Of a stretch of DNA of 64,000 bases, positions 1-64,000 are shown piece after piece. Below the pieces are notes generated by a model. The model was not told where the DNA came from. It worked only from the letters and a program-made list of their open reading frames with translations, and searched no databases. Numbering within the stretch: the first letter of the stretch is position 1; every line of letters begins with the position of its first letter. The DNA is from Candidatus Omnitrophota bacterium (GTDB lineage Bacteria > Omnitrophota > Gorgyraeia > 2-02-FULL-51-18), in contig CAMDWQ010000003.1 of assembly GCA_945877765.1 (NCBI GenBank), positions 52,168 to 116,167 of the forward strand. Reading direction: 5' to 3'. A program made the translations under genes and the position numbers.

Positions 1-1989
1 CTTATCCCCAGCGACCCCCAAGACACCATCAAATCCGGCGCGTCCGCGCGCGGGCAGGCTGGCAAACCCTTCTTGGAATTGACGCGCCGTCGGCGATCCA
101 TCGGCGATGGCTCTCAACGTCTGAATCTGTAAAGTCCTCAGCGTATTCACCGAAGAAATCATTTTGGGAGCTTTTTGACCCAGAAGAATCTCGCCCTGGT
201 CCAAAAGAATCTTCTCGTACCTCGCTTGATTGGTTTCCTGGAGGACTTGGGGTGTCAGAGACACGAAAGAAATATTTTTATTTTTGAGCAGGCTCTTAAG
301 GTTTGTGGTGTGGAAGCCTCCAGTGATTAACACAGCAACATTGGATTGAGGATTGAGGACGGAAGGCGGATGGAGGATTGAGGATGGAGGATTGAGGGTG
401 GTGGATGGGACGTTTCCTCGATCCTCAACCCTCGATCCTCGATCCATTCCTCCATCCTCCATCCTCCATCCTCCATCCATTCTTTTGAGTGCTTCATCCA
501 CGAAATGCACGTCTCTCGTATAGGTGAGGCGGTAAAAGTCCTCAGCTTTTTGGACCATGGGGTCATAGCCCTTTTCAAGGAAGACGACGCGCTCGTAATA
601 GGTCTTAAGGTCCATGATCTTCTTATTAAGAAAGCCGGTCAGATGCGTGATTGTAAACCCTTGGGTCAGGACCTGGTAATCGGCGTACTCTTCGGGTGTC
701 AATTGTAGCTTGAAAAGTTTCGTCAGAAGGTACACGGTCTCTTGGGATTTGTGGAGAAGTCTCTCATCCTGTGTCAGGGTCAACTTTGAAAAAATCTCTG
801 ATTCTAGGGACTTTAGTTCCTTTAATATTCCTTGAGGGTTTATGGACTTGGCTTCTTTAAGATAGTCGAAATACTTAAAAAGCTCTGGGTAACCTCTGTT
901 GTTGCGGATAACGGTTTGATCCCCGATTAAAGATTTCGGGGATGACATGGGGTTTAATTTTTCCTCCAAAAAGGTGTAAAACGCTTTGCCTTCTTTGTGT
1001 TCTTGGCTGGAAAGTTTAAAGGGGGTTCTTTGGTCTTTGGCTAGCTCCGCAAACTCTTTCTGGTCTTCGGGGGAAAGAGACTGAATCGCCAATGCCTGCT
1101 CTTCGTTGGCTTTCTGGAAATTGATTTGAGATTCTTTAGTTTTTAATTTATCCAACGTCTTAAGATGGGGGAAAAGATTTAGATCGATAGTCAATCTTTG
1201 GGCGCTGGTTTTGAGATTTTCAAAGTGGTCGGTAAGAGAGACTTGGTCTTTTCTGTATTTGACCGACGCCGCGTCAAAGGATAAAAGAAATTGATTATAA
1301 ATTCTGGGCTTCAACGTATCGATGGTGCTTTGGATTTTCTGGAGGTAGCTTTCAAACGTCTCTCTTTGCTTGGCGACCCCTTTGTAATCCTCGAGTGCTT
1401 TTTTGTAGAGATCCATGTCCTCCACGCCCCAAATCGTGAAATCGTGCTTGGAGGTCAGGTCTAGGTATTCTTCCCCGTGGAGTTCGCCGTTTCTTAAAAA
1501 AGACTCGGCGATTCTTTTTCTTTCTTCAAGGGTGCCGCGGTTTCTAAAGGCAGAGAGAGAATTGTTTCCGACGCCCGCTTCAACAAAAATAGTTTGAAGC
1601 GCCGGTTGATTTGTAAGAAGAATGTCCAAGGTCTTGGCTAGATTAAATTGCCCGGAGGTATTGGTGTGGGCGTCCTGGATGAGGTAAATAGTTTTACCGG
1701 GTCCTGTCACCTGCGGGACTCCGCTGTGCTCGTGTAAATTTTCACTCCGCGCAGCGGAGGCCTCCCCTCCGGCGCCACCCGGAAAAACTATTTTTCCTTT
1801 AATGGTGGAGGAAAACCAGGAGTCTTCTATCGTCGCAATGGATTCTGGAATGCCGAGGTCTATTTTGGGTTTGGCAAAAATATCCAGTTTGACGGCTTTA
1901 AAGTCAGGGTTGGCAAAGGCCACCTGCTCCCACAAAAGCGTTTGGATGAGAATAAAAGAAAGTGTTTTAAAAGGGGCTCTGTGTCGTTT
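1..1989 (-). CDS. Partial (3' end outside window) large secreted hypothetical protein, >=663 aa. It has an N-terminal signal peptide (MKRHRAPFKTLSFILIQTLLWEQVAFA) and an internal low-complexity insert encoded by a DNA palindrome.
   Basis: Manual translation of the minus strand from the ATG at 1989 is uninterrupted down to position 1. It is absent from the ORF track only because its stop lies outside the window. No recognisable catalytic family. Confidence 0.75.
340..480. repeat. Long imperfect palindrome built from GGAGGATTGAGGATGG-type short tandem units, inside the coding region of gene 1..1989
   Basis: Left arm: ggattgaggacggaaggcggatggaggattgaggatggaggattgagggtgg. Right arm: cctcaaccctcgatcctcgatccattcctccatcctccatcctccatcctccatcc. 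Confidence 0.7.
915..946. repeat. Single REP-like hairpin (family 1) embedded in-frame in the coding sequence of the partial gene 1..1989
   Basis: gtttgatccccgattaaagatttcggggatgac, translated on the minus strand as MSSPKSLIGDQT. Confidence 0.65.
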
Positions 1990-2101
1990 CATTCTGGAAA
2001 GTTTACATTCTATATTCTGATTATTCAATGAGTTGTGGAAATTTAGTTCTATAATCTTTTATTAAATCTTTAGCATTTACATACTCTATTATCACTCGCA
2101 T

Positions 2102-2171
2102 GTCATTTCCGAAGGCATTAATCGGGAATCAAACGAGGGTATGATCCCCGATAAAAGATTTCGGGGATGAC
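2102..2171. repeat. REP-like hairpin doublet (family 1), consensus GTCATYCCCGA-N8-9-TCGGGRATSA; first of several copies
   Basis: gtcatttccgaaggcattaatcgggaatcaaac + gagggt + atgatccccgataaaagatttcggggatgac. The second hairpin overlaps the stop of ORF 2129..2959. Confidence 0.75.
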
Positions 2172-2959
2172 ACGGGGGTGGCAAGGACCCCATTAACGGG
2201 CCCGAAGGGGGTCTTAAACTGAACCCACACCGGGACGCGGCGGGGATCGGCGGTGAAATAGACCCACACGCGTCCTCGGCTAAAAAATACGCCTTTGAGG
2301 CTAGATTTGGGCTCCACGTAAAAAGTATCCACCAAACCGAAGCCGCGTATCGCTTTGGTCTGGGTGCCCAGCACCCGTATCTCGGCGTCCCAATTTTTTT
2401 CCTCGCTGTTGACAAGTGTCTTCGCGGAGCCTCCCACCGACACGGGTTGCAGTCTAAACCAGTAAAACGCACTCACGATATCGTGTATCGCACCGGGAAT
2501 CTCAAACTCTTTGCGCGTCCCATTTTTATACGAGTGGTAAGTCCCTCTTTTCTCCTGAGGGTAAAACTCGATCTCTTCATCCGCGCGGTAGCGGCCCTCG
2601 CTTAAGATTTTTCTAAATTTGAGCGAATGAAAATTTTCGGCGTCAATCCAACTGTGTATTTGGTCATGCACTGGATAGAGTTTTGAGAGAAAATCATTGG
2701 TTCTAGCCTCTGCGGTCACGTGATACGTTGGACGGCCGCGGATTATTTCCATTTCCTTAATTTCAATCTCGCCGTAGCCAACGTTTACCCCCATCCACGA
2801 GACTTCAAAACGGAGCTTTTCTCCAACGGTAAAAAAAGCGTTTGGTTTTTCAATTAAGATTGGGTTGGGCTTGCTGTCTTTTTTTGGAGAAAAGTTAGTC
2901 TGGGCGAAAGCTTGGGAGAGAAAGCAGAGCGAGAAGAAAACGAGAATAAATTTTTTCAT
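2129..2959 (-). CDS. Secreted hypothetical protein (signal peptide MKKFILVFFSLCFLSQAFA), possibly a DUF3108-like beta-rich protein.
   Basis: 276-aa ORF with a clear Sec signal. The C-terminal 13 aa (SSPKSFIGDHTLV) are encoded by a REP-like hairpin repeat. Confidence 0.6.
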   Translation of the reverse strand: MKKFILVFFSLCFLSQAFAQTNFSPKKDSKPNPILIEKPNAFFTVGEKLRFEVSWMGVNVGYGEIEIKEMEIIRGRPTYHVTAEARTNDFLSKLYPVHDQIHSWIDAENFHSLKFRKILSEGRYRADEEIEFYPQEKRGTYHSYKNGTRKEFEIPGAIHDIVSAFYWFRLQPVSVGGSAKTLVNSEEKNWDAEIRVLGTQTKAIRGFGLVDTFYVEPKSSLKGVFFSRGRVWVYFTADPRRVPVWVQFKTPFGPVNGVLATPVSSPKSFIGDHTLV

Positions 2960-2970
2960 TTAAAAATACC

Positions 2971-3035
2971 GTCATCCCCGAATGTATTAATCGGGGATCA
3001 TGTCTAGGTTTGATTCCCGCTTGCGCGGGAATGAC
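2971..3035. repeat. REP-like hairpin doublet (family 1)
   Basis: gtcatccccgaatgtattaatcggggatcat + gtctaggtt + tgattcccgcttgcgcgggaatgac, between ORF 2129..2959 and the tandem GT9 gene. Confidence 0.75.
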
Positions 3036-5055
3036 ACAAAGTGTTGGTCATTGATTTGAAAGTCTCCCACACCTCTTCAACACTCACCGCTTTAAGACAT
3101 TCAAAATCAATCGTGCACTCATGCGCCAGACAAACCACACAACCCACATCCTTTTGAATCACCCCGTGGCCCTGCCCCAAAGCTCTCCACCGCACCACCC
3201 CAAGCCCAGGCGAACTCCTGCCAAAAATCGTGAGCGTCCTCGTCCCGACCGCGGATGCCACATGAACAGGGCCTGAATCATTGGAGACAAGCAATTGGCA
3301 TCCGGAAAGAAAACGCGCCAGCTCCTTAAGGCTTAGGCGGTCGGTTAAATTTTCTGTCTGGCCCCCAATTTCACGGGTCAGGTACTCCCCTAATTCTTTT
3401 TCTTCCCGCCCTCCGATGATCACGATCGATGTCGCCGGGTATTGTTCGCGAATTTTACGGCCCAAGGCGGCAAATTTTTCCCGAGGCCAGCGCTTGGAAG
3501 GACAGCTGGCACCGGCGTGAAGCGCAATGATGTTTTTTTCCGGGGGATTGGGGTTACGGCAGTGTTGAAGCATCCCCGTGTAGGAATCGGCGCGATGCGC
3601 CTCGATACCAAACGCCCGCACCACATCCAGAGTGTACTCGGCTTCATGCTTAGCCCCTTCGGACCTCCGGTCGGCAATGGAATGCGTCAATAAAAAACCG
3701 GGCCGTCTTTTAAAGCCCACCCGATAAGGAATCCCCGCAAAAAATGGCACTAGATACGACCGCAAACTGGGATTTAAAATAAAAACGACGTCGAATTTGT
3801 GGCGAATGATTTCGTAAATAAAGCGAAAATTTCCCAGAATGCCGTGATGCCGCCCCCCGCGCTCATAAAAATAAGGTAGAACCTTATTGACCGCCGGATG
3901 GCCCTCGACCAAAGGCGCCGTCGCCGGCCTTGTCATCACGGAAATGGACGCATTGGGAAAGCGGTCCCGAATAGCCTGCATCGCCGGAAGTGACAGCACC
4001 ACATCGCCGATCCGATCCAGGCGAATAACCAGCACCTTAAAATTCTTCCGGTCAATCGTGTCATTTAAAATCGCCAGTGCTTTTTGGTGGACCTCGTCAA
4101 CACCCAGCTCTTTCATGCACTCGTGCTTATAGCGGCACTGCGCTTTTTCGCATGGCGAACAAAAAACCAGGCGCCTTGCCACACTGCTATTGCGATAACG
4201 CGGACCATATTTCTTGGGGTCAGTGGGTCCAAAAATTGCCAGCACCGGGCGGCGCAGTGCATCGGCGATGTGAAGCGGTGCACTGTCATTGGTAATGACA
4301 AGATCTGCTTTTTGGACTATAGACAGAAGTTCCATAAAATTGCTTCGACCGCACACATTTTCCGGCTTGGATTTCATTAGCGCTGCTACTTTGGCAGCAT
4401 CCACGGCGTCGTTTTTATCTCCGATCAATACAATCCTGCAATTTTCTTCCTCTGCCAAACGGTCCAAAAGCTTGGCGTAATACTCCACGGGCCATTTTTT
4501 GATATCGCTCTTGGATCCAGGTGCTGCCAGGATAATCCGCTGCCCGGCATCCTGAGCCTGCCGGATAAAAGGAAATAGCTCGCTCCCCTCTCCCGTGGCC
4601 CGCTCCCATAAATAAGAGCGTGTGTGATGAATGGGGAGCAATTTCTTTAAAACATAAAGATGCCGTAATACACGGTGGGAACGTTTTCCGGGCAAAATAG
4701 AGAAGTACGAATTGCGGTAGCGCGCACCCCCCAACAAGCCAAAAAGAGAACGACGCAAATCCAGAATCAAATCATACTTCTGGGCCCGAATCTCCCGAAG
4801 CATTTCCCACTTTTGCGAAAGAGTGGCTTTTTTATCGTATAAAATGACGCGTCTTAAGCGCTCGTCCCCTTCAAAAACATCGCGGCCGCCGCTACCGACA
4901 ATCACGTCCACCGATGCCGATGGGCACGCTTCCCGCACCAGCCCAAACACCGGCAGTGTCATTACCACATCGCCTAAATTGGAAAGCGTCACAATGAGTA
5001 TTTTTTTTATTTTGGCGGGGTTTTTGGTTTTCATGTCGGCTCCAAGAATTGGCAA
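3004..5055 (-). CDS. Tandem double-domain GT9 glycosyltransferase (two complete ADP-heptose:LPS heptosyltransferase-like domains in one polypeptide)
   Basis: Two repeats of the GT9 N-terminal signature: KKILIVTLSNLGDVVMTLP and FKVLVIRLDRIGDVVLSLPAMQAIRDRFP. Both are followed by the C-terminal SNDSGPxHxA motif. Confidence 0.8.
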   Translation of the reverse strand: MPILGADMKTKNPAKIKKILIVTLSNLGDVVMTLPVFGLVREACPSASVDVIVGSGGRDVFEGDERLRRVILYDKKATLSQKWEMLREIRAQKYDLILDLRRSLFGLLGGARYRNSYFSILPGKRSHRVLRHLYVLKKLLPIHHTRSYLWERATGEGSELFPFIRQAQDAGQRIILAAPGSKSDIKKWPVEYYAKLLDRLAEEENCRIVLIGDKNDAVDAAKVAALMKSKPENVCGRSNFMELLSIVQKADLVITNDSAPLHIADALRRPVLAIFGPTDPKKYGPRYRNSSVARRLVFCSPCEKAQCRYKHECMKELGVDEVHQKALAILNDTIDRKNFKVLVIRLDRIGDVVLSLPAMQAIRDRFPNASISVMTRPATAPLVEGHPAVNKVLPYFYERGGRHHGILGNFRFIYEIIRHKFDVVFILNPSLRSYLVPFFAGIPYRVGFKRRPGFLLTHSIADRRSEGAKHEAEYTLDVVRAFGIEAHRADSYTGMLQHCRNPNPPEKNIIALHAGASCPSKRWPREKFAALGRKIREQYPATSIVIIGGREEKELGEYLTREIGGQTENLTDRLSLKELARFLSGCQLLVSNDSGPVHVASAVGTRTLTIFGRSSPGLGVVRWRALGQGHGVIQKDVGCVVCLAHECTIDFECLKAVSVEEVWETFKSMTNTLCHSRASGNQT

Positions 5056-6056
5056 GTAGCCAAAAAGACATCCTTAGGCAAAAGAAAATCCATGCACACA
5101 CGGTAATTGCAAGTATGGAAATAGCAGGGCACACGGCAGCCGACATCCTTTTGAAGAATCATTACCGGTGCTTCCGAGACAGGCCCTGTTTCCAGCGGAG
5201 ACGTCGGGCCAAATAATCCAATAATTTTTGTTTTTTGGCTGGCTGCCAAATGAATGGGCCCCGAATCATTGGACAGAAGAAAGCGTGAGCCTGCAAGAAG
5301 AAGCGCGAGCGAATCAAAAGAGGTTTTACCGCACAGAGAAATCACTCCACCGTCTGTCGAAAATTTAGATAAAATCTTGTCCACAACCCCCTGCTCACTG
5401 CTGGTCCCGCAGAGGATGACTTTCCACGGATACTTTTCCCTAAAAAAATAGATCCACTGTGAAAAATATTCGGCGGGCCATCGCTTGAGATTCCAGTTAC
5501 CTCCTGCGTGGACAACCACGTAAGGCTGGGAAGGCAGCACACCAGCCTCCTGCATCAACTTGGCAAACTCATCTGCCGCTGACGGTTTAGGAAAAAATTC
5601 GGGAATGCGGCCGCCGGGAAAAATTCCCAATCGATCCACCAGATACAGAAAATAATCAATTCGATGCAGTCGTTCTTTGGAGGGCTCGATCGCGCGGCTT
5701 AAGAGAGGTGAGCGTCCGGGCGCTGCATATCCCCATCGCTCCCGAACATCCGCAAGACGAGTCAACCACATCTTTGTTTTTGAGCGGTGAAAAAAAATGG
5801 CCGTATCAAATTGCTTTGCCCGCAGCAAAGAAACCATCCTCCAAAACTTCGGCGAAAAAAAAGATAGTCGATCTTCACACACAATAATTTCGTTAATGCT
5901 GGGGTTGTACTTGAGCGCTACTTCTGCGCGGGGTGCGACCAAACAAGCAATGTGAGCTGTGGGATATTTTTTTCGTACCGCGCGAATAGCCGGAGTGGCG
6001 AACAAAACATCCCCCAGCCAGTTTTGCTGCACCAGAAGGATTCTAGTCGTTGCCAT
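5031..6056 (-). CDS. GT9 family LPS heptosyltransferase (WaaF/WaaC-like)
   Basis: ILLVQQNWLGDVLFATPAIRAVRKKYP ... LLSNDSGPIHLAA motifs; 341 aa. Confidence 0.8.
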   Translation of the reverse strand: MATTRILLVQQNWLGDVLFATPAIRAVRKKYPTAHIACLVAPRAEVALKYNPSINEIIVCEDRLSFFSPKFWRMVSLLRAKQFDTAIFFHRSKTKMWLTRLADVRERWGYAAPGRSPLLSRAIEPSKERLHRIDYFLYLVDRLGIFPGGRIPEFFPKPSAADEFAKLMQEAGVLPSQPYVVVHAGGNWNLKRWPAEYFSQWIYFFREKYPWKVILCGTSSEQGVVDKILSKFSTDGGVISLCGKTSFDSLALLLAGSRFLLSNDSGPIHLAASQKTKIIGLFGPTSPLETGPVSEAPVMILQKDVGCRVPCYFHTCNYRVCMDFLLPKDVFLATCQFLEPT

Positions 6057-6819
6057 ACTTGGCCTTGACGCGTTTCTTTCCTAGATGATAAAAACCGGTT
6101 GTTTTAAGCCAAAAATTAAAAAGATTTCCGCGGGCGTCGCTAATCTTTACACGGTGAATCGCATAAGGATCTAATGGACGGCTGGCATAGTTAGTGGTCA
6201 CCGCACCCTCAAAACCGGCATTTTCAACCGCACGATTGATGGGGAATGTCATCCCCCCTGCCGGATAACTAAACAAAGTGACGGGATGCCCCAAAATCTC
6301 CTCAAGTTGACGCTTTGAATCAACGATTTCTTTTTGCGCTTGGGCCGGCAGAAGCTCAGGCAAAAACTGATGGGTAACGGTGTGACTGCCAATGGCGATA
6401 TCAGAACCGCCCAAAATCCTCAAATCTTCCTCCGAAAGCCAATCCTCTTTCCCGATATTACCGCTGATCATAAAGATGGTCGCGGGAAAACCCATTTTTT
6501 TTAAAACAGGGAAGGCGTTTTTAAAATTGTCTAGATACCCGTCATCGAAGGTGATAACGACTGAATTCATCGGGATAGGCTCCTGCGCTTTCATTTTACG
6601 GATAAGTTCGGCGAGGGGTATTACCTCCATCCTGTGCGCTTTTAAAAATTCCATCTGTCTGTGAAAATTTTCAGGCGTCACAAAAAGACCGTGATTATTA
6701 TCAGGGGATCCCACGCGGTGATACATCAAAACCGGAGGCTCGTACAAGGACCGCGCAATCGACGGCAAGGCGGCAAAAAAAACAAGAACAAGCGCAATAG
6801 TCAGAATATTTTTTTTCAT
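6043..6819 (-). CDS. Polysaccharide deacetylase (NodB-homology) family protein, secreted
   Basis: Signal peptide; VLMYHRV ... ITFDDGY ... HTVTHQ motifs typical of the CE4 family. Confidence 0.8.
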   Translation of the reverse strand: MKKNILTIALVLVFFAALPSIARSLYEPPVLMYHRVGSPDNNHGLFVTPENFHRQMEFLKAHRMEVIPLAELIRKMKAQEPIPMNSVVITFDDGYLDNFKNAFPVLKKMGFPATIFMISGNIGKEDWLSEEDLRILGGSDIAIGSHTVTHQFLPELLPAQAQKEIVDSKRQLEEILGHPVTLFSYPAGGMTFPINRAVENAGFEGAVTTNYASRPLDPYAIHRVKISDARGNLFNFWLKTTGFYHLGKKRVKAKYGND

Positions 6820-6834
6820 AAAAATACCAACTCC

Positions 6835-8979
6835 TTAGACACCCAGCTCTTTAAGTTTTTCAGAGGTCTGGCGGTCGGGCAGTGAACCTACCGACTTTTC
6901 ATTGGCAAAAAAAAGCGTTGAATCCAGTATTTCCTGGACTGTAATTTTTTTCATGCAAGGATGCCCAATGGGACAGCTGCGCAAATAACAAGGGCTGCAT
7001 TGAAGCTCTTTCCAGAATACCTGATAACGCAAAGGTGCGACCAAATGCCTTCGGGGATCTGTGGGTCCAAAAATCGCTATCAATGGCACCCCCACACTTG
7101 CCGCTATATGCATGGGTGCCGAATCAGAACTGATAAATACCTGGCATCGCCGCACCAGGGACACCAACTCACTGATCGACGTTTTTGCCACCGCATTAAT
7201 CGGTTTGTTTCTCGTCAAGCTGAATAGTTCCTCCGCCATCGGGATATCTTCGGCAGATCCGGTAATCACCACGCGAATATTGCGCTTGGCTAGCTCATCG
7301 CAAAGTTTCGCAAAATTTTCAACGGGCCACTGCTTCGTTGGCCAGCGCAGTGAAGAACCGGGGTTTATTCCCACTAATGTCTGACTTGGCGATACCCACT
7401 GAGATTCCAAAAACAAGCGGATGCGCTCGTCTTCCTCTTTCTGAGTCCACATTTCAAGACGCCGGTCCAAATGCTCGACCCCGACCAGTTTGAGTACCTG
7501 AAACTGATGCTCCAACGCCCCTAATCCCGGCGGCGAATCTTTCGTCTTTCGATTTAGAAAAAAAGCCCATTTCCTATTGTCATGTCCCGCCCGCAGTCGT
7601 GCCCCGGAACAAAAGGCTAGTAGATGGCTGATGCGGTTGTTTTGAAGATCCACCACCATATCAAAATCCTCATCCGACAAAAGACGCGTCATCTTCCACA
7701 GGGCCCTCATTTTATTTTTCCCAGGCATATCAAAAACAATGGTGTCATTGATGTAAGGGCAATTGCGGATAATGTTCCGTGCTTTTCTGCCAACGAGCAC
7801 CGAAAGATGGCTATTCGGAAACTTCTCCCGCAGAGCTCGTAAGGAAGGTAGGCTCAAAATGACATCCCCCAAAGCGCTAAGCTTAATCACCAAAATCTTT
7901 TTTTTGGCAACGGCCTCTTCGTAGACTTTTAAAGTTTTCTGAAACATTAGATCCAAATGAAATTCTTTATCCACTCTTGCTTTAAGAGAAAGCGCGCATT
8001 GCCGTGCAAACGCCGGATCCTTAAGATAGCGAAATACCGCATCCGCCAAAATCCTGGGGTCGTCGGGGGGAACCAAAAGACCGTCTCTTTCATGCTCCAA
8101 GATATCCACCAAACCGCCCATCCGCGTCGTCACCACCGGCACACCGGCAGCCCCCGCTTCGATTACCACTCTCCCAAAAGCCTCCTCGCCGACCGAAGGT
8201 GCCACTAAAATTGTCATTTTTGATAGCAGTTCGGCAATGTCATAACGGGTGCCAAGAAATTCAACTGCCTGCGACAAACCCAGATGCTTTACCAAAGAAA
8301 GCAGCTCGTCCTTGTACTGCGGTTTAGGCGCGTCTCCAATAATCTGAATTTTTACATGGGGATAGACACGCGAAACACGCGCCATGGCCTTAAGAAATAA
8401 CGGGTGCCCTTTAATCGGCGTCAACCGGCCGATGAGTCCGATGACAATATTTTTTGAAAAAACATCATCCGGTCTCTCATTAAATTTAAATTCATCCAAG
8501 TTAACACCGCGGGGGATCAGGCGAATTCTCGAATGCGGCACTCCAAAATCATCACGCATTCTTTTGCCGATAATATGACTGGCGACAATCACCAGCTTTC
8601 CCCACCCCATCACTCGGCTTAAAAGATGTTTGGAATAAAAACCGTGGCAGGTTGTCACTAGCGGAACATTCGTCCGGCGGCTGACAAAAAAAGCAATGAG
8701 TGCCGGGACTCGGCTTCGCGCATGAAGGACGTCAATTTTTTCAAGAACGACAATTTTGGAAAGCTCTCGAATGGCAACCAAGACAGAAAAAATATTTTTT
8801 TTGTGAACTGGGAGTGCGTAGTGTTTCACCCCCGCCGAAGTCAAATCCCCGACCATCGCGCCCCCAGCAGACACCACCACGGCACGGTGGCCGTTTTTCT
8901 GGAGATAACACGCCAAGTCGACAGTACCGCGCTCAACACCGCCCGACTGAAGTTCGGGTAAAATCTGAAGAATGTTCAT
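6835..8979 (-). CDS. Fusion glycosyltransferase: N-terminal GT4 (group 1) domain plus C-terminal GT9 heptosyltransferase domain
   Basis: N-terminal GT4 motifs (GGVERGTVDL, EEAFGRVVIEAGAAGVPVVTT); C-terminal GT9 motifs (KKILVIKLSALGDVILSLPSLRALREKFP ... ISSDSAPMHIAA). Confidence 0.8.
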   Translation of the reverse strand: MNILQILPELQSGGVERGTVDLACYLQKNGHRAVVVSAGGAMVGDLTSAGVKHYALPVHKKNIFSVLVAIRELSKIVVLEKIDVLHARSRVPALIAFFVSRRTNVPLVTTCHGFYSKHLLSRVMGWGKLVIVASHIIGKRMRDDFGVPHSRIRLIPRGVNLDEFKFNERPDDVFSKNIVIGLIGRLTPIKGHPLFLKAMARVSRVYPHVKIQIIGDAPKPQYKDELLSLVKHLGLSQAVEFLGTRYDIAELLSKMTILVAPSVGEEAFGRVVIEAGAAGVPVVTTRMGGLVDILEHERDGLLVPPDDPRILADAVFRYLKDPAFARQCALSLKARVDKEFHLDLMFQKTLKVYEEAVAKKKILVIKLSALGDVILSLPSLRALREKFPNSHLSVLVGRKARNIIRNCPYINDTIVFDMPGKNKMRALWKMTRLLSDEDFDMVVDLQNNRISHLLAFCSGARLRAGHDNRKWAFFLNRKTKDSPPGLGALEHQFQVLKLVGVEHLDRRLEMWTQKEEDERIRLFLESQWVSPSQTLVGINPGSSLRWPTKQWPVENFAKLCDELAKRNIRVVITGSAEDIPMAEELFSLTRNKPINAVAKTSISELVSLVRRCQVFISSDSAPMHIAASVGVPLIAIFGPTDPRRHLVAPLRYQVFWKELQCSPCYLRSCPIGHPCMKKITVQEILDSTLFFANEKSVGSLPDRQTSEKLKELGV

Positions 8980-10937
8980 CGGCTTATTTTTTGCGCCGCT
9001 TCACGAAGACGTTCTGAATCCGGATAAACGGCGACCCTGGCAGGAGAAGCTAGGCTTGCTTGGATTTGTGCGCTAAGATTTTCTGCAGTGACTCGTTGAA
9101 TAAGACCCTCATTTTCCATTAAATTTAAAAAATCCACAAACTTTGGCTTCCTGCGCAAACTTTCAAATGGCTCGACCACTAGCACCTTTTTACCCGATGC
9201 CGCCGCCTCTGAAATCATCGAAATTGATTCTCCCGTGACAACCACTAAATCCGAGAGCCCTAGAACTCCAAGAACAATGCCCGCGCGATTCGCTTCATTA
9301 GCGATCACTAAAAGCGGACACAGCGGCTCTTGGGCAAACTTTTCTTTAACCGCCGCTTCAGCCCAGGCGGGAGTTCGTCTGGAAGTCGTGACTAAAATCT
9401 GGGCGCCATTCTCCTGAATGCCCAACCGCAGGCTGTCCAAAATTTTTAAAAAAATATCTTTTTCAAAAATAATTTGCGCGGTGTCACCGCCCGCCAAAAA
9501 ACCAACCACTTTTGAGCCAGGCTTCAAGCTTATCTTATTCCCCAGCGCGGCTGACCCAATCTCAAGAGCCTCTTTAGAGACCTGGGTTAATGCCGCTTGG
9601 GTTTCAAAAACATTGCTATTTTTTTTAAGCCGATCATGCTTGGGGGCAACAATTGCATGAAAGTGCCTCAACCCAAATCCTGGATCCATGACCGCCACCG
9701 ACCGAGCTGCGTTTTCTCGAGCCGCCCAAAGATTAACCCCTGCTACCGAGGAACCGGCCGAGATCACAACATCCGCATAAGTCTGCATTATCTCACGATA
9801 CGAAGCCGGTGTTAAAAACATTTTTGCCCAAAACCTAGCGAAAGGAACGCGCCCGCCAAACAGACTGTTCAGTACCCTAAAAACTTTCTGAAAAAACTCA
9901 TGATGATATTGAACCTCAATGATCTTTAAATGCGTGCGCTCGGGTCCCAAACCGTCCTCCGCGCGCTGGCGGACAATCGTCTCATAAAGCGCCAGCGATT
10001 GGTTGCGGTGCCCCGCTTTTCCGTCACTCAAGACAAGCACAAAACGGTCCGGTGTCGATTTCCACCGGCGGTGAGCCCACAACCACTGGGCGGGCTCTTT
10101 TCTAATTTTAGCTTCCAAAATTACCGCAAACTGCGTAAGAATATTTTTTTCCTTTTCCTCATTGGTCCAGTCTTCAGGGGGTGCTATTAGCGGACCCTCA
10201 ACTTCAATGCGGTGGCTATCCACCCCCTCACGAAAAATAAACGTCGGAAAAATCCGCGCCCCGGTACGCGTTGCAAACGCGGCGACTCCCTTGGGGTAGG
10301 AGGACAGGCGCCCAAAAAACGGGACAAACGTTCCCGACTTTCCGCCATCCTGGTCTCCCAAAATCCCCACAATCCGACCCGCCTTCAAAGACCTCAAAAT
10401 CTCTCGAACCGGCATCCCCTTAAAAATAATTTCACTGCCCTGGGACCGGCGCAGGTCATTGAGATAAGCGTCCGAGCGTGGATGCTTTTGCTCGCGCGCC
10501 AACGCTGTCATGGGATACCCCAACAACCCTCCAGAAATACTTAATAGTTCCCAGTTTCCAAAATGAGCGGTAAGAAATATAACCCCCCGGCCCTCTTTAA
10601 GAACGTTGTCCACCTTTTGGCTGTCAATGACACGAATATGTTTTAAAGCAAATGCTTTATCCATATCAGGGGCATGCAAGAGTTCGATCCCAGCGCGGCC
10701 AATATTCCGAAACGACTCACGCGCAATTTTTTTAAGCTCGGCAGGAGATTTCTCGCCGGCAAATACGGCGCGAAGATTCTTAAGCATTACCGGATGACGT
10801 TTGGTGCCCCAATAAGCCACGTCCCCAATAAAAGATCCTAATTTAATCGCCGCGCGGTAGGGCAATATTTTTACGAGAAATCGGGCAAAGCGGATTGCGT
10901 TTAGCATCAACGCATCTTCGAAGGAGGTCTTGGTCAT
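8976..10937 (-). CDS. Lipid A biosynthesis (Kdo2-lipid IVA) late acyltransferase, LpxL/HtrB family, fused to a C-terminal ELM1/DUF1022-like domain
   Basis: N-terminal 290 aa match the LpxL family (LHAPDMDKAFALKHIRVID, FLTAHFGNWE). C-terminal ~350 aa resemble the Mito_fiss_Elm1 family (LSDGKAGHRNQSLAL). Confidence 0.7.
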   Translation of the reverse strand: MTKTSFEDALMLNAIRFARFLVKILPYRAAIKLGSFIGDVAYWGTKRHPVMLKNLRAVFAGEKSPAELKKIARESFRNIGRAGIELLHAPDMDKAFALKHIRVIDSQKVDNVLKEGRGVIFLTAHFGNWELLSISGGLLGYPMTALAREQKHPRSDAYLNDLRRSQGSEIIFKGMPVREILRSLKAGRIVGILGDQDGGKSGTFVPFFGRLSSYPKGVAAFATRTGARIFPTFIFREGVDSHRIEVEGPLIAPPEDWTNEEKEKNILTQFAVILEAKIRKEPAQWLWAHRRWKSTPDRFVLVLSDGKAGHRNQSLALYETIVRQRAEDGLGPERTHLKIIEVQYHHEFFQKVFRVLNSLFGGRVPFARFWAKMFLTPASYREIMQTYADVVISAGSSVAGVNLWAARENAARSVAVMDPGFGLRHFHAIVAPKHDRLKKNSNVFETQAALTQVSKEALEIGSAALGNKISLKPGSKVVGFLAGGDTAQIIFEKDIFLKILDSLRLGIQENGAQILVTTSRRTPAWAEAAVKEKFAQEPLCPLLVIANEANRAGIVLGVLGLSDLVVVTGESISMISEAAASGKKVLVVEPFESLRRKPKFVDFLNLMENEGLIQRVTAENLSAQIQASLASPARVAVYPDSERLREAAQKISR

Positions 10938-10950
10938 CGGAAAAATAAAA

Positions 10951-11958
10951 TCAGCTGTTCACACACCTGCGGAGAAATTCATCTTCATCGTTAAGCTGAA
11001 ATTCGATCTCCAGCACCCAGAACTGAAAACGCTTCCAGTTTGCGGGAAGCCCGCGCTCAAAGAAAGGCGCCAATCTTTCAAAATCTTTTCGGGTAGTCAC
11101 GATATCCATGGCGCCAACAGCTTCGCTTCGTTTTAAAAACTCATCAATCTCGCTTCGTGAATAATCATGATGGTCATCAAATCTACCGGCAAATACAATT
11201 TCAATTCCGATGTTTTCAACTGTCTTTTCAAAAGAATGCGGATCGGCAAGCCCCGAAAGAGAGGCCACCTTCTTTACCCGGAAGTCGTGAAATCCTACTG
11301 CTTTGTTCAACACAGGATCCCAGAAATGAAGAGGTTTGTGCACCGCTTCAAAAATGACAGCGGTTGGCTTTATTTCATGAATTTTTTGGGTAATCCAGTG
11401 AACATTTTTGGCACCGATATCGCTCTTGGTCAAAATAAAAAGATCAGCACGCGCAATGTTTTCCATCGGCTCCCTCAAAGTTCCAACGGGAATAAGCCCT
11501 CCGGGGCCAAAGGGCTCCGTTGAATTGATCGTCAGAATATCCAAATCCCGATGAAGCCGGATATGCTGAAAACCATCGTCAAGAATCAGGATTTCGGAGC
11601 CATGCTTTTCTACCGCCTCACGCGCCGTTTTAATCCGGTCGCGGCCAACAAGCAAAGGAACATGCGGTAGCTTTTTCTTCAATTCCTCCACCTCATCTTT
11701 CCCGTAGCCGCGAGTCAGAATAGCTACCTTCTTTCCGGAAGCTGAAAGATCCCCCGCTAGCTTTGCCACCAAAGGCGTTTTCCCCGTTCCTCCCCAGGTG
11801 ATGTTCCCCACACTAATCACACGAGCCTTTGATTTTTTGATAGACAAGGGGCCATTTCGATAAGATTTTTGAGATATTTCTAGCACTTTTCGGTAAATGT
11901 CGGCCAAAAGACGAGCGATTGATTTTTTCACTTCCAGATATCTCCTGTAGACTGACAA
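10951..11958 (-). CDS. lpxK: Tetraacyldisaccharide 4'-kinase
   Basis: ISVGNITWGGTGKTPLVAKLA P-loop and LpxK-typical length (335 aa). Confidence 0.9.
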   Translation of the reverse strand: MSVYRRYLEVKKSIARLLADIYRKVLEISQKSYRNGPLSIKKSKARVISVGNITWGGTGKTPLVAKLAGDLSASGKKVAILTRGYGKDEVEELKKKLPHVPLLVGRDRIKTAREAVEKHGSEILILDDGFQHIRLHRDLDILTINSTEPFGPGGLIPVGTLREPMENIARADLFILTKSDIGAKNVHWITQKIHEIKPTAVIFEAVHKPLHFWDPVLNKAVGFHDFRVKKVASLSGLADPHSFEKTVENIGIEIVFAGRFDDHHDYSRSEIDEFLKRSEAVGAMDIVTTRKDFERLAPFFERGLPANWKRFQFWVLEIEFQLNDEDEFLRRCVNS

Positions 11959-13223
11959 AAAATCTGTGTATTTCGGATCAAGGCACCGCGGTGTCCGGAC
12001 ACGAGATTTTGAGCTCTCTGTCCCATCTCGCGCGCCTGCGTCTGGTTCTGCATTAAAAAAACAAGTCTATCTTTCAAATCCCCGGCATCCTTGACGCCAA
12101 TTGCCGCCTTGCCGTTCAAAAAAAGCCGCGACATTTCAAAAAAATTATTCATGTATGGGCCGAATAAAATTGGCTTTGCATAGTAGGCCGGCTCCACTAA
12201 ATTGTGCCCCCCAACCTCCACCAAGCTCCCCCCAACAAACACCGCATCCGCCGCCTGATAAAAATAAGCCAAAAGCCCCATACGGTCCAATAGCCAAGCT
12301 TCCGGACCCCCCTCATCATAACCATTTTGTGCCCCGCTGAAAACTCTTTTTAATCGAATTCCTTTTGCCGCCGCGAGACCTTCTATTGAAGTAAGCCGAT
12401 CTAAATGCCGAGGCGCCAAAAAAAGCGTCAAATGCGGAAAAATTTCACGCAGTTGCAAATACGTGTCCATCAAAACCGCCTCTTCCCCCTCATGCGTACT
12501 GGCCCCAAGACACAAAAATTTCCCCGGCTGCGACAGCTTTTGCCGGACCGCCAATACCTCAGCGGACTCCCCTTGCGGCGGCTCCCAGTCAAATTTAAGA
12601 TTTCCTGTAATTTGCACCTTGCCAGGCTCCGCGCCCAGTTCAAGAAAGCGGTCCTGCATTCGCTCGTCCTGCGCACCAATAGCCGTCAGGCGGTTTAAAA
12701 TTGGCTTCAGAAAAAATCGAATTCGCCGGTATTTTGAAATCGCTTTGTCCGAAATGCGGCCATTTAAAATAAACAGGGGTATCTTTTTTTCCGAAAGCTC
12801 CCAAATCAAATTGGGCCAGATCTCCGTCTCCATAAAAGCCACCGCGTCCGGATGGACCGCCCGCACAAACCGCCTCACCGCAAAGCGAAAATCCACCGGA
12901 AACTGCAGCAACACATCCTGGGGATTCATCGACTTGGCCGCCACCTCATAACCGGTCACCGTTGTCGTCGTCAGAACAAACTTCACACCGGAAAATATTT
13001 CTCTCCAGTGACTGAGCACGCGTATCGCTAAAGCGACCTCCCCAACGGACACCGCATGGATCCAAATTACTTTTTTCCCTTTAAGCTTTTCCACCACCGC
13101 TTGCTCAACATGTCCCAATCGAGAACCCAAACCGCCCTTACTTTTCCCTTTGAGAATAAAAAGAGGCAAGTAGAAAAGAGAAAAGATAAAAAATAAAAAA
13201 TCATAAATAAGGCGGGTTAGCAT
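11928..13223 (-). CDS. waaA: 3-deoxy-D-manno-octulosonic acid (Kdo) transferase
   Basis: KVIWIHAVSVGEVALAIRVL motif; 431 aa GT30 family. Confidence 0.9.
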   Translation of the reverse strand: MLTRLIYDFLFFIFSLFYLPLFILKGKSKGGLGSRLGHVEQAVVEKLKGKKVIWIHAVSVGEVALAIRVLSHWREIFSGVKFVLTTTTVTGYEVAAKSMNPQDVLLQFPVDFRFAVRRFVRAVHPDAVAFMETEIWPNLIWELSEKKIPLFILNGRISDKAISKYRRIRFFLKPILNRLTAIGAQDERMQDRFLELGAEPGKVQITGNLKFDWEPPQGESAEVLAVRQKLSQPGKFLCLGASTHEGEEAVLMDTYLQLREIFPHLTLFLAPRHLDRLTSIEGLAAAKGIRLKRVFSGAQNGYDEGGPEAWLLDRMGLLAYFYQAADAVFVGGSLVEVGGHNLVEPAYYAKPILFGPYMNNFFEMSRLFLNGKAAIGVKDAGDLKDRLVFLMQNQTQAREMGQRAQNLVSGHRGALIRNTQIFCQSTGDIWK

Positions 13224-13287
13224 ATTAGATCCCTCGACTCTCCGCCAAAGATCGCTGGCGGATCGCTCGGGATGACACTATTACACA

Positions 13288-13450
13288 AAGGGTTGGCTGG
13301 CAAAGCTTTTTGAGACGCGTAGATAAGGCGAGCGGCCATGGTGTCCCCGTCGTAATAGACGGGGACGAGCGAGCTCTTATCTATCGAGTTAATTTTTCCT
13401 CGGAGGGGAAAAATTAACGCCGGCTCAAATAGATTTGCCAGCCAACCCTG
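13288..13450 (+). repeat. Copy A of a ~160-bp structured intergenic repeat (family 2): outer 16-bp inverted repeat enclosing a conserved ~110-nt multi-hairpin core
   Basis: Outer IR agggttggctggcaaa / tttgccagccaaccct. Core: gcgtagataaggcgagcggccatggtgtccccgtcgtaatagacggggacgagcgagctcttatctatcgagttaatttttcctcggaggggaaaaattaacgccggc. Confidence 0.8.
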
Positions 13451-13469
13451 GTTGTAGCCCACAAGCACC

Positions 13470-14357
13470 TCAAGCTCTTGGATGCGCTTTATCATAAGCC
13501 TCTTTTAACCTCTGTGTCGACACGTGCGTATATATCTGTGTCGTCGATAAATTTTCATGCCCTAAAAGTTCCTGCACCGAGCGCAAATCCGCCCCATGAT
13601 TTAAAAGATGTGTCGCAAATGAGTGTCGTAAAGTGTGCGGTGAAATATTATCTCTTTTGCAAGTATTTTCAATGTGCTTATCCACGATACGGCAGACGCT
13701 TCGGCTGGTCAAGCGAGACCCTTCTTGATTCGGCGAATGATTTAAAAAAAGTGCTCGCGAGGATCTTTTTTTTCCTTCGTCTCGCACCTGGAGGTACTGG
13801 CGAATGCATTTGAGCGCTCGGCTGCCGATGGGGCAAAATCTTTCCTTGTTTCCCTTCCCCAGCACCCGGCAAACCCCACCTATAAAATCAACCTTCTCAA
13901 GGTCAAGTCTCACAATTTCAGAAACTCGCATCCCCGTCGAGTACAGAGTCTCAAGAATCGCTCGGTCACGGCAGCCAAAAATATCCTCTCCTGGCGAATC
14001 CAAGAGCTTTGTCATCTCATCCTCTTCGAGCACCATCGGAAGCTTTTTCTCCTGCTTAGGGTTACGCACGCTAGCAATAGGGTTCTTTGCCAGGTGGCCT
14101 TCGCGCGTCAAAAATCGGAAGTACGTCCTTAGCGCCGCCATGCGCCGTGCCACCGTACGTTTGGACAGCTCCAGCTGGCTTAACGAAGCCAAATAACGTC
14201 TTATCAGATCCTTATTGAGCTCTGTTAATGGGACTTCTCCTAAAAATTCGTAGAAATTTTTTAAGTCATGCGTATAACTTAGCGTCGTGTGCGGAGAATA
14301 ATTTTTCTCGGCTCTCAAATAGACCAAAAATCTTTCCGTGAGCTTATTGGGAAACAT
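13470..14357 (-). CDS. xerC: Tyrosine recombinase XerC/XerD family. The probable true start is the internal Met at 14357; the ORF track extends it to 14570.
   Basis: RAEKNYSPHTTLSY ... HTLRHSFATHLLNHGADLRSVQELLGHENLSTTQIYTHV catalytic R-H-R-Y box. Confidence 0.85.
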   Translation of the reverse strand: MFPNKLTERFLVYLRAEKNYSPHTTLSYTHDLKNFYEFLGEVPLTELNKDLIRRYLASLSQLELSKRTVARRMAALRTYFRFLTREGHLAKNPIASVRNPKQEKKLPMVLEEDEMTKLLDSPGEDIFGCRDRAILETLYSTGMRVSEIVRLDLEKVDFIGGVCRVLGKGNKERFCPIGSRALKCIRQYLQVRDEGKKRSSRALFLNHSPNQEGSRLTSRSVCRIVDKHIENTCKRDNISPHTLRHSFATHLLNHGADLRSVQELLGHENLSTTQIYTHVSTQRLKEAYDKAHPRA

Positions 14358-14373
14358 AGGCGGTTTTAAGCCC

Positions 14374-16584
14374 TTACGCTTCTGGTTCTTGCGGTGATTC
14401 CTGGCCCTGGGCAGGCTTTGAGGCAGGGAGCCTATTGGTAATAAATGTACATGCCGGATAGGCCGTGCACCCAAAAAAAGAGCGTCCTTTTCCGGATTTA
14501 GCGCGGCGCGCGACAAGCTTTCCTGCGGTGCATTGCGGACAAGAGACATCCGTTGAAATGGATTTGGCATTTTTACATTCGGGCCAACCCGAGCAGCTCA
14601 TAAAACGTCCGCGGCGCCCCCACTTGATCACCATGGGTTTCCCGCACTGGCCGCAAACTTCATCGGTGGGCTCCGCCTCTCGCCGCACCGTTTGCATTTG
14701 GGTTTTTGCGGATTCGATTTGTCCGCTGAAAACATCGTAAAAATCCTTCACGACTTTTTTCCATCCCACAACGCCTTCTTCTACCTGGTCGAGACCTTCC
14801 TCTAGATGTGCGGTAAACTCAAAGTTGAGTACTTTCTCAAAATGTTTTACCAAAAGATCGGTTACCAGCATACCCAAATCCGTCGGTAGGAGGCTGCCGC
14901 CTTCACGTCGAATATAATCGCGGCTCGTGAGTGTCAAAATAATCGGTGCATAAGTGGATGGGCGGCCAATACCGCCCTCTTCCATCGCTTTGACCAACGA
15001 AGCATCGGTAAATCGCGGAGGCGGCTTAGTAAAATGCTGGATCGGATCAATCTTAAGCAGCTTTAAAACTTCTTTTTCCAAAAGCTCCGGCAGAGGATGA
15101 TCCTCTTCATCGGACCGGCCCGCAACGGCTAAAAATCCGGCAAACTCAACACGGCTACCCGTGGCGTGAAAAAAAAACTCACCCGCCTTGATAGTAGCCG
15201 CTTCTTGCGCGATAGAAGCGGGGGTCATTTGGCTAGCCACCGCCTGCTGCCAAATCAATGCATAAAGTTTTTGTTGGTCCGGCGTTAAATAGCTCTCAAT
15301 CTCCTGGGGCTTCCTAAAAAAAGAAGAGGGCCGAATGGCCTCATGGGCTTCCTGCGCCTGCTTTTTTGATTTGTACACATTGGGCATTGCCGGCAAATAA
15401 TCTTTTCCATAATTTTTTCCAATAAATTCACGGACTTCCTTAATCGCCTGATCCGATAGGCGAACAGAATCTGTTCGCATGTAGGTAATCAAACCAACGC
15501 TTCCCTCTTCGCCGATCTCCACACCTTCATAAAGCGTCTGGGCTACTTTCATTGTTTTTGAGGCGGGAAAGCGCAGCGCGTTATAAGCGGCCTGCTGAAG
15601 TTTGCTGGTAGTGAAGGGTGCCTGCGGATTTCTTTTTTTCTTTAACTTTTTAAGCTCTTCGACGACAAAAGATTGTGCTTTGGCCTTATCCAAGGTCTCT
15701 GCCGCCGTTTTTTGATTGGTAATCTCGGCTTTGACCTTGCCAATTTTTTCTAGTTTGGCTACAAAGGGGGTGTTGTCGCCTTTCTGCTTAGAGAGCTGGG
15801 CTTCAATCGTCCAGTATTCTTCCGGCTTAAACGCACGAACATCTCTTTCCCGATCAACAATTAGCCGCAGGGCTACTGACTGAACACGGCCCGCTGAGAG
15901 CCCGCGGCTTACTTTTTGCCACAGAAGCGGGCTTAAGTTGTAACCGACCAGACGGTCCAAAACTCGCCGCGCTTGCTGCGCATCCACAAGATTCTGGTTG
16001 ATCTCTAAAGGGTGTTTGAAGGCTTCTAGGATGGCGGTCTTAGTGATTTCATTGAATACCACACGATGCACTTCTTTGCCAGCACCCAATTGATTTTTTA
16101 AATGCCAGCTAATCGCTTCGCCTTCGCGGTCAGGATCGCAAGCCAGATAGAGTTTTAATTTTCCCTTATTTTTTTTCTTCAGGTCTGCCAGGGTTTTTTT
16201 GCGGTCCTTGGTAACAATGTACTGAGGCTCGAAATTATTTTCAATATCGATTCCCATTTTGCTTTTTGGCAGATCGACGACATGCCCCATGGAGGCGGCT
16301 ACTTCAAAGCCGGGCCCCAGATATTTCTGGATTGTTTTGCACTTGGCGGGTGATTCCACAATGACCAAAGCACCTTGCGGTTTGGCTCCGCCGCCAACAA
16401 AGTGAACGATCTCAATTTCGTCGCCTTCGTGGATCAGGGCTTGGGCAAGCCGCTCCTTAGGAATAATTTCAAAATTATGCTCAACGACGACTTTCTCCTT
16501 GGCCAGCGAAAGTTTATCCAAAAGCTGGGCGAGCGTGAGCGTCTCGTTAAAATCCTTAAGCTCACCATTTAATCGTATTTTCAT
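14374..16584 (-). CDS. topA: DNA topoisomerase I with an in-frame N-terminal 66-aa ThiS/MoaD-like beta-grasp domain ending in GGG
   Basis: The TopA core starts at LVIVESPAKCKTIQKYLG ... GHVVDLP and has C-terminal Zn ribbons. The preceding 66 aa (MKIRLNGE...EIEIVHFVGGG) are a textbook ThiS. No stop codon separates the two. Confidence 0.85.
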   Translation of the reverse strand: MKIRLNGELKDFNETLTLAQLLDKLSLAKEKVVVEHNFEIIPKERLAQALIHEGDEIEIVHFVGGGAKPQGALVIVESPAKCKTIQKYLGPGFEVAASMGHVVDLPKSKMGIDIENNFEPQYIVTKDRKKTLADLKKKNKGKLKLYLACDPDREGEAISWHLKNQLGAGKEVHRVVFNEITKTAILEAFKHPLEINQNLVDAQQARRVLDRLVGYNLSPLLWQKVSRGLSAGRVQSVALRLIVDRERDVRAFKPEEYWTIEAQLSKQKGDNTPFVAKLEKIGKVKAEITNQKTAAETLDKAKAQSFVVEELKKLKKKRNPQAPFTTSKLQQAAYNALRFPASKTMKVAQTLYEGVEIGEEGSVGLITYMRTDSVRLSDQAIKEVREFIGKNYGKDYLPAMPNVYKSKKQAQEAHEAIRPSSFFRKPQEIESYLTPDQQKLYALIWQQAVASQMTPASIAQEAATIKAGEFFFHATGSRVEFAGFLAVAGRSDEEDHPLPELLEKEVLKLLKIDPIQHFTKPPPRFTDASLVKAMEEGGIGRPSTYAPIILTLTSRDYIRREGGSLLPTDLGMLVTDLLVKHFEKVLNFEFTAHLEEGLDQVEEGVVGWKKVVKDFYDVFSGQIESAKTQMQTVRREAEPTDEVCGQCGKPMVIKWGRRGRFMSCSGWPECKNAKSISTDVSCPQCTAGKLVARRAKSGKGRSFFGCTAYPACTFITNRLPASKPAQGQESPQEPEA

Positions 16585-16590
16585 CGAATG

Positions 16591-17679
16591 TTATGCCTTT
16601 TGAAAATATTTTCCAGGCGACTCTTTGATAAGTCCCTTCATCTGCAATGCAGATAAGACGGTCACTGTTTTTTGCAAGGAAATCCCCGCGCCCTCCACGA
16701 CCTCCTCCAGCTGCACTGGGCCGGAATCCAAAAGTGAAAATAATTTTTCTTCTTCTGCCGAAAGCGCTGCTCGCTGAGAAGATTTGGCTCTCCGGGAAAC
16801 AAGAAGCCCTAAATCGGACAAAATATCCTGTGCGGACATCACAAGACACGCCCCCTGCTTTAAAAGAGAGTTGGTCCCAAATGACTTCGAAGAGTCCGCA
16901 TTGCCGGGCAACGCAAAAACCCCGCGGCCTTGCTCGAGCGCCAGATCCGCGGTGATCAAGGCCCCGCTTTTTTCCTTGGCCTCCACCACGAATACGGCGC
17001 TAGAGAGTCCGCTAATAATACGATTTCTTACTGGAAAACAACCAGGGTCCGGCGACATCTCTACTGGGTACTCCGAAACAAGTGCCCCATTTTCACAGAT
17101 TTTTTCAGCTAATCGTTTGTTTTCTTTTGGGTATAGCTTTGCAATGCCCCCACCCAACACCGCGATAGTGCATCCCTTCCCAGCAAGCGCCCCCTCATGA
17201 GCGGCCGTATCAATGCCTAACGCCAGTCCGCTGACCACAACCACCCCTGCCCCAGCCAAATCACTTGAAATCTGAGACGCCATTCGTCGGCCGTAAAGAG
17301 AAGCCACCCGAGAACCCACCACAGCCACATTCACGCTTTCGGCTGGCGGCAGAGAACCTTTAACGTAAAGCAAGATAGGAGGATCGTGAATTTCACGAAG
17401 AAGCGCCGGATATCTCTCGTCAAAAATAGGAATGATATCAATTTGATGCTTCAGCGCCTTCTCAATCTCTTCATCTGCGCGCGGGAGAAGGTCTGCTGCC
17501 TTCAAATCCTCCCATAGTACTCGAATCCCTTTTTTCTGACTCTCAAAATTATCTTTTCTAACTGAAAAAATGGATCCTTCGCCACCAAATCTGTCGGCTA
17601 GTTTTTTATAGCTCACCGGACCCATATTTTTAACGAGGCTTAGCGCTACGATCTCACGCAGTTTGTTCGTGCTTGTCAT
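16591..17679 (-). CDS. dprA: DNA processing protein A (Smf)
   Basis: Rossmann-like DprA core (GIDTAAHEGAL ... VLGGGIAKLYP). The dprA-topA arrangement is conserved in many bacteria. Confidence 0.85.
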   Translation of the reverse strand: MTSTNKLREIVALSLVKNMGPVSYKKLADRFGGEGSIFSVRKDNFESQKKGIRVLWEDLKAADLLPRADEEIEKALKHQIDIIPIFDERYPALLREIHDPPILLYVKGSLPPAESVNVAVVGSRVASLYGRRMASQISSDLAGAGVVVVSGLALGIDTAAHEGALAGKGCTIAVLGGGIAKLYPKENKRLAEKICENGALVSEYPVEMSPDPGCFPVRNRIISGLSSAVFVVEAKEKSGALITADLALEQGRGVFALPGNADSSKSFGTNSLLKQGACLVMSAQDILSDLGLLVSRRAKSSQRAALSAEEEKLFSLLDSGPVQLEEVVEGAGISLQKTVTVLSALQMKGLIKESPGKYFQKA

Positions 17680-17683
17680 TAGC

Positions 17684-18196
17684 TTATGTCCTCGAAACCA
17701 ACATTTTTTGAATCAAATCGGCGACCTGAGAGGCGCTTTTTCCATCGGTGTCAAAATAATAATCTGCCTGCTGATACAACGGTTTTCGTTTTTCCATCAA
17801 CGCCTGAATTTCAGTAAATAAATTCTCCTTGGCGCTCAAAAGGGGACGGCGTTTTGAATTTTTAACGCGTTCATAGATGGTCTCGGGCTTGGCGGCAAGC
17901 GTCACCAGGATGCCGTTGCTTTTCAACAGGGTCAAATTTTCAGGGTCCAGCACCGTACCGCCGCCGGTTGTAATCACGTGGTTGTCTGCGCCTGCCCAGA
18001 ACCTCACCGCTTCTTTTTCGATGGTCCGAAAATACGGCTCGCCTTCTTTCTCAAAAATTTCCCGTATTTTTCTTTTTTCTTTATCTTCTAGATAGGAATC
18101 AAGATCCACATACTGTCTCTTCGTGCGTCTGGCCAGAAGTCGACCCACGCTAGATTTTCCGGTTCCCATAAATCCCATCAAGACAATATTTTTCAA
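17684..18196 (-). CDS. aroK: Shikimate kinase
   Basis: GFMGTGKSSVGRLLA P-loop, 170 aa. Confidence 0.9.
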   Translation of the reverse strand: MKNIVLMGFMGTGKSSVGRLLARRTKRQYVDLDSYLEDKEKRKIREIFEKEGEPYFRTIEKEAVRFWAGADNHVITTGGGTVLDPENLTLLKSNGILVTLAAKPETIYERVKNSKRRPLLSAKENLFTEIQALMEKRKPLYQQADYYFDTDGKSASQVADLIQKMLVSRT

Positions 18197-18202
18197 ATGA
18201 AT

Positions 18203-19327
18203 CTAAAAATTCTCGAGTTGTTTTTTATATCCCTGGAAATTGCGTAAAGTTTCCTTGAGAGAATCGCCACCAAATTTTTCAAGATAGGCTGCCGCCAGTT
18301 CAAACGCAACCATCGCCTCGCCCACGACGCCGCACGCCGGTACCGCCGTCACATCCGAGCGCTCCACCGTAGCGGCTTGCTTTTGCTTAGTGCTGATATC
18401 CACAGACTGTAGCGGGCTCATGAGCGTCGCGTAGGGCTTGGTAGCGGCTCGCAAGACGAGATCTTCTCCGTTAGTCACACCACCCTCAAAACCCCCTGCG
18501 TTGTTGCTTTTGCGATAAAATCCTTTTTTCTTGTCATGGAAAATTTCATCGTGCACGTCCTTGCCCAAATTTCTCGACACGTCAAAACCCATCCCCACTT
18601 CCACACCCTTGACCGCCTGGATCGACATCAGTCCTGCGCAAAGCTTGGCCGTCAGGCGGCGGTCATAATGCACAAAACTTCCCAAGCCTACCGGTACCCC
18701 CGTTACCACCACCTCAAAAATACCCCCGATCGTGTCCTTAGAAAGCTTTGCCCCGTCGACTCGCGCCATCATTTTCTTTTCAGCTGCTTTGTCGGCGCAG
18801 TGCATGGGCGAACCCATCGACTCTTTTTTAAGCGTTTTAAAATTCATCCCCTGAGTGTTGGCCGTGACACCCCCGATTGAAACCACATGGCTTAAAATAT
18901 CCACCCCAAACTCTTTTAAAAATACCCGGCAAACAGCACCCACCGCCACACGAGCCGCCGTCTCGCGGGCACTGGCGCGCTCAAGGATATCGCGAACATC
19001 TTGCGTGCCATATTTCATGGCACCCACAAGATCAGCGTGTCCGGGCCTGGGACGCTTCACTACCGGAAGCTGATTAATCTTAAAATCTTTATTGGGAACA
19101 AGTAGAGCAATTGGTCCGCCGATCGTCTTACCAAAGCGAACTCCGGACAAAATTTCAGCCGTATCTTTTTCAATCGTCATACGGCCTCCCCGCCCATAAC
19201 CTTCCTGACGGCGAGCCATGTCTACATCGATTATCTTCTCTTCGACACCAAGCCCTGAAACCATTCCCTCAAGAATCGCCACAAGGCATTTCCCGTGAGA
19301 TTCACCGCTAGTCAAAAATCGAAGCAT
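18203..19327 (-). CDS. aroC: Chorismate synthase
   Basis: MLRFLTSGESHGKCLVAILEGMVSGL N-terminus, 374 aa. Confidence 0.9.
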   Translation of the reverse strand: MLRFLTSGESHGKCLVAILEGMVSGLGVEEKIIDVDMARRQEGYGRGGRMTIEKDTAEILSGVRFGKTIGGPIALLVPNKDFKINQLPVVKRPRPGHADLVGAMKYGTQDVRDILERASARETAARVAVGAVCRVFLKEFGVDILSHVVSIGGVTANTQGMNFKTLKKESMGSPMHCADKAAEKKMMARVDGAKLSKDTIGGIFEVVVTGVPVGLGSFVHYDRRLTAKLCAGLMSIQAVKGVEVGMGFDVSRNLGKDVHDEIFHDKKKGFYRKSNNAGGFEGGVTNGEDLVLRAATKPYATLMSPLQSVDISTKQKQAATVERSDVTAVPACGVVGEAMVAFELAAAYLEKFGGDSLKETLRNFQGYKKQLENF

Positions 19328-19357
19328 AACAAACCTCCTATGAAATTGTCGGTAGAA

Positions 19358-20137
19358 TCAAAGCCCAATTCGATTCAAATACCAGGCGATCACCGCCTGT
19401 CCATAAAAAATATAAAAAATGGCTCCCAAACCCAAAAAAGGCCCAAAAGGAATCTGCTCTTCCTTCTTTTTGAATTTAAAATAAATACCTGCGATAGATC
19501 CCGCAAACGATCCCATCATTAGAGCCCAAAGCACGCCCCTAAAACCCAAGAAAGCGCCAAACATCGCCAAGAGCTTCACGTCGCCTCCGCCCATCGCCTC
19601 TTTTTTTAGAAAAAATTCAGCGATCACTGCGATGAGATACAAAAAGCCGCCGCCGATAAACACGCCGATCACCGAAGCCAAGAGCCCTTCCCACCAGCTA
19701 TTCGCCCCGTGCATCATGGGAAAAAAACAAGATAGAATGATTCCCAACACAATCCCAGAAAGCGTAATCTCATCAGGAATGATCTTGTGCTCAAAATCAA
19801 TAAGACTTTCTACCAAGACTGCCAGGGTGAAAATAAGATAAATAAGTCCCATTGCCTCTAGGCCAAAAAAATGATAAAAAGCAACAAACAGCATCCCGGT
19901 CAGAAATTCCACCAGGGCGTGCTGTGCTGAAAATGAGACGCCGCAATCACGACATTTCCCACGCAAAAGAAAATAGCTCAACACCGGCAGATTGTCGTAC
20001 CAACGAATCGGCTTCCCGCACGCACCGCAATGAGAACCCGGCGAAACCACCGACTCGTTTCTGGGTAGCCGATAAATACACACATTCAAAAAACTGCCTA
20101 CTATCGTCCCAAAAACAAACAGAATAAAGCTCATCAT
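19358..20137 (-). CDS. Prepilin (type IV leader) peptidase, A24 family. The likely start is the Met-Met at 20137, overlapping the aroE stop.
   Basis: CIYRLPRNESVVSPGSHCGACGKPIRWYDNLPVLSY Zn-finger region plus multi-TM C-terminal region. Confidence 0.8.
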   Translation of the reverse strand: MMSFILFVFGTIVGSFLNVCIYRLPRNESVVSPGSHCGACGKPIRWYDNLPVLSYFLLRGKCRDCGVSFSAQHALVEFLTGMLFVAFYHFFGLEAMGLIYLIFTLAVLVESLIDFEHKIIPDEITLSGIVLGIILSCFFPMMHGANSWWEGLLASVIGVFIGGGFLYLIAVIAEFFLKKEAMGGGDVKLLAMFGAFLGFRGVLWALMMGSFAGSIAGIYFKFKKKEEQIPFGPFLGLGAIFYIFYGQAVIAWYLNRIGL

Positions 20138-21012
20138 TAAAGCTCCTGTCCTTTCAAAGCATCCAGCATGATTTTGCGCACACCGTCTTTCTTGCCCGTC
20201 CAAATCTCAAACGACAATACCGCCTGATTCACCAGCATCCCCAAACCGTTGGCATGAGGAAAACCGAGCGCTTTGGCTGTTTGTAAAAAAGGGGTCTCAT
20301 TGGGTGAGTAAACCAGATCATAAGCCGCGGTCTTTCTTTCCAGGATTCTCAAATCCAGCGGAATATCCTGGTTTCCCTTCATCCCGCAGCTGGTGGCGTT
20401 AACCACTAAATCAATAGCTTCGCCCTGAACCTCATAAAGATACTTTACCGCTTCAAATTCAGTTTCAGAAAAAAATCCAGCAGCAAGCTCGGTTAATCCT
20501 TGGGCTCGTTCGACATGGCGATTCAAGACCCATACTTTATTGGCATGCGCACGGGCTAACGAAAAAACGACACTGCGGGCCGCCCCTCCAGCCCCCAAGA
20601 CTAAAATCGATTTGCCTTCAGGATTAAACGAAAGCTCTTCGTTAAGCGCCATTAAAAATCCGGGACCATCCGTGTTGTAGCCCAGCAGCGTCCCATGATC
20701 GTTTCGCACCGTATTAATGGCGCCAATGCGGCGGTCAACGTCCTCCGGAATGTCGTCGATGAAATTCAACGCCTCTTCTTTGTAGGGAATGGTGATATTG
20801 GCTCCGCGCATACCCATCGCACGAAATGCCTCAAACGCGATTCCCAGATAACCGGTCTCAATCGGAAAGGCGAGGTAAGCGGCGTTGATTTGAAGATGAG
20901 AAAAAGCCGCATTTTGAATTAGTGGCGAAAGAGAGTGGCTGACGGGATTACCAAAAATACCGTAGAGTTGCGTCTGGGCGTTGACTACGATCTGCTGGTC
21001 GCGGGTCATCAA
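20137..21012 (-). CDS. aroE: Shikimate dehydrogenase
   Basis: LYGIFGNPVSHSLSPLIQNAAF ... LVLGAGGAARSV motifs. Confidence 0.9.
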   Translation of the reverse strand: MMTRDQQIVVNAQTQLYGIFGNPVSHSLSPLIQNAAFSHLQINAAYLAFPIETGYLGIAFEAFRAMGMRGANITIPYKEEALNFIDDIPEDVDRRIGAINTVRNDHGTLLGYNTDGPGFLMALNEELSFNPEGKSILVLGAGGAARSVVFSLARAHANKVWVLNRHVERAQGLTELAAGFFSETEFEAVKYLYEVQGEAIDLVVNATSCGMKGNQDIPLDLRILERKTAAYDLVYSPNETPFLQTAKALGFPHANGLGMLVNQAVLSFEIWTGKKDGVRKIMLDALKGQEL

Positions 21013-22565
21013 ACCCCGTATGCCCCGGAATCTTTTTTTAAAACCCCGCCGCGATAGACAATTTTATTGATGGCATCCAAATAAGCGCGCACACTGGCTT
21101 CGATGATGTCCGTGCTGACACCCTGACCAATCACTACTTTATTGGATTTGTGATCTTGCACTTTCACTGTCACTTCCCCTTGGGCATCCTTGCCCACGGT
21201 GACTGAGCGGATCTGATAATCAAGAAGCCGTGTTTTTTGCGCAATAATTTTGTCGACAAGCTTGAAAGCGGCATCCACAGGCCCGCTCCCGCTGCCTGCA
21301 GCCTCATGCACTTTGGCTTTGGAGCGGATGCTGATGTTGACTTTAGGCTCTTTGCCGGTTTGGGTCAATACACTCAGTGAAACCAACTCGTAAGTCTTGG
21401 GCGCTGAAATAATTTCAGTATCCACCAGCGCGTTTAAATCATCATCAAAGACTTCTTTTTTCTTGTCCGCCAACTGCTTAAAATTCTCAAATGCTTTTTC
21501 CAGCTCTTTGGCTGTTAATTGATAGCCCAACTTGTGCAAACGGCTTTCCAGCGCATGACGGCCAGAATGCTTGCCAAGCACCAATTGAGTCTCGCCAAAA
21601 CCGACGTCTTCCGGCCGGATTATTTCATAAGTTTTGCGGTGCTTTAAAAGGCCGTCCTGATGAATGCCGGACTCATGGGTAAAGGCATTGCGCCCCACGA
21701 TGGCTTTATTGGGCTGAACAACCATGCCCGTAAGAGAGCTGACCAAGCGGCTGGCCTTGCAAATCTGATCCTTGCAGACATTGGTATGTTTGCCATAAAT
21801 ATCCGGCCGCGTATCCAGCGCCATGACAATCTCTTCCATCGCTGCGTTACCCGCGCGCTCCCCGATACCGTTGACGGTGCACTCTACTTGCCGCGCTCCA
21901 AAACGAACCGCCGCCAGCGAGTTGGCAACCGCCAACCCCAAATCATTGTGACAGTGAACGCTAATAATCGCTTTGTTAATATTGGGCACATGGTCAAAAA
22001 TTCCCTTGATCAGATTGCCGTATTCAAAAGGGGTTGTGTATCCCACCGTGTCCGGGATATTGACAATCGTGGCGCCCGCATTGATAACGGCTTCGACGAC
22101 CTCATAAAGAAAATCAGGCTCGGTGCGTGAAGCGTCTTCCGGTGAAAACTCAACTTCACCAATACGATTACGCGCATACTTGACTGCTTGGACCGCCAAG
22201 TGAACAATTTCAGACTTTGCTTTTTTTAATTTGTACTGACGATGTATCGCGGACGTCGCCAAAAAAACATGCAAGCGAGATTTTTTGGCTGGTTTTAAGG
22301 ACGCCAGCGCGACCTCCATGTCTTTTTCAATCGCACGCGCCAAAGCACAAATCGTCGGGCCCTTAATTTCCGCCGCTATTTTTTTTACGGCTGCCGCATC
22401 GCCCGGAGATGTGATGGGAAAACCAGCTTCGATGATATCCACGCGCATCTGCGCCAATTGACGCGCAATTTCAAGCTTGCGCTTCATGTCCAGGCTCGCT
22501 CCAGGAGACTGCTCACCGTCCCTCAGAGTCGTATCAAATATGTATATTCTATTTTTCTCGTCCAT
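21009..22565 (-). CDS. leuA: 2-isopropylmalate synthase (or citramalate synthase; LeuA family with C-terminal regulatory domain)
   Basis: [19 protein letters not shown] ... [17 protein letters not shown] motifs; 518 aa. Confidence 0.85.
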
Positions 22566-22617
22566 CTTCCTACCTTTTACCTATCTTCCAATTAGTGATT
22601 TCTTTTATGGGTGGCGA

Positions 22618-23604
22618 TCACATCCACTTCATCATCCCGCGCAATTTAGCCCCGACCTTTTCAATCGGATGGTTGTCATGAGCATGCCGCAGCCGGTTGA
22701 AATTTTTCTTTCCATTTTTGTAATCAGCCAAAAATTCCTTGGCGAATTTACCTGACTGAATCTCTTTTAATATTTTTTTCATTTCTTCACGGGTTTTTTT
22801 GTTCACAATGCGAGGTCCGCGAGTCAAATCCCCATATTCTGCTGTATCGGAGACACGCTTTCTCATTCCCTGGACCCCAGTGGCGTAAATCAAGTCGGTG
22901 ATCAGTTTCAACTCGTGCAGACATTCAAAATAAGCAATTTCAGGCTGATAACCGGCTTTCACCAGCGTCTCAAAACCTGCCATGACCAACTCCGCCGTGC
23001 CGCCGCACAAAACCGACTGCTCGCCGAATAGATCCGTCTCGGTCTCTTCTTTAAATGTTGTTTCGATGACACCCGCGCGTGTCCCACCCAATGCTTTGGC
23101 GTAAGCCAGCGCCAGCTTCTTGCAATTCTTGGTCGCGTCTTGATAGACCGCAATCAAACAAGGCACACCCTTTCCCTCTTCGTACTGCCGGCGAACGAGA
23201 CTGCCGGGGCCCTTGGGGGCAACCATGAATACGTCGACAAACTTAGGCGGCATAATCTGTTTAAAGTGAATATTGAATCCATGAGAAAAAGCTAACGCCT
23301 TGCCCTTGGTCAAATAAGGATCCACAGACGTTCTATAAATTTCGGCCTGGAGCGGGTCTTGCGCTAGAATGATAATAACGTCTGACTTCTGAGCTAGCTC
23401 GGCGGCATCCATTGGCTTAAAACCATCTTTTATCGCTATGTCATAATTAGGTCCGCCAGGACGCTGAGAAACCAACACCTTGAGACCGCTGTCTCGTAAA
23501 TTAAGCGCCTGTCCTCGGCCCTGAATTCCGTAACCGATCACACCAACGGTTTTATTTTTAATGAAAGAAAGATCTGCGTCTTTGTCGTAATAAATTTTAG
23601 CCAT
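22618..23604 (-). CDS. ilvC: Ketol-acid reductoisomerase
   Basis: [19 protein letters not shown] ... class I KARI, 328 aa. Confidence 0.9.
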
Positions 23605-23626
23605 TTTGTATTTCCTTTTTTATTCT

Positions 23627-23695
23627 GTCATCCCCGAAGTGTTTAATCGTGGATCATGTTTGGTTTGATTCCCGATAAAAGCATTCGGGAATGAC
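23627..23695. repeat. REP-like hairpin doublet (family 1) between ilvC and ilvH
   Basis: gtcatccccgaagtgtttaatcgtggatcat + gtttggtttg + attcccgataaaagcattcgggaatgac. Confidence 0.75.
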
Positions 23696-23701
23696 GTATA
23701 G

Positions 23702-24214
23702 TTAGTTTTTTGGTAGTTTGTTCGAAAGCGCGACAGCGCCCGTTTGGGCGATTTCGACAATGCCGATGCCTTTGAGCAGTGCAAAAATCTTTTTTGCGTT
23801 CTCACGCGTCTCGGTGCACTCCAGCGTTATCAGGCTGTGATTTTCATCTGCCACCTGGGCACGAAATTGTGACATCACCGATTTGAGCGCCTCCTTGACT
23901 TGGGGAGTGTTTCTTAATTTGACCAACATCAATTCGCGGTCCACAAATCCCTCTTCGCTCAAATCCTGCACTTTAATCACATCCAGCAGCTTGTTGAGCT
24001 GCTTTTTGATCTGCTCGATGGTTTTTTGATCCCCTTCTGCAACCAATGTGATCCTTGAAGCGGTAGGGTCCTCAGTTTCGCCTACTGCCAGCGACCGAAT
24101 GTTAAATCCTCTAGCCGAAAAAAGACCGACCACGCGCGAAAGCACTCCCGCGTGATTCTCAACCAGCACAGACAGCATCCGGCTTTCGACGGGTGTTGCG
24201 TCATGAATTGCCAT
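23702..24214 (-). CDS. ilvH: Acetolactate synthase small (regulatory) subunit
   Basis: ACT domain MLSVLVENHAGVLSRVVGLFSARGFNIRSLAV. Confidence 0.9.
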   Translation of the reverse strand: MAIHDATPVESRMLSVLVENHAGVLSRVVGLFSARGFNIRSLAVGETEDPTASRITLVAEGDQKTIEQIKKQLNKLLDVIKVQDLSEEGFVDRELMLVKLRNTPQVKEALKSVMSQFRAQVADENHSLITLECTETRENAKKIFALLKGIGIVEIAQTGAVALSNKLPKN

Positions 24215-24235
24215 ATACTTAACCTTTCTTACAGT

Positions 24236-24305
24236 GTCATCCCCGAAATTATTTATCGGGGATCATACCCTGGTTTGATTCCCGATTAGAGATCTCGGGA
24301 ATGAC
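24236..24305. repeat. REP-like hairpin doublet (family 1) between ilvH and ilvB
   Basis: gtcatccccgaaattatttatcggggatcat + accctggtttg + attcccgattagagatctcgggaatgac. Confidence 0.75.
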
Positions 24306-24323
24306 AAGGGTTGGGAATTGTTA

Positions 24324-26000
24324 TCACGCCATATCGATGATCTCTTCGAAAGATCGTCCCGCCGGGATCATAGGATATACGTTTTCTTCTTCCGTTACGA
24401 CAAAATCGAGTACACACGGACGATCGGTAATCGTCTTGGACCACTCAATCGCTTCATCGACCTCGTTTTTGCGGGTCACGCAACGGCCGGTCGCGCCATA
24501 AGCTTTGGCTAAGGCCACAAAATCAGGATTCCCGCTCATGGTAGAGCTGGAATAGCGGTGATTATAAAATGTTTCCTGCCACTGGCGAACCATTCCCAGA
24601 TAATTATTGTTGATAATGGCAATCTTTACCGGAAGCTTGTGGAGCACCGCTGTCGCCATCTCTTGAATATTCATCTGGATCGAGCCATCGCCGCTAATAC
24701 AAACAACTGTCTTTTTCGGAAACGCAAACTGCGCGCCGATAGCCGCTGGGAATCCGTAGCCCATCGTGCCCAAGCCGCCTGAGGTCAAAAATTGATTAGG
24801 ACCATTCAGCTTAAAATACTGCGCTGCCCACATCTGATGCTGGCCGACATCCGTAGACACGATCGCATCGCTGCCAAGAATATCGCAGAGTCTCTGGATC
24901 GCATACTGAGGACGAATCAAATCGCCGTCATCCTTGTAACGAAGCGGGCTTTCTTTTTTCCATTTCTCAATATCGGCTAACCATGTTCCCGTATCTATTT
25001 TTCCGACCAGCTTGTTGAGCTCGATCAAAACTTGTTTCACGTCGCCTACGATGGGCACATCCACTTTTATATTTTTAGAGATTGCCGAAGGATCTACATC
25101 GATATGAATAACCTTGGCAGTGGGAGCAAACTTTTTAAGATCCCCAGTCACGCGGTCGTCAAAACGTGCGCCGACAGCAATTAAAAGATCCGATTCATGC
25201 ACCGCTCGATTGGCAAACACCGTTCCGTGCATTCCCAGCATTCCCATAAACAGAGGGTGTGTTCCAGGAACGCTCCCCAAACCCATGAGTGTGTTGGTGC
25301 AAGGTGCTTGCGTCTTTTCGACAAAAGCAATCAGCTCTTTAGCCGCCCCGGAAATAACAACACCGCCGCCGGTATAAACCACCGGCCGCTTGGATGCCAT
25401 GATCAGTTCTGCCGCTTTTTTGATTTGACCGGAATGCGCCTCTACCACTGGCTTAAAGCCGCGCACGCTCACTTCGCTGGGATACTCAAAATCAACCGTC
25501 TGTAGGCTGATATCAGAAGGAAAATCGATCAACACCGGTCCCGGCCGCCCACTGGTGGCGATCGTAAATGCCTCTTTTAAAATGCGGGGCAAGTCGTTGA
25601 CGTTTTTAACTAAATAATTATGCTTGGTGATCGGGCGCGTAATGCCAGTCACATCCGCTTCTTGAAAAGCATCGTTGCCGATTAAAAAAGACTTCACCTG
25701 TCCTGTAATGACAACCAGAGGAATCGAATCCATGTAAGCATCGGCAATTCCTGTGACGGTATTGGTAGCACCCGGTCCTGAGGTCACCACCACCACGCCA
25801 GGGCGGCCAGTCGAACGCGCATAGCCTTCGGCCATATGAACAGCCCCTTGCTCATGACGAACCAGAATCACTTTAAACTTGGCGTCATAAAGCGCATCAA
25901 ATAACGGTAAACACGCTCCTCCGGGAAGGCCAAACACATACTCCACGCCTTCACGGGTAAACGCTTCCACAACGGCTTGAGCACCGGTCATTTTTGACAT
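24324..26000 (-). CDS. ilvB: Acetolactate synthase large subunit (ThDP-dependent)
   Basis: GAQAVVEAFTREGVEYVFGLPGG ... GLGTMGYGFPAAIGAQ motifs. Confidence 0.9.
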   Translation of the reverse strand: MSKMTGAQAVVEAFTREGVEYVFGLPGGACLPLFDALYDAKFKVILVRHEQGAVHMAEGYARSTGRPGVVVVTSGPGATNTVTGIADAYMDSIPLVVITGQVKSFLIGNDAFQEADVTGITRPITKHNYLVKNVNDLPRILKEAFTIATSGRPGPVLIDFPSDISLQTVDFEYPSEVSVRGFKPVVEAHSGQIKKAAELIMASKRPVVYTGGGVVISGAAKELIAFVEKTQAPCTNTLMGLGSVPGTHPLFMGMLGMHGTVFANRAVHESDLLIAVGARFDDRVTGDLKKFAPTAKVIHIDVDPSAISKNIKVDVPIVGDVKQVLIELNKLVGKIDTGTWLADIEKWKKESPLRYKDDGDLIRPQYAIQRLCDILGSDAIVSTDVGQHQMWAAQYFKLNGPNQFLTSGGLGTMGYGFPAAIGAQFAFPKKTVVCISGDGSIQMNIQEMATAVLHKLPVKIAIINNNYLGMVRQWQETFYNHRYSSSTMSGNPDFVALAKAYGATGRCVTRKNEVDEAIEWSKTITDRPCVLDFVVTEEENVYPMIPAGRSFEEIIDMA

Positions 26001-26062
26001 AAATCTCCCAAAATAAGGACTTTAAAGTACGGTGACTCTTGGCTTAAATTAGTGAATTTTGT

Positions 26063-26091
26063 ATTATAGCAACGGGACTCGGAGGTGTCAA
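26063..26091 (-). promoter_or_regulatory. Consensus sigma70 promoter for the ilvB-ilvH-ilvC-leuA operon. On the minus strand it reads TTGACA, a 17-nt spacer, then TATAAT.
   Basis: Minus-strand reading: TTGACA cctccgagtcccgttgc TATAAT. A GGGAGA Shine-Dalgarno lies 6 nt before the ilvB ATG. Confidence 0.6.
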
Positions 26092-26098
26092 ATGACGC

Positions 26099-27238
26099 TT
26101 ATTTTTTATAAATTCTCGGCACGCGGCTATGAATTCCACAAACAATCTCGTAGGGTATCGTGCCGGCCAATCCCGCCAAATCCTGCGCGGTAATTGCCTG
26201 CGCGCCCCGCCCCCCGATAAGAGCTACTCCCTCCCACCGCTTTACACCCGAGATTCGACCGACATCTACAAGTATCTGGTCCATCGTGACCCGCCCCACC
26301 ACCGGACAGCGTTTTTTTCTCACGATCACCGAAGCGCGGTTGGAAAAAGCCACGCGATATCCGTGACTATACCCTACCGGCAAAGTGGCAATCAATGTGT
26401 TTTTTAAAATTTTGTGTGTCCGTCCATAGCTGACCGTTTGGCCGCAAGTGAACTTTTTTAAAAATGAAATTCTCGCTCTCCAGGAAAGTATCGGCCGTAT
26501 ACCATTAGGCAGCTTCGCTCGGGGGGAAGACTTAAGCCCATACAAAACAAGGCCTGGGCGGACAAGATTAAAATGGGCCTCTTTAAACCGCAAAACCCCC
26601 ATGCTATTGGCGGCATGAATATATTTTGGTTTTACTCCAAGCGCTCGTATTTTCTTAAGGCAGTCCTCGAAAATTTTAAGCTGAGTATGTGTGGGTGTAA
26701 CGCTCTCATCATCGGCGCTGGAAAAATGGGTATATACCCCCTCAATCGTTATTCCCGGGAGAGACTGAATCTTCTTAAAAAAATCTCCTGCCTGTTGATA
26801 CGGCAACCCCAACCTGCCCATGCCTGTATCGATTTTGACGTGCACAGGAAATTTACGGATACTTTTTAGCGCTCGGCTTAAAAGCATTGCATCTTCCATC
26901 CCAGAAATCGTCGGTGTAATTTTTTTGGAAATATAATCCTTAAGTTGGGTGGGATGAAAACAGCCTAGGACTAAAATGGCTGCCTTGGGCAGTGACTTGC
27001 GCAAAACCAGCGCTTCATCAATAGTGGCCACGCCAAAGAAACGCACGCCCTCCTCCCATAAGGCGGCGGAAACCCGCAGCATCCCGTGGCCGTAAGCATC
27101 TGCTTTGACGACAGCAAGAATTCCGGCAGAAGACTCGCGCACTACTGACCGGACGGCACGTAGATTTTTTTTTAAAATATTTAAATCTACTTCTACCCAA
27201 GTCAGCGGAAATTTATTTTTTTGAAGAAGGGGCGACAT
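26099..27238 (-). CDS. alr: Alanine racemase (PLP-dependent). The probable start is the internal Met at 27238.
   Basis: AVVKADAYGHG PLP-lysine motif. Confidence 0.85.
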   Translation of the reverse strand: MSPLLQKNKFPLTWVEVDLNILKKNLRAVRSVVRESSAGILAVVKADAYGHGMLRVSAALWEEGVRFFGVATIDEALVLRKSLPKAAILVLGCFHPTQLKDYISKKITPTISGMEDAMLLSRALKSIRKFPVHVKIDTGMGRLGLPYQQAGDFFKKIQSLPGITIEGVYTHFSSADDESVTPTHTQLKIFEDCLKKIRALGVKPKYIHAANSMGVLRFKEAHFNLVRPGLVLYGLKSSPRAKLPNGIRPILSWRARISFLKKFTCGQTVSYGRTHKILKNTLIATLPVGYSHGYRVAFSNRASVIVRKKRCPVVGRVTMDQILVDVGRISGVKRWEGVALIGGRGAQAITAQDLAGLAGTIPYEIVCGIHSRVPRIYKK

Positions 27239-27827
27239 TGCAATCCTTGGGGTGAAGATAAAGCGGTTCAAGCTTGAGCGGGTCATCAAATTTTTTAAGC
27301 CTTATCCGCTCCATAGCCGCCTGCGCAATAGAAACGGCGCTTGGTATCATGGCTTCGAGAATAGCTGTCCGGCTGTTTAAAGATTGCAAAAAATGCTCAC
27401 GAAGCACGAGCGCAGGCTTTTGAATCACTTGCCAATGCTCCCCCTTTTTGCGGTAGATAGCCGCATACACCTGTGCTTTTTTTGCATCCATCAAGACAGC
27501 GAATTCTCCCTCGCCTGTAGCGCTGCGGGCAATCGCCTCAAGACTAGAAATTCCAACCAGCTTTGTTTTTAACGTGTAGCAAAAGACTTTGGCGGTGGTC
27601 ACGGCAATGCGCAGCCCAGTAAATGACCCGGGACCCACCCCCACAGCAATACAACCAACCTCCTTGGGACGAACATGAGCGCGCTTTAAAATTCTCTGCA
27701 AACCCGGGATCAGCTCCTGCGAGTGCCGCCCAGTCACTTCTGAATCATAAGAATCTATTTTTTTTGAGCCTTCAAAAAGAGCGATGCTAAGCTTTTGGGT
27801 TGAGGTGTCAAACGAGAGAATTTTCAT
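27213..27827 (-). CDS. tsaB: tRNA threonylcarbamoyladenosine biosynthesis protein TsaB (YeaZ)
   Basis: MKILSFDTSTQKLSIALFEG N-terminus. Confidence 0.8.
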   Translation of the reverse strand: MKILSFDTSTQKLSIALFEGSKKIDSYDSEVTGRHSQELIPGLQRILKRAHVRPKEVGCIAVGVGPGSFTGLRIAVTTAKVFCYTLKTKLVGISSLEAIARSATGEGEFAVLMDAKKAQVYAAIYRKKGEHWQVIQKPALVLREHFLQSLNSRTAILEAMIPSAVSIAQAAMERIRLKKFDDPLKLEPLYLHPKDCNVAPSSKK

Positions 27828-28267
27828 TTGGCAGACACCTCAATAATCCTTGTCGTGAGGTTTTGGTGAGAAATCCTCACTTCTAAAAAATGCTCCGGTA
27901 ATAAATTTTCACCGCGTTGGGGCCATTCGACCAACGTGATTCCTTGAGAATAAAAACACTCCTGAGCCATCTGCGCATCCACACCCTTCACTTTTTTGAT
28001 CCGGTACCAGTCCAGGTGATAGATTTTACACTTGCCCGAATACTCGTGAATTACCACAAAAGTAGGACTTGAAACTTTTGTCTGCGACCGGATCCCCAAG
28101 CCGTCCGCTATCCCCTTCACCAGCGTCGTTTTGCCGGCACCCAATTCGCCGTAAAGAGCCACGACACTTCCCGGTATTAATTTTTTAGCCAGCAGCTTAC
28201 CAATTTTTTTAGTTTCGCTTTCAGAGCTGGATACCCAGCGGCTTATTGCCCCCAATTTTTTCTTCAT
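27824..28267 (-). CDS. tsaE: tRNA t6A ATPase TsaE (YjeE)
   Basis: ALYGELGAGKTTLVKGIADGLGI Walker A. Confidence 0.85.
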   Translation of the reverse strand: MKKKLGAISRWVSSSESETKKIGKLLAKKLIPGSVVALYGELGAGKTTLVKGIADGLGIRSQTKVSSPTFVVIHEYSGKCKIYHLDWYRIKKVKGVDAQMAQECFYSQGITLVEWPQRGENLLPEHFLEVRISHQNLTTRIIEVSAK

Positions 28268-29184
28268 ACGAAGTGATCAAAACCTCTGAAGGCTAACGGC
28301 TGTGCTTTTCCGGATCGATTTACCAACGCCACCCCATGCCTCTTGTGGACAATTTTTCCGACCGGCTTAAAAAAATCAGCTCTACGTTTAAATAAACATT
28401 GATTGAGCCGAGCGGCCTCTTTGGGCGAAAGCGTAAAAAGAAGCTCAAAATCCTCGCCGTCAGAGAGAGCTGCCTCCAAACCCAAAGCACCTGGTGCCAC
28501 TGGAACGGCCTCTTCACAGATAAGCGCCCCAACCGCGCTTTCTTGGGCGATCCGTCGAACGTCCCCCGCCAGCCCGTCAGAGAGGTCCATCATCGCATGA
28601 AGCTTGAAATTTTTTGCCAGAAAGTTAGCCTCCTCGATTCGCGGAGTAAATAGCAAATGCTTTTTTGACGCATAGGAGCCTCCGAGCTCCCCGCTGACAA
28701 AAATAACATCCCCCGCCTTTGCTCCTGAACGGCGCACGGCCTTGCCCTTGTCGCACTCCCCTATTAGCGCTACGGAAACAACCAGCTTCGCGGAACGATT
28801 GGTATCACCGCCGACAATATTCACGCCGAATTGTCTGGCCAGTGACCTAATCCCCAGGTAAAACTCCCCGACAAATTTTTTAGAAAGACTCGACGGAAGC
28901 CCCACAGAAATCACCGCGTGCCTGGGTGTGCCAGCCATTGCTGCAATGTCGCTTAAATTAACCGCCAGCGATTTACGGCCGATTTCAAAAGCGCTGGCTT
29001 CGTCCAAGCGAAAATGAATATCCTCAATCAACATATCCGTCGTGTAAAGAAGTTCTTTAGATGGGTGGGGCCTTAATATAGCAGTGTCGTCACCGATTCC
29101 CAAAATCACCGAACGGTCCGTGCGTGTTTGCTGGCGGATTATTTGGATAATATCAAATTCGCCGGCAGCATTCACTGATTTCAT
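28264..29184 (-). CDS. thiL: Thiamine-monophosphate kinase
   Basis: GEFDIIQ ... GIGDDTAIL ... AIR-synthase-related fold. Confidence 0.8.
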   Translation of the reverse strand: MKSVNAAGEFDIIQIIRQQTRTDRSVILGIGDDTAILRPHPSKELLYTTDMLIEDIHFRLDEASAFEIGRKSLAVNLSDIAAMAGTPRHAVISVGLPSSLSKKFVGEFYLGIRSLARQFGVNIVGGDTNRSAKLVVSVALIGECDKGKAVRRSGAKAGDVIFVSGELGGSYASKKHLLFTPRIEEANFLAKNFKLHAMMDLSDGLAGDVRRIAQESAVGALICEEAVPVAPGALGLEAALSDGEDFELLFTLSPKEAARLNQCLFKRRADFFKPVGKIVHKRHGVALVNRSGKAQPLAFRGFDHFV

Positions 29185-30230
29185 GGGATAGACAGCGATT
29201 TAAAGCCAAGGGTAAAACTTACCATCAGAAGATTGTGAACCACGTGAGCTGTCATCGAAGGAACCAGTGAACCTGTTTTTTCGTACAGGTAGCAAAGCAT
29301 CATCCCTAAAATAAAAATAGGCAGGAAAGCCGCCAAATTGACATGAAACGCCGCAAAAATTAGCGACGATAGAATCATGGCGGGGATCACCCCGAATCGG
29401 CCGCGAAAAGCCTTGTAGGTGAATCCTCTAAAAAAAATTTCCTCCATGATAGGCCCAATCCCCGCAACAAAAAAAGTAAAAAAAAGTAAATAGGACTGCG
29501 AAGAATCTTTCAGATAAATTTGGACCACATTTTGCGGCGGGGGCTCGTAGGATAAAACCTTCGCCACTAGCACCACAACCAACAAAGTAATAAAAAGAAC
29601 CGGCAGCACGGCCACATAGCCCACGAGGCCGCGGCCTATGTTTCTAAAAAAATCCTTCATCGATAAGCCCAAGTCCGAGAGCCGATGGCCAAGCCTGCGA
29701 ATCAGAAAAATAATAAACAGCGCCGCCAGCGCACCGCGCAGAAGACTATTAGCCATGAGTAAAAAATCCTGCGGAATATCAGGTGTTCCGCTCCAATAAT
29801 AAATAAGAACCTCAATGATGAGCAGAATCGCTTCAATAAAAAACATGAAGATGGTGGCGCTAAAGACATGAGTCCAGTCCCACCGAACAGATTCGTGAGA
29901 CAAACTCGACCCAATCCAAACCTTGTTCTCCCTCAGAGCCAAATAGAAGCGCACATTCAAAAAAAGGCCTATCAAAAAAATAAATAATAGTACCAGAGTA
30001 GCGGCTTGGAGGATTCTAGGATTCTCAGCAATTTTCTTTTCAAAAACTTTCTCTTTTTCTTTAAACTCTTGAAACAGGGAGGCATTGCTTGGCACTGGCG
30101 CTAACGAAGGCTCGTACCGTGACTTGAGCGAATGCGCTCCCAAAATTGAAATCATATAAAATGCTGAGATGAATAAAAGCATTCCCGCAGTGAAAGCATT
30201 GGCTCTCAAAAAGGTTATAAATCGATTCAT
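29181..30230 (-). CDS. CPBP family intramembrane metalloprotease (CAAX protease/Abi-like)
   Basis: EEIFFRGF ... FAAFH ... HVVHN motif triad; multi-TM. Confidence 0.75.
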   Translation of the reverse strand: MNRFITFLRANAFTAGMLLFISAFYMISILGAHSLKSRYEPSLAPVPSNASLFQEFKEKEKVFEKKIAENPRILQAATLVLLFIFLIGLFLNVRFYLALRENKVWIGSSLSHESVRWDWTHVFSATIFMFFIEAILLIIEVLIYYWSGTPDIPQDFLLMANSLLRGALAALFIIFLIRRLGHRLSDLGLSMKDFFRNIGRGLVGYVAVLPVLFITLLVVVLVAKVLSYEPPPQNVVQIYLKDSSQSYLLFFTFFVAGIGPIMEEIFFRGFTYKAFRGRFGVIPAMILSSLIFAAFHVNLAAFLPIFILGMMLCYLYEKTGSLVPSMTAHVVHNLLMVSFTLGFKSLSIP

Positions 30231-31003
30231 GGGCGGTCTTTTAAGCTAAAAAAAAGACGAGCGGTCTCAGAGGTGACCCTTTCGATTTCTTCGCGCGCAA
30301 CACTTCTTTTTTCGGCCAAAAAATCAGCAAGATGAGTCAGGCAACAGGGCTCATTTCGCTTTCCGCGAAAGATTTGGGGTGCCAGATAGGGCGAGTCCGT
30401 TTCAAGCATGATTTTATCAAGTGGCACCGCGCGCGCCACTTCTGCCAGCGATACCGCATTCTTAAATGTCAAATTACACGTAAAGGAGATCAAAAAACCA
30501 AGATCAAAAAGCGCCTTCGCCGCCGCCTCGTCGTACGAAAAACAGTGCATCACTCCCCGCAGCTTTCCCTGCCCCTCCTTTTTTAGGATCTCATACGTAT
30601 CGGCAAACGCCTCGCGCGAGTGGACAATGACCGGCAGATCCTGCTCCAACGCCAGACCTATCATTTGAACAAATGTTTTTTTCTGATCCTCGTGCGAAGA
30701 TTGGCTTTTAAAGTAATCCAAACCAATCTCGCCAATGGCCACCGGCTTTGTTTCCTGGACAAAACTTCTTACTGCGGCAAATTCGGCGTCATTAAACTCG
30801 CCCGCGCTGTGCGGATGAAATCCTGCAGTGTGAAAAATGGTTTTGTATTTTAAAGCCAACTCGTAAGAGGCTCTGTTGGTCGGTCCATCAATACCAACGT
30901 TCACCATGTACTGAATCCCAAATTCCTTGGCTCGAGCAATGACGGCCTCACGGTCCAGATCAAAAGCATCCATATAAAGATGGCAGTGCGTGTCGATAAT
31001 CAT
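30227..31003 (-). CDS. tatD: TatD family metal-dependent hydrolase/DNase
   Basis: MIIDTHCHLYMDAFDLDREAV ... TIM-barrel His/Asp motifs. Confidence 0.85.
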   Translation of the reverse strand: MIIDTHCHLYMDAFDLDREAVIARAKEFGIQYMVNVGIDGPTNRASYELALKYKTIFHTAGFHPHSAGEFNDAEFAAVRSFVQETKPVAIGEIGLDYFKSQSSHEDQKKTFVQMIGLALEQDLPVIVHSREAFADTYEILKKEGQGKLRGVMHCFSYDEAAAKALFDLGFLISFTCNLTFKNAVSLAEVARAVPLDKIMLETDSPYLAPQIFRGKRNEPCCLTHLADFLAEKRSVAREEIERVTSETARLFFSLKDRP

Positions 31004-32145
31004 GTGGCGGATTTCCTTAGGCGCTCGACAATGGCCGGCAGCTCCGAGAGTACGTAATCCACTTCATTTTCGGTGGTAAAACGCCCCAGAGAAAATCGGA
31101 CCGCTGCGCGTGCCATTTTCTCATCCAGCCCCATCGCCAACAGAGCGTGGGATGGCTCAATCGATCCGGCCGTGCACGCCGAGCCGGTGGAGACAAAAAT
31201 ATTCTTAAGATCCAAATTGACAAGGATGGTTTCGCCGTCCAATCCTTCAAACGAAACGTTGAGCGTATTATAAATTCTTGATTTGGGATCTCCGTTCAGA
31301 CGAACTCCCTGAATTTTTTTCCAGATACCCTCTTCCAGGCGGTTTCGAAGGCCTTCCACCCTCTTGGACTCGGTGGTACGATTTTTTTGAGCCAGCTCAG
31401 CCGCTTTTCCAAAGCCAACAATCGCCGGCACATTTTCTGTTCCCGGCCTGATGTTCTTTTCCTGATGCCCGCCGTAAAAAACAGGCTTAATTTTTAATCC
31501 CTTTCGAATATAGAAGGCCCCGGATCCCTTGGGACCACAAATTTTGTGCGCGGAAATGGAAAGAAGATCAATTCCTGCTTCTGCGGGATGAATCTGCATT
31601 TTGCCAAAAGACTGAACAGCGTCCACATGAAAGTAGGCGCCTTTTTCATGGGCAATCTGGGCCGCTTCGCTGATCGGTTGAATCGTGCCAATCTCATTGT
31701 TCACATGCATGAGACTCACCAAAGAGGTGTGCTCTGTGACCGATTTTTTAAGAATATCCAAATCGACGATTCCGTGAGCATTTACCGGCACCACCGTCAC
31801 CTCACAACCAAGACCGCCGAGATATTTAGCCGTGCTCAACACCGCCTGATGCTCGATTGAGGAAACCACCAAATGCTTGCGCTCAAGAAGACGCGAAACC
31901 ATCGTACCGCGGAGCGCTAGATTATCCGATTCTGTGCCCCCCGAAGTAAAGATGACATCCCCCGGCTCAACAGCGAGCAAATCGGCTAATTTTTCGCGCG
32001 CATGTTCCACCGCGTGGCGTGCCGCCTGCCCTTTGCGATGAATGCTCGATGCGTTGGCAAACTCCTCCGTAAAATACGGCCTCATCGCCTCTAAAACAGA
32101 AGCGTCTACCGGAGTTGTTGCGTTGTAATCTAAATAAGCTTCCAT
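31000..32145 (-). CDS. Cysteine desulfurase (IscS/NifS family, class V aminotransferase)
   Basis: YLDYNATTPVD ... SAHKICGPKGSGAFYIRKG (PLP-Lys) ... GSACTAGS. Confidence 0.85.
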   Translation of the reverse strand: MEAYLDYNATTPVDASVLEAMRPYFTEEFANASSIHRKGQAARHAVEHAREKLADLLAVEPGDVIFTSGGTESDNLALRGTMVSRLLERKHLVVSSIEHQAVLSTAKYLGGLGCEVTVVPVNAHGIVDLDILKKSVTEHTSLVSLMHVNNEIGTIQPISEAAQIAHEKGAYFHVDAVQSFGKMQIHPAEAGIDLLSISAHKICGPKGSGAFYIRKGLKIKPVFYGGHQEKNIRPGTENVPAIVGFGKAAELAQKNRTTESKRVEGLRNRLEEGIWKKIQGVRLNGDPKSRIYNTLNVSFEGLDGETILVNLDLKNIFVSTGSACTAGSIEPSHALLAMGLDEKMARAAVRFSLGRFTTENEVDYVLSELPAIVERLRKSAT

Positions 32146-32165
32146 ATTTTCATCCCAGTCAATCC

Positions 32166-32215
32166 GTCATCCCAACCAAACCGTCATTCCCGAGAGTTCT
32201 AATCGGGAATCAAAC
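32166..32215. repeat. REP-like element (partial first arm plus complete second hairpin), directly abutting family-2 copy C
   Basis: gtcatcccaaccaaacc + gtcattcccgagagttctaatcgggaatcaaac. Confidence 0.65.
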
Positions 32216-32236
32216 TTGGTATTAACGTGTTCTTCG

Positions 32237-32416
32237 GTGTTGCGCCGGGGCCTGTCCGGGGAAGCTTTTCGGGCCGGCGTTTAATTTGCCCCGCCGTGGC
32301 AAATTAAACTCGATAGATAAGGACTCGCTCGTCCCATCTATTACGATGGGACACCATGGCCGCTCGTCTTATCTACGCGTCCCAAAAAGATTCCCCGGCC
32401 ACCCGGCGCGGTGTTA
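32237..32416 (-). repeat. Copy C of family-2 structured repeat, in inverted orientation, between the cysteine desulfurase gene and metG. It is flanked by the direct repeat GGTGTT.
   Basis: The reverse complement aligns to copies A and B over the whole core. The outer imperfect IR is gcgccgggg..ccggggaa..ttttcggg / cccaaaaag..ttccccgg..cccggcgc. GGTGTT occurs at both ends. Confidence 0.75.
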
Positions 32417-32421
32417 AAAAA

Positions 32422-34062
32422 CTATTCTTTTTTAGCTTCAATTCTTGGAAAAAGAGGCGTGCCCTTTTCAATTTTTCCGCCTGCCTTAAAATAACCCCAT
32501 ACATCGTCACAAAAAGGTGACTCCGTGATAGGTTTTTTAATCCCCAATTGTCGTCTAATCGCTTCCCCGGTCTCAGGAATAAATGGACCAACCACCTCAG
32601 CAATAAATCTTAAGACCTCCAAAAGGGAAAGAATCACCAAAGCTAGTTCGTCTTTGTTTTCCTGTTTCGCCAATTTCCAAGGAGCTGTGAGTTCTATATA
32701 TTTATTTGCTTCGCTAATTAATTGCCAAATATCAGAAATAGCGTTTGAAAAATCAAGTTTTTCAAAATAACCAGGCAATCTTCTTGAGCGATCATTCATG
32801 GCTATTCTTAATGCATAAGACCTGGCAACTATTTCGTTATCGCCCAATTGAATCAATTTTTCTTTTTCCGGATACTCCTGCCCCGAGAACGCGCTAAATC
32901 GATCTAAAAAAGGATTGTCTCTCGGGATATTTCCATCAAAATATTTTTCGCACATCGTAAGGGTGCGGTGAAGAAGATTCCCCAAGTCGTTGGCCAAGTC
33001 TGTATTAAAGCGACTGGTTAGGGCTTCTTCAGAGAAAGTTCCATCCGAACCAAATGGCGCCTCACTCAACAGAAAATACCGGTACGGATCAACGCCATAG
33101 GTTTTTACAATTTCGATGGGGTCCACGGCATTGCCTTTGGATTTGGACATTTTTTCTCCGCCGGTCACCCACCAGCCGTGGGCGAAGATCATTTTTGGCA
33201 ATTCAAGCTCAAGCGCATACAAAAGTATCGGCCAGATCACTGCATGATGCCGGATAATGTCTTTACCAATGATGTGGACATCGGCGGGCCACCATTTTTT
33301 CATCTGGGCGTCATCTGAGCCATAGCCAACCGCTGAGACATAATTAATGAGAGCGTCAAACCAAACATACGTCACATGATCCGGATCAAACGGAATAGGA
33401 ATGCCCCATGCCAGGCGATTTTTCGGACGCGAAACGCTTAAGTCTGTTAGTTTGTTATGCTCCAAAAATCCCAAAACTTCATTTCGGCGCGTCTCAGGAA
33501 GAATCTTAAATTTTCCCTGTCGGATATCCTGGGTCAAGCGCTCTTGATAAGCAGACATTCGGAAAAAATAGGTGTCCTCTTTCATTTGTTCAACAGGTTT
33601 TTTGCAATCAGGACACAATCCTGGGTTGTTGGGGTCCAACAACCCCTCGGTGATAAACGTTTCGCAGGAAACGCAATACCAGCCGTCGTACGTGTGGGAA
33701 TAAAGGATATTCTCACCGTTAATCTTTTTGTCTTTAAGTTTTTCCCAGACGTACCGGACCGTTTTCTTATGGCGTTCTTCTGTCGTGCGGATGAAATCAT
33801 CGTTGGAAATGTTCAAGAGCTTCCAAAGATCGCTGAAGGTCTGTGATATTTTGTCTGTAAACTCCTGCGGAGCCATGCCTGCAGCCTGCGCGGCCTTATC
33901 GATTTTCTGGCCATGCTCGTCGGTGCCCGTCAGAAATTTGACCTCGTTGCCAATAAGGCGGTTAAAACGCGCCAGCGCATCGGCGGCGATGTTGGTATAC
34001 GAGTGGCCGATGTGGGGCCTGGAATTGACATAATAGAGCGGGGTGGTCAGATAATATTTCAT
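32422..34062 (-). CDS. metG: Methionyl-tRNA synthetase (short form). The probable start is the Met at 34062.
   Basis: YYLTTPLYYVNSRPHIGHSYT (HIGH) ... KMSKSKGN (KMSKS). Confidence 0.9.
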   Translation of the reverse strand: MKYYLTTPLYYVNSRPHIGHSYTNIAADALARFNRLIGNEVKFLTGTDEHGQKIDKAAQAAGMAPQEFTDKISQTFSDLWKLLNISNDDFIRTTEERHKKTVRYVWEKLKDKKINGENILYSHTYDGWYCVSCETFITEGLLDPNNPGLCPDCKKPVEQMKEDTYFFRMSAYQERLTQDIRQGKFKILPETRRNEVLGFLEHNKLTDLSVSRPKNRLAWGIPIPFDPDHVTYVWFDALINYVSAVGYGSDDAQMKKWWPADVHIIGKDIIRHHAVIWPILLYALELELPKMIFAHGWWVTGGEKMSKSKGNAVDPIEIVKTYGVDPYRYFLLSEAPFGSDGTFSEEALTSRFNTDLANDLGNLLHRTLTMCEKYFDGNIPRDNPFLDRFSAFSGQEYPEKEKLIQLGDNEIVARSYALRIAMNDRSRRLPGYFEKLDFSNAISDIWQLISEANKYIELTAPWKLAKQENKDELALVILSLLEVLRFIAEVVGPFIPETGEAIRRQLGIKKPITESPFCDDVWGYFKAGGKIEKGTPLFPRIEAKKE

Positions 34063-34075
34063 AAACTTTCTTTTT

Positions 34076-34951
34076 TTAAAATTTTTCAGCCAACGCCAAC
34101 TCATCCCGAAGCACAGATAGAGCCAGCTTAAGATTAGCGGACGCCTTCATATTTTCATAAAATTTTGAAAGAACATCTATTCTATCTGCCAAATCGTCTT
34201 CAGAGAAGCTGTTTAAAGCTCTCTCCTTAAGAGGTCTGTCCTCGATAAATCCGAGCAACTGCTCAGCGCCGGCACTTAAAATCAGCATGTCACGTAAATC
34301 GCTAATCGCCAAATTCAGCACTTTTAGCGCCCCTTCACGTTCTAGTGATACCGTGTCGGCTGTCTTCCACTCATGCTCTCCGCAAATGAAAGCCAAGAGT
34401 TCGTGTCGGGCGGCCTGGATCTCGGGGTCAGGCGCCACGTCGCTAACCACCGGCAAAAAATGAATCGTCTGGACACGCGAACGTATTGTCGGAAGCAGCT
34501 TTTCTGCCGCATAACAAATTAATATAAAATGAGTTCCGTTTGGAGGCTCTTCGAGCGTTTTCAAGATTGCGTTTTGAGCGATGTCGTTCATCAGCTCGGC
34601 ATGATCAATGACAAATATTTTTACAGGAGCCTGAAAAGGCTTAAAACTGGCCTTTCCAATCAATTCACGAATCGATTCGATTTTAATCGCATGCCCCTCT
34701 TGGGGCTCAAGAATCAGAAAATCGGGATGATGCCCTGCGGTGATTTGCCGGCAATGGGGGCACTCACCGCAAGACTCCTCATTTTTTTTATTCCCACAAA
34801 AAATAGTTTTTGCCAAATTGGCGGCAACCTCTCTCTGACCCGCTTCCAAAGGCCCCAAAAATAAAAGAGCATGCGGCAGCCTATTTCTTTCCAAGTATTT
34901 TTTGAGAGTGGCCGCCACTGCTGGCTGCAAAAGATTAGCTTTCAAGGACAC
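34076..34951 (-). CDS. holB: DNA polymerase III delta' subunit
   Basis: HALLFLGPLEAGQREVAANLAKTIFC AAA+ clamp-loader motif. Confidence 0.75.
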   Translation of the reverse strand: MSLKANLLQPAVAATLKKYLERNRLPHALLFLGPLEAGQREVAANLAKTIFCGNKKNEESCGECPHCRQITAGHHPDFLILEPQEGHAIKIESIRELIGKASFKPFQAPVKIFVIDHAELMNDIAQNAILKTLEEPPNGTHFILICYAAEKLLPTIRSRVQTIHFLPVVSDVAPDPEIQAARHELLAFICGEHEWKTADTVSLEREGALKVLNLAISDLRDMLILSAGAEQLLGFIEDRPLKERALNSFSEDDLADRIDVLSKFYENMKASANLKLALSVLRDELALAEKF

Positions 34952-35585
34952 GTAAAATCTCCAATTTTATTTTTTCATGAACTACTTCAATAGAATCTTT
35001 TGGTACTATCTGCAGGCAACGAAACCGGCTGGGCTCCTGCCGCGCAATCCATCGATAACCTTGGCGGACCCGTTGATGAAAAAGAAGGGCTTTCCTCTCC
35101 ATGCGATCTGCCTTTTTATGGGACACCGCGCGCCGCAGCCCCACCGCTAAGGGTAAATCTAAAAATAAACTAAGAGCCGGCTTGACTCCTTGAGTAGCTT
35201 TTTCTGCAAGAGACTGAATCCACTTGGCATCCACACTCCCGCCAAATCCCTGATACGCCACCGTTGCATCCGACCAGCGGTCACACAAAACAATTTCACC
35301 TTTAGCCAGACGCGGGGCAATAATTTCCTCCACCAGCTGGGCACGACTAGCCATGTAGAGCAGAGTTTCCGTCACAGCAGTAAGCGATTTATTTTTATTA
35401 TCCAAAAGGATTTCACGGATCGCATCCCCCACGCGCGTGCCGCCGGGCTCGCGTGTTAAAAAAACGCGCCTTTGCTTCTTTTTTAAAAATTGATAAAGCA
35501 GTTTTATCTGGGTTGATTTTCCGCAACCCTCGTTGCCCTCCAGCGTAATCAACATTCCTTTTTTCTTCACAGCCGGACCCTCCAA
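34935..35585 (-). CDS. tmk: Thymidylate kinase
   Basis: ITLEGNEGCGKSTQIKLL P-loop; DRW lid motif. Confidence 0.9.
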   Translation of the reverse strand: MEGPAVKKKGMLITLEGNEGCGKSTQIKLLYQFLKKKQRRVFLTREPGGTRVGDAIREILLDNKNKSLTAVTETLLYMASRAQLVEEIIAPRLAKGEIVLCDRWSDATVAYQGFGGSVDAKWIQSLAEKATQGVKPALSLFLDLPLAVGLRRAVSHKKADRMERKALLFHQRVRQGYRWIARQEPSRFRCLQIVPKDSIEVVHEKIKLEILRVLES

Positions 35586-36988
35586 GTCGTGCGGCCATCA
35601 GCTAAATCGCGCAGCTCAATATGGCGTTGGGTTAGCAAACGATTTCTGATCTCGTCCGCTTTCGCAAAATCTTTATTTTTACGTGCAGCGGCGCGTTCGG
35701 CGATTCCCCGCTCGATCTCAGGCTTGATGGCGCTGGCGTCTTCGCTTTGGTCAAATACGACGCCAAACACTTCCGAACCAAAATTCCGGATAGCGGCGGC
35801 GGCGCTTACCTGAGCGATCTGGTCCTTGGATTTATAGGTTTCGTGGATCAACCCCTGCATCAGCGTCAGCACTTCCGGCGTGTTGAAATCATTATCCATC
35901 GCCTGACGGAAAGACTGGTGAATCTCCGTCACCCGTTTCTCGGCCAGTTTGACCCCGCTCTTCTCCACTGCGCGCGAGGAATCAAAAAAATCAAGGAAGC
36001 GCCTCCAGATCTGCCGCTCCATCTTGACGCGCTCAGGCGTATAATCCAGCGGCGCACTGTAATGAGTCCCCAAAAAAGACAGCTTCAATATTTCATCGCC
36101 AAAACTAGGGTCTTCTTTCATGACTTCGGTCAGCGTGATAAAATTTTTAAGCGACTTAGACATTTTTTTTCCGCTGATCGTGATCAAGCCATGGTGCATC
36201 CACAGATTCACAAAAGGATTTCCTGTCGCACAACAAGACTGAGCATTTTCATTCTCATGATGCGGAAAAATCAAGTCACGTCCACCGCCATGAATGTCAA
36301 AAGCCCCGTTAAAATACGAAAGACTCATCGCCGAACACTCGATGTGCCATCCGGGACGTCCCCTTTTACCCGCAACAGGTCCTTCCCAAGAAGGTTCTCC
36401 TTCTTTGGTTTCCTTCCAGAGCGCAAAGTCCAAGGGGTAGCGTTTGAGTGGATTGGCTTCCACACGCGCATCTTCGAGCATCTGATCCATGCGCTGGTGA
36501 GAAACTTCGCCGTATTTGCCAAACGAACTGACTTCAAAATAGACGTCTCCGCCCGCAATATAAGCGTGTTTTTTCTCTATCAAACTTTTAATCATCTCAA
36601 TCATCTGAGGAATAAACTCAGTCGCCTTAGGCTCAAAATCAGGATCCTGCAAACCTAAGCGCTTGAGGTCCTTTTTATAAAGTTCAAAATATTTTCCCGA
36701 AACTTGGGCAGTAGCCTCGTTTAAGTCCGCCATCCCCAGCGTGCGCGCTTTTTCAATGATCTTGTCATCCACATCGGTCACATTTCGAGCAAACTTCACC
36801 TGGTAGCCTGAAAACTTAAGATAGTTTCGCACCATGTCAAAAACGTAGGCAGAGCGCAAATGTCCAATATGCGGCTCGTCATAGACGGTGGGACCGCAAA
36901 CGTACATTTTAACCTCTTTGCCTTTAGGATCTAAAAGCCTGAGGTCTTCTTTTTGCTTCGTTAGAGAGTTGTAAATACGAATAGGCAT
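35567..36988 (-). CDS. cysS: Cysteinyl-tRNA synthetase
   Basis: YVCGPTVYDEPHIGHLRS (HIGH) ... KMSKSLKN (KMSKS). Confidence 0.9.
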   Translation of the reverse strand: MPIRIYNSLTKQKEDLRLLDPKGKEVKMYVCGPTVYDEPHIGHLRSAYVFDMVRNYLKFSGYQVKFARNVTDVDDKIIEKARTLGMADLNEATAQVSGKYFELYKKDLKRLGLQDPDFEPKATEFIPQMIEMIKSLIEKKHAYIAGGDVYFEVSSFGKYGEVSHQRMDQMLEDARVEANPLKRYPLDFALWKETKEGEPSWEGPVAGKRGRPGWHIECSAMSLSYFNGAFDIHGGGRDLIFPHHENENAQSCCATGNPFVNLWMHHGLITISGKKMSKSLKNFITLTEVMKEDPSFGDEILKLSFLGTHYSAPLDYTPERVKMERQIWRRFLDFFDSSRAVEKSGVKLAEKRVTEIHQSFRQAMDNDFNTPEVLTLMQGLIHETYKSKDQIAQVSAAAAIRNFGSEVFGVVFDQSEDASAIKPEIERGIAERAAARKNKDFAKADEIRNRLLTQRHIELRDLADGRTTWRVRL

Positions 36989-37001
36989 ATTTTTTAAGCA
37001 C

Positions 37002-37168
37002 GAGGCGGTTTAGCGATAAATCTTTTATGGCCGCGTTGATGAGGCGAACGGCCATGGTGTCCCCATCGTAGTAGATGGGGACGAGCGAGCCCTCATCTAT
37101 CGAGTTAAATTTTCCTCGGAGGGGAAAATTTAACGCCGGCCAGAAAAGATTTATCGCTAAACCGCCTC
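37002..37168 (+). repeat. Copy B of family-2 structured repeat (perfect 25-bp outer inverted repeat), sitting exactly between cysE and cysS
   Basis: Outer IR gaggcggtttagcgataaatctttt / aaaagatttatcgctaaaccgcctc. Same core as copy A, with compensatory substitutions in each stem. Confidence 0.8.
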
Positions 37169-37171
37169 ACA

Positions 37172-37912
37172 CTAAGACTTTGGTTTTTTATCCTTTAGCT
37201 CATCTTCAATCTTTTGAATTTCCTGCTCAATTTTGTCCAGCGTCTGATTTAGCGGATCCGGCAGGTTGCAATAATCAACATCCCCTTTATCTACACGCTG
37301 GCCTTCGCGGCGGGTAATGCGGCCGGGAACTCCAACCACGGTGGAGTTAGCGGGTACATCGTGAATTACCACGGCATTCGCGCCAACGCTGACATTATCC
37401 CCTAACACAATATTGCCCAACACTTTGGCACCGGCACCTACAACCACGTTATTTCCCAGAGTCGGATGTCTCTTTCCCTTTTCTTTACCGGTACCGCCAA
37501 GCGTTACACCCTGAAAAAGAGTGACATTCTCCCCAATTATCGTCGTTTCCCCAATCACCACTCCCATCCCGTGATCGATAAAAAGACCTTTACCGATCTG
37601 CGCACCCGGGTGAATTTCGATACCGGTAAACAAGCGCGACCACTGGGAGATCACTCGGGCGATAAAATGAAGCTTTAAACGATAAAAAATATGCGCGATC
37701 CGGTAAGAGAAAAACGCGCTGATGCCCGGATAAGTCAAAATGATCACAAGGCTTCCCGTGGCGGCCGGATCGCGTTCGAGTGTAGCCCGGATTTCATGCC
37801 GAAAAAAAATCTTGTAAACAATGATCTTGAGGATCACCAGAAACAGGATTAAAATAAAACCTACAACAATTCCGGCTAGACCTAAAAATAAAAGAAAAAA
37901 GGGGATGCCCAC
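37172..37912 (-). CDS. cysE: Serine O-acetyltransferase. The hydrophobic N-terminal ~35 aa in the ORF track are probably an upstream over-extension.
   Basis: ATLERDPAA ... hexapeptide-repeat left-handed beta-helix GIEIHPGAQIGKGLFIDHGMGVVIGETTIIG. Confidence 0.85.
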   Translation of the reverse strand: MGIPFFLLFLGLAGIVVGFILILFLVILKIIVYKIFFRHEIRATLERDPAATGSLVIILTYPGISAFFSYRIAHIFYRLKLHFIARVISQWSRLFTGIEIHPGAQIGKGLFIDHGMGVVIGETTIIGENVTLFQGVTLGGTGKEKGKRHPTLGNNVVVGAGAKVLGNIVLGDNVSVGANAVVIHDVPANSTVVGVPGRITRREGQRVDKGDVDYCNLPDPLNQTLDKIEQEIQKIEDELKDKKPKS

Positions 37913-37916
37913 AGTA

Positions 37917-38393
37917 TTACTTTCCTTTTTTTAATAATACAACCACATGGCAAGCAATCGCCTGTCCCTTGCCGGTCGCGTCAAGACCTTCATTGGTCTT
38001 GGCTTTTATATTCACCTGGCCTATCTTAAGACCCCAGGCACTTGATAAACTTTTGCGTATCTTTTCTTTATAAACGGAAAGTTTCGGTCTCTCGGCCACA
38101 ATCACCGAATCAATTTGCGTGACACAAAAACCTTCTTTCGCCAAAATCTTCCTTACTTTCTCAACAAATACAAAACTGTCGCGATTTTTGTTACGAGCGT
38201 CCCGGTCGGAAAAAAATTCTCCAATATCCCCCAAACCAGCCGCTCCCAACGCCGCATCAACCACTGCGTGATGGAGCACATCCCCATCCGAATGACCCAA
38301 AAGCCCCTTGTGAAAGGGGATTTCGACACCCCCCAGGATTAGCCTCCGACCCCGAACCAACCGATGAATATCATAACCGATTCCGACTCGCAT
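37917..38393 (-). CDS. ispF: 2-C-methyl-D-erythritol 2,4-cyclodiphosphate synthase
   Basis: MRVGIGYDIHRL ... GHSDGDVLHHA motifs. Confidence 0.9.
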   Translation of the reverse strand: MRVGIGYDIHRLVRGRRLILGGVEIPFHKGLLGHSDGDVLHHAVVDAALGAAGLGDIGEFFSDRDARNKNRDSFVFVEKVRKILAKEGFCVTQIDSVIVAERPKLSVYKEKIRKSLSSAWGLKIGQVNIKAKTNEGLDATGKGQAIACHVVVLLKKGK

Positions 38394-38394
38394 T

Positions 38395-39096
38395 TCACCC
38401 TCTCTGCCGGCTGGCGGAACTTTTTAAATAGAAGCGAAAAAGCTCAATATCCTCAAAAGTTGTAATTTTTAAATTGCTCTCCTCCCCGGGCGCAATCATG
38501 ACTTTCATGCCTGAGCCGTCAAAAAAAGACGCTTCGTCCGTCAATTTCATCGCTTTGTTTCCCAATGCCTTATAACGGCCAAGAAGTTTTTCTTTTTTGA
38601 ATACCTGCGGTGTCTGTGCCAAATAAAGGGCCGCGCGATCCTCAGTCTTAGTAATCACTTTGTCAGGGCCCGCTCGCTTCACCGTTGCTGTCACAGGAAT
38701 CGCCGTGATGGCTCCACCTGTTTTTTTGGCAGATTTCAAAGCATCCAAAATAATTCGACGGCTAACCAAAGGACGAGCCGCGTCATGCACCAACACCCAA
38801 TCGGATTTAGCTGAAACACGCGACAACGCATTTCTTACAGACTCTGCGCGAGTCGCGCCGCCGGGGACAAGCACTATGGAATGAAGACCGAGCGCTGAAG
38901 CAATTTTTTGAATCTCTTTAAAATTATCGGGATGTGACGCTATAAGAATTTCTCTGAAGCGATAGGCCCGAGAAATATTTTTTAATGTATAAAACAAGAT
39001 CGGTTTGCCATCTACCTTAAAAAAAAGCTTCGACTTTTTTAAGCCGAAACGGCGACTGCTCCCAGCGGCCGGCAGTATCGCGGAAATTCCATTCAT
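38395..39096 (-). CDS. ispD: 2-C-methyl-D-erythritol 4-phosphate cytidylyltransferase
   Basis: [15 protein letters not shown] nucleotidyltransferase motif. Confidence 0.85.
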
Positions 39097-40088
39097 TCAA
39101 ATTTTGAAAAAATCATACGGCCGGCGGATGTTTGCAGCACCGAGGTAACCGTCACTCGAATTGTCTGCCCGATCATTTTTTTGGAGTTCTCGACCACAAC
39201 CATGGTGCCGTCGTCTAGGTACCCAATTCCCTGGCTGGCCTCTTTCCCCTCCTTAACCACATGCACCTCCATCATTTCGCCGGCTAGCACAATGGGCTTA
39301 AGCGCATTGGATAGATCATTAATATTTAATATACCCACCCCCTGGAGCTCCGCAACTTTATTTAGATTAAAATCATTGGTGATGATTTTGGCCTCCAAAA
39401 GCCTGGCTAATTTGACAAGTTTTTCATCGACTTGTGAAATTTCAGGAAAATCCTCATCGTGAATTTTGACAGCAACGGAAGATGATTTTTTTAATTTATT
39501 AAGAATATCAAGCCCGCGGCGGCCTCTGTTTCTTTTTAGAGAATCATTTGAGTCTGCCACTTGTTGAAGCTCCTTCAACACAAACCGCGGAATGATGAAT
39601 CTGCCTTCCAAAAATTTGGTCATTGAAATGTCAAAAATACGCCCATCGATGATCGCGCTAGTGTCGAGAATCATCAAATTGCTCTTCTGGTCCTGGCGGT
39701 CGAATTTGATATAAGGGATAATGAGGCTGAATTCATCGCGCCCGCGCATCGCCAAAACCATCCCGATATAACAGAGGATCAGAATCATCGTGATTTTAAT
39801 CGCGGACGATAAAGAGGGGTCTAGATCGGGAATTACATCGATAGCCCCTGAAAGAATCTTGGAAATCACTAATCCCATCGTTAACCCAAAAACAGCTGCG
39901 GACAAACCACGCGTTGAAACCTTTCCCAGCACATTCTCTATAATAATGACAAAAAGCGCGATGACCGCTCCAATCAAACAACCCGCCAGAGCCCAAGCAG
40001 AACCATAGCCCTGATAAATACTGCCCAGCTGAAAACCAACAACCGCGCTGAGTAAAACAAAAAGCGTGCGGATAAAACCAAATGTCAT
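39093..40088 (-). CDS. Membrane-anchored PIN/TRAM domain protein (YacL-like)
   Basis: N-terminal TM helices, PIN core ([14 protein letters not shown] ... ITND), C-terminal TRAM barrel. Sits upstream of ispD-ispF, as yacL does in Bacillus. Confidence 0.75.
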
Positions 40089-40092
40089 AACG

Positions 40093-40848
40093 TTAACTCC
40101 TCTTCAAGAGCTTCCATGGGTGCTGTTTAATGTCTGCGGTGAACGCTTCCAAATCCCTGGCCACTTGATCGTTCTTTAAAAGTCTTCCAACGGTACCCTC
40201 TCCATCGCGTAGACGGCCCAACACAATCTTGGCGGAGGCGGCAGCGTCTTTTAAATCTTCGCTGGCCTGGGTAAAATTCTTCACCATCGCGTCTGCCCCG
40301 CTGAAGGTTCTGTCGGCATTAACAAAAGCACCCTTCACTGCGGCTTTAAACTCGGGGTCACTAACAACAGAATTAACATTTTCCGCCACTACCTGCAGTT
40401 GCCCGATCAGCTGCCGCGAGCCCTCCGCCATATCTTCGATCGCAAAAGGATTTTTTCCGATCAGCGTACTGCCGTTGCCGATGATTTTATTATTGGGCGT
40501 GCCAGGAATAATTTCGATGTATTTTTCACCGAGCATCCCCAGCGTTTTAATCACGGCTTTGGCATCGTCTTCGATATAGACTCCTTGAGCAATCCAAGCG
40601 CCCACTTCCACCTGCGTTTCGCCCTTAGGATTACGCAGCACATGAATATCCTTGACCTCGCCAACAGTGACACCTGCCAACCTTACGGGGGTCCCATTGT
40701 CAATTCCCTGCACAAAACTAAACACAAAGCGGATAGTAACACCGGGCTTCATATAAAAATCACCCGCGCGAAAAACAAAATACGACAGAATTCCTATGGC
40801 TAACAAGACAAACAGGCCCACCTTGATCTCAAGGCCGTCTTTTTTCAT
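40093..40848 (-). CDS. mlaD: MlaD-like MCE domain protein (outer-membrane lipid asymmetry maintenance)
   Basis: N-terminal TM anchor plus MCE domain ([30 protein letters not shown]). Confidence 0.8.
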
Positions 40849-40874
40849 GATCAGCGTTTCTCCTTTTGCCTGCT

Positions 40875-41663
40875 TTAGGCTGTCGTTAGACTTTTAAACT
40901 GAATATCCGTAATCGGTCCCGACGCAGAACCGGTAATAAATTGCCGTACCACCGGATTCGTGGTATTGCGAATTTCGTCTGGAGTCCCAATTTCAACAAT
41001 ATTTCCATGATACATCATTGCCACGCGCGTACCCACTTTGTAGGCGCTGACCATGTCATGAGTCACGACAACGGCAGTCACTTTTAACCTGTCGTGAAGC
41101 GAGACAATCAAATCATTGATGGCATCTGACATGATGGGGTCCAATCCCGTCGTCGGCTCATCGTAAAGCAAAATTTCAGGCTTCATGCAAATGGCGCGCG
41201 CAAGCGCTACTCGTTTTTTCATTCCGCCGGACAACTCGGACGGCTTTAAATCCTGAATACCCTTTAAACCCACCAATTCCAACGCCTCTTCCGCGCGGTC
41301 GCGAACCGCCGCTTGGCTCAAGCTTGAATGCTCGGTTAATCCAAAACCGACATTTTCACCGATCGTCATCGAATCAAAAAGAGCCGCCCCCTGAAACACC
41401 ATCCCAAAACGCATGCGCATGTGGTTCATTTGCCGCGTCGACAAAGCCGACAGGTCCATCCCGTCCACCATGATGGACCCCGAATCCGGTTGCATTAGCC
41501 CAATGAGGTGCTTTAAAAAAACACTTTTTCCACAACCAGACCGGCCGATGATCACCAGCGTTTCACCGCGCGCGACCGTCAAACTCATCTGGTTTAAAAC
41601 CATTTTACCGTTAAATGATTTAGAGACCTTCCTTGCTTCCATCATGAGACCGTCCATGCCCAT
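40875..41663 (-). CDS. mlaF: MlaF-like ABC transporter ATP-binding protein
   Basis: GRSGCGKSV Walker A, LSGGMKKRVALARA signature, ILLYDEPTTGLD Walker B. Confidence 0.85.
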   Translation of the reverse strand: MGMDGLMMEARKVSKSFNGKMVLNQMSLTVARGETLVIIGRSGCGKSVFLKHLIGLMQPDSGSIMVDGMDLSALSTRQMNHMRMRFGMVFQGAALFDSMTIGENVGFGLTEHSSLSQAAVRDRAEEALELVGLKGIQDLKPSELSGGMKKRVALARAICMKPEILLYDEPTTGLDPIMSDAINDLIVSLHDRLKVTAVVVTHDMVSAYKVGTRVAMMYHGNIVEIGTPDEIRNTTNPVVRQFITGSASGPITDIQFKSLTTA

Positions 41664-41675
41664 ACTTTCATTCCC

Positions 41676-42476
41676 TTAGGTTAAAAAATAAAAAATGACG
41701 GTAAAAAAAGCGTCCGCTATGATAATCAGAACAAACGACGTCACGACCGCACGCGTGGTTGCGTTTCCCACGCCTTCGGCACCGCCCTCAACGCGCATCC
41801 CTTCATAGCAAGCGGTAATACAAATAATCATAGCAAACACGACCGTCTTAAAAAGCCCCGAAAAAATATCCTTAAGAGCCAATGGGTCAAACGTCATCCT
41901 GACGTAAAGCGCATGAGAAAGCCCCAACTTAAAAACCGAGACCACATAGCCGCCAAAAATACCGATCGCATCGGCATAAATCGTCAAAAGAGGCAGCATC
42001 GTAAAAAGGGCGACAAAGCGAGGTGCCACCAAGTACTTCACCGGGGGAGCCGCCAAAGTTTCAAGCGCGTCAATTTGCTCCGTGACCTTCATACTGCCAA
42101 GTTCGGCGGCAATAGAAGCGCCCACACGGCCAGCAACCACCAACCCCGTCAACACCGGCCCGATTTCACGCGTGATCGAAATGGCCACTAGGCTGGGGAT
42201 GTACATCTCCGCGTTGACCTTTTGCATTTGGTAGGCACTCTGAAGCGCAATGACCACGCCCATAAAAAAACTCGTTAGTGTTGCAATGGGGAGTGAATCA
42301 ACACCAATTTTGACCATCTGCTCAAAAGTTTGGCGCGTGCGAAACGGCGGCAAAGCGACCGCCAAAAGCGTCTGACAGAATAGAGTAAAAGTGCCTCCTG
42401 AAAACTTGACAGCATCCAACACTGTCTTTCCAATCGTCTCTGCCGTTGTTTTCAAAACGTTTCCTCGGTATCTCAA
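41676..42476 (-). CDS. mlaE: MlaE-like ABC transporter permease
   Basis: 266-aa multi-TM permease of the MlaE/YrbE family immediately upstream of mlaF-mlaD. Confidence 0.8.
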   Translation of the reverse strand: MRYRGNVLKTTAETIGKTVLDAVKFSGGTFTLFCQTLLAVALPPFRTRQTFEQMVKIGVDSLPIATLTSFFMGVVIALQSAYQMQKVNAEMYIPSLVAISITREIGPVLTGLVVAGRVGASIAAELGSMKVTEQIDALETLAAPPVKYLVAPRFVALFTMLPLLTIYADAIGIFGGYVVSVFKLGLSHALYVRMTFDPLALKDIFSGLFKTVVFAMIICITACYEGMRVEGGAEGVGNATTRAVVTSFVLIIIADAFFTVIFYFLT

Positions 42477-43927
42477 AATTTAACTTTCTGCTCGACGCTT
42501 AAAAATTGCTCATCTTCACGCACTTGAAATTTAAGCAAATTCTTGCCCGCTAATCGATACTCAAGGCCTACCTCGACTTTGTCCGATTCATCGGAATTCT
42601 GCAAGGTCTCGTCACGTTTGTAATCCCTAAAATTTAGACGCGCTCGGTCCCCCAGCGCTCTCTGAAGTAAAAATTCGGGGTTGTCCTTCATGTCTCTGGG
42701 GCGCCGAAATTCCCAATCCCCCCACACCACCGTGTCTTGCTGGGCCTCTCCAATCAACTGCTCGTAAGTCTTAAGCCGAAAAAGCTCTCTAAACTCAACG
42801 GATTTCTCAGCAAACTTCATCACCGAATCATCCGGTAAAAGGAGCCTTGAGTTTTGAATCTTGACCGTCGGATAAATCCCGCTGACAAACAAATCCATCA
42901 CCTTGAACATTCTTTTCCCGACGTACCCGTCATAAATGCGCGCTCGACCTTCCACGCCCGGCGCCAAGGGATTGCCCTCAAAATGCAGATCAATGTCCAC
43001 GCGCGACGGAAGCAATTTTGAAGGCGAAGTCTTTAAAATAAAATCAAGGTTGGACAGCAAATAGTTTTCCGCGTGGATATCCCAAATCATTCGATAATCT
43101 TTCTGGAAATCAACATCCCCGCTGATACGAATTCCGCCCAAAACATTGGCCGAGGTCAGATTAAAATCAGACTGAGAAAAGTAAAAATTAAAAACTGATT
43201 CCTCCGGCAGGGGGCTCCAATTCACTACCGTCCCCTCGGTCTTAAGTTCTCCTTGAAGCGCATCCTCCGATCCAAAAAAACCTAGATGAAAATCTCCACT
43301 GGCTTTGATCACCGTTGAAATATCCATCCCGCCAAACGTTAGGTGCCTCAAAGGAATCTCCGCGTTAATCTTATTGTTCTCAAAACTTAAATTGATGCCT
43401 TCCAACTTAATTTGCTGCGGCTGAAATATTAGGCTCATATTAATAATACGTATGTCAATAATGTCCTTCTGCGCCAACGCCCAACGTCTCATCCACCTCA
43501 AAAAAGGAAAATCATTTTGGCGGCTTAGGCGCACCCGCGGTTTCCACCAAATCTCCGGGCTTTGAATCACCACCGTGATCCGAGAGTCAAACTTCTTGGA
43601 AAGAAAATCCAACAACCGATAATGAAAACTAATTTCTGCGATTTGCAGTACAAGCCGTTCTTCTTCCGGGCTTAAGCCGGGGCTTAACACCCGGATATTC
43701 TCAAAACGAATCTGCCCCAAAAACCGGCCGCTGATTTTTCCGATTTGGACCCGATAATCAGATTCGCGGGATAACACTGCCTCGAGCGAATTCTTGGCAT
43801 CCTGAATTAAAAAATCCTTACGCTCTTTTATAAAAAAAACAACGGCCGCTAAAAGCGCTGCAATCAATATAATCCGCAACACTTTTTGGTGACGACGCTT
43901 TACCGTTGCAACGCGTTTTCCAACCAC
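42473..43927 (-). CDS. Hypothetical membrane-anchored periplasmic protein (N-terminal signal anchor; possibly AsmA/TamB-like), co-oriented with mlaEFD
   Basis: 484-aa ORF with a single N-terminal TM (RIILIAALLAAVVFFI). No recognisable catalytic motif. Translationally coupled to mlaE by a 4-nt overlap. Confidence 0.55.
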   Translation of the reverse strand: MVGKRVATVKRRHQKVLRIILIAALLAAVVFFIKERKDFLIQDAKNSLEAVLSRESDYRVQIGKISGRFLGQIRFENIRVLSPGLSPEEERLVLQIAEISFHYRLLDFLSKKFDSRITVVIQSPEIWWKPRVRLSRQNDFPFLRWMRRWALAQKDIIDIRIINMSLIFQPQQIKLEGINLSFENNKINAEIPLRHLTFGGMDISTVIKASGDFHLGFFGSEDALQGELKTEGTVVNWSPLPEESVFNFYFSQSDFNLTSANVLGGIRISGDVDFQKDYRMIWDIHAENYLLSNLDFILKTSPSKLLPSRVDIDLHFEGNPLAPGVEGRARIYDGYVGKRMFKVMDLFVSGIYPTVKIQNSRLLLPDDSVMKFAEKSVEFRELFRLKTYEQLIGEAQQDTVVWGDWEFRRPRDMKDNPEFLLQRALGDRARLNFRDYKRDETLQNSDESDKVEVGLEYRLAGKNLLKFQVREDEQFLSVEQKVKF

Positions 43928-43929
43928 AA

Positions 43930-46419
43930 TTAATGCCCTGCGCCGGCCCCTTGAGAAAACGCCAAATGGTCCTCATCTTTGACAGTGATTTGCACGCTGT
44001 CGTTGGGACGTATTTTTTTGCTTATCAATTCTTCGGCGATGGGATCTTCCACATATCGTTGAATGGTGCGGCGCAAAGGCCGGGCGCCATACTGCTGGTC
44101 AAAGCCCTTATTAATCAAAAATTCTTTGGCTTTCTCATCCAAATGAATTTCGATATTGCGCTCGCTAAGGCGTTTTTGAAGGGCTGCAATTTCAATCTCA
44201 ACAATTTTCTGCAATTCTTCGCGGGCAAGGCGCTTGAATACGATGACCTCATCCACACGGTTAATGAATTCCGGCTTGAACGTTTTTTTTACTTCTTCCA
44301 TCAGGCGACTGCGCATGTCTTTGTGATCGGCCGTGCTGACATCTTGAGCCTTAAAACCAATACTGCCCTGTTTACTCAAGAGTTCAGCGCCGATATTGGA
44401 AGTCATGATAATCATGCAATTGCGAAAATCCACTTTACGCCCAAGCGAATCGGTTAATCGTCCTTCTTCAAGAACTTGAAGCAGCATGTTAAACACATCC
44501 GGGTGAGCTTTCTCGATTTCATCAAAAAGAAGAATGGCGTAAGGACGGCGTCGCACGCGCTCCGTCAATTGACCACCCTCCTCGTAGCCGACATATCCCG
44601 GAGGCGACCCGACTAAACGCGAGACGTTAAACTTTTCCATGTATTCCGACATATCAAAAGTAATGAGCGCGTTTTCATCATTGAACATAAACTCAGCCAA
44701 AGCGCGCGCCAAAAGCGTCTTTCCCACGCCGGTAGGCCCTAAAAATATAAACGACCCGATCGGTCGCCGAGGATCCTTCAAACCCGCACGCGAACGGCGG
44801 ACAGCATGCGCAATTGCGGAGATCGGCTCTTCTTGACCAATCACGCGCTTTCTAAGCTCTTCCTCAATACGCAAAAGACGCGCACTCTCTTTTTCCTCAA
44901 GACGCGCAACGGGAATCCCCGTTGTCTTAGCGATAATTTTAGCGATGTCATCCTCACCAATCTCAATCTCTATTTTTGACCGGGCTTCGGACCACTCTTT
45001 TTTAGTTTTATCTAAGAGTTTTTTTGTCTCGCGTTCTTGATCGCGCAAGGCTGCCGCTTTTTCAAAATCCTGGTCCTTGATCGTATCTTCTTTTTCGCGG
45101 CGGATAACTTCCAACCGCTTCTCAATTTCTTTGACCTCGGGCGGAGCCGTGTGGGTGGAAAGACGTGCAAAAGCTCCCGCTTCATCAATAATATCAATCG
45201 CCTTATCGGGTAAAAAACGACCGGTGACATAACGGTCAGAAAGTTTTGCTGCTGCTTCCAAGGCTGCATCTGTAATTTTAATTTTATGATGTTCTTCGTA
45301 TTTTTCGCGTAGACCACGCAAAATCAATACGGTTTCTTCTACCGAGGGAGGCTCAACCAGAATCGTTTGAAAGCGACGCTCGAGAGCGGCGTCTTTTTCG
45401 ATATATTTGCGGTATTCGTCCAACGTGGTAGCGCCAATGCACTGAATCTCGCCGCGGGCCAGCGCGGGTTTCAAAATATTGGACGCGTCAATAGCGCCCT
45501 CTGCTCCTCCTGCTCCCACAAGGGTATGCAGTTCATCAACAAAAATAATAATATTTTCCGAACGCTTAATCTCATCCATCACCGCTTTGATTCTCTCCTC
45601 AAACTGGCCGCGGTATTTAGTTCCTGCGACCATAAGCGCCAAATCCAGCGTAATCACGCGCTTATTGCGTAAAATTTCAGGGACGTCCCCATTGATAATT
45701 TTAGAAGCAAGCCCCTCAACAATGGCGGATTTTCCCACACCGGCTTCTCCCAGCAATACGGGATTATTTTTGCGGCGGCGTGAGAGCGTCTGCATCACGC
45801 GGTCAATCTCTTCATCGCGTCCGATCACAGGATCCAGCTTGCCGTCTTTGGCTAGTTTGGTCAGATCGCGGCCGAAAGCGTCTAGCGCCGGCGTTTTGGT
45901 TTTAGCCGCGGGCGTGGAAGGACTACCTCCTCCTTGAACGGGCGGTGCCTGCGGCGGAGGCCCATATTGTGAGCCGGGCGTGGTGGACCCTAAAAGCTTG
46001 ATCACCTCTTCACGCACCTTGTCGATATCCAGCCCCATATTGGTAAATACCTGGCTAGCAACGCCTTCTCCCTCACGAATCAAACCTAAAAGCAAGTGCT
46101 CTGTTCCAATGTAGTTGTGTCCAAGAGAGCGCGCTTCTTCCATGGCCAACTCCATCACCTTTTTGGCTTTGGGGGTAAACGGAAGATCTCCGGTCACCAC
46201 AGTCGTGGGCCCGATTTGCACCAATTTGTCAATTTCAAGACGAATATTATTTAGGTTCATCCCAAGGCTCTGCAAAACTGCCGCCGCCACCCCTTCACCT
46301 TCGCGGAGTAAACCCAACAGAATATGCTCGGTTCCAATATAATCATGATTAAAACGTTTGGCTTCTTGCTTGGCCAACAAGATCACTTTTCTCGCACGCT
46401 CAGTAAATTTATTAAACAT
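43930..46419 (-). CDS. clpC: ATP-dependent Clp protease ATP-binding subunit ClpC (Clp_N repeats, UVR, two AAA+ modules)
   Basis: Double Clp_N repeat, [18 protein letters not shown] coiled-coil, [20 protein letters not shown] sensor motif. Confidence 0.9.
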
Positions 46420-46469
46420 GGTACCTCCTTAATAATACTTTTTTAATAGATCCCTCGACTTTGCTCGGG

Positions 46470-46493
46470 ATGAATTTGCTTTGGCAAATTCAT
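46470..46493 (-). promoter_or_regulatory. Perfect 10-bp stem / 4-nt loop hairpin overlapping the mcsB stop codon, in the mcsB-clpC intergenic region
   Basis: atgaatttgc-tttg-gcaaattcat. It is not followed by a U-tract, so it is not an obvious intrinsic terminator. Confidence 0.4.
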
Positions 46494-47542
46494 TTGCCTT
46501 CAAGGCGGCGGCGAATCAAATTCGCACGCTTCACGTCTCTTTGCGAAGAACTTAAAACCTTGCCTTCAATTTTTTGCAAATGCGCCGGCTGTGTCAGAAT
46601 AAAAAGCTCATTCACCGCGCGCCGGTCAATATCCGCCAAAAGACCCATATCGACACCCAGGCGGACCATCGACAGTAGCGTCAGCGTCTCCTTGGTGTTG
46701 ATGATGTGAGCGCTTTTGAGTGTGCCGCTGGAACGCCAGATTTTATCCTGCAAAAGATCGCGATTTTGTTTCATCAAAGTTTTTCGCGCATTCTCCTCGT
46801 GTCCTATGACCTGGCGGATGATTCTCTCAAGATTATCAATCACATCTTCTTCAGCTGTGCCCAGCGTCGTCTGATTTGAAATCTGAAAAAAATTACCTTC
46901 CGCCTCGGTGCCCTCACCGTACAAACCGCGCGCCGTCATCCCCAATTTTGTAATCGCTTGCAGTACGCGTGTAATCTGTTTGGTCATCACCAAAGACGGC
47001 AGATGCAGCATCACTGACGCACGCAATCCAGTGCCCGCATTGGTGGGGCAGGCAGTCAAATAGCCCCACTCATCACTAAAAGCAAACTTAAGACGCTTAT
47101 GAAGCGAATCATCCAAGCGATTGGCAATCCGCCAGCATTCCTGCAAATTAAAACCCGACTGCATCACCTGCACACGCAAATGGTCTTCCTCGTTGATCAT
47201 GACGCTGACGACTTCTTTGTCTCCGATCATGACCGCCTTATATTCCGGGTGCACAATATGCTCGCGGCTAATCAAATGTCTTTCCAAAAGAAACTGCTTA
47301 TCCACATCATCGACTTCTGCCATCGGCACCAAAAGGCCATTTTTGAGAAACTCCATGCTTTGGGCCGCTTCGGACAAGAGATCCATGGTTTCTTTCTGCT
47401 GCTTCTTTGCCGCCCAATGGGAAAAAGGGAAATCTGCCAAATTGCGCGCCAGACGTACCCGCGAGCTCATAACAATGTCCGAATTAGGGCCAGTGCCTTT
47501 GAGCCACTCGCAAGTTTGTTTTAAAAGAGAGTCCACTTTCAT
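46490..47542 (-). CDS. mcsB: Protein arginine kinase McsB (ATP:guanido phosphotransferase domain)
   Basis: WGYLTACPTNAGTGLRASV phosphagen-kinase active-site motif; 350 aa. Confidence 0.85.
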   Translation of the reverse strand: MKVDSLLKQTCEWLKGTGPNSDIVMSSRVRLARNLADFPFSHWAAKKQQKETMDLLSEAAQSMEFLKNGLLVPMAEVDDVDKQFLLERHLISREHIVHPEYKAVMIGDKEVVSVMINEEDHLRVQVMQSGFNLQECWRIANRLDDSLHKRLKFAFSDEWGYLTACPTNAGTGLRASVMLHLPSLVMTKQITRVLQAITKLGMTARGLYGEGTEAEGNFFQISNQTTLGTAEEDVIDNLERIIRQVIGHEENARKTLMKQNRDLLQDKIWRSSGTLKSAHIINTKETLTLLSMVRLGVDMGLLADIDRRAVNELFILTQPAHLQKIEGKVLSSSQRDVKRANLIRRRLEGK

Positions 47543-47544
47543 GT

Positions 47545-48087
47545 TTAGTTTTTATGTTCCTTAATTTTTTTCTCCAAAAATTTAATTTTATCCCGCAGGG
47601 AGGCAGCCTCTTCAAATTCCTCGCGCTTTACCGCCTTCTGGAGCTCAGCTCGCACTGCCACGAGCTCATCGTGAAGTTTGTAGGAAACTTTCATTTCTTT
47701 AGTAAATTCAGGATTCGGCGTCTTTCCCAGATGTTGATTGGACCCATGAATTCTCTTTAAAAGCGGCGTCAAGCTGGCTTTAAACGCGGTATAACATTGG
47801 CTGCATCCCAAGCGCCCCACTTTTTTAAAATCTTCATAAGTCAGGCCGCAATTCTGGCACTTCGCTTTGGGGGCGATGACAGCCGTGGAGCCGACAGCAG
47901 AAGCCGGTGTTTGCGCTTCAACATCAGAAAGCGCTGCCAGTAAATCCGCGATACCAAAATGCTGCTCAGCATCGGCGCCCTTCTGTTTGGCGCAAATTTC
48001 GCACAAATTAAGTTTGGTGATCTGATCGTTAACGATCTCGGTTAGATGCACCGTTGATTTATTTTTACCGCATTCGTCGCAGAGCAA
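47545..48087 (-). CDS. mcsA: McsA-like activator (zinc-finger plus UVR domain protein)
   Basis: CDECGKN ... CEIC and CQNCG ... CSQC zinc ribbons, plus a C-terminal UvrB/C motif. Confidence 0.75.
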   Translation of the reverse strand: MLCDECGKNKSTVHLTEIVNDQITKLNLCEICAKQKGADAEQHFGIADLLAALSDVEAQTPASAVGSTAVIAPKAKCQNCGLTYEDFKKVGRLGCSQCYTAFKASLTPLLKRIHGSNQHLGKTPNPEFTKEMKVSYKLHDELVAVRAELQKAVKREEFEEAASLRDKIKFLEKKIKEHKN

Positions 48088-48089
48088 TT

Positions 48090-48971
48090 TTAATTCACCT
48101 CGTAGGGGGTGCCGTCTTTAGGCGTCACCTTGTGAAATTCAGCCAAGAGCTGCCCTGTCGTCGTCCCAGGCACCCCTTTGCCAATCTGGCGGTTATCGAT
48201 TTTGACAATCGGTACAATCTCAGCCGCCGTTCCCGTCAGAAAAACTTCATCGGCGATATACAAATCGTGGCGGGTAAAAATGTCTTCGCGCACCGAAAGT
48301 CCCAGGCGGCGGCCAATCGTCATGACCGTGTCCCGCGTAATCCCTTTTAAAATCCCGACGTACGGCGGCGGTGTGATGAGCTCTTTGCCGCGAACCAAAA
48401 AAATATTTTCGCCTGTGCATTCGGTGACATAGCCTTGAGCATTCAAAAGAATGGCTTCCTGCACGCCAGCGTTGATCGCCTCAATTTTAGCGAGAATATT
48501 ATTTAGATAATTCAGCGTCTTAAGCTGTGGGTTAAGCGCCTCCGGATGATTTCGGATTGTCGGCACCGTCACGATAGCAAGGCCCTTTTCATAAAATTCT
48601 TTCGGATATAAAGCAATTTTATCCGCAATAATAAAAATGGTCGCTCGGCTACACTTACGAGGATCTAGTCCCAAATCGCCAGGGCCGCGCGTCACCACTA
48701 AACGAATATAAGCATCTTTGAGCTGATTGGCTTTTAGCGTATCCACAACCGCATTTTCCATTTCGGCTTTAGAAAGAGGAATTTCAAGCATGAGCGTATG
48801 CGCACTCTCATAAAGCCGCTCAATATGTTCTTTTAGTTTGAACACCGAGCAATTGTAAGCGCGAATCCCTTCAAACACGCCATCCCCATACAGCAAGCCG
48901 TGATCAAACACACTCACCACCGCTTGATCCTTCTCCACCAATTTCCCATTTAAATAAATTTTAAGGCTCAT
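48090..48971 (-). CDS. ilvE: Branched-chain amino acid aminotransferase (class IV PLP enzyme)
   Basis: DHGLLYGDGVFEGIRAY ... EVFLTGTAAEIVPI motifs. Confidence 0.85.
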   Translation of the reverse strand: MSLKIYLNGKLVEKDQAVVSVFDHGLLYGDGVFEGIRAYNCSVFKLKEHIERLYESAHTLMLEIPLSKAEMENAVVDTLKANQLKDAYIRLVVTRGPGDLGLDPRKCSRATIFIIADKIALYPKEFYEKGLAIVTVPTIRNHPEALNPQLKTLNYLNNILAKIEAINAGVQEAILLNAQGYVTECTGENIFLVRGKELITPPPYVGILKGITRDTVMTIGRRLGLSVREDIFTRHDLYIADEVFLTGTAAEIVPIVKIDNRQIGKGVPGTTTGQLLAEFHKVTPKDGTPYEVN

Positions 48972-48983
48972 CCGATCTCCTTT

Positions 48984-49652
48984 TTAAGACCATTCACGAG
49001 TGACTAAATTCCACACGCGATCCGCAATGCCGGCAATCTTGTCATCGTGCGTCACCATGACGAGCGTCTTTTTTTCTTCTTGAAACAGTTTTCTCAAAAG
49101 CTCAGTGATCTCTTGAGCCATGTTCGGATCCAGATTACCCGTTGGCTCATCACAAAACAAAATCTTGGGGTCATTCATTAACGACCGAGCAATCGCCACC
49201 CGCTGCTGCTCGCCCCCCGACAATTCTCCGGGAAAATGAGTCGTCCGCTGCCCGAGCCCCATCCGGTCCAACAGAAGCTCTGCCCGCTTCTTTGCCTTAC
49301 CGCCGTCTCTTGTTTTACCGGCTATCCATGCTGGCAACATCACGTTTTCCAGCGCCGTAAACTCAGGCAAAAGGTGATAAAACTGAAACACAAAACCAAC
49401 ATTGCGGTTAATCCAAAGAGCCCTATCGGTTTCACCGAGTAAGCTCAGCTCAATGCCTTCCAACTTCACGCGTCCCTGCGAGGGCCGATCCAACCCTGAA
49501 AGTAAATTCAAAAGTGTTGTTTTCCCCGACCCTGAAGGACCCAAAATAGCCACCGCTTCACCGATTTTCACCGAAAAAGAGACGTCTTTTAAGATCGTCA
49601 ACTGCCTGTCACCATCCCAGTATACCTTGCCCAGACCTGACGCTTCAATCAT
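48984..49652 (-). CDS. lolD: Lipoprotein-releasing system ATP-binding protein LolD
   Basis: [11 protein letters not shown] Walker [16 protein letters not shown] signature; immediately follows the lolC/E permease. Confidence 0.8.
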
Positions 49653-49669
49653 TGTTTAGCTCGAAGCAT

Positions 49670-50851
49670 CTATTCGTACCGCAACGCCTTGACTGGATCA
49701 AGTCTTCCCGCCACAAATGCCGGATAAAAAGCAGACACAAAACTTAAAACCACGGCAACCGCGATCACCCAAAGCGTATCCGATGGGTTCATTTTGACGG
49801 GGAGCCTATCGATATAATAAATTTCCCTGGGCAGCTCAACAAACGAGTATTTTTTTAAAATCCAGCAAACGCCGGTACCCGCCAGCAAGCCGCTCCCCGC
49901 ACCCAGAAGCCCCAGCACAAGCCCATCCATTGCAAAAATTTTAACAAGGCTAATTGGCGGCGCCCCCAGCGCTCTCAAAACACCAATATCCTTGGTCTTG
50001 TCCATCACCAGAATTGTGAGGCTTCCGGCGATGTTTAGACTAGCGACAAGAATAATTAAAGCCAAAATTAAAAACATCACCGTCTTTTCAAGCTTTAGCG
50101 CCGAAAAGAGCGTGCGATTCATATCCATCCAAGTGCGTACCTGGTAAGGATAACCAAAAAATCCGCGGATTCTTTTTTTTGCCTCTTCGGCATGATCCGC
50201 ATCTTTCAAATAAACCGAAAGGCCGCTCACCTGGCCGGTCCTATTAAAAAATTTCTGCGCGTTGGGCAAATTGATAAAAATAAGATTGGAGTCGTATTCG
50301 TACATCCCGGTAGTAAAAATCCCCTCAACGACCAGAGGTACCGGCTTGTCCATCGTCTGCGTTGCCAGCCGCACCTTCGAACCTATTCGCAGACCCGCGC
50401 TGTGCGCTAATTCGGAGCCAATCACCACGCCATCCGCTTTTTCTGAGAGAGTGCCTTCTTTGACGTACTGATAAAACCGGGAAACTTTTCTTTCTCGGGC
50501 AGTATCAATCCCGCGCACCATGACGCCTGTCCCCCATTCACCCGATTGAAAAAGCGCTTGCCCTTCTACGTAGGGCGCAATGCCGGCCGCAATCCCAGCT
50601 TTTTCAAGCTGCTGCGTCACCGCGGCGGCTTCGCGGAACTCTCCCTCTTTTTCAATCACCAGATGAGCGCGAAGCCCAATGATACGCTCTTTCATATCCT
50701 GATCAAAACCATTCATCACCGCTAACACCACAATCAACGCTGCCACGCCCACCGCGATCCCAATTACCGAGATCGTGCTCACGACTCCCACAAAAGGATG
50801 CCTGCGCTTCGACCAAAGATAGCGCTTGGCCACCAACCACTCAAAACTCAT
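49670..50851 (-). CDS. lolC: Lipoprotein-releasing system permease LolC/LolE (FtsX/MacB-type)
   Basis: FtsX-like 4-TM topology with a large periplasmic loop; RYLWSKRRHPFVGVVSTISVIGIAVGVAALIVVLAVMNGF. Confidence 0.8.
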   Translation of the reverse strand: MSFEWLVAKRYLWSKRRHPFVGVVSTISVIGIAVGVAALIVVLAVMNGFDQDMKERIIGLRAHLVIEKEGEFREAAAVTQQLEKAGIAAGIAPYVEGQALFQSGEWGTGVMVRGIDTARERKVSRFYQYVKEGTLSEKADGVVIGSELAHSAGLRIGSKVRLATQTMDKPVPLVVEGIFTTGMYEYDSNLIFINLPNAQKFFNRTGQVSGLSVYLKDADHAEEAKKRIRGFFGYPYQVRTWMDMNRTLFSALKLEKTVMFLILALIILVASLNIAGSLTILVMDKTKDIGVLRALGAPPISLVKIFAMDGLVLGLLGAGSGLLAGTGVCWILKKYSFVELPREIYYIDRLPVKMNPSDTLWVIAVAVVLSFVSAFYPAFVAGRLDPVKALRYE

Positions 50852-52311
50852 TCTTTTTGCGCCTTCATCTGCGGGAACAAAATCACCTCACGAATCGACG
50901 GCTGGTTGGTCAACACCATCACCAGGCGGTCAATGCCTATACCCAACCCCCCGGCCGGAGGCATGCCATGCTCTAAGGCTAAGATAAAATCCTCATCAAT
51001 CGTATTCGAGGACGCTTCCTTGCCCTTGTCCTTTAATTCTTCTTCAAAGCGGAGCTTTTGCTCGATGGGATTATTTTGCTCCGAATAGCCGTTGGCCAGT
51101 TCCATGCCTCCGATATAGAGCTCAAACCGTTCACTTAAAGAAGGATTGTTCGGGTTACGGCGCGCCAGCGGTGAAAGTTCGGCAAAATAGTCCGTCACAA
51201 ATACCGGGCGAATCACACCGGCTTCTTTGGAGGAAGCGGGGTCCAAAAGATCCGCGACAAGATTAATAATCTGAGTCCGCGAAAGGTTTTTGCCCTCCAC
51301 CTTGACGCCTTTATGCTTCAGCTTCTCAATCCACACCTCGGTGTCGTCCTCGGGGCCTATATCGAATGATTCTTTCATGAGCCCAGCAAAAGATACTCTT
51401 TCCCAATGAGAAAGATCGAGAGTTTTTTCGCCGTAAGGTACTTGGAGCGTCCCAAGGACTTGTTGCGCCGTCTCTTTGATTAATCGTTCGGTAAGATCCA
51501 TCACGTCGTTGACGTCATGATAAGCCGTATAAACTTCAATCATTGTAAATTCAGGATTGTGCCGCGTAGAAATACCTTCATTGCGGAAACTTTTATTGAT
51601 CTCGTAGACTTTATCAAAACCGCCAACGAGAAGTTTTTTTAAATAAAGTTCGGGTGCCACCCGTAAAAATAAATCCATCCCCAGCGCTTCGTGGTGTGTC
51701 TTAAACGGCTTTCCCGCGGCACCCCCGGGAATCGAATGCATCATTGGCGTCTCCACTTCCAGATAATCCAGCTCATCGAGAATGCGGCGGATGGAGCGAA
51801 TGATCTGGGAGCGTTTGATAAAAATGCCTTTGGCTTCTTCGTTGGAAATTAAATCCAGGTAACGCTGGCGATACCGCACCTCGGTATCCTTAAGGCCATG
51901 CCATTTTTCCGGCATCGGACGCAAGCTTTTGGCGAGCATGGCAAACGACTGAACACGTATCGTGATTTCACCAGTTTTTGTTTTAAAAAGCTCTCCCTCA
52001 ATCCCGACGATATCCCCGATATCAGTCTGTTCAAAAAGCTTCCAGCCGTCCTCGCCGAGATTTTCGCGTTTGATATAGAGCTGAATACGGCCTGTTTCGT
52101 CTCTTAAATCACAAAAAATTGTTTTTCCCATGAGGCGGATAGAGGCTAGGCGGCCAGCGGTGCGAGTTTTTTTATTTTCCTCAAAAGCGCTGACAATAGC
52201 GGCAATCATACCATCTTTGAGAAATCTCCCGCCAAAAGGATAGACTCCCAAAGCCTCGATAGCCTGGAATTTTTTAAAACGCTCTTTGAGTAAATCGTTG
52301 GGTTCATTCAT
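50848..52311 (-). CDS. lysS: Lysyl-tRNA synthetase (class II)
   Basis: OB-fold N-terminal domain plus class II motifs (FRNEGISTRHNPEFTMIE, GGLGIGIDRLVM). Confidence 0.9.
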   Translation of the reverse strand: MNEPNDLLKERFKKFQAIEALGVYPFGGRFLKDGMIAAIVSAFEENKKTRTAGRLASIRLMGKTIFCDLRDETGRIQLYIKRENLGEDGWKLFEQTDIGDIVGIEGELFKTKTGEITIRVQSFAMLAKSLRPMPEKWHGLKDTEVRYRQRYLDLISNEEAKGIFIKRSQIIRSIRRILDELDYLEVETPMMHSIPGGAAGKPFKTHHEALGMDLFLRVAPELYLKKLLVGGFDKVYEINKSFRNEGISTRHNPEFTMIEVYTAYHDVNDVMDLTERLIKETAQQVLGTLQVPYGEKTLDLSHWERVSFAGLMKESFDIGPEDDTEVWIEKLKHKGVKVEGKNLSRTQIINLVADLLDPASSKEAGVIRPVFVTDYFAELSPLARRNPNNPSLSERFELYIGGMELANGYSEQNNPIEQKLRFEEELKDKGKEASSNTIDEDFILALEHGMPPAGGLGIGIDRLVMVLTNQPSIREVILFPQMKAQKE

Positions 52312-52380
52312 CGCGGCATCACCGATTTTTTTCCATAACCCATTGGTTTTAAATTTGTTATGGAATAAAGTTAAGAAATT

Positions 52381-52409
52381 ATTATAAATGGCTCTTCGGG
52401 GGATGTCTA
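52381..52409 (-). promoter_or_regulatory. Putative sigma70 promoter of lysS (TAGACA, 17 nt, TATAAT), followed by a leader hairpin (52331..52365)
   Basis: Minus-strand reading: TAGACA tcccccgaagagccatt TATAAT, ~63 nt upstream of the lysS ATG. A perfect 9-bp inverted repeat ttccataac/gttatggaa lies in the leader. Confidence 0.45.
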
Positions 52410-52435
52410 TTAATTAATTAAGCGGATTTAAACTT

Positions 52436-53986
52436 TTATAACCGAGAATAGCGGTTTGGCTTGTTGGCCTGGCGCCAGGAAAACCAAAGTAGAGCCGCGC
52501 ATACAAGAAGAAACCAGTCCCCAAGCAGGCGGTACAAAGAAGTGCTTTTGCGCAAAAAAATGCCTTGTGTCTGGTGACCCGTCACCATGATCTCCTTGCC
52601 TCGGTCATTCACCGACCCGACCACTTCGCCGCTGGCGGAAATAAAACAAGAAAAACCTGTATTGGCCGAGCGAATGACCGGCACACGGTTTTCCACCGCC
52701 CGGAAAACGGAAGCTTGGGCGTGCTGGTAAGGAGCGGCTGTGTTCCCAAACCAAGCATCGTTGGTGACGTTGACCAAAAAGTCAGCGCCTTTTTTGACAA
52801 AATCACGTACCAGGCTAGGAAACATGTCCTCATAGCATATCAACACCCCAAAACGGGCTGTCAGATAATTTTGAGGAGCTCTAGGCTTTAGCACAAAAAT
52901 TGATTTCTCCTGTCCGGGAGAAAAGCGGCCAATCACCACCAGGTGGCGGATAAAACCTAATAGGGGTTCGAAAGGCAAAAACTCGCCGAAAGGCACAAGG
53001 TGTGTTTTGCTGTAGCGCTGGCTTTCTTCTCCGCTGGGACTAAAGAGGATCGTGCTGTTATATGAGCGAAGCCCCTCCTCCAGCCCGCCCAGCGTCGGGA
53101 CGCCGACGAGTGTCGGTGTATTTGCACGCCGTATCGTGCTGCGAAGGTGCGCCGCCATGACCGGCTCGTCCTCAAAAAAACCAGGAAAAGATGTCTCGGG
53201 CCAGACAATCAGATCCGATGCTTCATTGGCAGACATCAACGTCAGGCGTTTGTATTTTTCAAAAATAATACCGCGAACCTTCGCATCCCATTTTTGATCC
53301 TGAGGAATATTCCCCTGCAAAACAGAGACGCGAAGTGACGGCTTTAAATCGCGCGGTTCCCATTCCTTCATTTTTAGAAAACCATACAAATAAACTACAG
53401 CAAGAACTGCTGCGGCCGCGTACAGGCAACCAAGCGCAATTTTTTTGTAACTCAAAAACTGATAAAAAAGAACGTTTAAAAAAAGAAGCAAAAAAGAAAC
53501 TCCCCATACGCCCGCAACATCCGCGACCTGGATAAATAGTACGTTTTTCCATTGGCTATAACCCAAAAGCGCCCACGGAAGTCCGCTAAACAACCAACCC
53601 CGAACCCACTCCAACAAAACCCATAAAGCCGCCATCGTCAACGCCGCGCGCACCGGTCCCGCTTCCAAACCGCGCGACTTTTTTGAAAAAAACTGCGCAG
53701 AATAAAAACCAAACAAAGCAAAATAAAGACTTAAGTAAATGACCAGGAGAATAAAAGCAAAAATATTAACGTAATTAAGCCAATACATAGTGATGGCAAA
53801 AAAAAGAATGCCCAGCACCAATGATTGAAAAACCACCCTCCCCCGGCTTTTGTTCTCCAGGGAAAAAAAATAAGGGATGAAGGCAAAGAAGGAGAGAGGC
53901 CACAGGAAACTAAAGTGGTAGGGTAGCGCTAGAAGCAGCGCCGAAACGACGACTGCCGCAAAATCACGGATTACTGGCCGTGACAT
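52436..53986 (-). CDS. lnt: Apolipoprotein N-acyltransferase
   Basis: N-terminal multi-TM region plus C-terminal CN-hydrolase domain (VICYE ... catalytic Cys context). Confidence 0.85.
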
Positions 53987-56532
53987 TTTTTGTATTTCTT
54001 GCTACTCCCACATGGACAAGGATCATTTCGACCTACTTTTTCATCGGCGGGCACTGTTCTCGCGGAAACCGGAGCAGGCGCCGGCATGGTGCTGCTCTCA
54101 TCGTCTGGCGCGGATACTCTTTTTAAAATAGAACCCGCTTCCGGGTGTAAAAATTGAAGGGGTGCCGTTTTTTTCTCTTTAGGCTCTTCCTTTAATTTCT
54201 CAGGATCCATTGCCTGCATGCGAAAAATAAATGACAAGGCCTCTTCCTTGATCGTGTCCACAAGAGTCTGAAAACCTCCGAAGGCTTCCCGCTTGTATTC
54301 AACCAACGGGTCTTTTTGGCCGTAGGCTCGCAGGCCAATTCCCTCACGTAAATTATCCATTACCCGCAAATGATCTTTCCATTTATTATCGACAATATCT
54401 AAAAGTATCATTCGTTCTAAATGTCTCAAAGATTCAGCGCCAATCTCATTTTCTTTTTGCTCATAAGCTGCCTTCGCTCGTGAAATCACCGCCTCGGTAA
54501 GGACGCTTCCTGTATCCGATTCCAACCCCTCCAAAGAAATCGGCAGCACTTTTCGCACTGTCTCTGAAAGAGTTTGGAAATAACCCTCTTCGGAGGCTGG
54601 AACGCTTTCCACCAGCACCGACGCAATCTCGTCGATCATGCTCAGGTAGTGCTCTTTAAGATTTTCACCTTCGAGTACTTTTTTACGCTCAGCATAAATG
54701 ACTTCGCGCTGGCGGTTCATGACGTTGTCATATTCCAGAAGCTGCTTACGAATATCAAAATTGCGGCCTTCGACGCGTGTCTGCGCATTTTCAATAGCTC
54801 CGGAAATAAAAGGATGCTCGATTTCCTGCCCCTCTTCCATGCCGAGTTTTTGCATAAGACCCCCAATACGGTCCGATCCAAAAATTCTCAGCAAGTCGTC
54901 TTCCATTGAAAGATAAAAACGAGAAGATCCGGGGTCTCCCTGGCGGCCCGAACGTCCACGCAGCTGATTGTCGATGCGCCGCGCTTCATGGCGCTCCGTC
55001 CCGATCACATGCAACCCGCCAACCGCCTGCACCCCTTCGCCTAAAACAATATCCGTTCCGCGGCCGGCCATATTGGTTGCAATCGTGACGGCGGCAGACT
55101 GGCCAGCTTGCTTGATGATTTCAGCTTCCATTTCGTGGTATTTGGCGTTGAGCACTTTGTGCAGCACATTGGCACGGCGTAAAAGCGAAGATAGGCGCTC
55201 TGATTTTTCAATGGAAACCGTCCCCACAAGAACCGGCTGTGCCTGTTTATGACACTCGATAATCTCCTGGACCACCGCATCAAATTTTTCCCGCTCCGTG
55301 CGGTAGATGCGATCAGGGTAATTTTTGCGGATCATAGGGCGGTTGGTGGGGACAGAAACAACGTTGAGTTTATAAATCGTAAAAAATTCCTGCATTTCAG
55401 TAAGCGCAGTTCCGGTCATCCCCGCCAGCTTCGAATACATGCGAAAATAATTTTGGAATGTCACCGTCGCCAGCGTCTGATTCTCTTCCTCGACTTTCAC
55501 TTTTTCTTTGGCTTCAAGTGCCTGGTGAAGGCCATCGGAGAAACGGCGTCCCGGCATGAGACGTCCGGTGAATTCATCGACAATGAGCACTTCTCCGTCC
55601 TTGACGACATAATCCACATCAATTTTAAAAATGGCATGCGCACGAAGCGCTTGATTGACGTGATGAACCAATTCCACATTGGAGGGGTCATAAAGATTTT
55701 CAACGTTGAGAAGTTTTTCGATCTTGATATTTCCCTTTTCGGTCAGCGCCACCGAGCGCGTTTTTTCCTCGATTTCAAAATCCTCACCTTTGACAAGATT
55801 GGGGATAATTTTATCGATGGAATAATATTTATCGGTCGATTCATCGCTGGGGCCGGAAATAATCAGAGGGGTGCGGGCTTCGTCAATCAAAATGCTGTCC
55901 ACTTCATCGACGATAGCATAGTTTAGCTCACGCTGGACACGCTGTCCGATACGACGCACCATGTTGTCGCGCAGAAAATCAAAACCAAATTCGTTGTTGG
56001 TGCCATAAGTGACGTCGGAATTGTAGGCTTTCTGCCTGTCGGTTGGGCTTGAGTTGTGCTGGACAACTCCGATGGTAAGCCCCAAAAACTCATACACGGG
56101 CCCCATCCATTCGCGGTCGCGGCGCGCCAGGTAATCATTGACGGTGACGACATGCACGCCCTTGCCGGTGAGCGCATTCAAATACACGGGAAGCGTTGCC
56201 ACGAGAGTTTTTCCCTCACCGGTGCCCATTTCAGAAATCTTTCCTTCATGCAGCACCACGCCGCCCATCATCTGGACGTCAAAATGGCGCATTTTCAAAA
56301 CACGCGTGGAGGCTTCACGTACCACCGCAAAAGCTTCAGGTAAAATTTGATTTAGCGTCTTGCCATTTTTTAAAAGATCGCGGAAATAGTCTGTCTTGGC
56401 TTTCAGCTGGTCATCCGAAAGTTTGGAGATTTCGGGTTCAAACGTATTGATTTTTTCAACCGTAGGGCGTACCCGCTTGAGGATGCGCTCATTTTCCGTA
56501 CCAAAAATTTTTTTTAAGACCCAGCCGATCAT
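53971..56532 (-). CDS. secA: Preprotein translocase ATPase SecA (with C-terminal Zn-binding [14 protein letters not shown])
   Basis: [20 protein letters not shown] ... DEAD-like motor motifs ... C-terminal Zn finger. Confidence 0.95.
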
Positions 56533-56547
56533 CGATTTTTTCCTTTT

Positions 56548-57646
56548 TTACTCTCCACCCAGACTTCTTAAGTAGGCCTCAATCAATCCTTCTAAATCGC
56601 CGTCCAATACTCCCGCGGTGTCCGACGTTTCATAATCGGTCCGGTGATCCTTCACCATCTGATACGGGTGCAGGACGTAGGAGCGAATTTGACTGCCCCA
56701 GGAAATTTCCTGTTTTTCGCCGTAACTTTTCTTCTGCTCCGCCGCGCGCTTGGCCATTTCCTTGTCATACAAGCGGCTTTTAAGCACCTTCATCGCCGTC
56801 GCACGATTTTTAATCTGCGAGCGCTCGTTTTGACACTGGACAACCAATCCGCTGGGCATATGCGTAATGCGTACGGCCGAATCCGTGGTGTTGACTCCTT
56901 GCCCGCCCTTGCCGCCCGACCGAAACACATCAACGCGGATATCGATTTCCTTCACTTCAATATCAATGTCATCTTCCACTTCGGGAATGACTTCCACCGA
57001 GGCAAAAGAGGTATGCCGCCGCTTGTTGGAATCAAAAGGTGAAATACGTACCAACCGATGCACACCAATCTCAGACTTCAAATACCCGTACGCGTAATCC
57101 CCCTCAATCAAAAGCGTGACATTTTTCACGCCCGCTTCTTCACCCTGCAAAATATCAATCATCTCGACGCGGTACTTACGGTCCGTCGCCCATCGCGTGT
57201 AAAGCCTTAGCAGCATCGCCGCCCAATCGCAGGACTCCGTTCCACCCGCGCCTGAGTTGATACTCAAAATCACGCTATTTTTATCCAGCGGGCCGCTCAA
57301 CAATTTCTGAAATTCAAGCGTGCCAATCAACTTCGAAATTTTGTCCGTCTCAAGCTCTAGATGCTTCAGAGACTCTGCATCCTCTTCTTCGGTAATTTCA
57401 AGCATCCCCAAAAGATCTTTCAGGCCCGCGTCCAGCCTCAGATAAGACTCGGTCTGATTTTTTAGGCTTTTTAATTCCTGCATCACCCCGTTTTTTTTGT
57501 CAGGGTTGGACCAGAAATCAGGATTGGAGATTTCACCTTCCAGGGAAACAATGCGGTTTTTAAGTTTATCCACATCAAAGAAACCTCCCTAGGGCGCCCA
57601 TTTTCCCCTCGAGGTCTTTTAGCTTTTCCGTCAGGTCTTTTTTCAT
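56548..57646 (-). CDS. prfB: Peptide chain release factor 2, expressed via programmed +1 ribosomal frameshift (frame-0 ORF 57646..57575 ends at an in-frame UGA)
   Basis: Upstream frame-0 ORF: MKKDLTEKLKDLEGKMGALGRFL-stop. Slippery site: AGGGAGG uuu CUU UGA u. The +1 frame continues DVDKLKNRIV ... SPFDSNKRRHTSF ... GGQGVN (GGQ motif). Confidence 0.85.
57575..57590 (-). promoter_or_regulatory. RF2 autoregulatory +1 frameshift site (internal SD-like AGGGAGG followed by CUU UGA)
   Basis: Canonical CUU-UGA shift site, with an SD-like element 3 nt upstream, read directly from the sequence. Confidence 0.8.
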
Positions 57647-57708
57647 ATAGGGGTAAATTCTATCATCCTTGAATGGGATAGGAAACAGAAATCACTAAGC
57701 ATTTTCCT

Positions 57709-58329
57709 TCACTGGAGTTCCTCGAGCTTTCGCGAAATATAGGAGCGTATCTCTTTTTGTGGAATTCGCGCGATCCAGCGCCGCGCCTTTTTAAAACTAA
57801 AAGTCGTTGGGAAATGCAGTTCTGGAAAATACCCAAATTGCTTCTTTTTCCGGCTTGAGAGATAGAGGCAGTCTATGAGTGCTTTTTCAGGTTCCGCGAT
57901 CAAGAAACTTCCCTCACCTTTGTGCCAGTCAAAACCATCAAAAAACGACGGAGCTATTTGGTGAACAGAGAATACGCCGGATTGTGTGCGGAGAGTTTTT
58001 GTGTGAGAAAGCGAGGCTAAAGTGATTACCTGGGGTATCTGTTCCACAATCCCGTGCAAGTGAAGTGCCGTGACAAACGAGACGTAAACGCGCTGACGTG
58101 GGAACAGATAAGGAATGATTTCAAACGGAGAAAACTTTTTTTGGTCTGATGTTACCCACACACCGCGGGCTATCCTGAAGAGGAGGCCTTGTGTCGCTAA
58201 GCGGGACAGGCACTGCGTCACCGTGGAACGGGATTTTCCTGAGAGAGTTATCATCTCATGCGTCGTGAAAACAGGTCGCCCGAGCCTCTTTACAAACACC
58301 ATGATATTTCGGGGGGGAGTTGTTTTCAT
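57709..58329 (-). CDS. abiEi: AbiEi-family type IV toxin-antitoxin antitoxin / transcriptional regulator. The likely start is the Met at 58329; the ORF track extends it to 58380.
   Basis: N-terminal wHTH of the AbiEi_4 type (FTTHEMITLSGKSRSTVTQCLSRLATQGLLFRIARGVWV). Confidence 0.7.
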   Translation of the reverse strand: MKTTPPRNIMVFVKRLGRPVFTTHEMITLSGKSRSTVTQCLSRLATQGLLFRIARGVWVTSDQKKFSPFEIIPYLFPRQRVYVSFVTALHLHGIVEQIPQVITLASLSHTKTLRTQSGVFSVHQIAPSFFDGFDWHKGEGSFLIAEPEKALIDCLYLSSRKKKQFGYFPELHFPTTFSFKKARRWIARIPQKEIRSYISRKLEELQ

Positions 58330-59105
58330 GGCGCCAACTCTTCCAGAAAATGGGCCGTTTTGAGTTTGACCTCGTCCCATATTTCCGCCGAGGAATAGAT
58401 TTTTTGATCTTCGGCTCCAAGATAAGCCACGACACTGTCGCGGAACTGAGCAAACTCTACAAGGAAAATATTGTCATGAGCTGTGTTTAAAATGGTTTTG
58501 CTGACATTCACGTTTCCTTTTAGCGACTTCTCGTATTGGGTATCAAGCAGAAATAAATCAAATATATCGCGAGCCTGCAAAACAGATCGGCGCGCCAATG
58601 CCTGGATCTTTTGCTCTATGGCTGAAGGCGCATCATAATGGGGTACAAGCAAGGGAGTCATTTTATAAGAACGAAGAACCTCCGAGGACACCGGCTCGAT
58701 AACCGCGGATCCATTGGATCCCCGCCTAGAGAATTCGATTTTCGTAAAAAAATCATCCCCGCTTCGCGTCAAAAGATGGATCTTGAAGCGCTGGGTAGTG
58801 TCAGTCTGCTTGGCCTTTATAATGTCGGGCGGGACAACCTTTTCGATCCCAAAAGATTTGAGACTATCAGAAAATCCACGGGTTGAAAGAATATCCATGA
58901 CGGTTTTCTTGACCCTTTCGACTCCGACTTTTTGAATGTCCAGGTCCATGTCTTCAGAATAACGGATGCTTCGGAAGAAAAACCGTAAATTAACACCTCC
59001 CTTGAGGGCATAATCCCTCCCTTCAAGTTTCCTGCCAAACCAGCGCAGAAACTCGAGGTGAAAGACTTCTCTTATTTCAAGAAGGCTGTAGATTCTGGCA
59101 TCCAT
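58326..59105 (-). CDS. abiEii: AbiEii/AbiGii-family nucleotidyltransferase toxin (DUF1814)
   Basis: ALKGGVNLRFFFRSIRYSEDMDLDI, the hallmark KGG ... R ... SEDxDL nucleotidyltransferase motif of AbiEii. Confidence 0.75.
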   Translation of the reverse strand: MDARIYSLLEIREVFHLEFLRWFGRKLEGRDYALKGGVNLRFFFRSIRYSEDMDLDIQKVGVERVKKTVMDILSTRGFSDSLKSFGIEKVVPPDIIKAKQTDTTQRFKIHLLTRSGDDFFTKIEFSRRGSNGSAVIEPVSSEVLRSYKMTPLLVPHYDAPSAIEQKIQALARRSVLQARDIFDLFLLDTQYEKSLKGNVNVSKTILNTAHDNIFLVEFAQFRDSVVAYLGAEDQKIYSSAEIWDEVKLKTAHFLEELAP

Positions 59106-59112
59106 ATTATGT

Positions 59113-59141
59113 AGTATAATTCATTAATTAGTTAATTTCAA
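59113..59141 (-). promoter_or_regulatory. Strong sigma70-like promoter (TTGAAA, 17 nt, TATACT) whose -10 ends only ~8 nt before the abiEii ATG, giving a leaderless or near-leaderless transcript
   Basis: Minus-strand reading in the AT-rich 55-nt gap: TTGAAA ttaactaattaatgaat TATACT ataat ATG. Confidence 0.5.
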
Positions 59142-59160
59142 TACATAACTAATAAAATTA

Positions 59161-62100
59161 CTAAGCCGCAGCGCCGACAGCGATCTCGACTAAATGCGCG
59201 TAGGCGGCAATTTGCTGGAAGTCAAACTTAAGCGCTGCCACAACAAGGGGCTCGATCTTCCGGAGGTATTCTGTTTTGGCTTGAGGGTCATTAAAATCGC
59301 TTGGGATTTGGTGCAATATTTTAAATGTCTTTGGCTCCACAAGCGACACCTCATACGCGTTGGCTGTTAAAGGAGTGATGAGTCGCTTGATTTCTAAATA
59401 TTCATCAGTCCGCCGGATGCCGGCGGTCTTGACTACCGTGTCAAGAACTCGGACGATATGACCACCCTCTTTTTGGATCAGGGAAATTCCAGATTTCTCA
59501 GGGACTTCCATTTTCTCCAAGGTATCTTTGGCGGCCACTACTGACTTTAGCGCCCCTGGGGGAGCGGTCGCAAAAGATAAGCGCGGATCATCATCCAGTA
59601 CCATTTGTCCATCTTCGCGCCGCACAAATTGAACATAAATATGTCTATTTTCTAAAAAATTCATCGCTGCCCCAAGCATGTTAAGAAGCGGCCCGGACAC
59701 GCCATCAGGAAACACATCTTGCGTGACCATGTGAACTACCACGGGATCGCCATCGGGAGCACCGAGAACGATTCGCATCGTTTGCCTGACCGCTAGAGCC
59801 ACAGCCGGCACCTCCTGGTCGGCCAAAACAGTTGTCGTATGGAGCTCTTCTTGAATCGCTTTGATTTCTGCCGCACCTTGCGCGATTTCATCGGGAGTCA
59901 GCTTCACATGGCCTATTTCATTCTGATGATCCCCATAAAAAACGACAACACCCTCCTCACTCTCGTGAAGTAGAGCCAATCCATTATCAAAATCAAACGG
60001 AAAGTTTCCTGCTTTTATCGCGGCTGCGACATACATCCGGATAACGCTTTGGTCCTTGGCGTCAAGCTGACCGAGGCTAGTCAGCACCCGTCCTTCTGGC
60101 TTTCCAAAAGTCTTGGCCAATTTTTCGATGGGTGTACCTTCGTCCGCCTCAACCAGAAGCTTTCTTTTGGGATCAATCGACACATGTACGGCACTCGCGC
60201 CCATTTTTAATCGCAATTCCTTGTCGGTTGAATAATATCTGGGCCATGGGTTGCTTGCTGGAATAGTAATCGCCAACCGAGCGCCGTGTGGCGGAGGGTT
60301 GATCTCATTCATCGTCTTGTCTAGCAACCCGGAATCAGTTGCTTTCAAGATAGTCCTAAGACGATTTTCCGCCTCGCCAAGAGAGATACGCTTAGAAGCA
60401 TCAGCAGCAGTCAAATCGTAGATCAATTCAACCAACCCTGATTTTCTCAAAACATTCACAAGCATATTTGTGATATCAGCTATCAACATACTTCCTAATC
60501 CAAAAGTATGGAATGCACCTTTTTCGGACGCTATAAAAATTATTAAAATTGATCTGCCGAAACTATAGGCATCAAGAGACTTCTCGGTCACATCACCAAG
60601 AGACTCGGGGGAAGCGTATAGATTGGTACGTGCATTGCTGAGTCGCTTGCCCACCTTCCTCAAACTAAGAAAGTCAATGATCCAAAGCTTAAGCTCATCA
60701 TTAAAAATTGCATTTGATGGCTTCACGTCGCCGTGAACAAAACCAAGAGTATGCAACTCTTGAAGTTTTGCCGCCCAAGCAATAAGCAACTGGAGCACGG
60801 AACGAAGTGTTAGAGACTCCAAATTTTTGCTCTCAAGATCTTTGAGCCTGGGAACATCCGAAACAAAAAAATCTCTTCCATTGAATTTTCCTACAGCAAC
60901 GATATTTTCCCAATCAATCAACTGACTGCCCTTGACGGCGCTAACCCGGCGAAATCTCAGATAAACAAGTGCCTCTTGCCTTATTTGAGCATTGGATTCT
61001 GGTGTCCGCGCGATTTTATACGTCAGATTCCCTTTAGAGAAAATCTCCCCAGTCCCTCCCCACCCAACGTCTTCTGCATCCGCTGGAATATCATCCAAGA
61101 AAGGAATCTGGGTCATAAGGGCGATCTTTTTCATAGACGGCACTTTGATAACTCTTTGCGGAGGACCTAAGCGTGTCGCCAGGTCAGTGGGTTTCTCCTC
61201 CGCATCGTTGTTCCCACTTTTCGCAAGCCGCGCGCCCGAATCTTCATCCTCTTGGGATTCATCAACATCGATGATTCGCCTCAAAGCAATCTTTCGCTCA
61301 GGCTCGGTTTTTGTTTTATCAAAAACAACGTATTTAAAACCTAACCACGAAAATTCGATACGAGTCGCTATGCCCGTAATCTCCTCGCCATTCGTTAAGG
61401 TAATGGTGATTGGTTTTCTAAAACCCATCACCCGAAGCAATCTTTGAAGTTTAGTGGCATTTTCGTCCCAATAATCGATTAGTCTTATCTTGGGCGCTTG
61501 CACAGTTACAGAATCATTCTCAAAATTGGTCTTACCAAATATATATTTTTTCTTAAACAATCTATCGAACAACTCAAAAAAAGAATCAATTGGCGAAAGC
61601 CCCAGGTTCTCAAGCCGTAGCCTATTCAAGGCCTCGCCAACAAAATCTGAATCAGTAGCCCTCCAGACATCGCGAACTCGCCACAAGCTTACCGATCGAA
61701 GCCTGTCGTCTCCTTGAATCTCCAAAAGAATCTGCATTCCAAGCAGGCTCGACATAAAACGGATAGGAATACCAATAACTTTAGCGCCAAAAGGAACCGT
61801 AGTCAGAACCACTGGAAGCTGCTCGTAAATCATCTCTTGTAACCGCTCTTCAATTGTCAGCTCAAAATCTTCGCTTGCCAGCCGCGCCCCACCCGATTCG
61901 CCCATTGAGCGGGTTTTAGCATTGTCAATAATAAGCGGCGTAATCTTCAGCTCATTAAGAGGTGTTTGTTTTGAGGTAGACATGAGTCGATTGAATGGCC
62001 AACGATTGGTGGGTGCCAGCCTCGCCCCTTCGACACGCAGCTTCGCCACTTGCTCGGGACCCATCTTCGCTTTGCTTAGCCTTGCCCCGTTGGCACGCCC

Positions 62101-64000
62101 ATTAACCTGGGGCGCTGAGAGTCCACTGTTCGAGAAAAAGTGCTCGTCTGATTTTTGTTTAGCAAACAGGAACCATGCCTGCAGGGCATTTTTTTCCATG
62201 CCATTATTGGAGACACGTTTAAATATATAAAATGCTATCTGAACTATACTTTTCAAGGCCTTGATATAGCGCGCTGGGGGGATTGGTGTTTCGCCCATGA
62301 CCGGTTCAAGAGAACCCGGATCGCGGAATGGAAAAAATGAAAAATTAAGATTATCCGGCATTGTGACCTCTGTGTATCTATTTTTAAATAAAAAACCATG
62401 ATAATTCACCATGCGCTCAACGAAGTCCGTCATATAATTATTTATGCGCTCATCATCTCCGATTGCCTGCGGATACATCGCCCTCAAAAGGATTTTAACT
62501 TCGTCCGCGCTTTGATCATTCCAAGCTTCCTCTAAGGTTAGGGTGGACATGCCTCGTAATATCCTCACGCTCACATAGTTTGTTTTTCCGCTTAATCGAT
62601 TGTAAATCGGGTGAGTTGCTACGGTATGGGGATCCAATAAGTTGGCGTCGTAATCATTCATTTGTTTCTGACGATGTTCGATCACGCTAAGCTCTTCTAG
62701 CCCCGCCAATCCATAGCCTACGGCGTATCCTCCTGCATGGTCACCCAAAACCATGATGGACTGATCAAATTCATTAAATGAAAAAAAGTGGCCGGCAGTC
62801 AAATCATTATTAGTTGAAAAATCTTGAAGCTCATTTAAGGGAATAAAAGAGCCCGTGCCTTTCCACTCAATAGAAAGAGAATCATTTGTATGGAGAGAGC
62901 CTTCCTTCTTTAATATATCCAAAAGTTCTTGATTGGTGAAAGAGTGGGGTTTTTGGATATCGGTGATGTTTTCAACCTCATCTAAAAGGTTTTGTGTTGT
63001 TTCAATTAATTGTCCAGAACTTGTCGAAAATGTCTTAAAGCCCGGAATCGTGAAAACACGCGAGGATTTATATTTTTGGGACCCATCATCAGCAGTGGTT
63101 TGAATGAAACGCACGAAACCTTTTATTGTCATGGGTTTGCCGTCGCGCCCAAGCACGGGAGTTAAGTTCATTTCTTGACGTACCTCTTCCCCCGTTAGCC
63201 TGTTAACGCTGCCATTGCGAACGTCGTAAATAGCGGGTGATTTTGTACCCTCTTCTTCAATGAATGGAACGGGAAGCAAATCACCGGTATAAAGATTAAA
63301 TGGTCCTTTTCCCGACGAGGACCGCATAAGCATGTACTCCGCTGGTTTCCAGATCACCCACGACTCAACGCCGGAAGAGACTCGAAGCCGCCCGTCGCTA
63401 GTAGCGAAGGCATTAATCAGGCGATGCTTTGATACAATTTTATCCATGCGTTCATTATGCCCATTCACCCAAGACTCAAGCTCGGCTGAACTCTTTCCAT
63501 CTAATATTATTTCCGGCAGATCGTACTCATCCAAACTTTCCTCAGCATCAGCGGCCATCCTCGCCCCCTGCCCCGCCGGGACAAGCTCTCTTTGTGGCGT
63601 AGGAGCTGGGACTGCTGGCTCTGGCTTCGGAACCGGAGTCGGGTGCGGCACAGGTGTGGGTGGACTGATTGGGACGTGCACGGGATCGACGCCTGGCTCT
63701 TCTTGGGGAATACCGGGTTTACTTGAAGTGGGAGAGGCTTGAAGAGCAAGCCGGGCGGCTGCGGCAGAACCTGTGGTTTGATTAAGCTTGGCTTGGAAGG
63801 CTGTTTTTAAATCTGGCTGATGGAGTTCCAAAGTATACTGCACGGCGTCCAGTTGATAGATTTTTTCTGCAGGGACTTCCCCATTCACGAATCCTTGGGC
63901 GAGCGCAGTGATGTATCTCACGGTGGCGGACTGGGGATCATTTATTTCAGAGGAGTTGATCAATGGGTCAAAACGCAAGTCGGGTACTATCACGGGATTG
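59161..64000 (-). CDS. Very large multidomain protein (>1,610 aa). The N-terminus may lie beyond the window end. It contains a Pro-rich linker, GARL(A/S) repeats and a eukaryotic-like Ser/Thr protein-kinase catalytic core (approx. 60500..61200).
   Basis: Single uninterrupted ORF. Kinase motifs: LGFVHGDVKPSNAIF (HxDxKPxN catalytic loop), IIDFLSL (DFG-like), LYASPESLGD (APE). Sits directly upstream of the abiE pair. Confidence 0.8.
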   Translation of the reverse strand, partial: NPVIVPDLRFDPLINSSEINDPQSATVRYITALAQGFVNGEVPAEKIYQLDAVQYTLELHQPDLKTAFQAKLNQTTGSAAAARLALQASPTSSKPGIPQEEPGVDPVHVPISPPTPVPHPTPVPKPEPAVPAPTPQRELVPAGQGARMAADAEESLDEYDLPEIILDGKSSAELESWVNGHNERMDKIVSKHRLINAFATSDGRLRVSSGVESWVIWKPAEYMLMRSSSGKGPFNLYTGDLLPVPFIEEEGTKSPAIYDVRNGSVNRLTGEEVRQEMNLTPVLGRDGKPMTIKGFVRFIQTTADDGSQKYKSSRVFTIPGFKTFSTSSGQLIETTQNLLDEVENITDIQKPHSFTNQELLDILKKEGSLHTNDSLSIEWKGTGSFIPLNELQDFSTNNDLTAGHFFSFNEFDQSIMVLGDHAGGYAVGYGLAGLEELSVIEHRQKQMNDYDANLLDPHTVATHPIYNRLSGKTNYVSVRILRGMSTLTLEEAWNDQSADEVKILLRAMYPQAIGDDERINNYMTDFVERMVNYHGFLFKNRYTEVTMPDNLNFSFFPFRDPGSLEPVMGETPIPPARYIKALKSIVQIAFYIFKRVSNNGMEKNALQAWFLFAKQKSDEHFFSNSGLSAPQVNGRANGARLSKAKMGPEQVAKLRVEGARLAPTNRWPFNRLMSTSKQTPLNELKITPLIIDNAKTRSMGESGGARLASEDFELTIEERLQEMIYEQLPVVLTTVPFGAKVIGIPIRFMSSLLGMQILLEIQGDDRLRSVSLWRVRDVWRATDSDFVGEALNRLRLENLGLSPIDSFFELFDRLFKKKYIFGKTNFENDSVTVQAPKIRLIDYWDENATKLQRLLRVMGFRKPITITLTNGEEITGIATRIEFSWLGFKYVVFDKTKTEPERKIALRRIIDVDESQEDEDSGARLAKSGNNDAEEKPTDLATRLGPPQRVIKVPSMKKIALMTQIPFLDDIPADAEDVGWGGTGEIFSKGNLTYKIARTPESNAQIRQEALVYLRFRRVSAVKGSQLIDWENIVAVGKFNGRDFFVSDVPRLKDLESKNLESLTLRSVLQLLIAWAAKLQELHTLGFVHGDVKPSNAIFNDELKLWIIDFLSLRKVGKRLSNARTNLYASPESLGDVTEKSLDAYSFGRSILIIFIASEKGAFHTFGLGSMLIADITNMLVNVLRKSGLVELIYDLTAADASKRISLGEAENRLRTILKATDSGLLDKTMNEINPPPHGARLAITIPASNPWPRYYSTDKELRLKMGASAVHVSIDPKRKLLVEADEGTPIEKLAKTFGKPEGRVLTSLGQLDAKDQSVIRMYVAAAIKAGNFPFDFDNGLALLHESEEGVVVFYGDHQNEIGHVKLTPDEIAQGAAEIKAIQEELHTTTVLADQEVPAVALAVRQTMRIVLGAPDGDPVVVHMVTQDVFPDGVSGPLLNMLGAAMNFLENRHIYVQFVRREDGQMVLDDDPRLSFATAPPGALKSVVAAKDTLEKMEVPEKSGISLIQKEGGHIVRVLDTVVKTAGIRRTDEYLEIKRLITPLTANAYEVSLVEPKTFKILHQIPSDFNDPQAKTEYLRKIEPLVVAALKFDFQQIAAYAHLVEIAVGAAA

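Follow-up and report, generated by a model that had tools for sequence, protein, structure and literature searches.

An uncatalogued family of folded elements, each approximately 170–250 nt long, occurs in at least four bacterial phyla, and three of its members reside in the 64,000-nucleotide stretch of a Candidatus Omnitrophota genome that we analysed (the window). The family is new and genuine, and is neither an artefact nor an ordinary MITE.

The three window copies, termed A, B and C, are intergenic and occupy about 170 bases each, A and B on the plus strand and C on the minus strand. The original prediction had placed three structured intergenic loci at these sites and is confirmed to within a few bases; the range given for C (32237–32416) contains the copy but also takes in a flanking AACAC(C) direct repeat. 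Within the window, each of the sequences CGGCCATGGTGTCCC and ATCTATCGAGTT is present exactly three times, once per copy locus. Alignment of A, B and C yields a mean column identity of 82% and delineates a common core of about 110–135 nt, which forms a three-way junction with a long closing stem. All three copies fold alike, as a long closing stem (P1), a P2–P3 arm and a P4 hairpin, with folding energies of -89.2 (A), -100.4 (B) and -91.6 (C) kcal/mol and z-scores of -9.1, -12.1 and -6.8, respectively, relative to dinucleotide shuffles. A covariance model of 63 homologues recovered the three copies at the bit scores given below and no others in the window, where the next-best score is 8.6 bits. 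The features of the copies are as follows.

13290–13448, plus strand: copy A, whole (91.2 bits), with the xerC stop at 13470 and the waaA start at 13223; the folded strand is antisense to the genes.
13290–13314, plus strand: 5′ arm of P1 of copy A, GGGTTGGCTGGCAAAGCTTTTTGAG, pairing with 13424–13448 (fold and arm-to-arm match).
13321–13328, plus strand: 5′ arm of P2 of copy A, AGATAAGG, pairing with 13374–13382 (fold and covariation).
13329–13343, plus strand: conserved 5′ strand of the P2/P3 internal loop of copy A, CGAGCGGCCATGGTG, kept in nearly all homologues.
13343–13366, plus strand: P3 hairpin of copy A, made of GTCCCCGTC, the 6-nt loop GTAATA and GACGGGGAC (fold; covariation of helix 4).
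13365–13373, plus strand: conserved 3′ strand of the internal loop of copy A, ACGAGCGAG (alignment).
13374–13382, plus strand: 3′ arm of P2 of copy A, CTCTTATCT (fold and covariation).
13383–13388, plus strand: junction strand J2/4 of copy A, ATCGAG (family consensus nCGAGCG).
13389–13417, plus strand: P4 hairpin of copy A, made of TTAATTTTTCC, the loop TCGGAGG and GGAAAAATTAA (fold; covariation of helix 5; family loop C-NCGGNGG-G).
13418–13448, plus strand: junction strand J4/1 of copy A, CGCCGG, followed by the 3′ arm of P1 (fold).
37002–37168, plus strand: copy B, whole (93.8 bits), filling the cysE–cysS gap with its top strand antisense to the genes.
37002–37033 and 37136–37168, plus strand: arms of P1 of copy B (model core 37017–37154).
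32242–32409, minus strand: copy C, whole (103.3 bits), sense with respect to the genes and directly past the metG stop (32422).
32381–32409 and 32242–32273, minus strand: arms of P1 of copy C (model core 32259–32394).

In the modelled fold of copy A, the internal-loop CGAG lies opposite the CGAG at 13370–13373, and the two probably form tandem sheared G·A pairs. The conservation of CGGCCATGGTG is partly built in, as this sequence, unlike the flanking CGAG and TC, formed part of the search pattern.

Compensatory changes can be read directly from the three sequences. In P3, a G:C pair in A is replaced with A:T in B, and C carries a matched 1-bp deletion on both arms; in P2, an A:T pair in A becomes G:C in B; and in P4, T:A in A becomes A:T in B, with a further T:A to G:C replacement in C. 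These are the three helices for which compensatory substitutions had been claimed, and covariation now extends to every helix over about 110 homologues. The P3 arm quoted for copy A with that claim, cgaCggggac, is however absent from the sequence, the real arms being GTCCCCGTC and GACGGGGAC.

The neighbouring genes are waaA/xerC (A), cysE/cysS (B) and metG/iscS-like (C), which had been named correctly. The copies lie 3, 5 and 19 nt past a stop codon, and copy B sits 3 nt past the cysE stop and 13 nt ahead of the cysS start. The open reading frames that were checked (in the first 29 kb and beside A, B and C) are all housekeeping, the sole integrase being XerC-like. All credible genes in the window are encoded on the minus strand, and the few plus-strand open reading frames of at least 150 aa lie inside minus-strand genes.

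At least about 110 further homologues were found in metagenomes and in genomes of Omnitrophota, Patescibacteria, Elusimicrobiota and Planctomycetia. When one genome per species was scanned with a sequence pattern, the matches listed included 28 true homologues on genome contigs; the genome pattern is loose and diluted by chance matches in high-GC genomes, the taxa were identified from record titles and the range is a lower bound. At least seven Omnitrophota MAGs harbour the element, several of them in two or three copies, and the Patescibacteria carriers are Sungbacteria, Saccharibacteria and Parcubacteria. A tighter pattern retrieved 96 metagenome stretches, about 85 of them true homologues, and a covariance-model search for more copies, as had been proposed, returned 108 copies in 100 metagenome and assembly loci. 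Viral contigs yielded no matches with the tighter pattern, and plasmid and phage collections yielded none by blastn. The earlier statement that the element belongs to no described RNA family holds: Rfam 15 contains no matching family for the window at the gathering score, for positions 13200–13540 at E ≤ 10 or for 20 homologous loci, and gave only unrelated weak matches on locus L001. Likewise, we found no description of the element in the literature searched by sequence and by keyword.

The top strand, which reads CGGCCATGGTG, forms a rod tipped by a three-way junction. P1 comprises a median of 25 pairs and is segmented in many members by CGAG/CGAG tandem G·A loops, the P2–P3 arm contains a conserved asymmetric internal loop, and P4 is closed by a conserved C-NCGGNGG-G loop. 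The 5′ half of the top-strand consensus consists of P1, RCGU, P2, CGAG-CGGCCAUGGUGUC and P3, and the 3′ half of GAC-GAG-CGAG, P2′, nCGAGCG, P4 (loop C-NCGGNGG-G), AGCG and P1′, the apparent invariance of this consensus owing partly to the search pattern. A second core type, GAGCGGGCAYGGUU...GAGAGCGAG, emerged from model matches that do not contain the exact pattern; its P4 loop is CWCGCUGGGG. Conservation across phyla extends to about 35 unpaired nucleotides. The 8-nt motif CCAYGGUG occurs twice per element, once in the internal loop and once in the loop of P4. Extra hairpins of variable length are inserted within P4, at the P3 tip and in J2/4, the strand joining P2 to P4. The junction of some Patescibacteria copies reads CUGAUGAG...CGAA.

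This structure is real, as its covariation is strong relative to both shuffled and slid controls. RNAalifold applied to a MAFFT-based alignment of 31 sequences predicts 27 pairs, 19 of which show compensatory changes. In the model alignment of the 108 copies, 93.7% of cells are paired compared with 67.6% in shuffles, 19 of 22 pairs have changed on both sides (560 cells), and the covariation score is 0.552 versus 0.131 when shuffled, a value reached by none of 500 shuffles. Sliding the partner strand reduces pairing to 33–53%. The 108-copy alignment was fitted to the structure of the model, which somewhat inflates pairing, and the MAFFT-based RNAalifold result agrees with it. Moreover, position 3 of the J loop covaries with position 5 of the P4 loop, with 121 of 124 sequences fitting a pair; a tertiary pair between the two loops is possible, although the covariation probably reflects just one or two evolutionary events.

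The elements arrived by insertion, outer stem included, and proliferated as subfamilies with no target-site duplication. In syntenic relatives (CysS 73–76% identical), the gene order is the same and the gaps are much smaller: the cysE–cysS gap measures 9–33 nt in six of seven relatives and 97 nt in relative L218, and the metG–iscS gap is 0 nt in L212 and L217. The covariance model detected no copy in the five relative loci on which it was run (L212, L214 and L216–L218). These empty sites imply that B and C were inserted together with their whole outer stems and, measuring just 0–33 nt, they rule out the outer stem as a pre-existing target palindrome. Subfamily copies at unrelated loci in other genomes are 89–96% identical over 220–250 nt, P1 included, and one Elusimicrobiota MAG holds three near-identical copies. 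P1 is thus inherited with the unit, its variants defining subfamilies, and the sharing of P1 within subfamilies excludes creation of the outer stem anew at each insertion. A role of the outer stem as a guide was also rejected, as the arms of A and B, the two copies searched, have no extra matches in the window except two weak ones for A, with three mismatches each, which is near chance. About ten loci contain adjacent pairs of copies, which are always divergent (inverted) and mostly combine a type-1 with a type-2 core, and partial copies adjoin full ones.

An element that is multi-copy, intergenic, insertion-polymorphic and bounded by long inverted outer arms could be an ordinary MITE moved by a DDE cut-and-paste transposase, its structure being a by-product of the terminal inverted repeats. 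We regard this explanation as most improbable. The lengths of flanking direct repeats in 138 elements equal those of a shuffled control, so target-site duplications do not exceed chance; the arms differ between subfamilies while phyla share a conserved centre, the opposite of what a MITE shows; the internal helices covary; and no related transposase end or gene was detected in the flanks or in plasmid or phage collections. The AACAC(C) repeats around copy C (32410–32415 and 32236–32241) and around its homologue in the relative L220 seem to be part of that subfamily and not a target duplication. The original prediction had also dismissed a transposase-dependent MITE, on the grounds that the terminal stems differ between copies. 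The dismissal stands, given that target-site duplications are not in excess, but differing stems do not exclude mobility, since the outer stem is inherited with the unit and relatives lack an insertion at the sites of B and C.

Among the neighbours of the element (up to 4 kb away, 107 loci), no protein family recurs, and clustering of these neighbours gave only housekeeping genes (fusA, uvrA, queA, tgt, ileS and similar). A check for nearby RAYT/TnpA(REP) genes, suggested at the outset, returned no Y1/RAYT homologue in the window or in the element-bearing loci covered when searched with one RAYT-like protein.

One copy has an orthologue. A closer relative, L220 (GCA_964492015.1, WaaA 71% identical), carries a copy at the same xerC–waaA junction and in the same antisense orientation, which scores 87.6 bits. 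It shares 80% identity with copy A, against 76% between the waaA coding sequences, and the little intergenic sequence that lies beyond the element is not alignable between the window and L220. In both its P1 (GCGCCGGGTGGCCGGG...) and its flanking AACAC repeats, the L220 copy matches copy C of the window, and the P1 of A is a diverged version of this L220/C stem with the same substitutions on both arms. Inclusion of this orthologue made the homology of the A and C stems clear, and the proposal that the outer stem is completely different in each copy therefore applies to B, which is unrelated, but not to A and C, which are diverged homologues. The A, B, C and L220 copies are 75–80% identical pairwise, and this mutual identity, together with retention at an orthologous locus, indicates that they are old paralogues under constraint and not recent insertions. 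Once inserted, an element can thus be retained at one locus under purifying selection.

The fold is specific to the strand reading CGGCCATGGTG. Among 113 unique P1 stems (2,821 confidently paired base pairs), 2×2 loops are GA/GA in 63 instances and TC/TC in none, and single mismatches are purine–purine in 84 instances versus pyrimidine–pyrimidine in 17. RNA parameters make the top strand more stable than its complement for 141 of 141 copies, by 10.7 kcal/mol on average, and DNA parameters do so for 136 of 141; tandem sheared G·A pairs are stable in DNA and RNA alike. Relative to co-directional neighbours, the top strand is antisense in 43 cases and sense in 11 (approximately 80% antisense, based on crude ORF calls). 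The GC skew suggests that the plus strand of the window, which carries the top strand of A and B, is the leading-strand template.

Such strand specificity could reflect a structured non-coding RNA transcribed from the top strand, either a G·A-rich protein-binding RNA or a new self-cleaving ribozyme, spreading as a selfish gene. The three-way junction, the conserved junction and loop nucleotides, the variable helix tips and the strong covariation all fit this explanation, as do the purine–purine motifs specific to the top strand, the possible loop–loop covariation between the J loop and the P4 loop and the Patescibacteria junction, which recalls the hammerhead core. The antisense bias could then arise because sense insertions making active RNA inside operons would be harmful. 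We nevertheless judge an RNA of this kind rather unlikely, since (i) about 80% of the copies in co-directional contexts are antisense to every nearby gene; (ii) no credible gene and no promoter- or terminator-like site was found on the plus strand around A and B, with nothing above chance around any of the three copies, and A is nonetheless conserved with its orthologue in antisense orientation; and (iii) the mobile unit of one subfamily (X) includes almost no upstream sequence able to hold a promoter. Antisense transcription may still take place in the host phyla.

The composition of the helices and loops bears on the same question. G·U pairs are no commoner than A·C in the core helices (23 versus 29 of 2,078 cells, about 1% each), and a G·U content of about 1% is far below that usual for RNA helices. 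In P1, by contrast, G·T outnumbers A·C (37 versus 11 of 2,821 pairs, about 1% or below), an excess that fits an RNA or, more simply, the order of mismatch stability in DNA. Short P3 loops, a set that includes a few chance matches, comprise 17 C-GNA-G triloops, two GNRA loops and no UNCG loop, and the near-absence of the latter two counts against an RNA. The sequence d(GCGNAGC) forms an unusually stable DNA mini-hairpin, and scarce wobble pairs along with C:G-closed GNA triloops are typical of DNA hairpins. No Rfam model (hammerhead, twister, twister-sister, pistol, hatchet, HDV-like, HEARO or others) matches even at E ≤ 10, and we count the absence of an Rfam family toward a DNA over an RNA reading.

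A third explanation is that the element acts in cis as a hairpin of the operon transcript, in either orientation, serving as an RNase III site, a stabiliser of mRNA 3′ ends or an insulator/terminator, and is a co-opted mobile repeat; REP, ERIC and Correia elements are proposed cases of comparable co-option. Its location in tight intercistronic gaps just past stop codons would be well suited to such a role, both strands fold strongly, the almost purely Watson–Crick helices allow pairing on both strands, and a copy is retained at an orthologous operon junction. A cis-acting hairpin leaves unexplained the strand-specific core and the GA/GA motifs, which lie on the non-transcribed strand in most copies. 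Furthermore, none of A, B or C contains an intrinsic terminator (a GC-rich hairpin followed by a U-tract), and the same junctions work in relatives with gaps of 0–33 nt. We thus find this explanation quite unlikely.

The reading that we favour, tentatively, is that the element is a single-stranded-DNA or cruciform fold bound by a putative protein. Collectively, the antisense bias, the scarcity of G·U pairs, the GNA triloops and the lack of a promoter-like site near A and B favour a fold at the DNA level without proving it. The original prediction had left the choice between a structured RNA or ribozyme and a DNA cruciform: its structure-conserving family is borne out and the DNA alternative is now preferred, with the RNA alternative weakened by the points above. 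In the proposed mechanism, the fold would be read as single-stranded or extruded (cruciform) DNA and not at the transcript level. The unpaired segments that are conserved, together with the doubled CCAYGGUG motif, would provide a docking or cleavage site for a trans-acting putative protein, candidates being an HUH/Y1-type nuclease, a recombinase or a junction-binding topology factor, and the variable stems would need only to pair.

Several observations run counter to this DNA-level interpretation. No partner protein emerged from the 4-kb surroundings of 107 loci, nor any Y1/RAYT protein from the loci searched; retention at an orthologous locus is atypical of a purely selfish repeat; and conserved unpaired nucleotides, inserted hairpins and a possible tertiary pair are typical of functional RNAs. 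It is possible, albeit doubtful, that the element is the substrate of an undescribed mobility or processing system, namely a self-folding single-stranded-DNA three-way junction (or, less likely, a ribozyme or RNP RNA) with loops recognised by an undescribed structure-specific enzyme common to Omnitrophota, Patescibacteria, Elusimicrobiota and Planctomycetota. The family would then constitute a new class of structured mobile element, in which loops are conserved and stems are free.

If our interpretation is correct, a deeply conserved, strand-specific folded element is shared across candidate phyla that have no cultured model organisms, and its well-defined motif offers a route to the partner protein, be it an HUH nuclease, a recombinase or a junction-binding factor. 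Repeats of this type break metagenome assemblies and mark operon junctions, and are therefore relevant when Omnitrophota and CPR genomes are binned and annotated. Should the RNA explanation prove true instead, the family would represent a new candidate class of ribozyme or RNP, with more than 100 covarying sequences ready to test.

The element resembles REP/REPIN sequences, attC sites and IS200/IS605 ends in its lifestyle and is a member of none of these groups. Like REP/REPIN sequences, which depend on RAYT (a Y1 HUH protein), it is a short, non-coding, multi-copy intergenic palindrome without target-site duplications, often found just past stop codons and in inverted doublets or clusters, and retained in some cases at orthologous sites. 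Each is presumed to work as folded single-stranded DNA, and both place a conserved tetranucleotide beside their helices, GTAG in REPs and CGAG in the element described here. REPs, however, are 20–40 nt long, with stems conserved within a genome and a species- or genus-specific distribution, whereas this element has a three-way-junction core of about 110 nt conserved across phyla and variable stems. A RAYT-like gene in the relative L218 is flanked by a different REP, with no copy of the element nearby. The window holds a separate REPIN-like family of its own.

As in attC sites, structure is conserved over stem sequence, one strand is (here in our favoured reading) the active folded single-stranded DNA, the element lies directly 3′ of open reading frames with an orientation bias, and the terminal structure is variable and sometimes branched. 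attC sites, in contrast, possess R′′/R′ boxes (RYYYAAC/GTTRRRY) at their base and a variable tip, and occur in cassette arrays near intI, whereas this element has a conserved tip, a variable base and housekeeping neighbours; no R′′/R′ boxes were seen at the P1 bases of A, B and C or of the family elements inspected. The ends of IS200/IS605 elements and PATEs likewise lack terminal inverted repeats and target-site duplications; they are recognised as strand-specific single-stranded-DNA hairpins with an orientation bias linked to the replication strand, as this element would be. They differ in having two similar subterminal hairpins in the same orientation and defined cleavage tetranucleotides, whereas this element is a single closed rod, and the flanks examined contain neither a TnpA-like (Y1_Tnp) gene nor a two-hairpin layout. 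The rule known for IS608 is the opposite of the placement of the A and B top strands on the presumed leading-strand template.

Correia, ERIC and RPE-type MITEs are also palindromic intergenic repeats, 100–170 nt long, that can be co-transcribed with their neighbours, but they have conserved terminal repeats, target duplications such as TA, a lineage-specific distribution and internal helices without covariation. TIGR-Tas arrays were ruled out, as these are tandem arrays beside Tas genes with CCA/UG boxes and unpaired spacers.

Two further resemblances concern the junction itself. The hammerhead ribozyme likewise has three helices meeting at a core that contains tandem G·A pairs, and some Patescibacteria copies present CUGAUGAG, a stem and CGAA. 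Most members instead read CGAGCG...AGCG or CGAUGAG, and conservation extends neither to the A15.1–U16.1 pair nor to the UH cleavage site; a hammerhead identity was rejected, as no Rfam hammerhead model matches despite the resemblance of the Patescibacteria copies. The AAV inverted terminal repeat is a T-shaped, three-way-junction single-stranded-DNA hairpin with GAGC repeats, bound by the HUH protein Rep. Its GAGC repeats lie in a Watson–Crick duplex, whereas GAGCG/CGAG faces itself here as G·A pairs, and it is a eukaryotic viral telomere, whereas the element described here is a dispersed bacterial repeat. The conservation pattern of this element inverts that of REP, attC and IS200/IS605 sequences, its core being conserved and its stems free, and so reverses the usual logic of bacterial repeats.

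The window holds a second family of repeats, unrelated to the three-way-junction element, which consists of intergenic, REPIN-like inverted doublets with the layout GTCATCCCCGAA..ATCGGGGATCA..GGTTTGATTCCCGAT..TCGGGGATGAC. Two of these doublets directly adjoin the three-way-junction element, one at copy A and one at copy C.

REPIN-like doublets in intergenic gaps of the window:
913-952
2102-2177
2971-3035
about 13236-13279
23627-23701
24236-24311
32150-32234

A RAYT-like Y1_Tnp gene encoding 232 residues lies in a relative of the window organism (L218, 7142-7840), and HUH transposases therefore exist in this lineage. The gene has a REP family of its own, with inverted REPs containing GGTGACACACACC on both of its sides, and no three-way-junction element was found near it.

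Direct repeats of the form AACAC(C) surround two members of the element family, and copy B is flanked by CAC.

Copy C, window: 32236-32241 and 32410-32415
Copy-A orthologue, closer relative L220: flanks of 9838-9971

Since the signal of flanking AACAC(C)/CAC direct repeats stays within chance across the whole family, AACAC(C) may be the end motif of one subfamily.

The gap between metG and iscS, which houses copy C in the window, is occupied in two syntenic relatives by a PIN-domain gene and a small upstream ORF.

L214: 10556-11250
L218: 5952-6567

The small ORF in L214 is FitA-like and thus forms a FitA/PIN toxin–antitoxin pair with its neighbor. The junction looks like an insertion hot spot. 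In another assembly of the window organism, both ends of a contig (L215) fall within the element: its start within copy B, and its end within P1, the long outer stem, of copy C. These repeats interrupt short-read assemblies.

Two fused-domain proteins are encoded in the window, and both fusions are also found in a relative (L219 and L220).

8976-10937, minus strand: lipid A acyltransferase (PF03279) fused to an Elm1-like domain (PF06258)
14374-16584, minus strand: topoisomerase I with an N-terminal ThiS/MoaD-like ubiquitin-fold domain (PF02597)

Among homologous loci, the element accommodates large structured insertions (L155 2600-2900, minus strand, and L180; L027; L034, L044 and L097), none of which contains an ORF. 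They consist of about 130 nt inserted between the P2 3′ arm and the P4 hairpin, of a hairpin nested in P4, or of an extension of P3 to about 40 nt. Elements also occur as adjacent pairs.

L127: 247-549
L129: 798-1143
L152: 8074-8369
L172: 3711-4048
L173: 4574-4956
L207: 7863-8190

The two members of a pair invariably point away from each other, their fold-carrying strands facing with the 5′ ends, and usually one has a type-1 and the other a type-2 core (the two sequence classes), a doublet architecture reminiscent of that of REPINs.

Follow-up and report, generated by a model that had tools for sequence, protein, structure and literature searches.

A ThiS sulfur-carrier domain fused in frame to DNA topoisomerase I in Omnitrophota

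Analysis of a 64,000-nucleotide stretch of DNA from a Candidatus Omnitrophota bacterium (hereafter, the window) raised the question of why an open reading frame for DNA topoisomerase I should begin with a domain resembling a complete sulfur-carrier protein, and how such a domain might act with its C-terminus inside a longer protein. The open reading frame, located on the reverse strand at positions 14,374–16,584, starts with ATG and encodes 736 amino acids followed by a stop codon. It consists of three parts on the same strand: a ThiS beta-grasp domain (residues 1–66; 16,387–16,584; supported by TIGR01683, PF02597, 1TYG and an AF2 model), a linker of six amino acids, AKPQGA (residues 67–72; 16,369–16,386), and the topoisomerase proper (residues 73–736; 14,377–16,368; supported by TIGR01051, PF01751, PF01131, PF01396 and AF2). 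ThiS is a small bacterial sulfur carrier related to ubiquitin. The translation reads MKIRLNGE...EIEIVHFVGGG-AKPQGA-LVIVESPAKCKT..., with the ThiS part ending in HFVGGG, and the peptide across the intact junction is LAQALIHEGDEIEIVHFVGGGAK. The ThiS part comprises exactly 66 codons, with no stop codon between it and TopA. Its C-terminal tail, Gly64-Gly65-Gly66, is encoded by GGC GGC GGA (16,387–16,395, reverse strand), and we propose these residues as a putative cleavage site with Ala67 at P1'. As encoded, the Gly-Gly is internal (residues 65–66 of 736), so that without proteolysis the ThiS part has no free C-terminus. Upstream on the same strand lies dprA (16,591–17,679; PF02481, PF17782), whose stop codon is 6 nt from the ATG of thiS::topA and which is part of the same operon. 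A gene call for a xerC/xerD-type tyrosine recombinase (13,470–14,357, also reverse strand) begins 16 nt downstream of topA; its Pfam families in L001 are PF02899 and PF00589.

The earlier note on this DNA described a near-canonical ThiS fused in frame to TopA, and this description was borne out by the profile searches together with the lack of an intervening stop codon. The NCBIfam thiS equivalog TIGR01683 matched end to end (model positions 1–64 of 64) with 73.3 bits (cut-off 37.45), and the Pfam ThiS family PF02597 matched residues 3–66 with 55 bits (cut-off 22.5; E 1e-14 for the domain alone). The best sequence match in the PDB was chain B of 1TYG, the B. subtilis ThiS from the ThiS–ThiG complex (E 9e-9), and the tail IEIVHFVGGG is identical in the two proteins. 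The remainder of the product matched the TopA equivalog TIGR01051 over residues 73–676 with 782 bits (cut-off 456), as well as PF01751, PF01131 and two copies of PF01396, and is thus a full type IA DNA topoisomerase I, with a Toprim domain (residues 73–180), a Topoisom_bac domain (residues 194–613) and two C4 zinc ribbons (residues ~642–706). In the AF2 model, residues 1–61 have pLDDT values of 84–90 and the order strand-strand-helix-strand-strand-strand, a confident prediction of the beta-grasp fold; the TopA part is confidently modelled as well, and pLDDT falls below 50 at residues 63–67, where the tail is predicted as a disordered stretch linking two modules that fold well.

Separate thiS and topA genes occur in some relatives, which would be expected if a stop codon after GGG had been lost in this contig alone through an error of sequencing or assembly, as the earlier note had considered. 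The identical 736-amino-acid product is, however, encoded on contigs of three assemblies (ENA, NCBI and Logan), and the fused architecture was present in 99 of the 120 best TopA homolog clusters listed, at identities of 54–100%. This recurrence in 99 distinct clusters does not support a sequencing error, and neither alternative frame, as read from the codons, has a nearby stop after GGG; an artefact is almost certainly the wrong explanation. It is a genuine fusion, shared across much of the uncultured phylum Omnitrophota well above what chance could produce, and no artefact of assembly. Every named fused cluster among the matches listed belongs to Omnitrophota. Fused proteins carry just the annotation "type I DNA topoisomerase", so that the ThiS function may escape reconstructions of pathways in which thiS is scored one gene at a time. 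Our literature searches returned no paper mentioning a ThiS–topoisomerase fusion.

To place the locus among other bacteria, we used as a negative control 80 TopA loci, all from other phyla, retrieved by the motifs LVIVESP[AT]K and SMGHV.DLP. In 62 of the 80, dprA is the gene immediately before topA, and no thiS was found beside topA (0/80 within ±10 kb). The earlier note had called the dprA-thiS-topA order non-standard, which holds for the intervening thiS and not for dprA-topA, a standard neighbourhood. The Omnitrophota loci show the gene order aroK-dprA-thiS::topA-xerC-kdtA, with a xerC/xerD-type recombinase downstream of topA at every locus examined. They share with the canonical dprA-topA operon a full TIGR01051 TopA following dprA, and with Bacillus-type operons a xerC following topA, and differ from canonical TopA loci in the ThiS that none of the 80 controls has within ±10 kb. 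Two deep lineages (L087 and L088) have kept the fused gene even though dprA is no longer adjacent.

Comparison of the relatives revealed four states of the locus: a fused gene, a separate thiS ending in GGG and a stop codon that abuts or overlaps topA, a separate thiS extending one or two residues past GGG, and no thiS at all. The stop of thiS and the start of topA lie so close that translational coupling is indicated. In one relative (L090), thiS and topA share a frame and the junction reads GGC-TAA-ATG, so that a single substitution would make the fusion; in another (L089) the TGA stop of thiS overlaps the ATG of topA (GGATGATG), and L086 has a 4-nt overlap of the two genes and L005 a gap of 2 nt. 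Ends of GGG plus one or two residues were found in 18 of 20 standalone ThiS clusters (L005 query; P0271–P0288) and additionally in L086, the extra residues being A, AA, AF, AV, C or YE; since these proteins end beyond GGG, trimming would be needed before activation. From the topA locus of L091 and P0086 thiS is gone. A rough NJ tree of TopA contained at least three fused clades interleaved with split lineages and lineages lacking thiS. The earlier note had expected separate genes in relatives to speak against the fusion; such relatives exist (L005, L086, L089 and L090), and the fusion stands. As judged from these gene arrangements, the series of states indicates that the fusion arose by evolutionary loss of a stop codon, or by a frameshift, between adjacent coupled genes, with both states persisting in the phylum.

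The fused ThiS domain appears to be constrained in the same way as free ThiS and to have retained ThiS function. The per-column information content of fused and of free, GG-ended ThiS correlated with a Pearson r of 0.91, a value inflated by the choice of the free set for its likeness to the window domain. Residues N6, G7, E35, N37, E58, G65 and G66 are invariant. At the junction, P2-P1 is GG in all 99 fused homologs, and P1' is Ala, Ser or Gly in 96 of 99 (Ala in 76) and never Pro. The linkers that follow range from 4 to 40 amino acids and are rich in A, K, G, S and P, and their information content falls to 1.2–1.7 bits from P2' on. The glycine codons vary among relatives (GGC, GGA, GGG), which indicates that the constraint acts at the level of the protein. 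With these properties, the junction looks like a processing site. Loss of ThiS from the topA locus of L091 and P0086 would fit a neutral relic, that is, a harmless accident in which the ThiS part is a functionless passenger undergoing decay. We consider this extremely unlikely, given that the domain is strongly conserved down to 54% TopA identity with the seven invariant residues intact, that it scores above the TIGR01683 equivalog cut-off and that purifying selection is already seen.

TopA might also be made alone from an internal start near LVIVESPAK, with the read-through product minor or irrelevant and the ThiS part non-functional for want of any way to a free C-terminus. In the window, the TTG codon of Leu73, which the earlier note had put forward as a TopA start, is preceded by a Shine-Dalgarno-like AAGG(T), and the GGAGG-like glycine codons are likely to be the ribosome-binding site of topA in split relatives. 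Against such a start, no internal start codon is conserved among the fused homologs: relatives have CTG, CTT or CTC for this leucine, the LVIV of L088 lacks any NTG codon, and only 1 of 99 linkers contains Met. A non-functional ThiS would moreover decay, yet its conservation equals that of free ThiS. We therefore regard the internal start as very unlikely, and the TTG proposal was not upheld. Two further mechanisms were considered on their own account. A programmed frameshift releasing free ThiS was discarded, there being no stop soon after GGG in either alternative frame. Autoproteolysis through a nucleophilic P1' residue is unlikely to operate generally, since 76 of the 99 homologs have Ala at P1'.

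We hypothesize that the gene encodes a polyprotein, derived from stop-codon loss between coupled genes and cleaved after Gly-Gly, a reading that we hold to be evenly balanced between right and wrong. Among the mechanisms considered, the proteolytic maturation put forward in the earlier note is the best supported, and we infer the cleavage as well as its protease, an E1 enzyme and a sulfur acceptor. The thiS and topA genes would have been ancestral, translationally coupled neighbours in Omnitrophota, and loss of the stop codon in the window lineage would have produced one 82-kDa polyprotein composed of ThiS, a flexible linker and TopA. The ThiS part would still be a working sulfur carrier, whose adenylation and thiocarboxylation by a ThiF/MoeB-type E1 would require a free Gly-Gly carboxylate; because of this requirement, we propose that a Gly-Gly-specific peptidase cuts between GGG and the following A (or S), most likely a JAMM/MPN-type enzyme, or some other protease. 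The products would be a free ~7-kDa ThiS and a TopA bearing a short disordered tail with the neo-N-terminus AKPQGALVIVESPAK. The same peptidase would trim the one or two extra residues of unfused ThiS in sister lineages, and such pre-existing processing would explain why fusions were tolerated and repeatedly fixed. As ThiG is absent from most Omnitrophota, ThiS, once released, would probably work for a Thi4-type thiazole synthase or in some other sulfur transfer; a sulfur acceptor in the ThiG-less Omnitrophota is hypothetical.

With respect to the partners of such a pathway, neither the 64-kb window nor the ±10 kb flanks of nine related loci yielded a JAMM/MPN peptidase, a ThiF/MoeB E1, Thi4 or ThiG. 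PF14464, PF01398 and PF00899 were absent from the operon at the loci inspected, which thus is not a JAB/E1 operon, and zero Rfam matches across the window gave no sign of control by a TPP riboswitch. The window includes thiL together with a NifS-like desulfurase. That Omnitrophota have a use for ThiS is plausible. The thiC, thiE, thiL and iscS genes are near-universal in the phylum, and thiG is present in 38 of 176 complete genomes (bioRxiv 10.64898/2026.06.07.730766). In one Omnitrophica genome, Thi4 is clustered with thiS and thiF (PMC13325395), so that the thiS at topA could be a paralog that does something else. In the part of the supplement of Seymour et al. 2023 that we consulted, the definition of M00127 covers only thiC and thiD, so that the statement of ">75% of genomes with thiamine synthesis" is silent on the thiazole branch, and among the KO rows listed in that part neither K03149 nor K03148 was seen. 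The fusion also bears on how thiazole is synthesised without ThiG in Omnitrophota, possibly by ThiS with Thi4.

The same observations may be read without any cleavage, the ThiS-like module being a permanent ubiquitin-like domain of TopA, and its non-covalent partner in split lineages, that regulates TopA or recruits it to another protein such as an E1-like enzyme instead of serving as a cofactor sulfur carrier. We regard this as possible but doubtful. The linkage of thiS to topA is specific to the phylum (0/80 controls) and persists where adjacency to dprA is lost, and fusion in at least three clades is a classic signature of interacting proteins; the lack of a protease or E1 gene in the window and in the flanks of related loci points the same way. 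To this may be added the absence of ThiG from most Omnitrophota (bioRxiv 10.64898/2026.06.07.730766) and the further thiS at the thi4/thiF cluster of one Omnitrophica genome (PMC13325395). On the other hand, it is not obvious why a docking domain would need an invariant GG tail predicted to be disordered, the conservation profile is that of a sulfur carrier, and a linker whose length varies tenfold does not easily fit a module placed at a fixed geometry to TopA. Some lineages, furthermore, lack ThiS at topA entirely, and the split forms with a stop directly after GGG resemble ordinary ThiS. If the fusion is never cleaved, the type IA topoisomerase would, in this domain, have a new regulatory module. 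Linkage across deep divergence together with repeated fusion could, by a "Rosetta-stone" argument, mean a direct interaction of ThiS with TopA; that the ThiS-like protein is a ubiquitin-like partner, its gene staying beside topA or fused to it because the protein binds or regulates TopA, or is conjugated in connection with it, seems unlikely to us. If true, it would connect DNA-topology control with a prokaryotic Ubl/E1 system, and the arrangement would not be a cofactor-biosynthesis polyprotein. To our knowledge, TopA has no link to sulfur transfer.

The proposed polyprotein can be compared with several known systems. In eukaryotes, UBA52, RPS27A and the polyubiquitin precursors are processed by dedicated deubiquitinases that cut after Gly-Gly, and the released ubiquitin is then conjugated to proteins. 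UBA52 and RPS27A resemble the Omnitrophota protein in having a ubiquitin fold N-terminal to an unrelated, essential housekeeping protein, and differ in that their deubiquitinases are known, whereas the Ubl here is a sulfur carrier and its cleavage is a proposal. Should the polyprotein model hold, a ubiquitin-like precursor fusion would be the source of the essential topoisomerase I throughout a bacterial phylum, and nothing so far found in prokaryotes would come closer to the eukaryotic ubiquitin-ribosomal-protein fusions. The MoaD-MoaE fusion MoaX of M. tuberculosis is cut between GG and S, which is required for its activity, by a protease that is not known (PMC4326299), and a JAMM peptidase of D. 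radiodurans (DRJAMM) cuts the MoaD-MoaE fusion (PMC8832034). In both, as here, an N-terminal carrier is joined through Gly-Gly to a downstream protein, and the small P1' residue of MoaX (S) corresponds to the A or S seen here (GGG-A in the window). MoaE is, however, the catalytic partner of its carrier, whereas the downstream protein here is the essential DNA enzyme TopA, with cleavage being conjectural. The polyprotein model, if true, implies a Gly-Gly processing peptidase in Omnitrophota, the kind of enzyme likewise sought for MoaX, and the series of states (GG end, GG plus one or two residues, GG plus TopA, no ThiS) offers a comparative handle on it through phylogenetic profiling. Iyer et al. 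2006 listed ThiS::ThiG fusions, described operons of ThiS/MoaD with JAB and E1, and predicted that fused forms of ThiS/MoaD would be cleaved by JAB (PMC1779556). The split Omnitrophota ThiS ending in GGGA, GGGAA or GGGAF resemble JAMM-trimmed carriers of the QbsE/QbsD and PdtH/PdtG type, with the difference that those have JAB and E1 in the same operon, whereas thiS here lies between dprA and topA with neither nearby.

ThiS::ThiG fusions resemble thiS::topA in the family to which their ThiS belongs, in its ...HFVGGG tail and in having a variable linker ahead of the downstream domain. They differ in their partner, a thiazole synthase that uses the ThiS thiocarboxylate, and in not being specific to Omnitrophota. 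We know of no characterisation of their processing. In a search with the ThiS domain of the window against 1.8 billion representatives, fused ThiS-TopA proteins appeared only as fragments among the 50%-cluster representatives, which makes this search unfit for counting fusions; ThiS::ThiG fusions were among the closest relatives of the domain. A ThiS adjoining nuo genes (P0289) is unrelated.

The thiS::topA fusion ORF (14374..16584, minus strand) begins with an ATG and encodes 736 aa. Its ThiS part, codons 1-66 (16387..16584, minus strand), reads MKIRLNGELKDF...GDEIEIVHFVGGG and is followed, with no intervening stop codon, by the linker AKPQGA and the TopA part, LVIVESPAKCKT.... The ThiS part matches the Pfam profile ThiS (PF02597) and, end-to-end, the NCBIfam thiS equivalog TIGR01683 at 73 bits (cut-off 37.45), while over residues 73-676 the protein scores 782 bits against the topA equivalog TIGR01051, the TopA part containing Toprim, Topoisom_bac and two zinc ribbons. 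Among solved structures, the ThiS part comes closest to the B. subtilis ThiS of 1TYG, a ThiS-ThiG complex, and the tail IEIVHFVGGG is identical in both. Based on the reading frame and these matches, the near-canonical ThiS fused in-frame to TopA that the earlier note had described is correct. Its option of a sequencing error removing a stop codon fails, because the identical 736-aa product is present on contigs of three assemblies (ENA, NCBI, Logan) and the ThiS + TopA architecture recurs in 99 of the best 120 TopA homolog clusters, at 54-100% identity; wherever source names are given for these 120 clusters, all are Candidatus Omnitrophica or Omnitrophota.

The fusion of an N-terminal sulfur-carrier/ubiquitin-like (Ubl) domain at Gly-Gly with TopA is real, phylum-wide and previously undescribed. 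Joining of an N-terminal sulfur carrier at Gly-Gly is a known kind of fusion, TopA being the unusual partner: the fused ThiS/MoaD proteins catalogued by Iyer et al. 2006 (PMC1779556) include ThiS::ThiG and others, with no topoisomerase among them. In a search of 1.8 billion representative proteins, ThiS::ThiG fusions ranked among the closest relatives of the fusion's ThiS domain. Roughly half of the 150 nearest ThiS representatives continue beyond GG, in part perhaps through wrong gene calls and in part perhaps as genuine fusions. Two metagenomic proteins, P0177 and P0149, carry ThiS (...HFVGGG) N-terminally joined, in one to a family-9 glycosyltransferase, in the other to a domain of glyoxalase fold.

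The fusion lies in an operon-like run of aroE, prepilin peptidase, aroC, aroK, dprA, thiS::topA, xerC, kdtA, lpxK and onward, an order kept in relatives as far as 54% TopA identity, and the dprA stop codon precedes the ThiS ATG by 6 nt. As controls we used 80 TopA loci of non-Omnitrophota phyla, drawn from a contig scan with universal TopA motifs. Since 62 of them have dprA as the immediate upstream neighbour of topA, the dprA-topA pairing is the bacterial norm, and only part of the synteny that had been called non-standard is so, namely thiS beside topA. A ThiS-like ORF was found within +/-10 kb of topA in 0/80 control loci and near topA in all examined Omnitrophota loci except one (L091), making this adjacency a phylum-specific feature.

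Among the related Omnitrophota loci, four states were distinguished, which from fused to thiS-less form a useful natural series. The fused state is the majority and includes two deep lineages, L087 and L088, with genes inserted between dprA and the fusion; in L087, as the single such case, a PIG-L/LmbE-family gene (zinc-dependent deacetylase/amidase; L087:9282-9968, local coordinates) occupies this place. In the second state a separate thiS with the canonical end, GGG followed by a stop, touches topA. In L090 the junction is GGC-TAA-ATG with both genes in one frame, so that one stop-codon substitution would yield a fusion, and in L089 the thiS TGA overlaps the topA ATG (GGATGATG). The third state is a separate thiS whose product extends one or two residues past GGG (A, AA, AF, AV, C, YE), as in L086 and in 18 (P0271-P0288) of the 20 standalone ThiS clusters matched by the L005 query; these genes (L005:9792-9998; L086:9798-10004) lie 2 nt from the topA start in L005 and overlap it by 4 nt in L086. 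Judged by their sequences, such proteins, which belong to one Omnitrophota clade, look like short precursors requiring C-terminal trimming. The fourth state has no thiS: in L091 dprA is directly followed by topA, and in P0086 (contig of ERZ1426840; 69% identity to the window protein) TopA directly follows dprA and bears a 93-aa non-ThiS N-terminal extension, possibly a decayed ThiS domain or a replacement for one. P0086 is placed among fused proteins in the tree.

In that tree, an approximate NJ reconstruction from the TopA core with an outgroup root from other phyla, fused proteins occupy at least three clades, with split and thiS-less lineages lying between. This interleaving indicates that the states interconverted more than once and that evolution treats them as functionally equivalent. 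The persistence of thiS beside topA across the phylum and their repeated fusion would also suit an interaction of the two proteins, with the domain serving as an uncleaved Ubl module of TopA. We consider this rather unlikely; loss of thiS at the locus in some lineages indicates that TopA has no strict need of ThiS. TopA proteins of split lineages (P0107, P0111, P0116-P0118; e.g., L005:10001-10080, L086:10001-10160) have a long N-terminal tail that is rich in Lys, Ala and Pro and resembles histone H1 in composition, and several long linkers of fused proteins are similarly basic (P0113, 14 K+R in 35 aa); this composition suggests a DNA-binding tail preceding the Toprim domain.

We favour a polyprotein that would have arisen by stop-codon loss between the translationally coupled thiS and topA and would be cut between GGG and A, releasing ThiS. 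Nine ThiS positions (N6, G7, L22, V32, E35, N37, E58, G65 and G66) are invariant in 87 full-length fused proteins, and information content per column correlates between fused and free GG-terminated ThiS, the latter picked by similarity to the fused domain (Pearson 0.91). Gly-Gly precedes the proposed cut (P2, P1) in 99/99 fused proteins at the maximum of 4.32 bits. At P1', directly after it, are Ala (76), Ser (17) or Gly (3) and never Pro (3.24 bits), and P2'-P4' are variable (1.2-1.7 bits), leading into linkers of 4-40 aa rich in A/K/G/S/P. The Gly codons of the tail vary across relatives (GGC, GGA, GGG), so the constraint acts at the protein level. An AlphaFold2 model from the 87-sequence alignment (mean pLDDT 85, pTM 0.75) was confident for TopA and for residues 1-61, the beta-grasp domain, with residues 63-67 (VGGGA) below pLDDT 50, by which the ThiS tail is predicted to be exposed and flexible.

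Because the full carrier signature is kept, including the predicted disordered, invariant GG tail, the fused ThiS is most simply still a sulfur carrier. Sulfur-carrier chemistry requires a free C-terminal carboxylate, and consequently fused ThiS, like ThiS extended by 1-2 residues, would need cutting after GG. Precedents exist: the MoaD-MoaE fusion MoaX is cut between Gly82 and Ser83 by an unidentified protease, its activity depending on the cut (PMC4326299), the Deinococcus MoaD-MoaE is cut by a JAMM peptidase (PMC8832034), and JAMM-type cutting was also predicted for fused ThiS/MoaD proteins (PMC1779556). The carrier signature, the need for a free carboxylate, the MoaX and Deinococcus precedents and the ThiS::ThiG relatives together favour the polyprotein. 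No JAMM, ThiF/MoeB, Thi4 or ThiG was found in the 64-kb window or the +/-10 kb flanks of the related loci examined. A gene for an Rce1-like CPBP (CAAX-type) intramembrane protease (29181..30230, minus strand) overlaps the thiL start by 4 nt. In eukaryotes this family trims C-terminal residues; its position beside thiL is curious, though nothing that we found connects it with ThiS.

Separate initiation of TopA at the TTG of LVIV, proposed earlier, was not retained: the first Leu codon of LVIVESP is TTG in the window, whereas relatives use CTG, CTT or CTC, the LVIV of L088 lacks any NTG codon, and only 1/99 fused proteins has a Met in the linker. A frameshift product ending at GGG is disfavoured, both alternative frames having no stop soon after GGG in the window codons.

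The destination of released ThiS is uncertain. In complete Omnitrophota genomes thiC, thiE, thiL and iscS are near-universal and thiG is present in only 38/176 (bioRxiv 10.64898/2026.06.07.730766). In one Omnitrophica genome a Thi4 gene clusters with thiS and thiF, and E. coli complementation by this Thi4 was better with host ThiF and ThiS present (PMC13325395). The window encodes, 12-15 kb upstream of the fusion, a ThiL-like AIRS-domain protein (28264..29184, minus strand) and a class-V aminotransferase (NifS/IscS-type cysteine desulfurase; 31000..32145, minus strand), which fit thiamine and sulfur-relay capacity; no TPP riboswitch was found in the window. Rfam over 1..64000, both strands, gave zero families at gathering score, with no tRNA, riboswitch or other known RNA.

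The minus strand carries nearly all of the window's long ORFs. The downstream LPS cluster contains two further conserved multi-domain fusions (6835..8979 and 8976..10937, minus strand), GT4 + GT9 glycosyltransferase and lipid-A acyltransferase + Mito_fiss_Elm1, each of them shared by every Omnitrophota relative examined. An AbiEi antitoxin/AbiEii nucleotidyltransferase toxin pair (type IV toxin-antitoxin or abortive-infection system) lies at 57709..59105 (minus strand). Omnitrophota are known for large proteins, and a 1610-aa ORF (59161..63993, minus strand), in which Pfam gave just one weak signal, resembling a protein kinase, at aa ~1065-1154, may be one of them.

Follow-up and report, generated by a model that had tools for sequence, protein, structure and literature searches.

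A giant Omnitrophota open reading frame divided by pentapeptide tags, possibly the C-terminal part of an exported polyprotein-like effector array

A very long open reading frame (ORF) with a kinase core runs to the edge of a 64,000-nucleotide stretch of Candidatus Omnitrophota DNA (the window, meaning the whole stretch that was analysed) and adjoins an abortive-infection gene pair. Is it part of a phage-defence system, as a sequence-only reading had proposed, or does it encode a protein of another kind?

Extent and modular layout of the giant ORF

The ORF lies on the minus strand and runs from 64000 to a stop codon at 59161-59163, with 1,612 sense codons that are stop-free throughout. The single long frame described in the sequence-only reading was thus confirmed, whereas its strand and open end had to be corrected: the window edge cuts the N-terminus, where any signal peptide would be sought, and leaves the C-terminus complete. 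Neither a start nor a stop was encountered upstream as far as the edge, and the nearest GTG is at 63993. There is perhaps an even chance that these codons specify just the C-terminal end, 1,612 residues or more, of a far longer modular protein that belongs to a very rare giant family. The features of the locus are as follows, residues being numbered from the window edge.

59161..64000, minus strand: giant ORF, C-terminal 1,612 codons plus stop, from the ORF listing and translation; no Cys
63568..63999, minus strand: residues 1-144, in which a preceding module ends and is followed by a degenerate tag and a Pro-rich linker
63745-63759, minus strand: degenerate tag AARLA, residue 81
63595-63717, minus strand: Pro-rich linker PGIPQEEPG...PAPTP, mentioned in the sequence-only reading and here placed at residues 95-135
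63553..63567, minus strand: delimiter GARMA, residues 145-149, which opens module A, from alignment with the tags of relatives
62089..63567, minus strand: module A, residues 145-637, the sole module common to three related giants
61876..62088, minus strand: three close-set delimiters with mini-segments of 20 and 46 residues
62074-62088, minus strand: delimiter GARLS, residue 638
62014-62028, minus strand: delimiter GARLA, residue 658
61876-61890, minus strand: delimiter GARLA, residue 704
61237..61890, minus strand: module B, an orphan, residues 704-921
61222..61236, minus strand: delimiter GARLA, residues 922-926, with the acidic linker ESQEDEDS before it
60286..61236, minus strand: kinase module, residues 922-1238, with a Hanks-type catalytic core at about 60382-61065
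60271..60285, minus strand: delimiter GARLA, residues 1239-1243, preceded by NEINPPPH
59164..60285, minus strand: C-terminal module, an orphan, residues 1239-1612, ending in ...AVGAAA-COOH
59650..59652, minus strand: codon E1450 (GAA), which is TAA in a second strain (L001), from strain comparison
59105-58326, minus strand, as the giant ORF: AbiEii, PF08843 at 49.1 bits (cut-off 22.5)
58380-57709, minus strand, as the giant ORF: AbiEi, PF13338 at 30.2 bits (cut-off 25) and PADLOC E 3e-25

Most of the protein resisted annotation. Residues 1-144 had no homologue among 1.84 billion representative proteins, and module B had none in the same exhaustive search and no Pfam match at E<=10. The long C-terminal stretch that the sequence-only reading had called unrecognisable, 374 residues past the last GARLA, kept that description: no family was found for it in Pfam, NCBIfam and PDB sequence/profile searches, in Pfam and PDB even at E<=10. 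The Hanks-type kinase core, in contrast, was real. Pfam Pkinase (PF00069) gave a marginal pass over residues 1075-1156 (32.0 bits against a gathering threshold of 31.7; E 1.1e-7), and the motif set was intact, comprising the G-loop GWGGTG (979-984), the beta3 Lys in TYKIAR, and the alphaC Glu in IRQEAL; the catalytic motifs HGDVKPSN (1089-1096), DFL (1109-1111), and SPE (1130-1132); and DAYSFG with the subdomain IX Asp and the subdomain XI Arg in ASKRIS. The full set of catalytic residues was present, with the variants HGD (a non-RD kinase) and DFL, and the core, bracketed by tags at 922 and 1239, aligned with PDK1 and bacterial STKs. A single-sequence AlphaFold2 model of residues 923-1612 was poor (pLDDT 35). 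Tblastn searches of phage and plasmid collections gave matches that were confined to kinase cores.

Module A, the tags and the related giants

The exhaustive homologue search of the 1.84 billion proteins returned three real relatives of the giant ORF, P0016, P0017, and P0018, with lengths in ascending order of 2,985, 3,071, and 6,230 aa. A further candidate, the FN3-like repeat protein P0019, was rejected as a spurious low-complexity match. Module A was the only part of the window ORF that the three relatives share with it (E-values of 8.6e-49, 9.1e-22, and 2.5e-12; local alignment z-scores of 34-96), and it was present across genomes of 46-66% GC. Its alignment (A1) contained the conserved motifs E[FW]KGxG[SA], GxGxxGxEE, YxSxR, and N...DxG, with no invariant His and no detected peptidase signature; Pfam, NCBIfam, and PDB sequence/profile searches gave no match, and its AlphaFold2 model was poor (pLDDT 41.6). 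A metagenome scan with alignment A1 recovered already known loci only, one of which (L087) was identical to P0016, and a contig scan with the N-terminal 600 aa of the giant ORF found no relative.

Elsewhere the relatives carry different modules, among them a WD40 propeller and HExxH metalloprotease-like, methyltransferase-like, and Hint domains. All three share a conserved N-terminal domain of about 500 aa behind a signal peptide, with the pattern QDAH ... E ... GGxH, for which no match was found in Pfam, NCBIfam, and PDB searches, in Pfam and PDB even at E<=10. An apparent similarity between the kinase module and this domain of P0018 (z 6.5) was rejected, the alignment being gappy and unconvincing. 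One relative adjoins a dockerin-type giant gene fragment. The C-termini of the window protein (...AVGAAA-COOH), P0016 (...AIGSAA), and P0018 (...AVKAAA) are alike, and the tails after the last tag are also similar in length (374 aa in the window ORF, then 385 and 358 aa in P0016/P0018); P0017 differs, ending in the Hint domain at a contig end. Homology among the C-terminal modules was rejected, since the similarity beyond the last residues was not significant (z ~1.2).

The GARL(A/S) repeats that the sequence-only reading had listed proved to be strict pentapeptide delimiters between modules. Five copies of GARL[AS] occur in the window ORF (residues 638, 658, 704, 922, and 1239), in addition to GARMA at 145 and AARLA at 81, against 0.006-0.016 copies expected by chance from 2,000 composition-preserving shuffles of the window ORF, and none was found outside the giant ORF in all six frames of the 64-kb window. 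P0016 has 13 GARLA tags, P0017 has 8 tags of the RSEVR type (R[SA]E[VL]R), and P0018 has tags of the RxEMR type (RxE[MF]R), 6 by the strict pattern, which was used in its shuffle test, and 7 by a looser one. Shuffle means across the four family proteins were 0.006-0.08, and in three of the four the tag was the commonest 5-mer, found without a prior pattern. Each lineage's tag was missing from the other family proteins and from six frames of flanking DNA, except for one chance GARLS in L083, and the large neighboring genes of L086 contained no delimiter motif.

The tags coincide with module boundaries. Homology blocks start exactly at a tag where window residue 145 aligns with P0016 residue 3567 (GARLA) and where P0017 residue 1242 aligns with P0018 residue 1575, the neighboring modules being unrelated. 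In the alignment, the window GARMA is matched by GARLA 3567 in P0016 and by RSEVR/RSEMR in P0017/P0018. Furthermore, a tag in P0016 separates two tandem paralogous modules, and a repeated 68-nt linker in the same protein ends precisely in GARLA. Conservation around the tags is restricted to the five residues, and the flanks are linker-like, with a P/G/S/E fraction of 0.36-0.38 upstream of tags versus 0.26 overall and with hydrophobic residues depleted. Doublets of 20 aa and 9 aa in P0017 and P0018 are equivalent to the close-set delimiters of the window ORF.

The tag codons vary synonymously (Arg as AGG, CGG, CGT, CGC, or CGA; Leu as CTG, TTG, CTA, CTT, or CTC) and DNA repeats are absent from the window ORF, implying that selection acts on the tag peptide; self-BLAST of the visible part likewise revealed no internal repeats. 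On these grounds, and because the spacing does not fit, the idea that the tags are repeats at the DNA level or internal signals for ribosome binding or translation starts was rejected, and exposure of an N-myristoylation Gly was rejected because it cannot hold for the RxExR lineages. Two of the four proteins have GARLA-type tags around module A, the other two have tags of the RxExR type there, and the tag type tracks module-A relatedness, identity within the pairs being 35% and 39%. This co-variation, which is a comparison of two versus two proteins in a four-member family, is the pattern that a recognition site would show if it co-evolved with its reader.

Exported proteins of bacteria are known to exclude cysteine. 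The window ORF has no Cys in 1,612 residues, compared with 0.92% Cys in the remaining 49 window proteins (P ~3e-7), and the relatives have 1 in 6230, 2 in 2985, and 3 in 3071 residues. Sec-type signal peptides were found in P0016, in P0017, and, from an upstream alternative start, in P0018; transmembrane (TM)-like segments also occur in relatives, at positions that are inconsistent relative to module A. With module A, pentapeptide tags, cysteine exclusion, and an xAA-COOH end, the window ORF belongs to this tag-delimited giant family.

Processing, export and the competing explanations

With moderate confidence, we regard the giant ORF as the C-terminal part of an exported polyprotein-like effector array in which the kinase would be one cargo module and each lineage's tags would serve as its processing sites. 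The tags most likely mark the points at which a polyprotein would be cut, and several sequence features hint at processing: tag doublets lie 9-46 residues apart; a motif close to the Tat signal consensus (SRRGFILK, then a hydrophobic stretch) is found in P0018 30 residues past a tag, where it could act only at a new N-terminus; P0017 has a Hint autoprocessing domain directly past its last tag; and the repeated linker of P0016 ends in its tag. The precursor would be exported via Sec, with an N-terminal signal peptide and N-terminal domain predicted to lie beyond the window edge, and the pentapeptides would be recognized by a co-evolving peptidase. Cleavage would split the precursor into separate modules, and the resulting protein cocktail, kinase included, would be set free at the cell surface or inside a target cell, either prey or host. 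Delivery into another cell is suggested by the kinase, an ATP-dependent cargo that only makes sense there.

The visible 1,612 residues contain no recognizable peptidase, and since they lack Cys, no cis protease of the CPD, C39, or caspase type can lie in this part. The likeliest candidates for the peptidase would be the universally conserved N-terminal domain and module A. In the former, the D-x-H pattern, followed by E 28 residues on and then by H, resembles the 2His/2Glu site of the TIKI superfamily, which makes the domain a putative peptidase.

The same architecture could also belong to a giant multidomain protein that stays uncleaved in the periplasm or anchored at the surface, whose pentapeptide docks each module to a common partner or chaperone, is modified on its Arg, or forms a hinge, and whose modules act tethered. 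This possibility, which we consider rather doubtful, gains from the failure of family searches to find a protease, from the TM segments of P0017 and P0018, which could anchor an intact protein, and from reports of giant uncleaved multi-enzyme proteins in Omnitrophota (bioRxiv 10.1101/2023.11.21.568195; 10.64898/2026.06.07.730766). Cleavage nevertheless fits the tag doublets and the Tat-like signal past a tag better, an ATP-dependent kinase outside the cytoplasm would have no supply of substrate unless delivered into another cell, and the lineage-wide replacement of tags demands a dedicated reader either way. If instead the protein were a cytoplasmic signaling or metabolic scaffold, built by Rosetta-stone gene fusion, the tags would be remnants or markers of the joints and the kinase would regulate proteins of its own cell. 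The kinase core is closest to ordinary bacterial and eukaryotic STKs, housekeeping genes lie around the ORF, and the internal Tat-like signal of P0018 could have been left behind by a fused gene. Relics of fusion joints would decay and come to differ from one another, however, whereas the tags stay invariant inside each protein and change all together from lineage to lineage; every full-length relative begins with a signal peptide, and the extreme Cys depletion would be left unexplained. We therefore judge a cytoplasmic scaffold unlikely.

A single phage-defence cassette formed by the giant kinase protein and its abortive-infection neighbors, with a Stk2-, PD-T4-6-, or Mokosh-like kinase, is very unlikely, even though the AbiE genes directly adjoin the giant ORF on the same strand. 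The toxin-antitoxin pair named in the sequence-only reading is indeed present as AbiEii/AbiEi, but the order had to be amended: the giant ORF is followed by AbiEii, AbiEi, and then prfB and secA, so that the toxin precedes the antitoxin, the reverse of the canonical abiEi-abiEii order. The 55-nt spacer before AbiEii contains a promoter-like site, and AbiE is self-sufficient as two genes. In favor of a cassette, two strains with ~1.2% divergence in secA and lnt show no difference across the block that runs from the giant gene to prfB, which is compatible with recent block transfer. The kinase core matched MkoA, PD-T4-6, and mad6 weakly in PADLOC (E 1e-10 to 1e-7), but the PADLOC and NCBIfam matches were limited to the generic core and far below cut-offs (NCBIfam MAD6, 23.9 bits against 460; MkoA, positions 130-283 of 1112), so the suggested Stk2-like defence kinase was not borne out. 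The proposed defence island fared no better: the three homologous giant genes lie in unrelated housekeeping contexts, with no AbiE, other window neighbor, or recognized defence gene within 10 kb, and comparison of relatives revealed no conserved neighborhood. The housekeeping synteny across the phylum that would have refuted the sequence-only reading was not found. None of 80 prfB loci from other phyla had a relative of the giant ORF or of AbiE, and the best match of the window prfB was in an Omnitrophota metagenome-assembled genome (57%). In addition, the signal peptides and Cys exclusion of the family point to export, not to cytoplasmic sensing. The AbiEii/AbiEi pair is best explained as an independent accessory module.

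A decaying gene or an assembly artefact without function is the explanation to which we give the least credence. The nonsense codon at 1450 in strain L001 truncates the C-terminal module and could mean that the giant gene can be dispensed with or is in decay; its GC3 falls slightly below that of the neighbors (0.46 versus ~0.52); and the Logan assembly breaks at 63583, near the Pro-rich linker end of the giant ORF. Yet 4.8 kb are stop-free, and this independent assembly has 100% identity across 49161-63583, with 99.5% identity to the window sequence in the ENA assembly. Exact-protein look-ups returned a 9.5-kb strain variant and the Logan contig only. Module A is conserved at 46-66% GC, the catalytic residues of the kinase are intact, and the tags are maintained despite synonymous codon variation.

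Relation to known systems and meaning

Among described systems, MARTX toxins offer a close parallel to the proposed array of processed effectors. Their modular effectors are freed by cleavage of inter-domain linkers, and the protease cuts exclusively after Leu (PMC2780291, PMC3153235); a Leu-specific cut site of the MARTX type would fit GARL|A/S and, by analogy, GARM|A. MARTX toxins are giant secreted proteins with an array of unrelated effector modules and a repertoire that is shuffled between strains, as the present family is proposed to be. There is no sequence homology, however: RTX/glycine-rich repeats were not found in the visible part by Pfam, NCBIfam, and self-BLAST; no C80 cysteine protease was matched, in keeping with 0 Cys in the visible part and 1-3 Cys in full-length relatives; and the relatives have an N-terminal Sec signal, whereas MARTX toxins have a C-terminal T1SS signal, with no T1SS gene nearby here. 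The MARTX sites are also loosely defined, compared with an invariant pentapeptide that differs by lineage. No secretion system of any kind was found in the 64-kb window.

Very long ORFs that tile enzyme-like domains, including methyltransferase, kinase, and HAD domains, have been described from uncultivated lineages, and for the Omnitrophota giants cleavage into several products has been proposed while "information about cleavage points" was lacking (bioRxiv 10.1101/2023.11.21.568195; 10.64898/2026.06.07.730766). In the parts of these two papers covered by a term search, no explicit delimiter motif was found. The Archaeovorin/dockerin-type giants in the same papers exceed 10 kaa, contain SecA-like and C39/S8 domains, and have a T2SS-like cluster upstream and pilZ downstream. 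The present family shares the very long ORFs of enzyme-like domains and the origin in uncultivated lineages, but it is smaller (3-6 kaa); SecA-like, C39, and S8 domains were not found in the visible ORF or the full-length relatives, and the 55 genes downstream of the giant ORF in the window include no pilZ gene or T2SS-like cluster.

Polymorphic toxins and Rhs proteins resemble the family in its probable export, in their modular, rapidly shuffled C-terminal cargo, and in the Hint domain past the last tag of P0017. They differ in that no YD/Rhs, filamentous hemagglutinin, Ig-like adhesin, or known trafficking repeats were found in the family, in that no immunity gene is obvious, and in that several cargo modules stand in series in place of one terminal toxin. 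The ORF and its relatives had no Pfam or NCBIfam match that would identify them as a known adhesin or RHS-type protein, an identification that would have refuted the sequence-only reading on its own terms. The Legionella effector kinase LegK1, Stk2, PD-T4-6, and MAD6 share a Hanks-type core with the full catalytic set; the profile matches to LegK1, MAD6, and PD-T4-6 were weak, core-restricted, and far below family cut-offs, and these effector or defence kinases are stand-alone, whereas the present core sits in a single tag-bracketed module of a giant protein. The secreted effector that had been offered as an alternative comes closer to the evidence than a defence system does, although it under-describes a giant tag-delimited modular protein.

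Viral polyproteins and eukaryotic precursors provide the other likeness. In these, a short, repeated, lineage-specific peptide lies between units, as in 3C-protease sites and in Kex2-processed Ece1/candidalysin (PMC12153327), the recognition peptide co-evolves with its protease, and doubled sites free short peptides. They differ in that no comparable chromosomal bacterial gene was found described in the literature searched, nor were GARLA-type delimiters or bacterial polyproteins of this kind.

The locus corrects a tempting mis-annotation, in which a kinase beside AbiE is taken as a defence system, and the tags provide objective cut points at which "dark" giant ORFs can be divided into modules that are then open to functional tests and structure prediction. 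Should the pentapeptides prove to be processing sites, a bacterial giant protein would have an explicit cleavage code for the first time, and the natural orthogonal pairs of protease and site would be of biotechnological interest. Tentatively, and with more doubt than attaches to the array itself, the family may represent a previously undescribed bacterial polyprotein system with a private five-residue "processing code" and a family-encoded reader, by which an uncultivated, possibly predatory or parasitic bacterium would deliver a shuffled mix of enzymes, a eukaryotic-like kinase among them, together with short peptides into the cells of its prey or host. If this is true, bacteria would follow a polyprotein logic like that of viruses, each lineage having sites of its own that co-evolve with their reader.

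The giant ORF and its relatives

The single long ORF described in the sequence-only reading was found to be real, with 1,612 codons, although on the minus strand, where it runs from 64000 to a stop codon at 59161-59163. Since it enters at 64000 and has no upstream stop up to the window edge, the missing end is the N-terminus and not the C-terminus, as had been assumed. The Pro-rich linker (residues 95-135), the GARL[A/S] motifs (5 copies), and the Hanks-type kinase core noted in that reading were all recovered. An independent Logan assembly matched the window without a difference from 49161 to 63583 and is interrupted within the Pro-rich linker. Sample ERR5863105 contains an identical strain, and a second strain, assembled in ENA, showed 99.5% identity. 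Comparison of the second strain's contig with window positions 53041-62568 revealed 44 substitutions, 43 of which fell in secA and lnt and were mostly synonymous. Within 56234-62568, which takes in 3.4 kb of the giant gene as well as abiE, prfB, and the secA start, the sole difference was a G-to-T change at 59652 that turns E1450 of the giant ORF into a stop codon. Judged from this pattern, the block looks like the product of recent recombination or a sweep, together with a knock-out allele.

When residues 1-921 of the window ORF were used as the query in an exhaustive HMMER search of 1.84 billion representative proteins, four matches were obtained, of which three were real, and all three of these were giant proteins (P0016, P0017, and P0018) that aligned only to query residues 144-567. 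The family thus found has four members only, the window ORF included.

Lengths, delimiter tags, cysteine counts, and HMMER E values (query, window ORF residues 1-921) of the four giants
Window ORF: 1,612 aa (partial); GARL[AS], 5 copies, plus GARMA and AARLA, 2 copies; 0 Cys; query
P0016: 6,230 aa; GARLA (exact), 13 copies; 1 Cys; E 8.6e-49
P0017: 2,985 aa; R[SA]E[VL]R, 8 copies; 2 Cys; E 9.1e-22
P0018: 3,071 aa; RxE[MFS]R, 7 copies; 3 Cys; E 2.5e-12

In an all-against-all module comparison, module A (window ORF residues 145-637) was the sole module common to all four giants, and an N-terminal domain of ~500-800 aa was common to P0016, P0017, and P0018, with the invariant residues D75-x-H77, E105 (28 residues on), and H473 in GGxH. 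The remaining parts were unique to each giant and included a WD40 propeller, a weak methyltransferase match, and an HExxH module in P0016, a Hint domain in P0017, and two HExxH modules in P0018. P0016 also contained two tandem paralogous modules at residues 2800-3566, with a tag between them (z 22.7).

Pentapeptide tags between modules

The tag was the commonest pentamer of the protein in the window ORF, P0016, and P0017, and shuffled sequences were expected to contain only 0.006-0.08 copies. Other proteins lacked a given lineage's tag, as did the flanking DNA in six frames, save for one chance GARLS. Conservation was confined to the five residues; the tag flanks were enriched in P/G/S/E and depleted of hydrophobic residues and are thus linker-like. 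Furthermore, the tags varied in synonymous codons and the window ORF contained no DNA repeats, indicating that the constraint acts on the peptide. Homology blocks started exactly at a tag, with window residue 145 corresponding to P0016 residue 3567 and P0017 residue 1242 to P0018 residue 1575.

Modules of the window ORF (minus strand; residue numbers)
Module A: tags at 145 and 638
Mini-segments of 20 and 46 residues: between tags 638, 658, and 704
Module B, an orphan: tags at 704 and 922
Kinase module: tags at 922 and 1239
C-terminal module: from tag 1239

Closely spaced tags were also present in the relatives, as doublets 20 aa apart in P0017 and 9 aa apart in P0018. The tag type tracked the relatedness of module A: the GARLA type occurred in the window ORF and P0016 (35% identity in module A), and the RxExR type in P0017 and P0018 (39% identity). 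In P0016, a 68-nt linker repeat (18345-18412 and 26856-26923 of its locus, L083; 90% identical) ends exactly in GARLA codons, and this repeat and the tandem modules appear, from their sequences, to be traces of module duplication at tags.

The kinase module and its gene neighborhood

The kinase core scored 32.0 bits against Pfam Pkinase (gathering score, 31.7). Alignments to PDK1 and a bacterial STK placed all of the catalytic elements, namely, GWGGTG, the beta3 Lys, the alphaC Glu, HGDVKPSN, DFL, SPE, DAYSFG, and the subdomain XI Arg, and the PADLOC/NCBIfam matches (MkoA, PD-T4-6, MAD6, LegK1, and LanL) covered the core only and were far under the family cut-offs; on these grounds, the kinase is divergent, probably active, and outside every curated family. 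An AF2 model of the kinase-containing part was of low confidence (pLDDT 35), as was a second model, of module A. The kinase module (window 60300-61200) had the lowest GC3 of the ORF, 0.39-0.44 versus ~0.52 in neighboring genes, which hints at a foreign origin of this cargo module.

The minus-strand gene order is giant ORF, AbiEii, AbiEi, prfB, secA, lnt, lysS, and lolCDE-like genes, and the sequence-only reading had taken the kinase and AbiE for a candidate defense system, with a secreted effector as the alternative. The AbiE pair, which is over the Pfam thresholds, is a complete system on its own, and the 55-nt spacer after the giant ORF contains a sigma-70-like promoter-like site (59141-59113; 10/12 matches). 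In addition, the relatives lie among unrelated genes: P0016 has RNR and OGG to one side and, across from them, aconitase and deoxyhypusine synthase; P0017 is next to CofD and genes of a two-component system; and the neighbors of P0018 are mlaDEF, an S11 peptidase, and a fragment of a dockerin-type giant gene. No AbiE was found within 10 kb of any of the three. Together, the self-sufficient AbiE pair, the promoter-like site, and the unrelated neighbors leave the defense reading unsupported. The secreted effector is plausible but too coarse a description, and it is here sharpened to a tag-delimited giant modular protein.

The window's gene array comprises 55 ORFs of ≥150 aa, all running in the same direction (minus strand); cumulative GC skew falls steadily across 1-64000, and no tRNA genes were found in that span. 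The 27 ORFs scanned had housekeeping functions and included LPS core and lipid A genes, topA, leuA and ilvB-like genes, tRNA synthetases, mcsAB-clpC, mla, and ispD. When prfB was compared with 185,579 species genomes, its best match was an Omnitrophota MAG at only 57%, followed by Lentisphaerae at 56%; the host is thus a poorly sampled diderm lineage.

Other features of the window
57709-59105, minus: AbiE pair, toxin first (AbiEii 59105-58326, then AbiEi); a 206-aa form of AbiEi, with a start from another source, gives an ATGA overlap at 58329-58326
57571-57646, minus: prfB with a classical programmed +1 frameshift, SD-like GGGAGG and then CTT TGA at 57580-57575; translation truly begins at the ATG at 57646-57644, and because of the frameshift site the ORF listing gives only the 341-aa downstream frame
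43930-48087, minus: mcsA-mcsB-clpC operon (UVR-motif protein, ATP:guanido phosphotransferase, and ClpC), alongside genes of the LPS, Lol, and Mla systems, with which it is rarely combined in a diderm
14374-16584, minus: apparent fusion of a ThiS-like domain (residues 3-66) ahead of topoisomerase I; the ORF start may be wrong, given a ~200-nt overlap with the neighboring ORF
8976-10937, minus: apparent fusion of a lipid A acyltransferase and an ELM1-like domain

Export signals, proposed processing, and putative cargo

Typical N-terminal Sec signal peptides were present in P0016 and P0017, and in P0018 if an upstream alternative start is taken. The other 49 window proteins contained 0.92% Cys, and the absence of Cys from the 1,612 residues of the window ORF had a P of ~3e-7. 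Three of the four giants (window ORF, at 59164-59181, P0016, and P0018) end in A[VI][GK][SA]AA-COOH, and their C-terminal modules showed no significant similarity beyond this xAA ending. Nonpolar xAA C-termini, which these ends resemble, are recognized by tail-specific proteases or ClpX.

Internal features were also found. P0018 residues 2043-2110 (16100-16300 of its locus, L086) include MSRRGFILKAGVGIGAAAFA, a Tat signal close to the consensus that lies 30 residues past a tag, consists of SRRGFILK and a hydrophobic stretch, and is followed by an HExxH module. P0017 residues 2799-2985 (18400-18958 of L084/L085), directly after the last tag, score above the cut-off of TIGR01445, the Hint/intein N-terminal splicing domain; the true 3' end of this gene is uncertain, since both contigs bearing it end ~100 nt past its stop.

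The family most likely represents exported polyprotein-like precursors that a dedicated, co-evolving peptidase would cut into modules at the tags; the Tat-like signal of P0018, the Hint autoprocessing domain of P0017, and the GARLA-ending linker repeat of P0016 were counted as hints of processing. Such release of modules has a precedent in the MARTX toxins, in which a protease that cleaves linkers after Leu sets the effector modules free (PMC2780291, PMC3153235). The giants would be akin in kind to such known modular multi-effector precursors. In sequence they are unrelated to MARTX toxins, Rhs proteins, and the giant proteins described so far, and no description of such tag-delimited giants was found in the searchable literature. 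As the universally conserved parts, the N-terminal domain and module A are natural candidates for the machinery of processing or translocation. The invariants of the N-terminal domain echo the 2His/2Glu site and His-to-Glu spacing reported for TIKI-superfamily peptidases such as RRSP (PMC6254334); this is only a lead, since profile searches gave it no support. The other modules, the kinase included, would be interchangeable cargo. Because a kinase needs ATP, it would, as exported cargo, act inside another cell, which, speculatively, fits a predatory or parasitic lifestyle.
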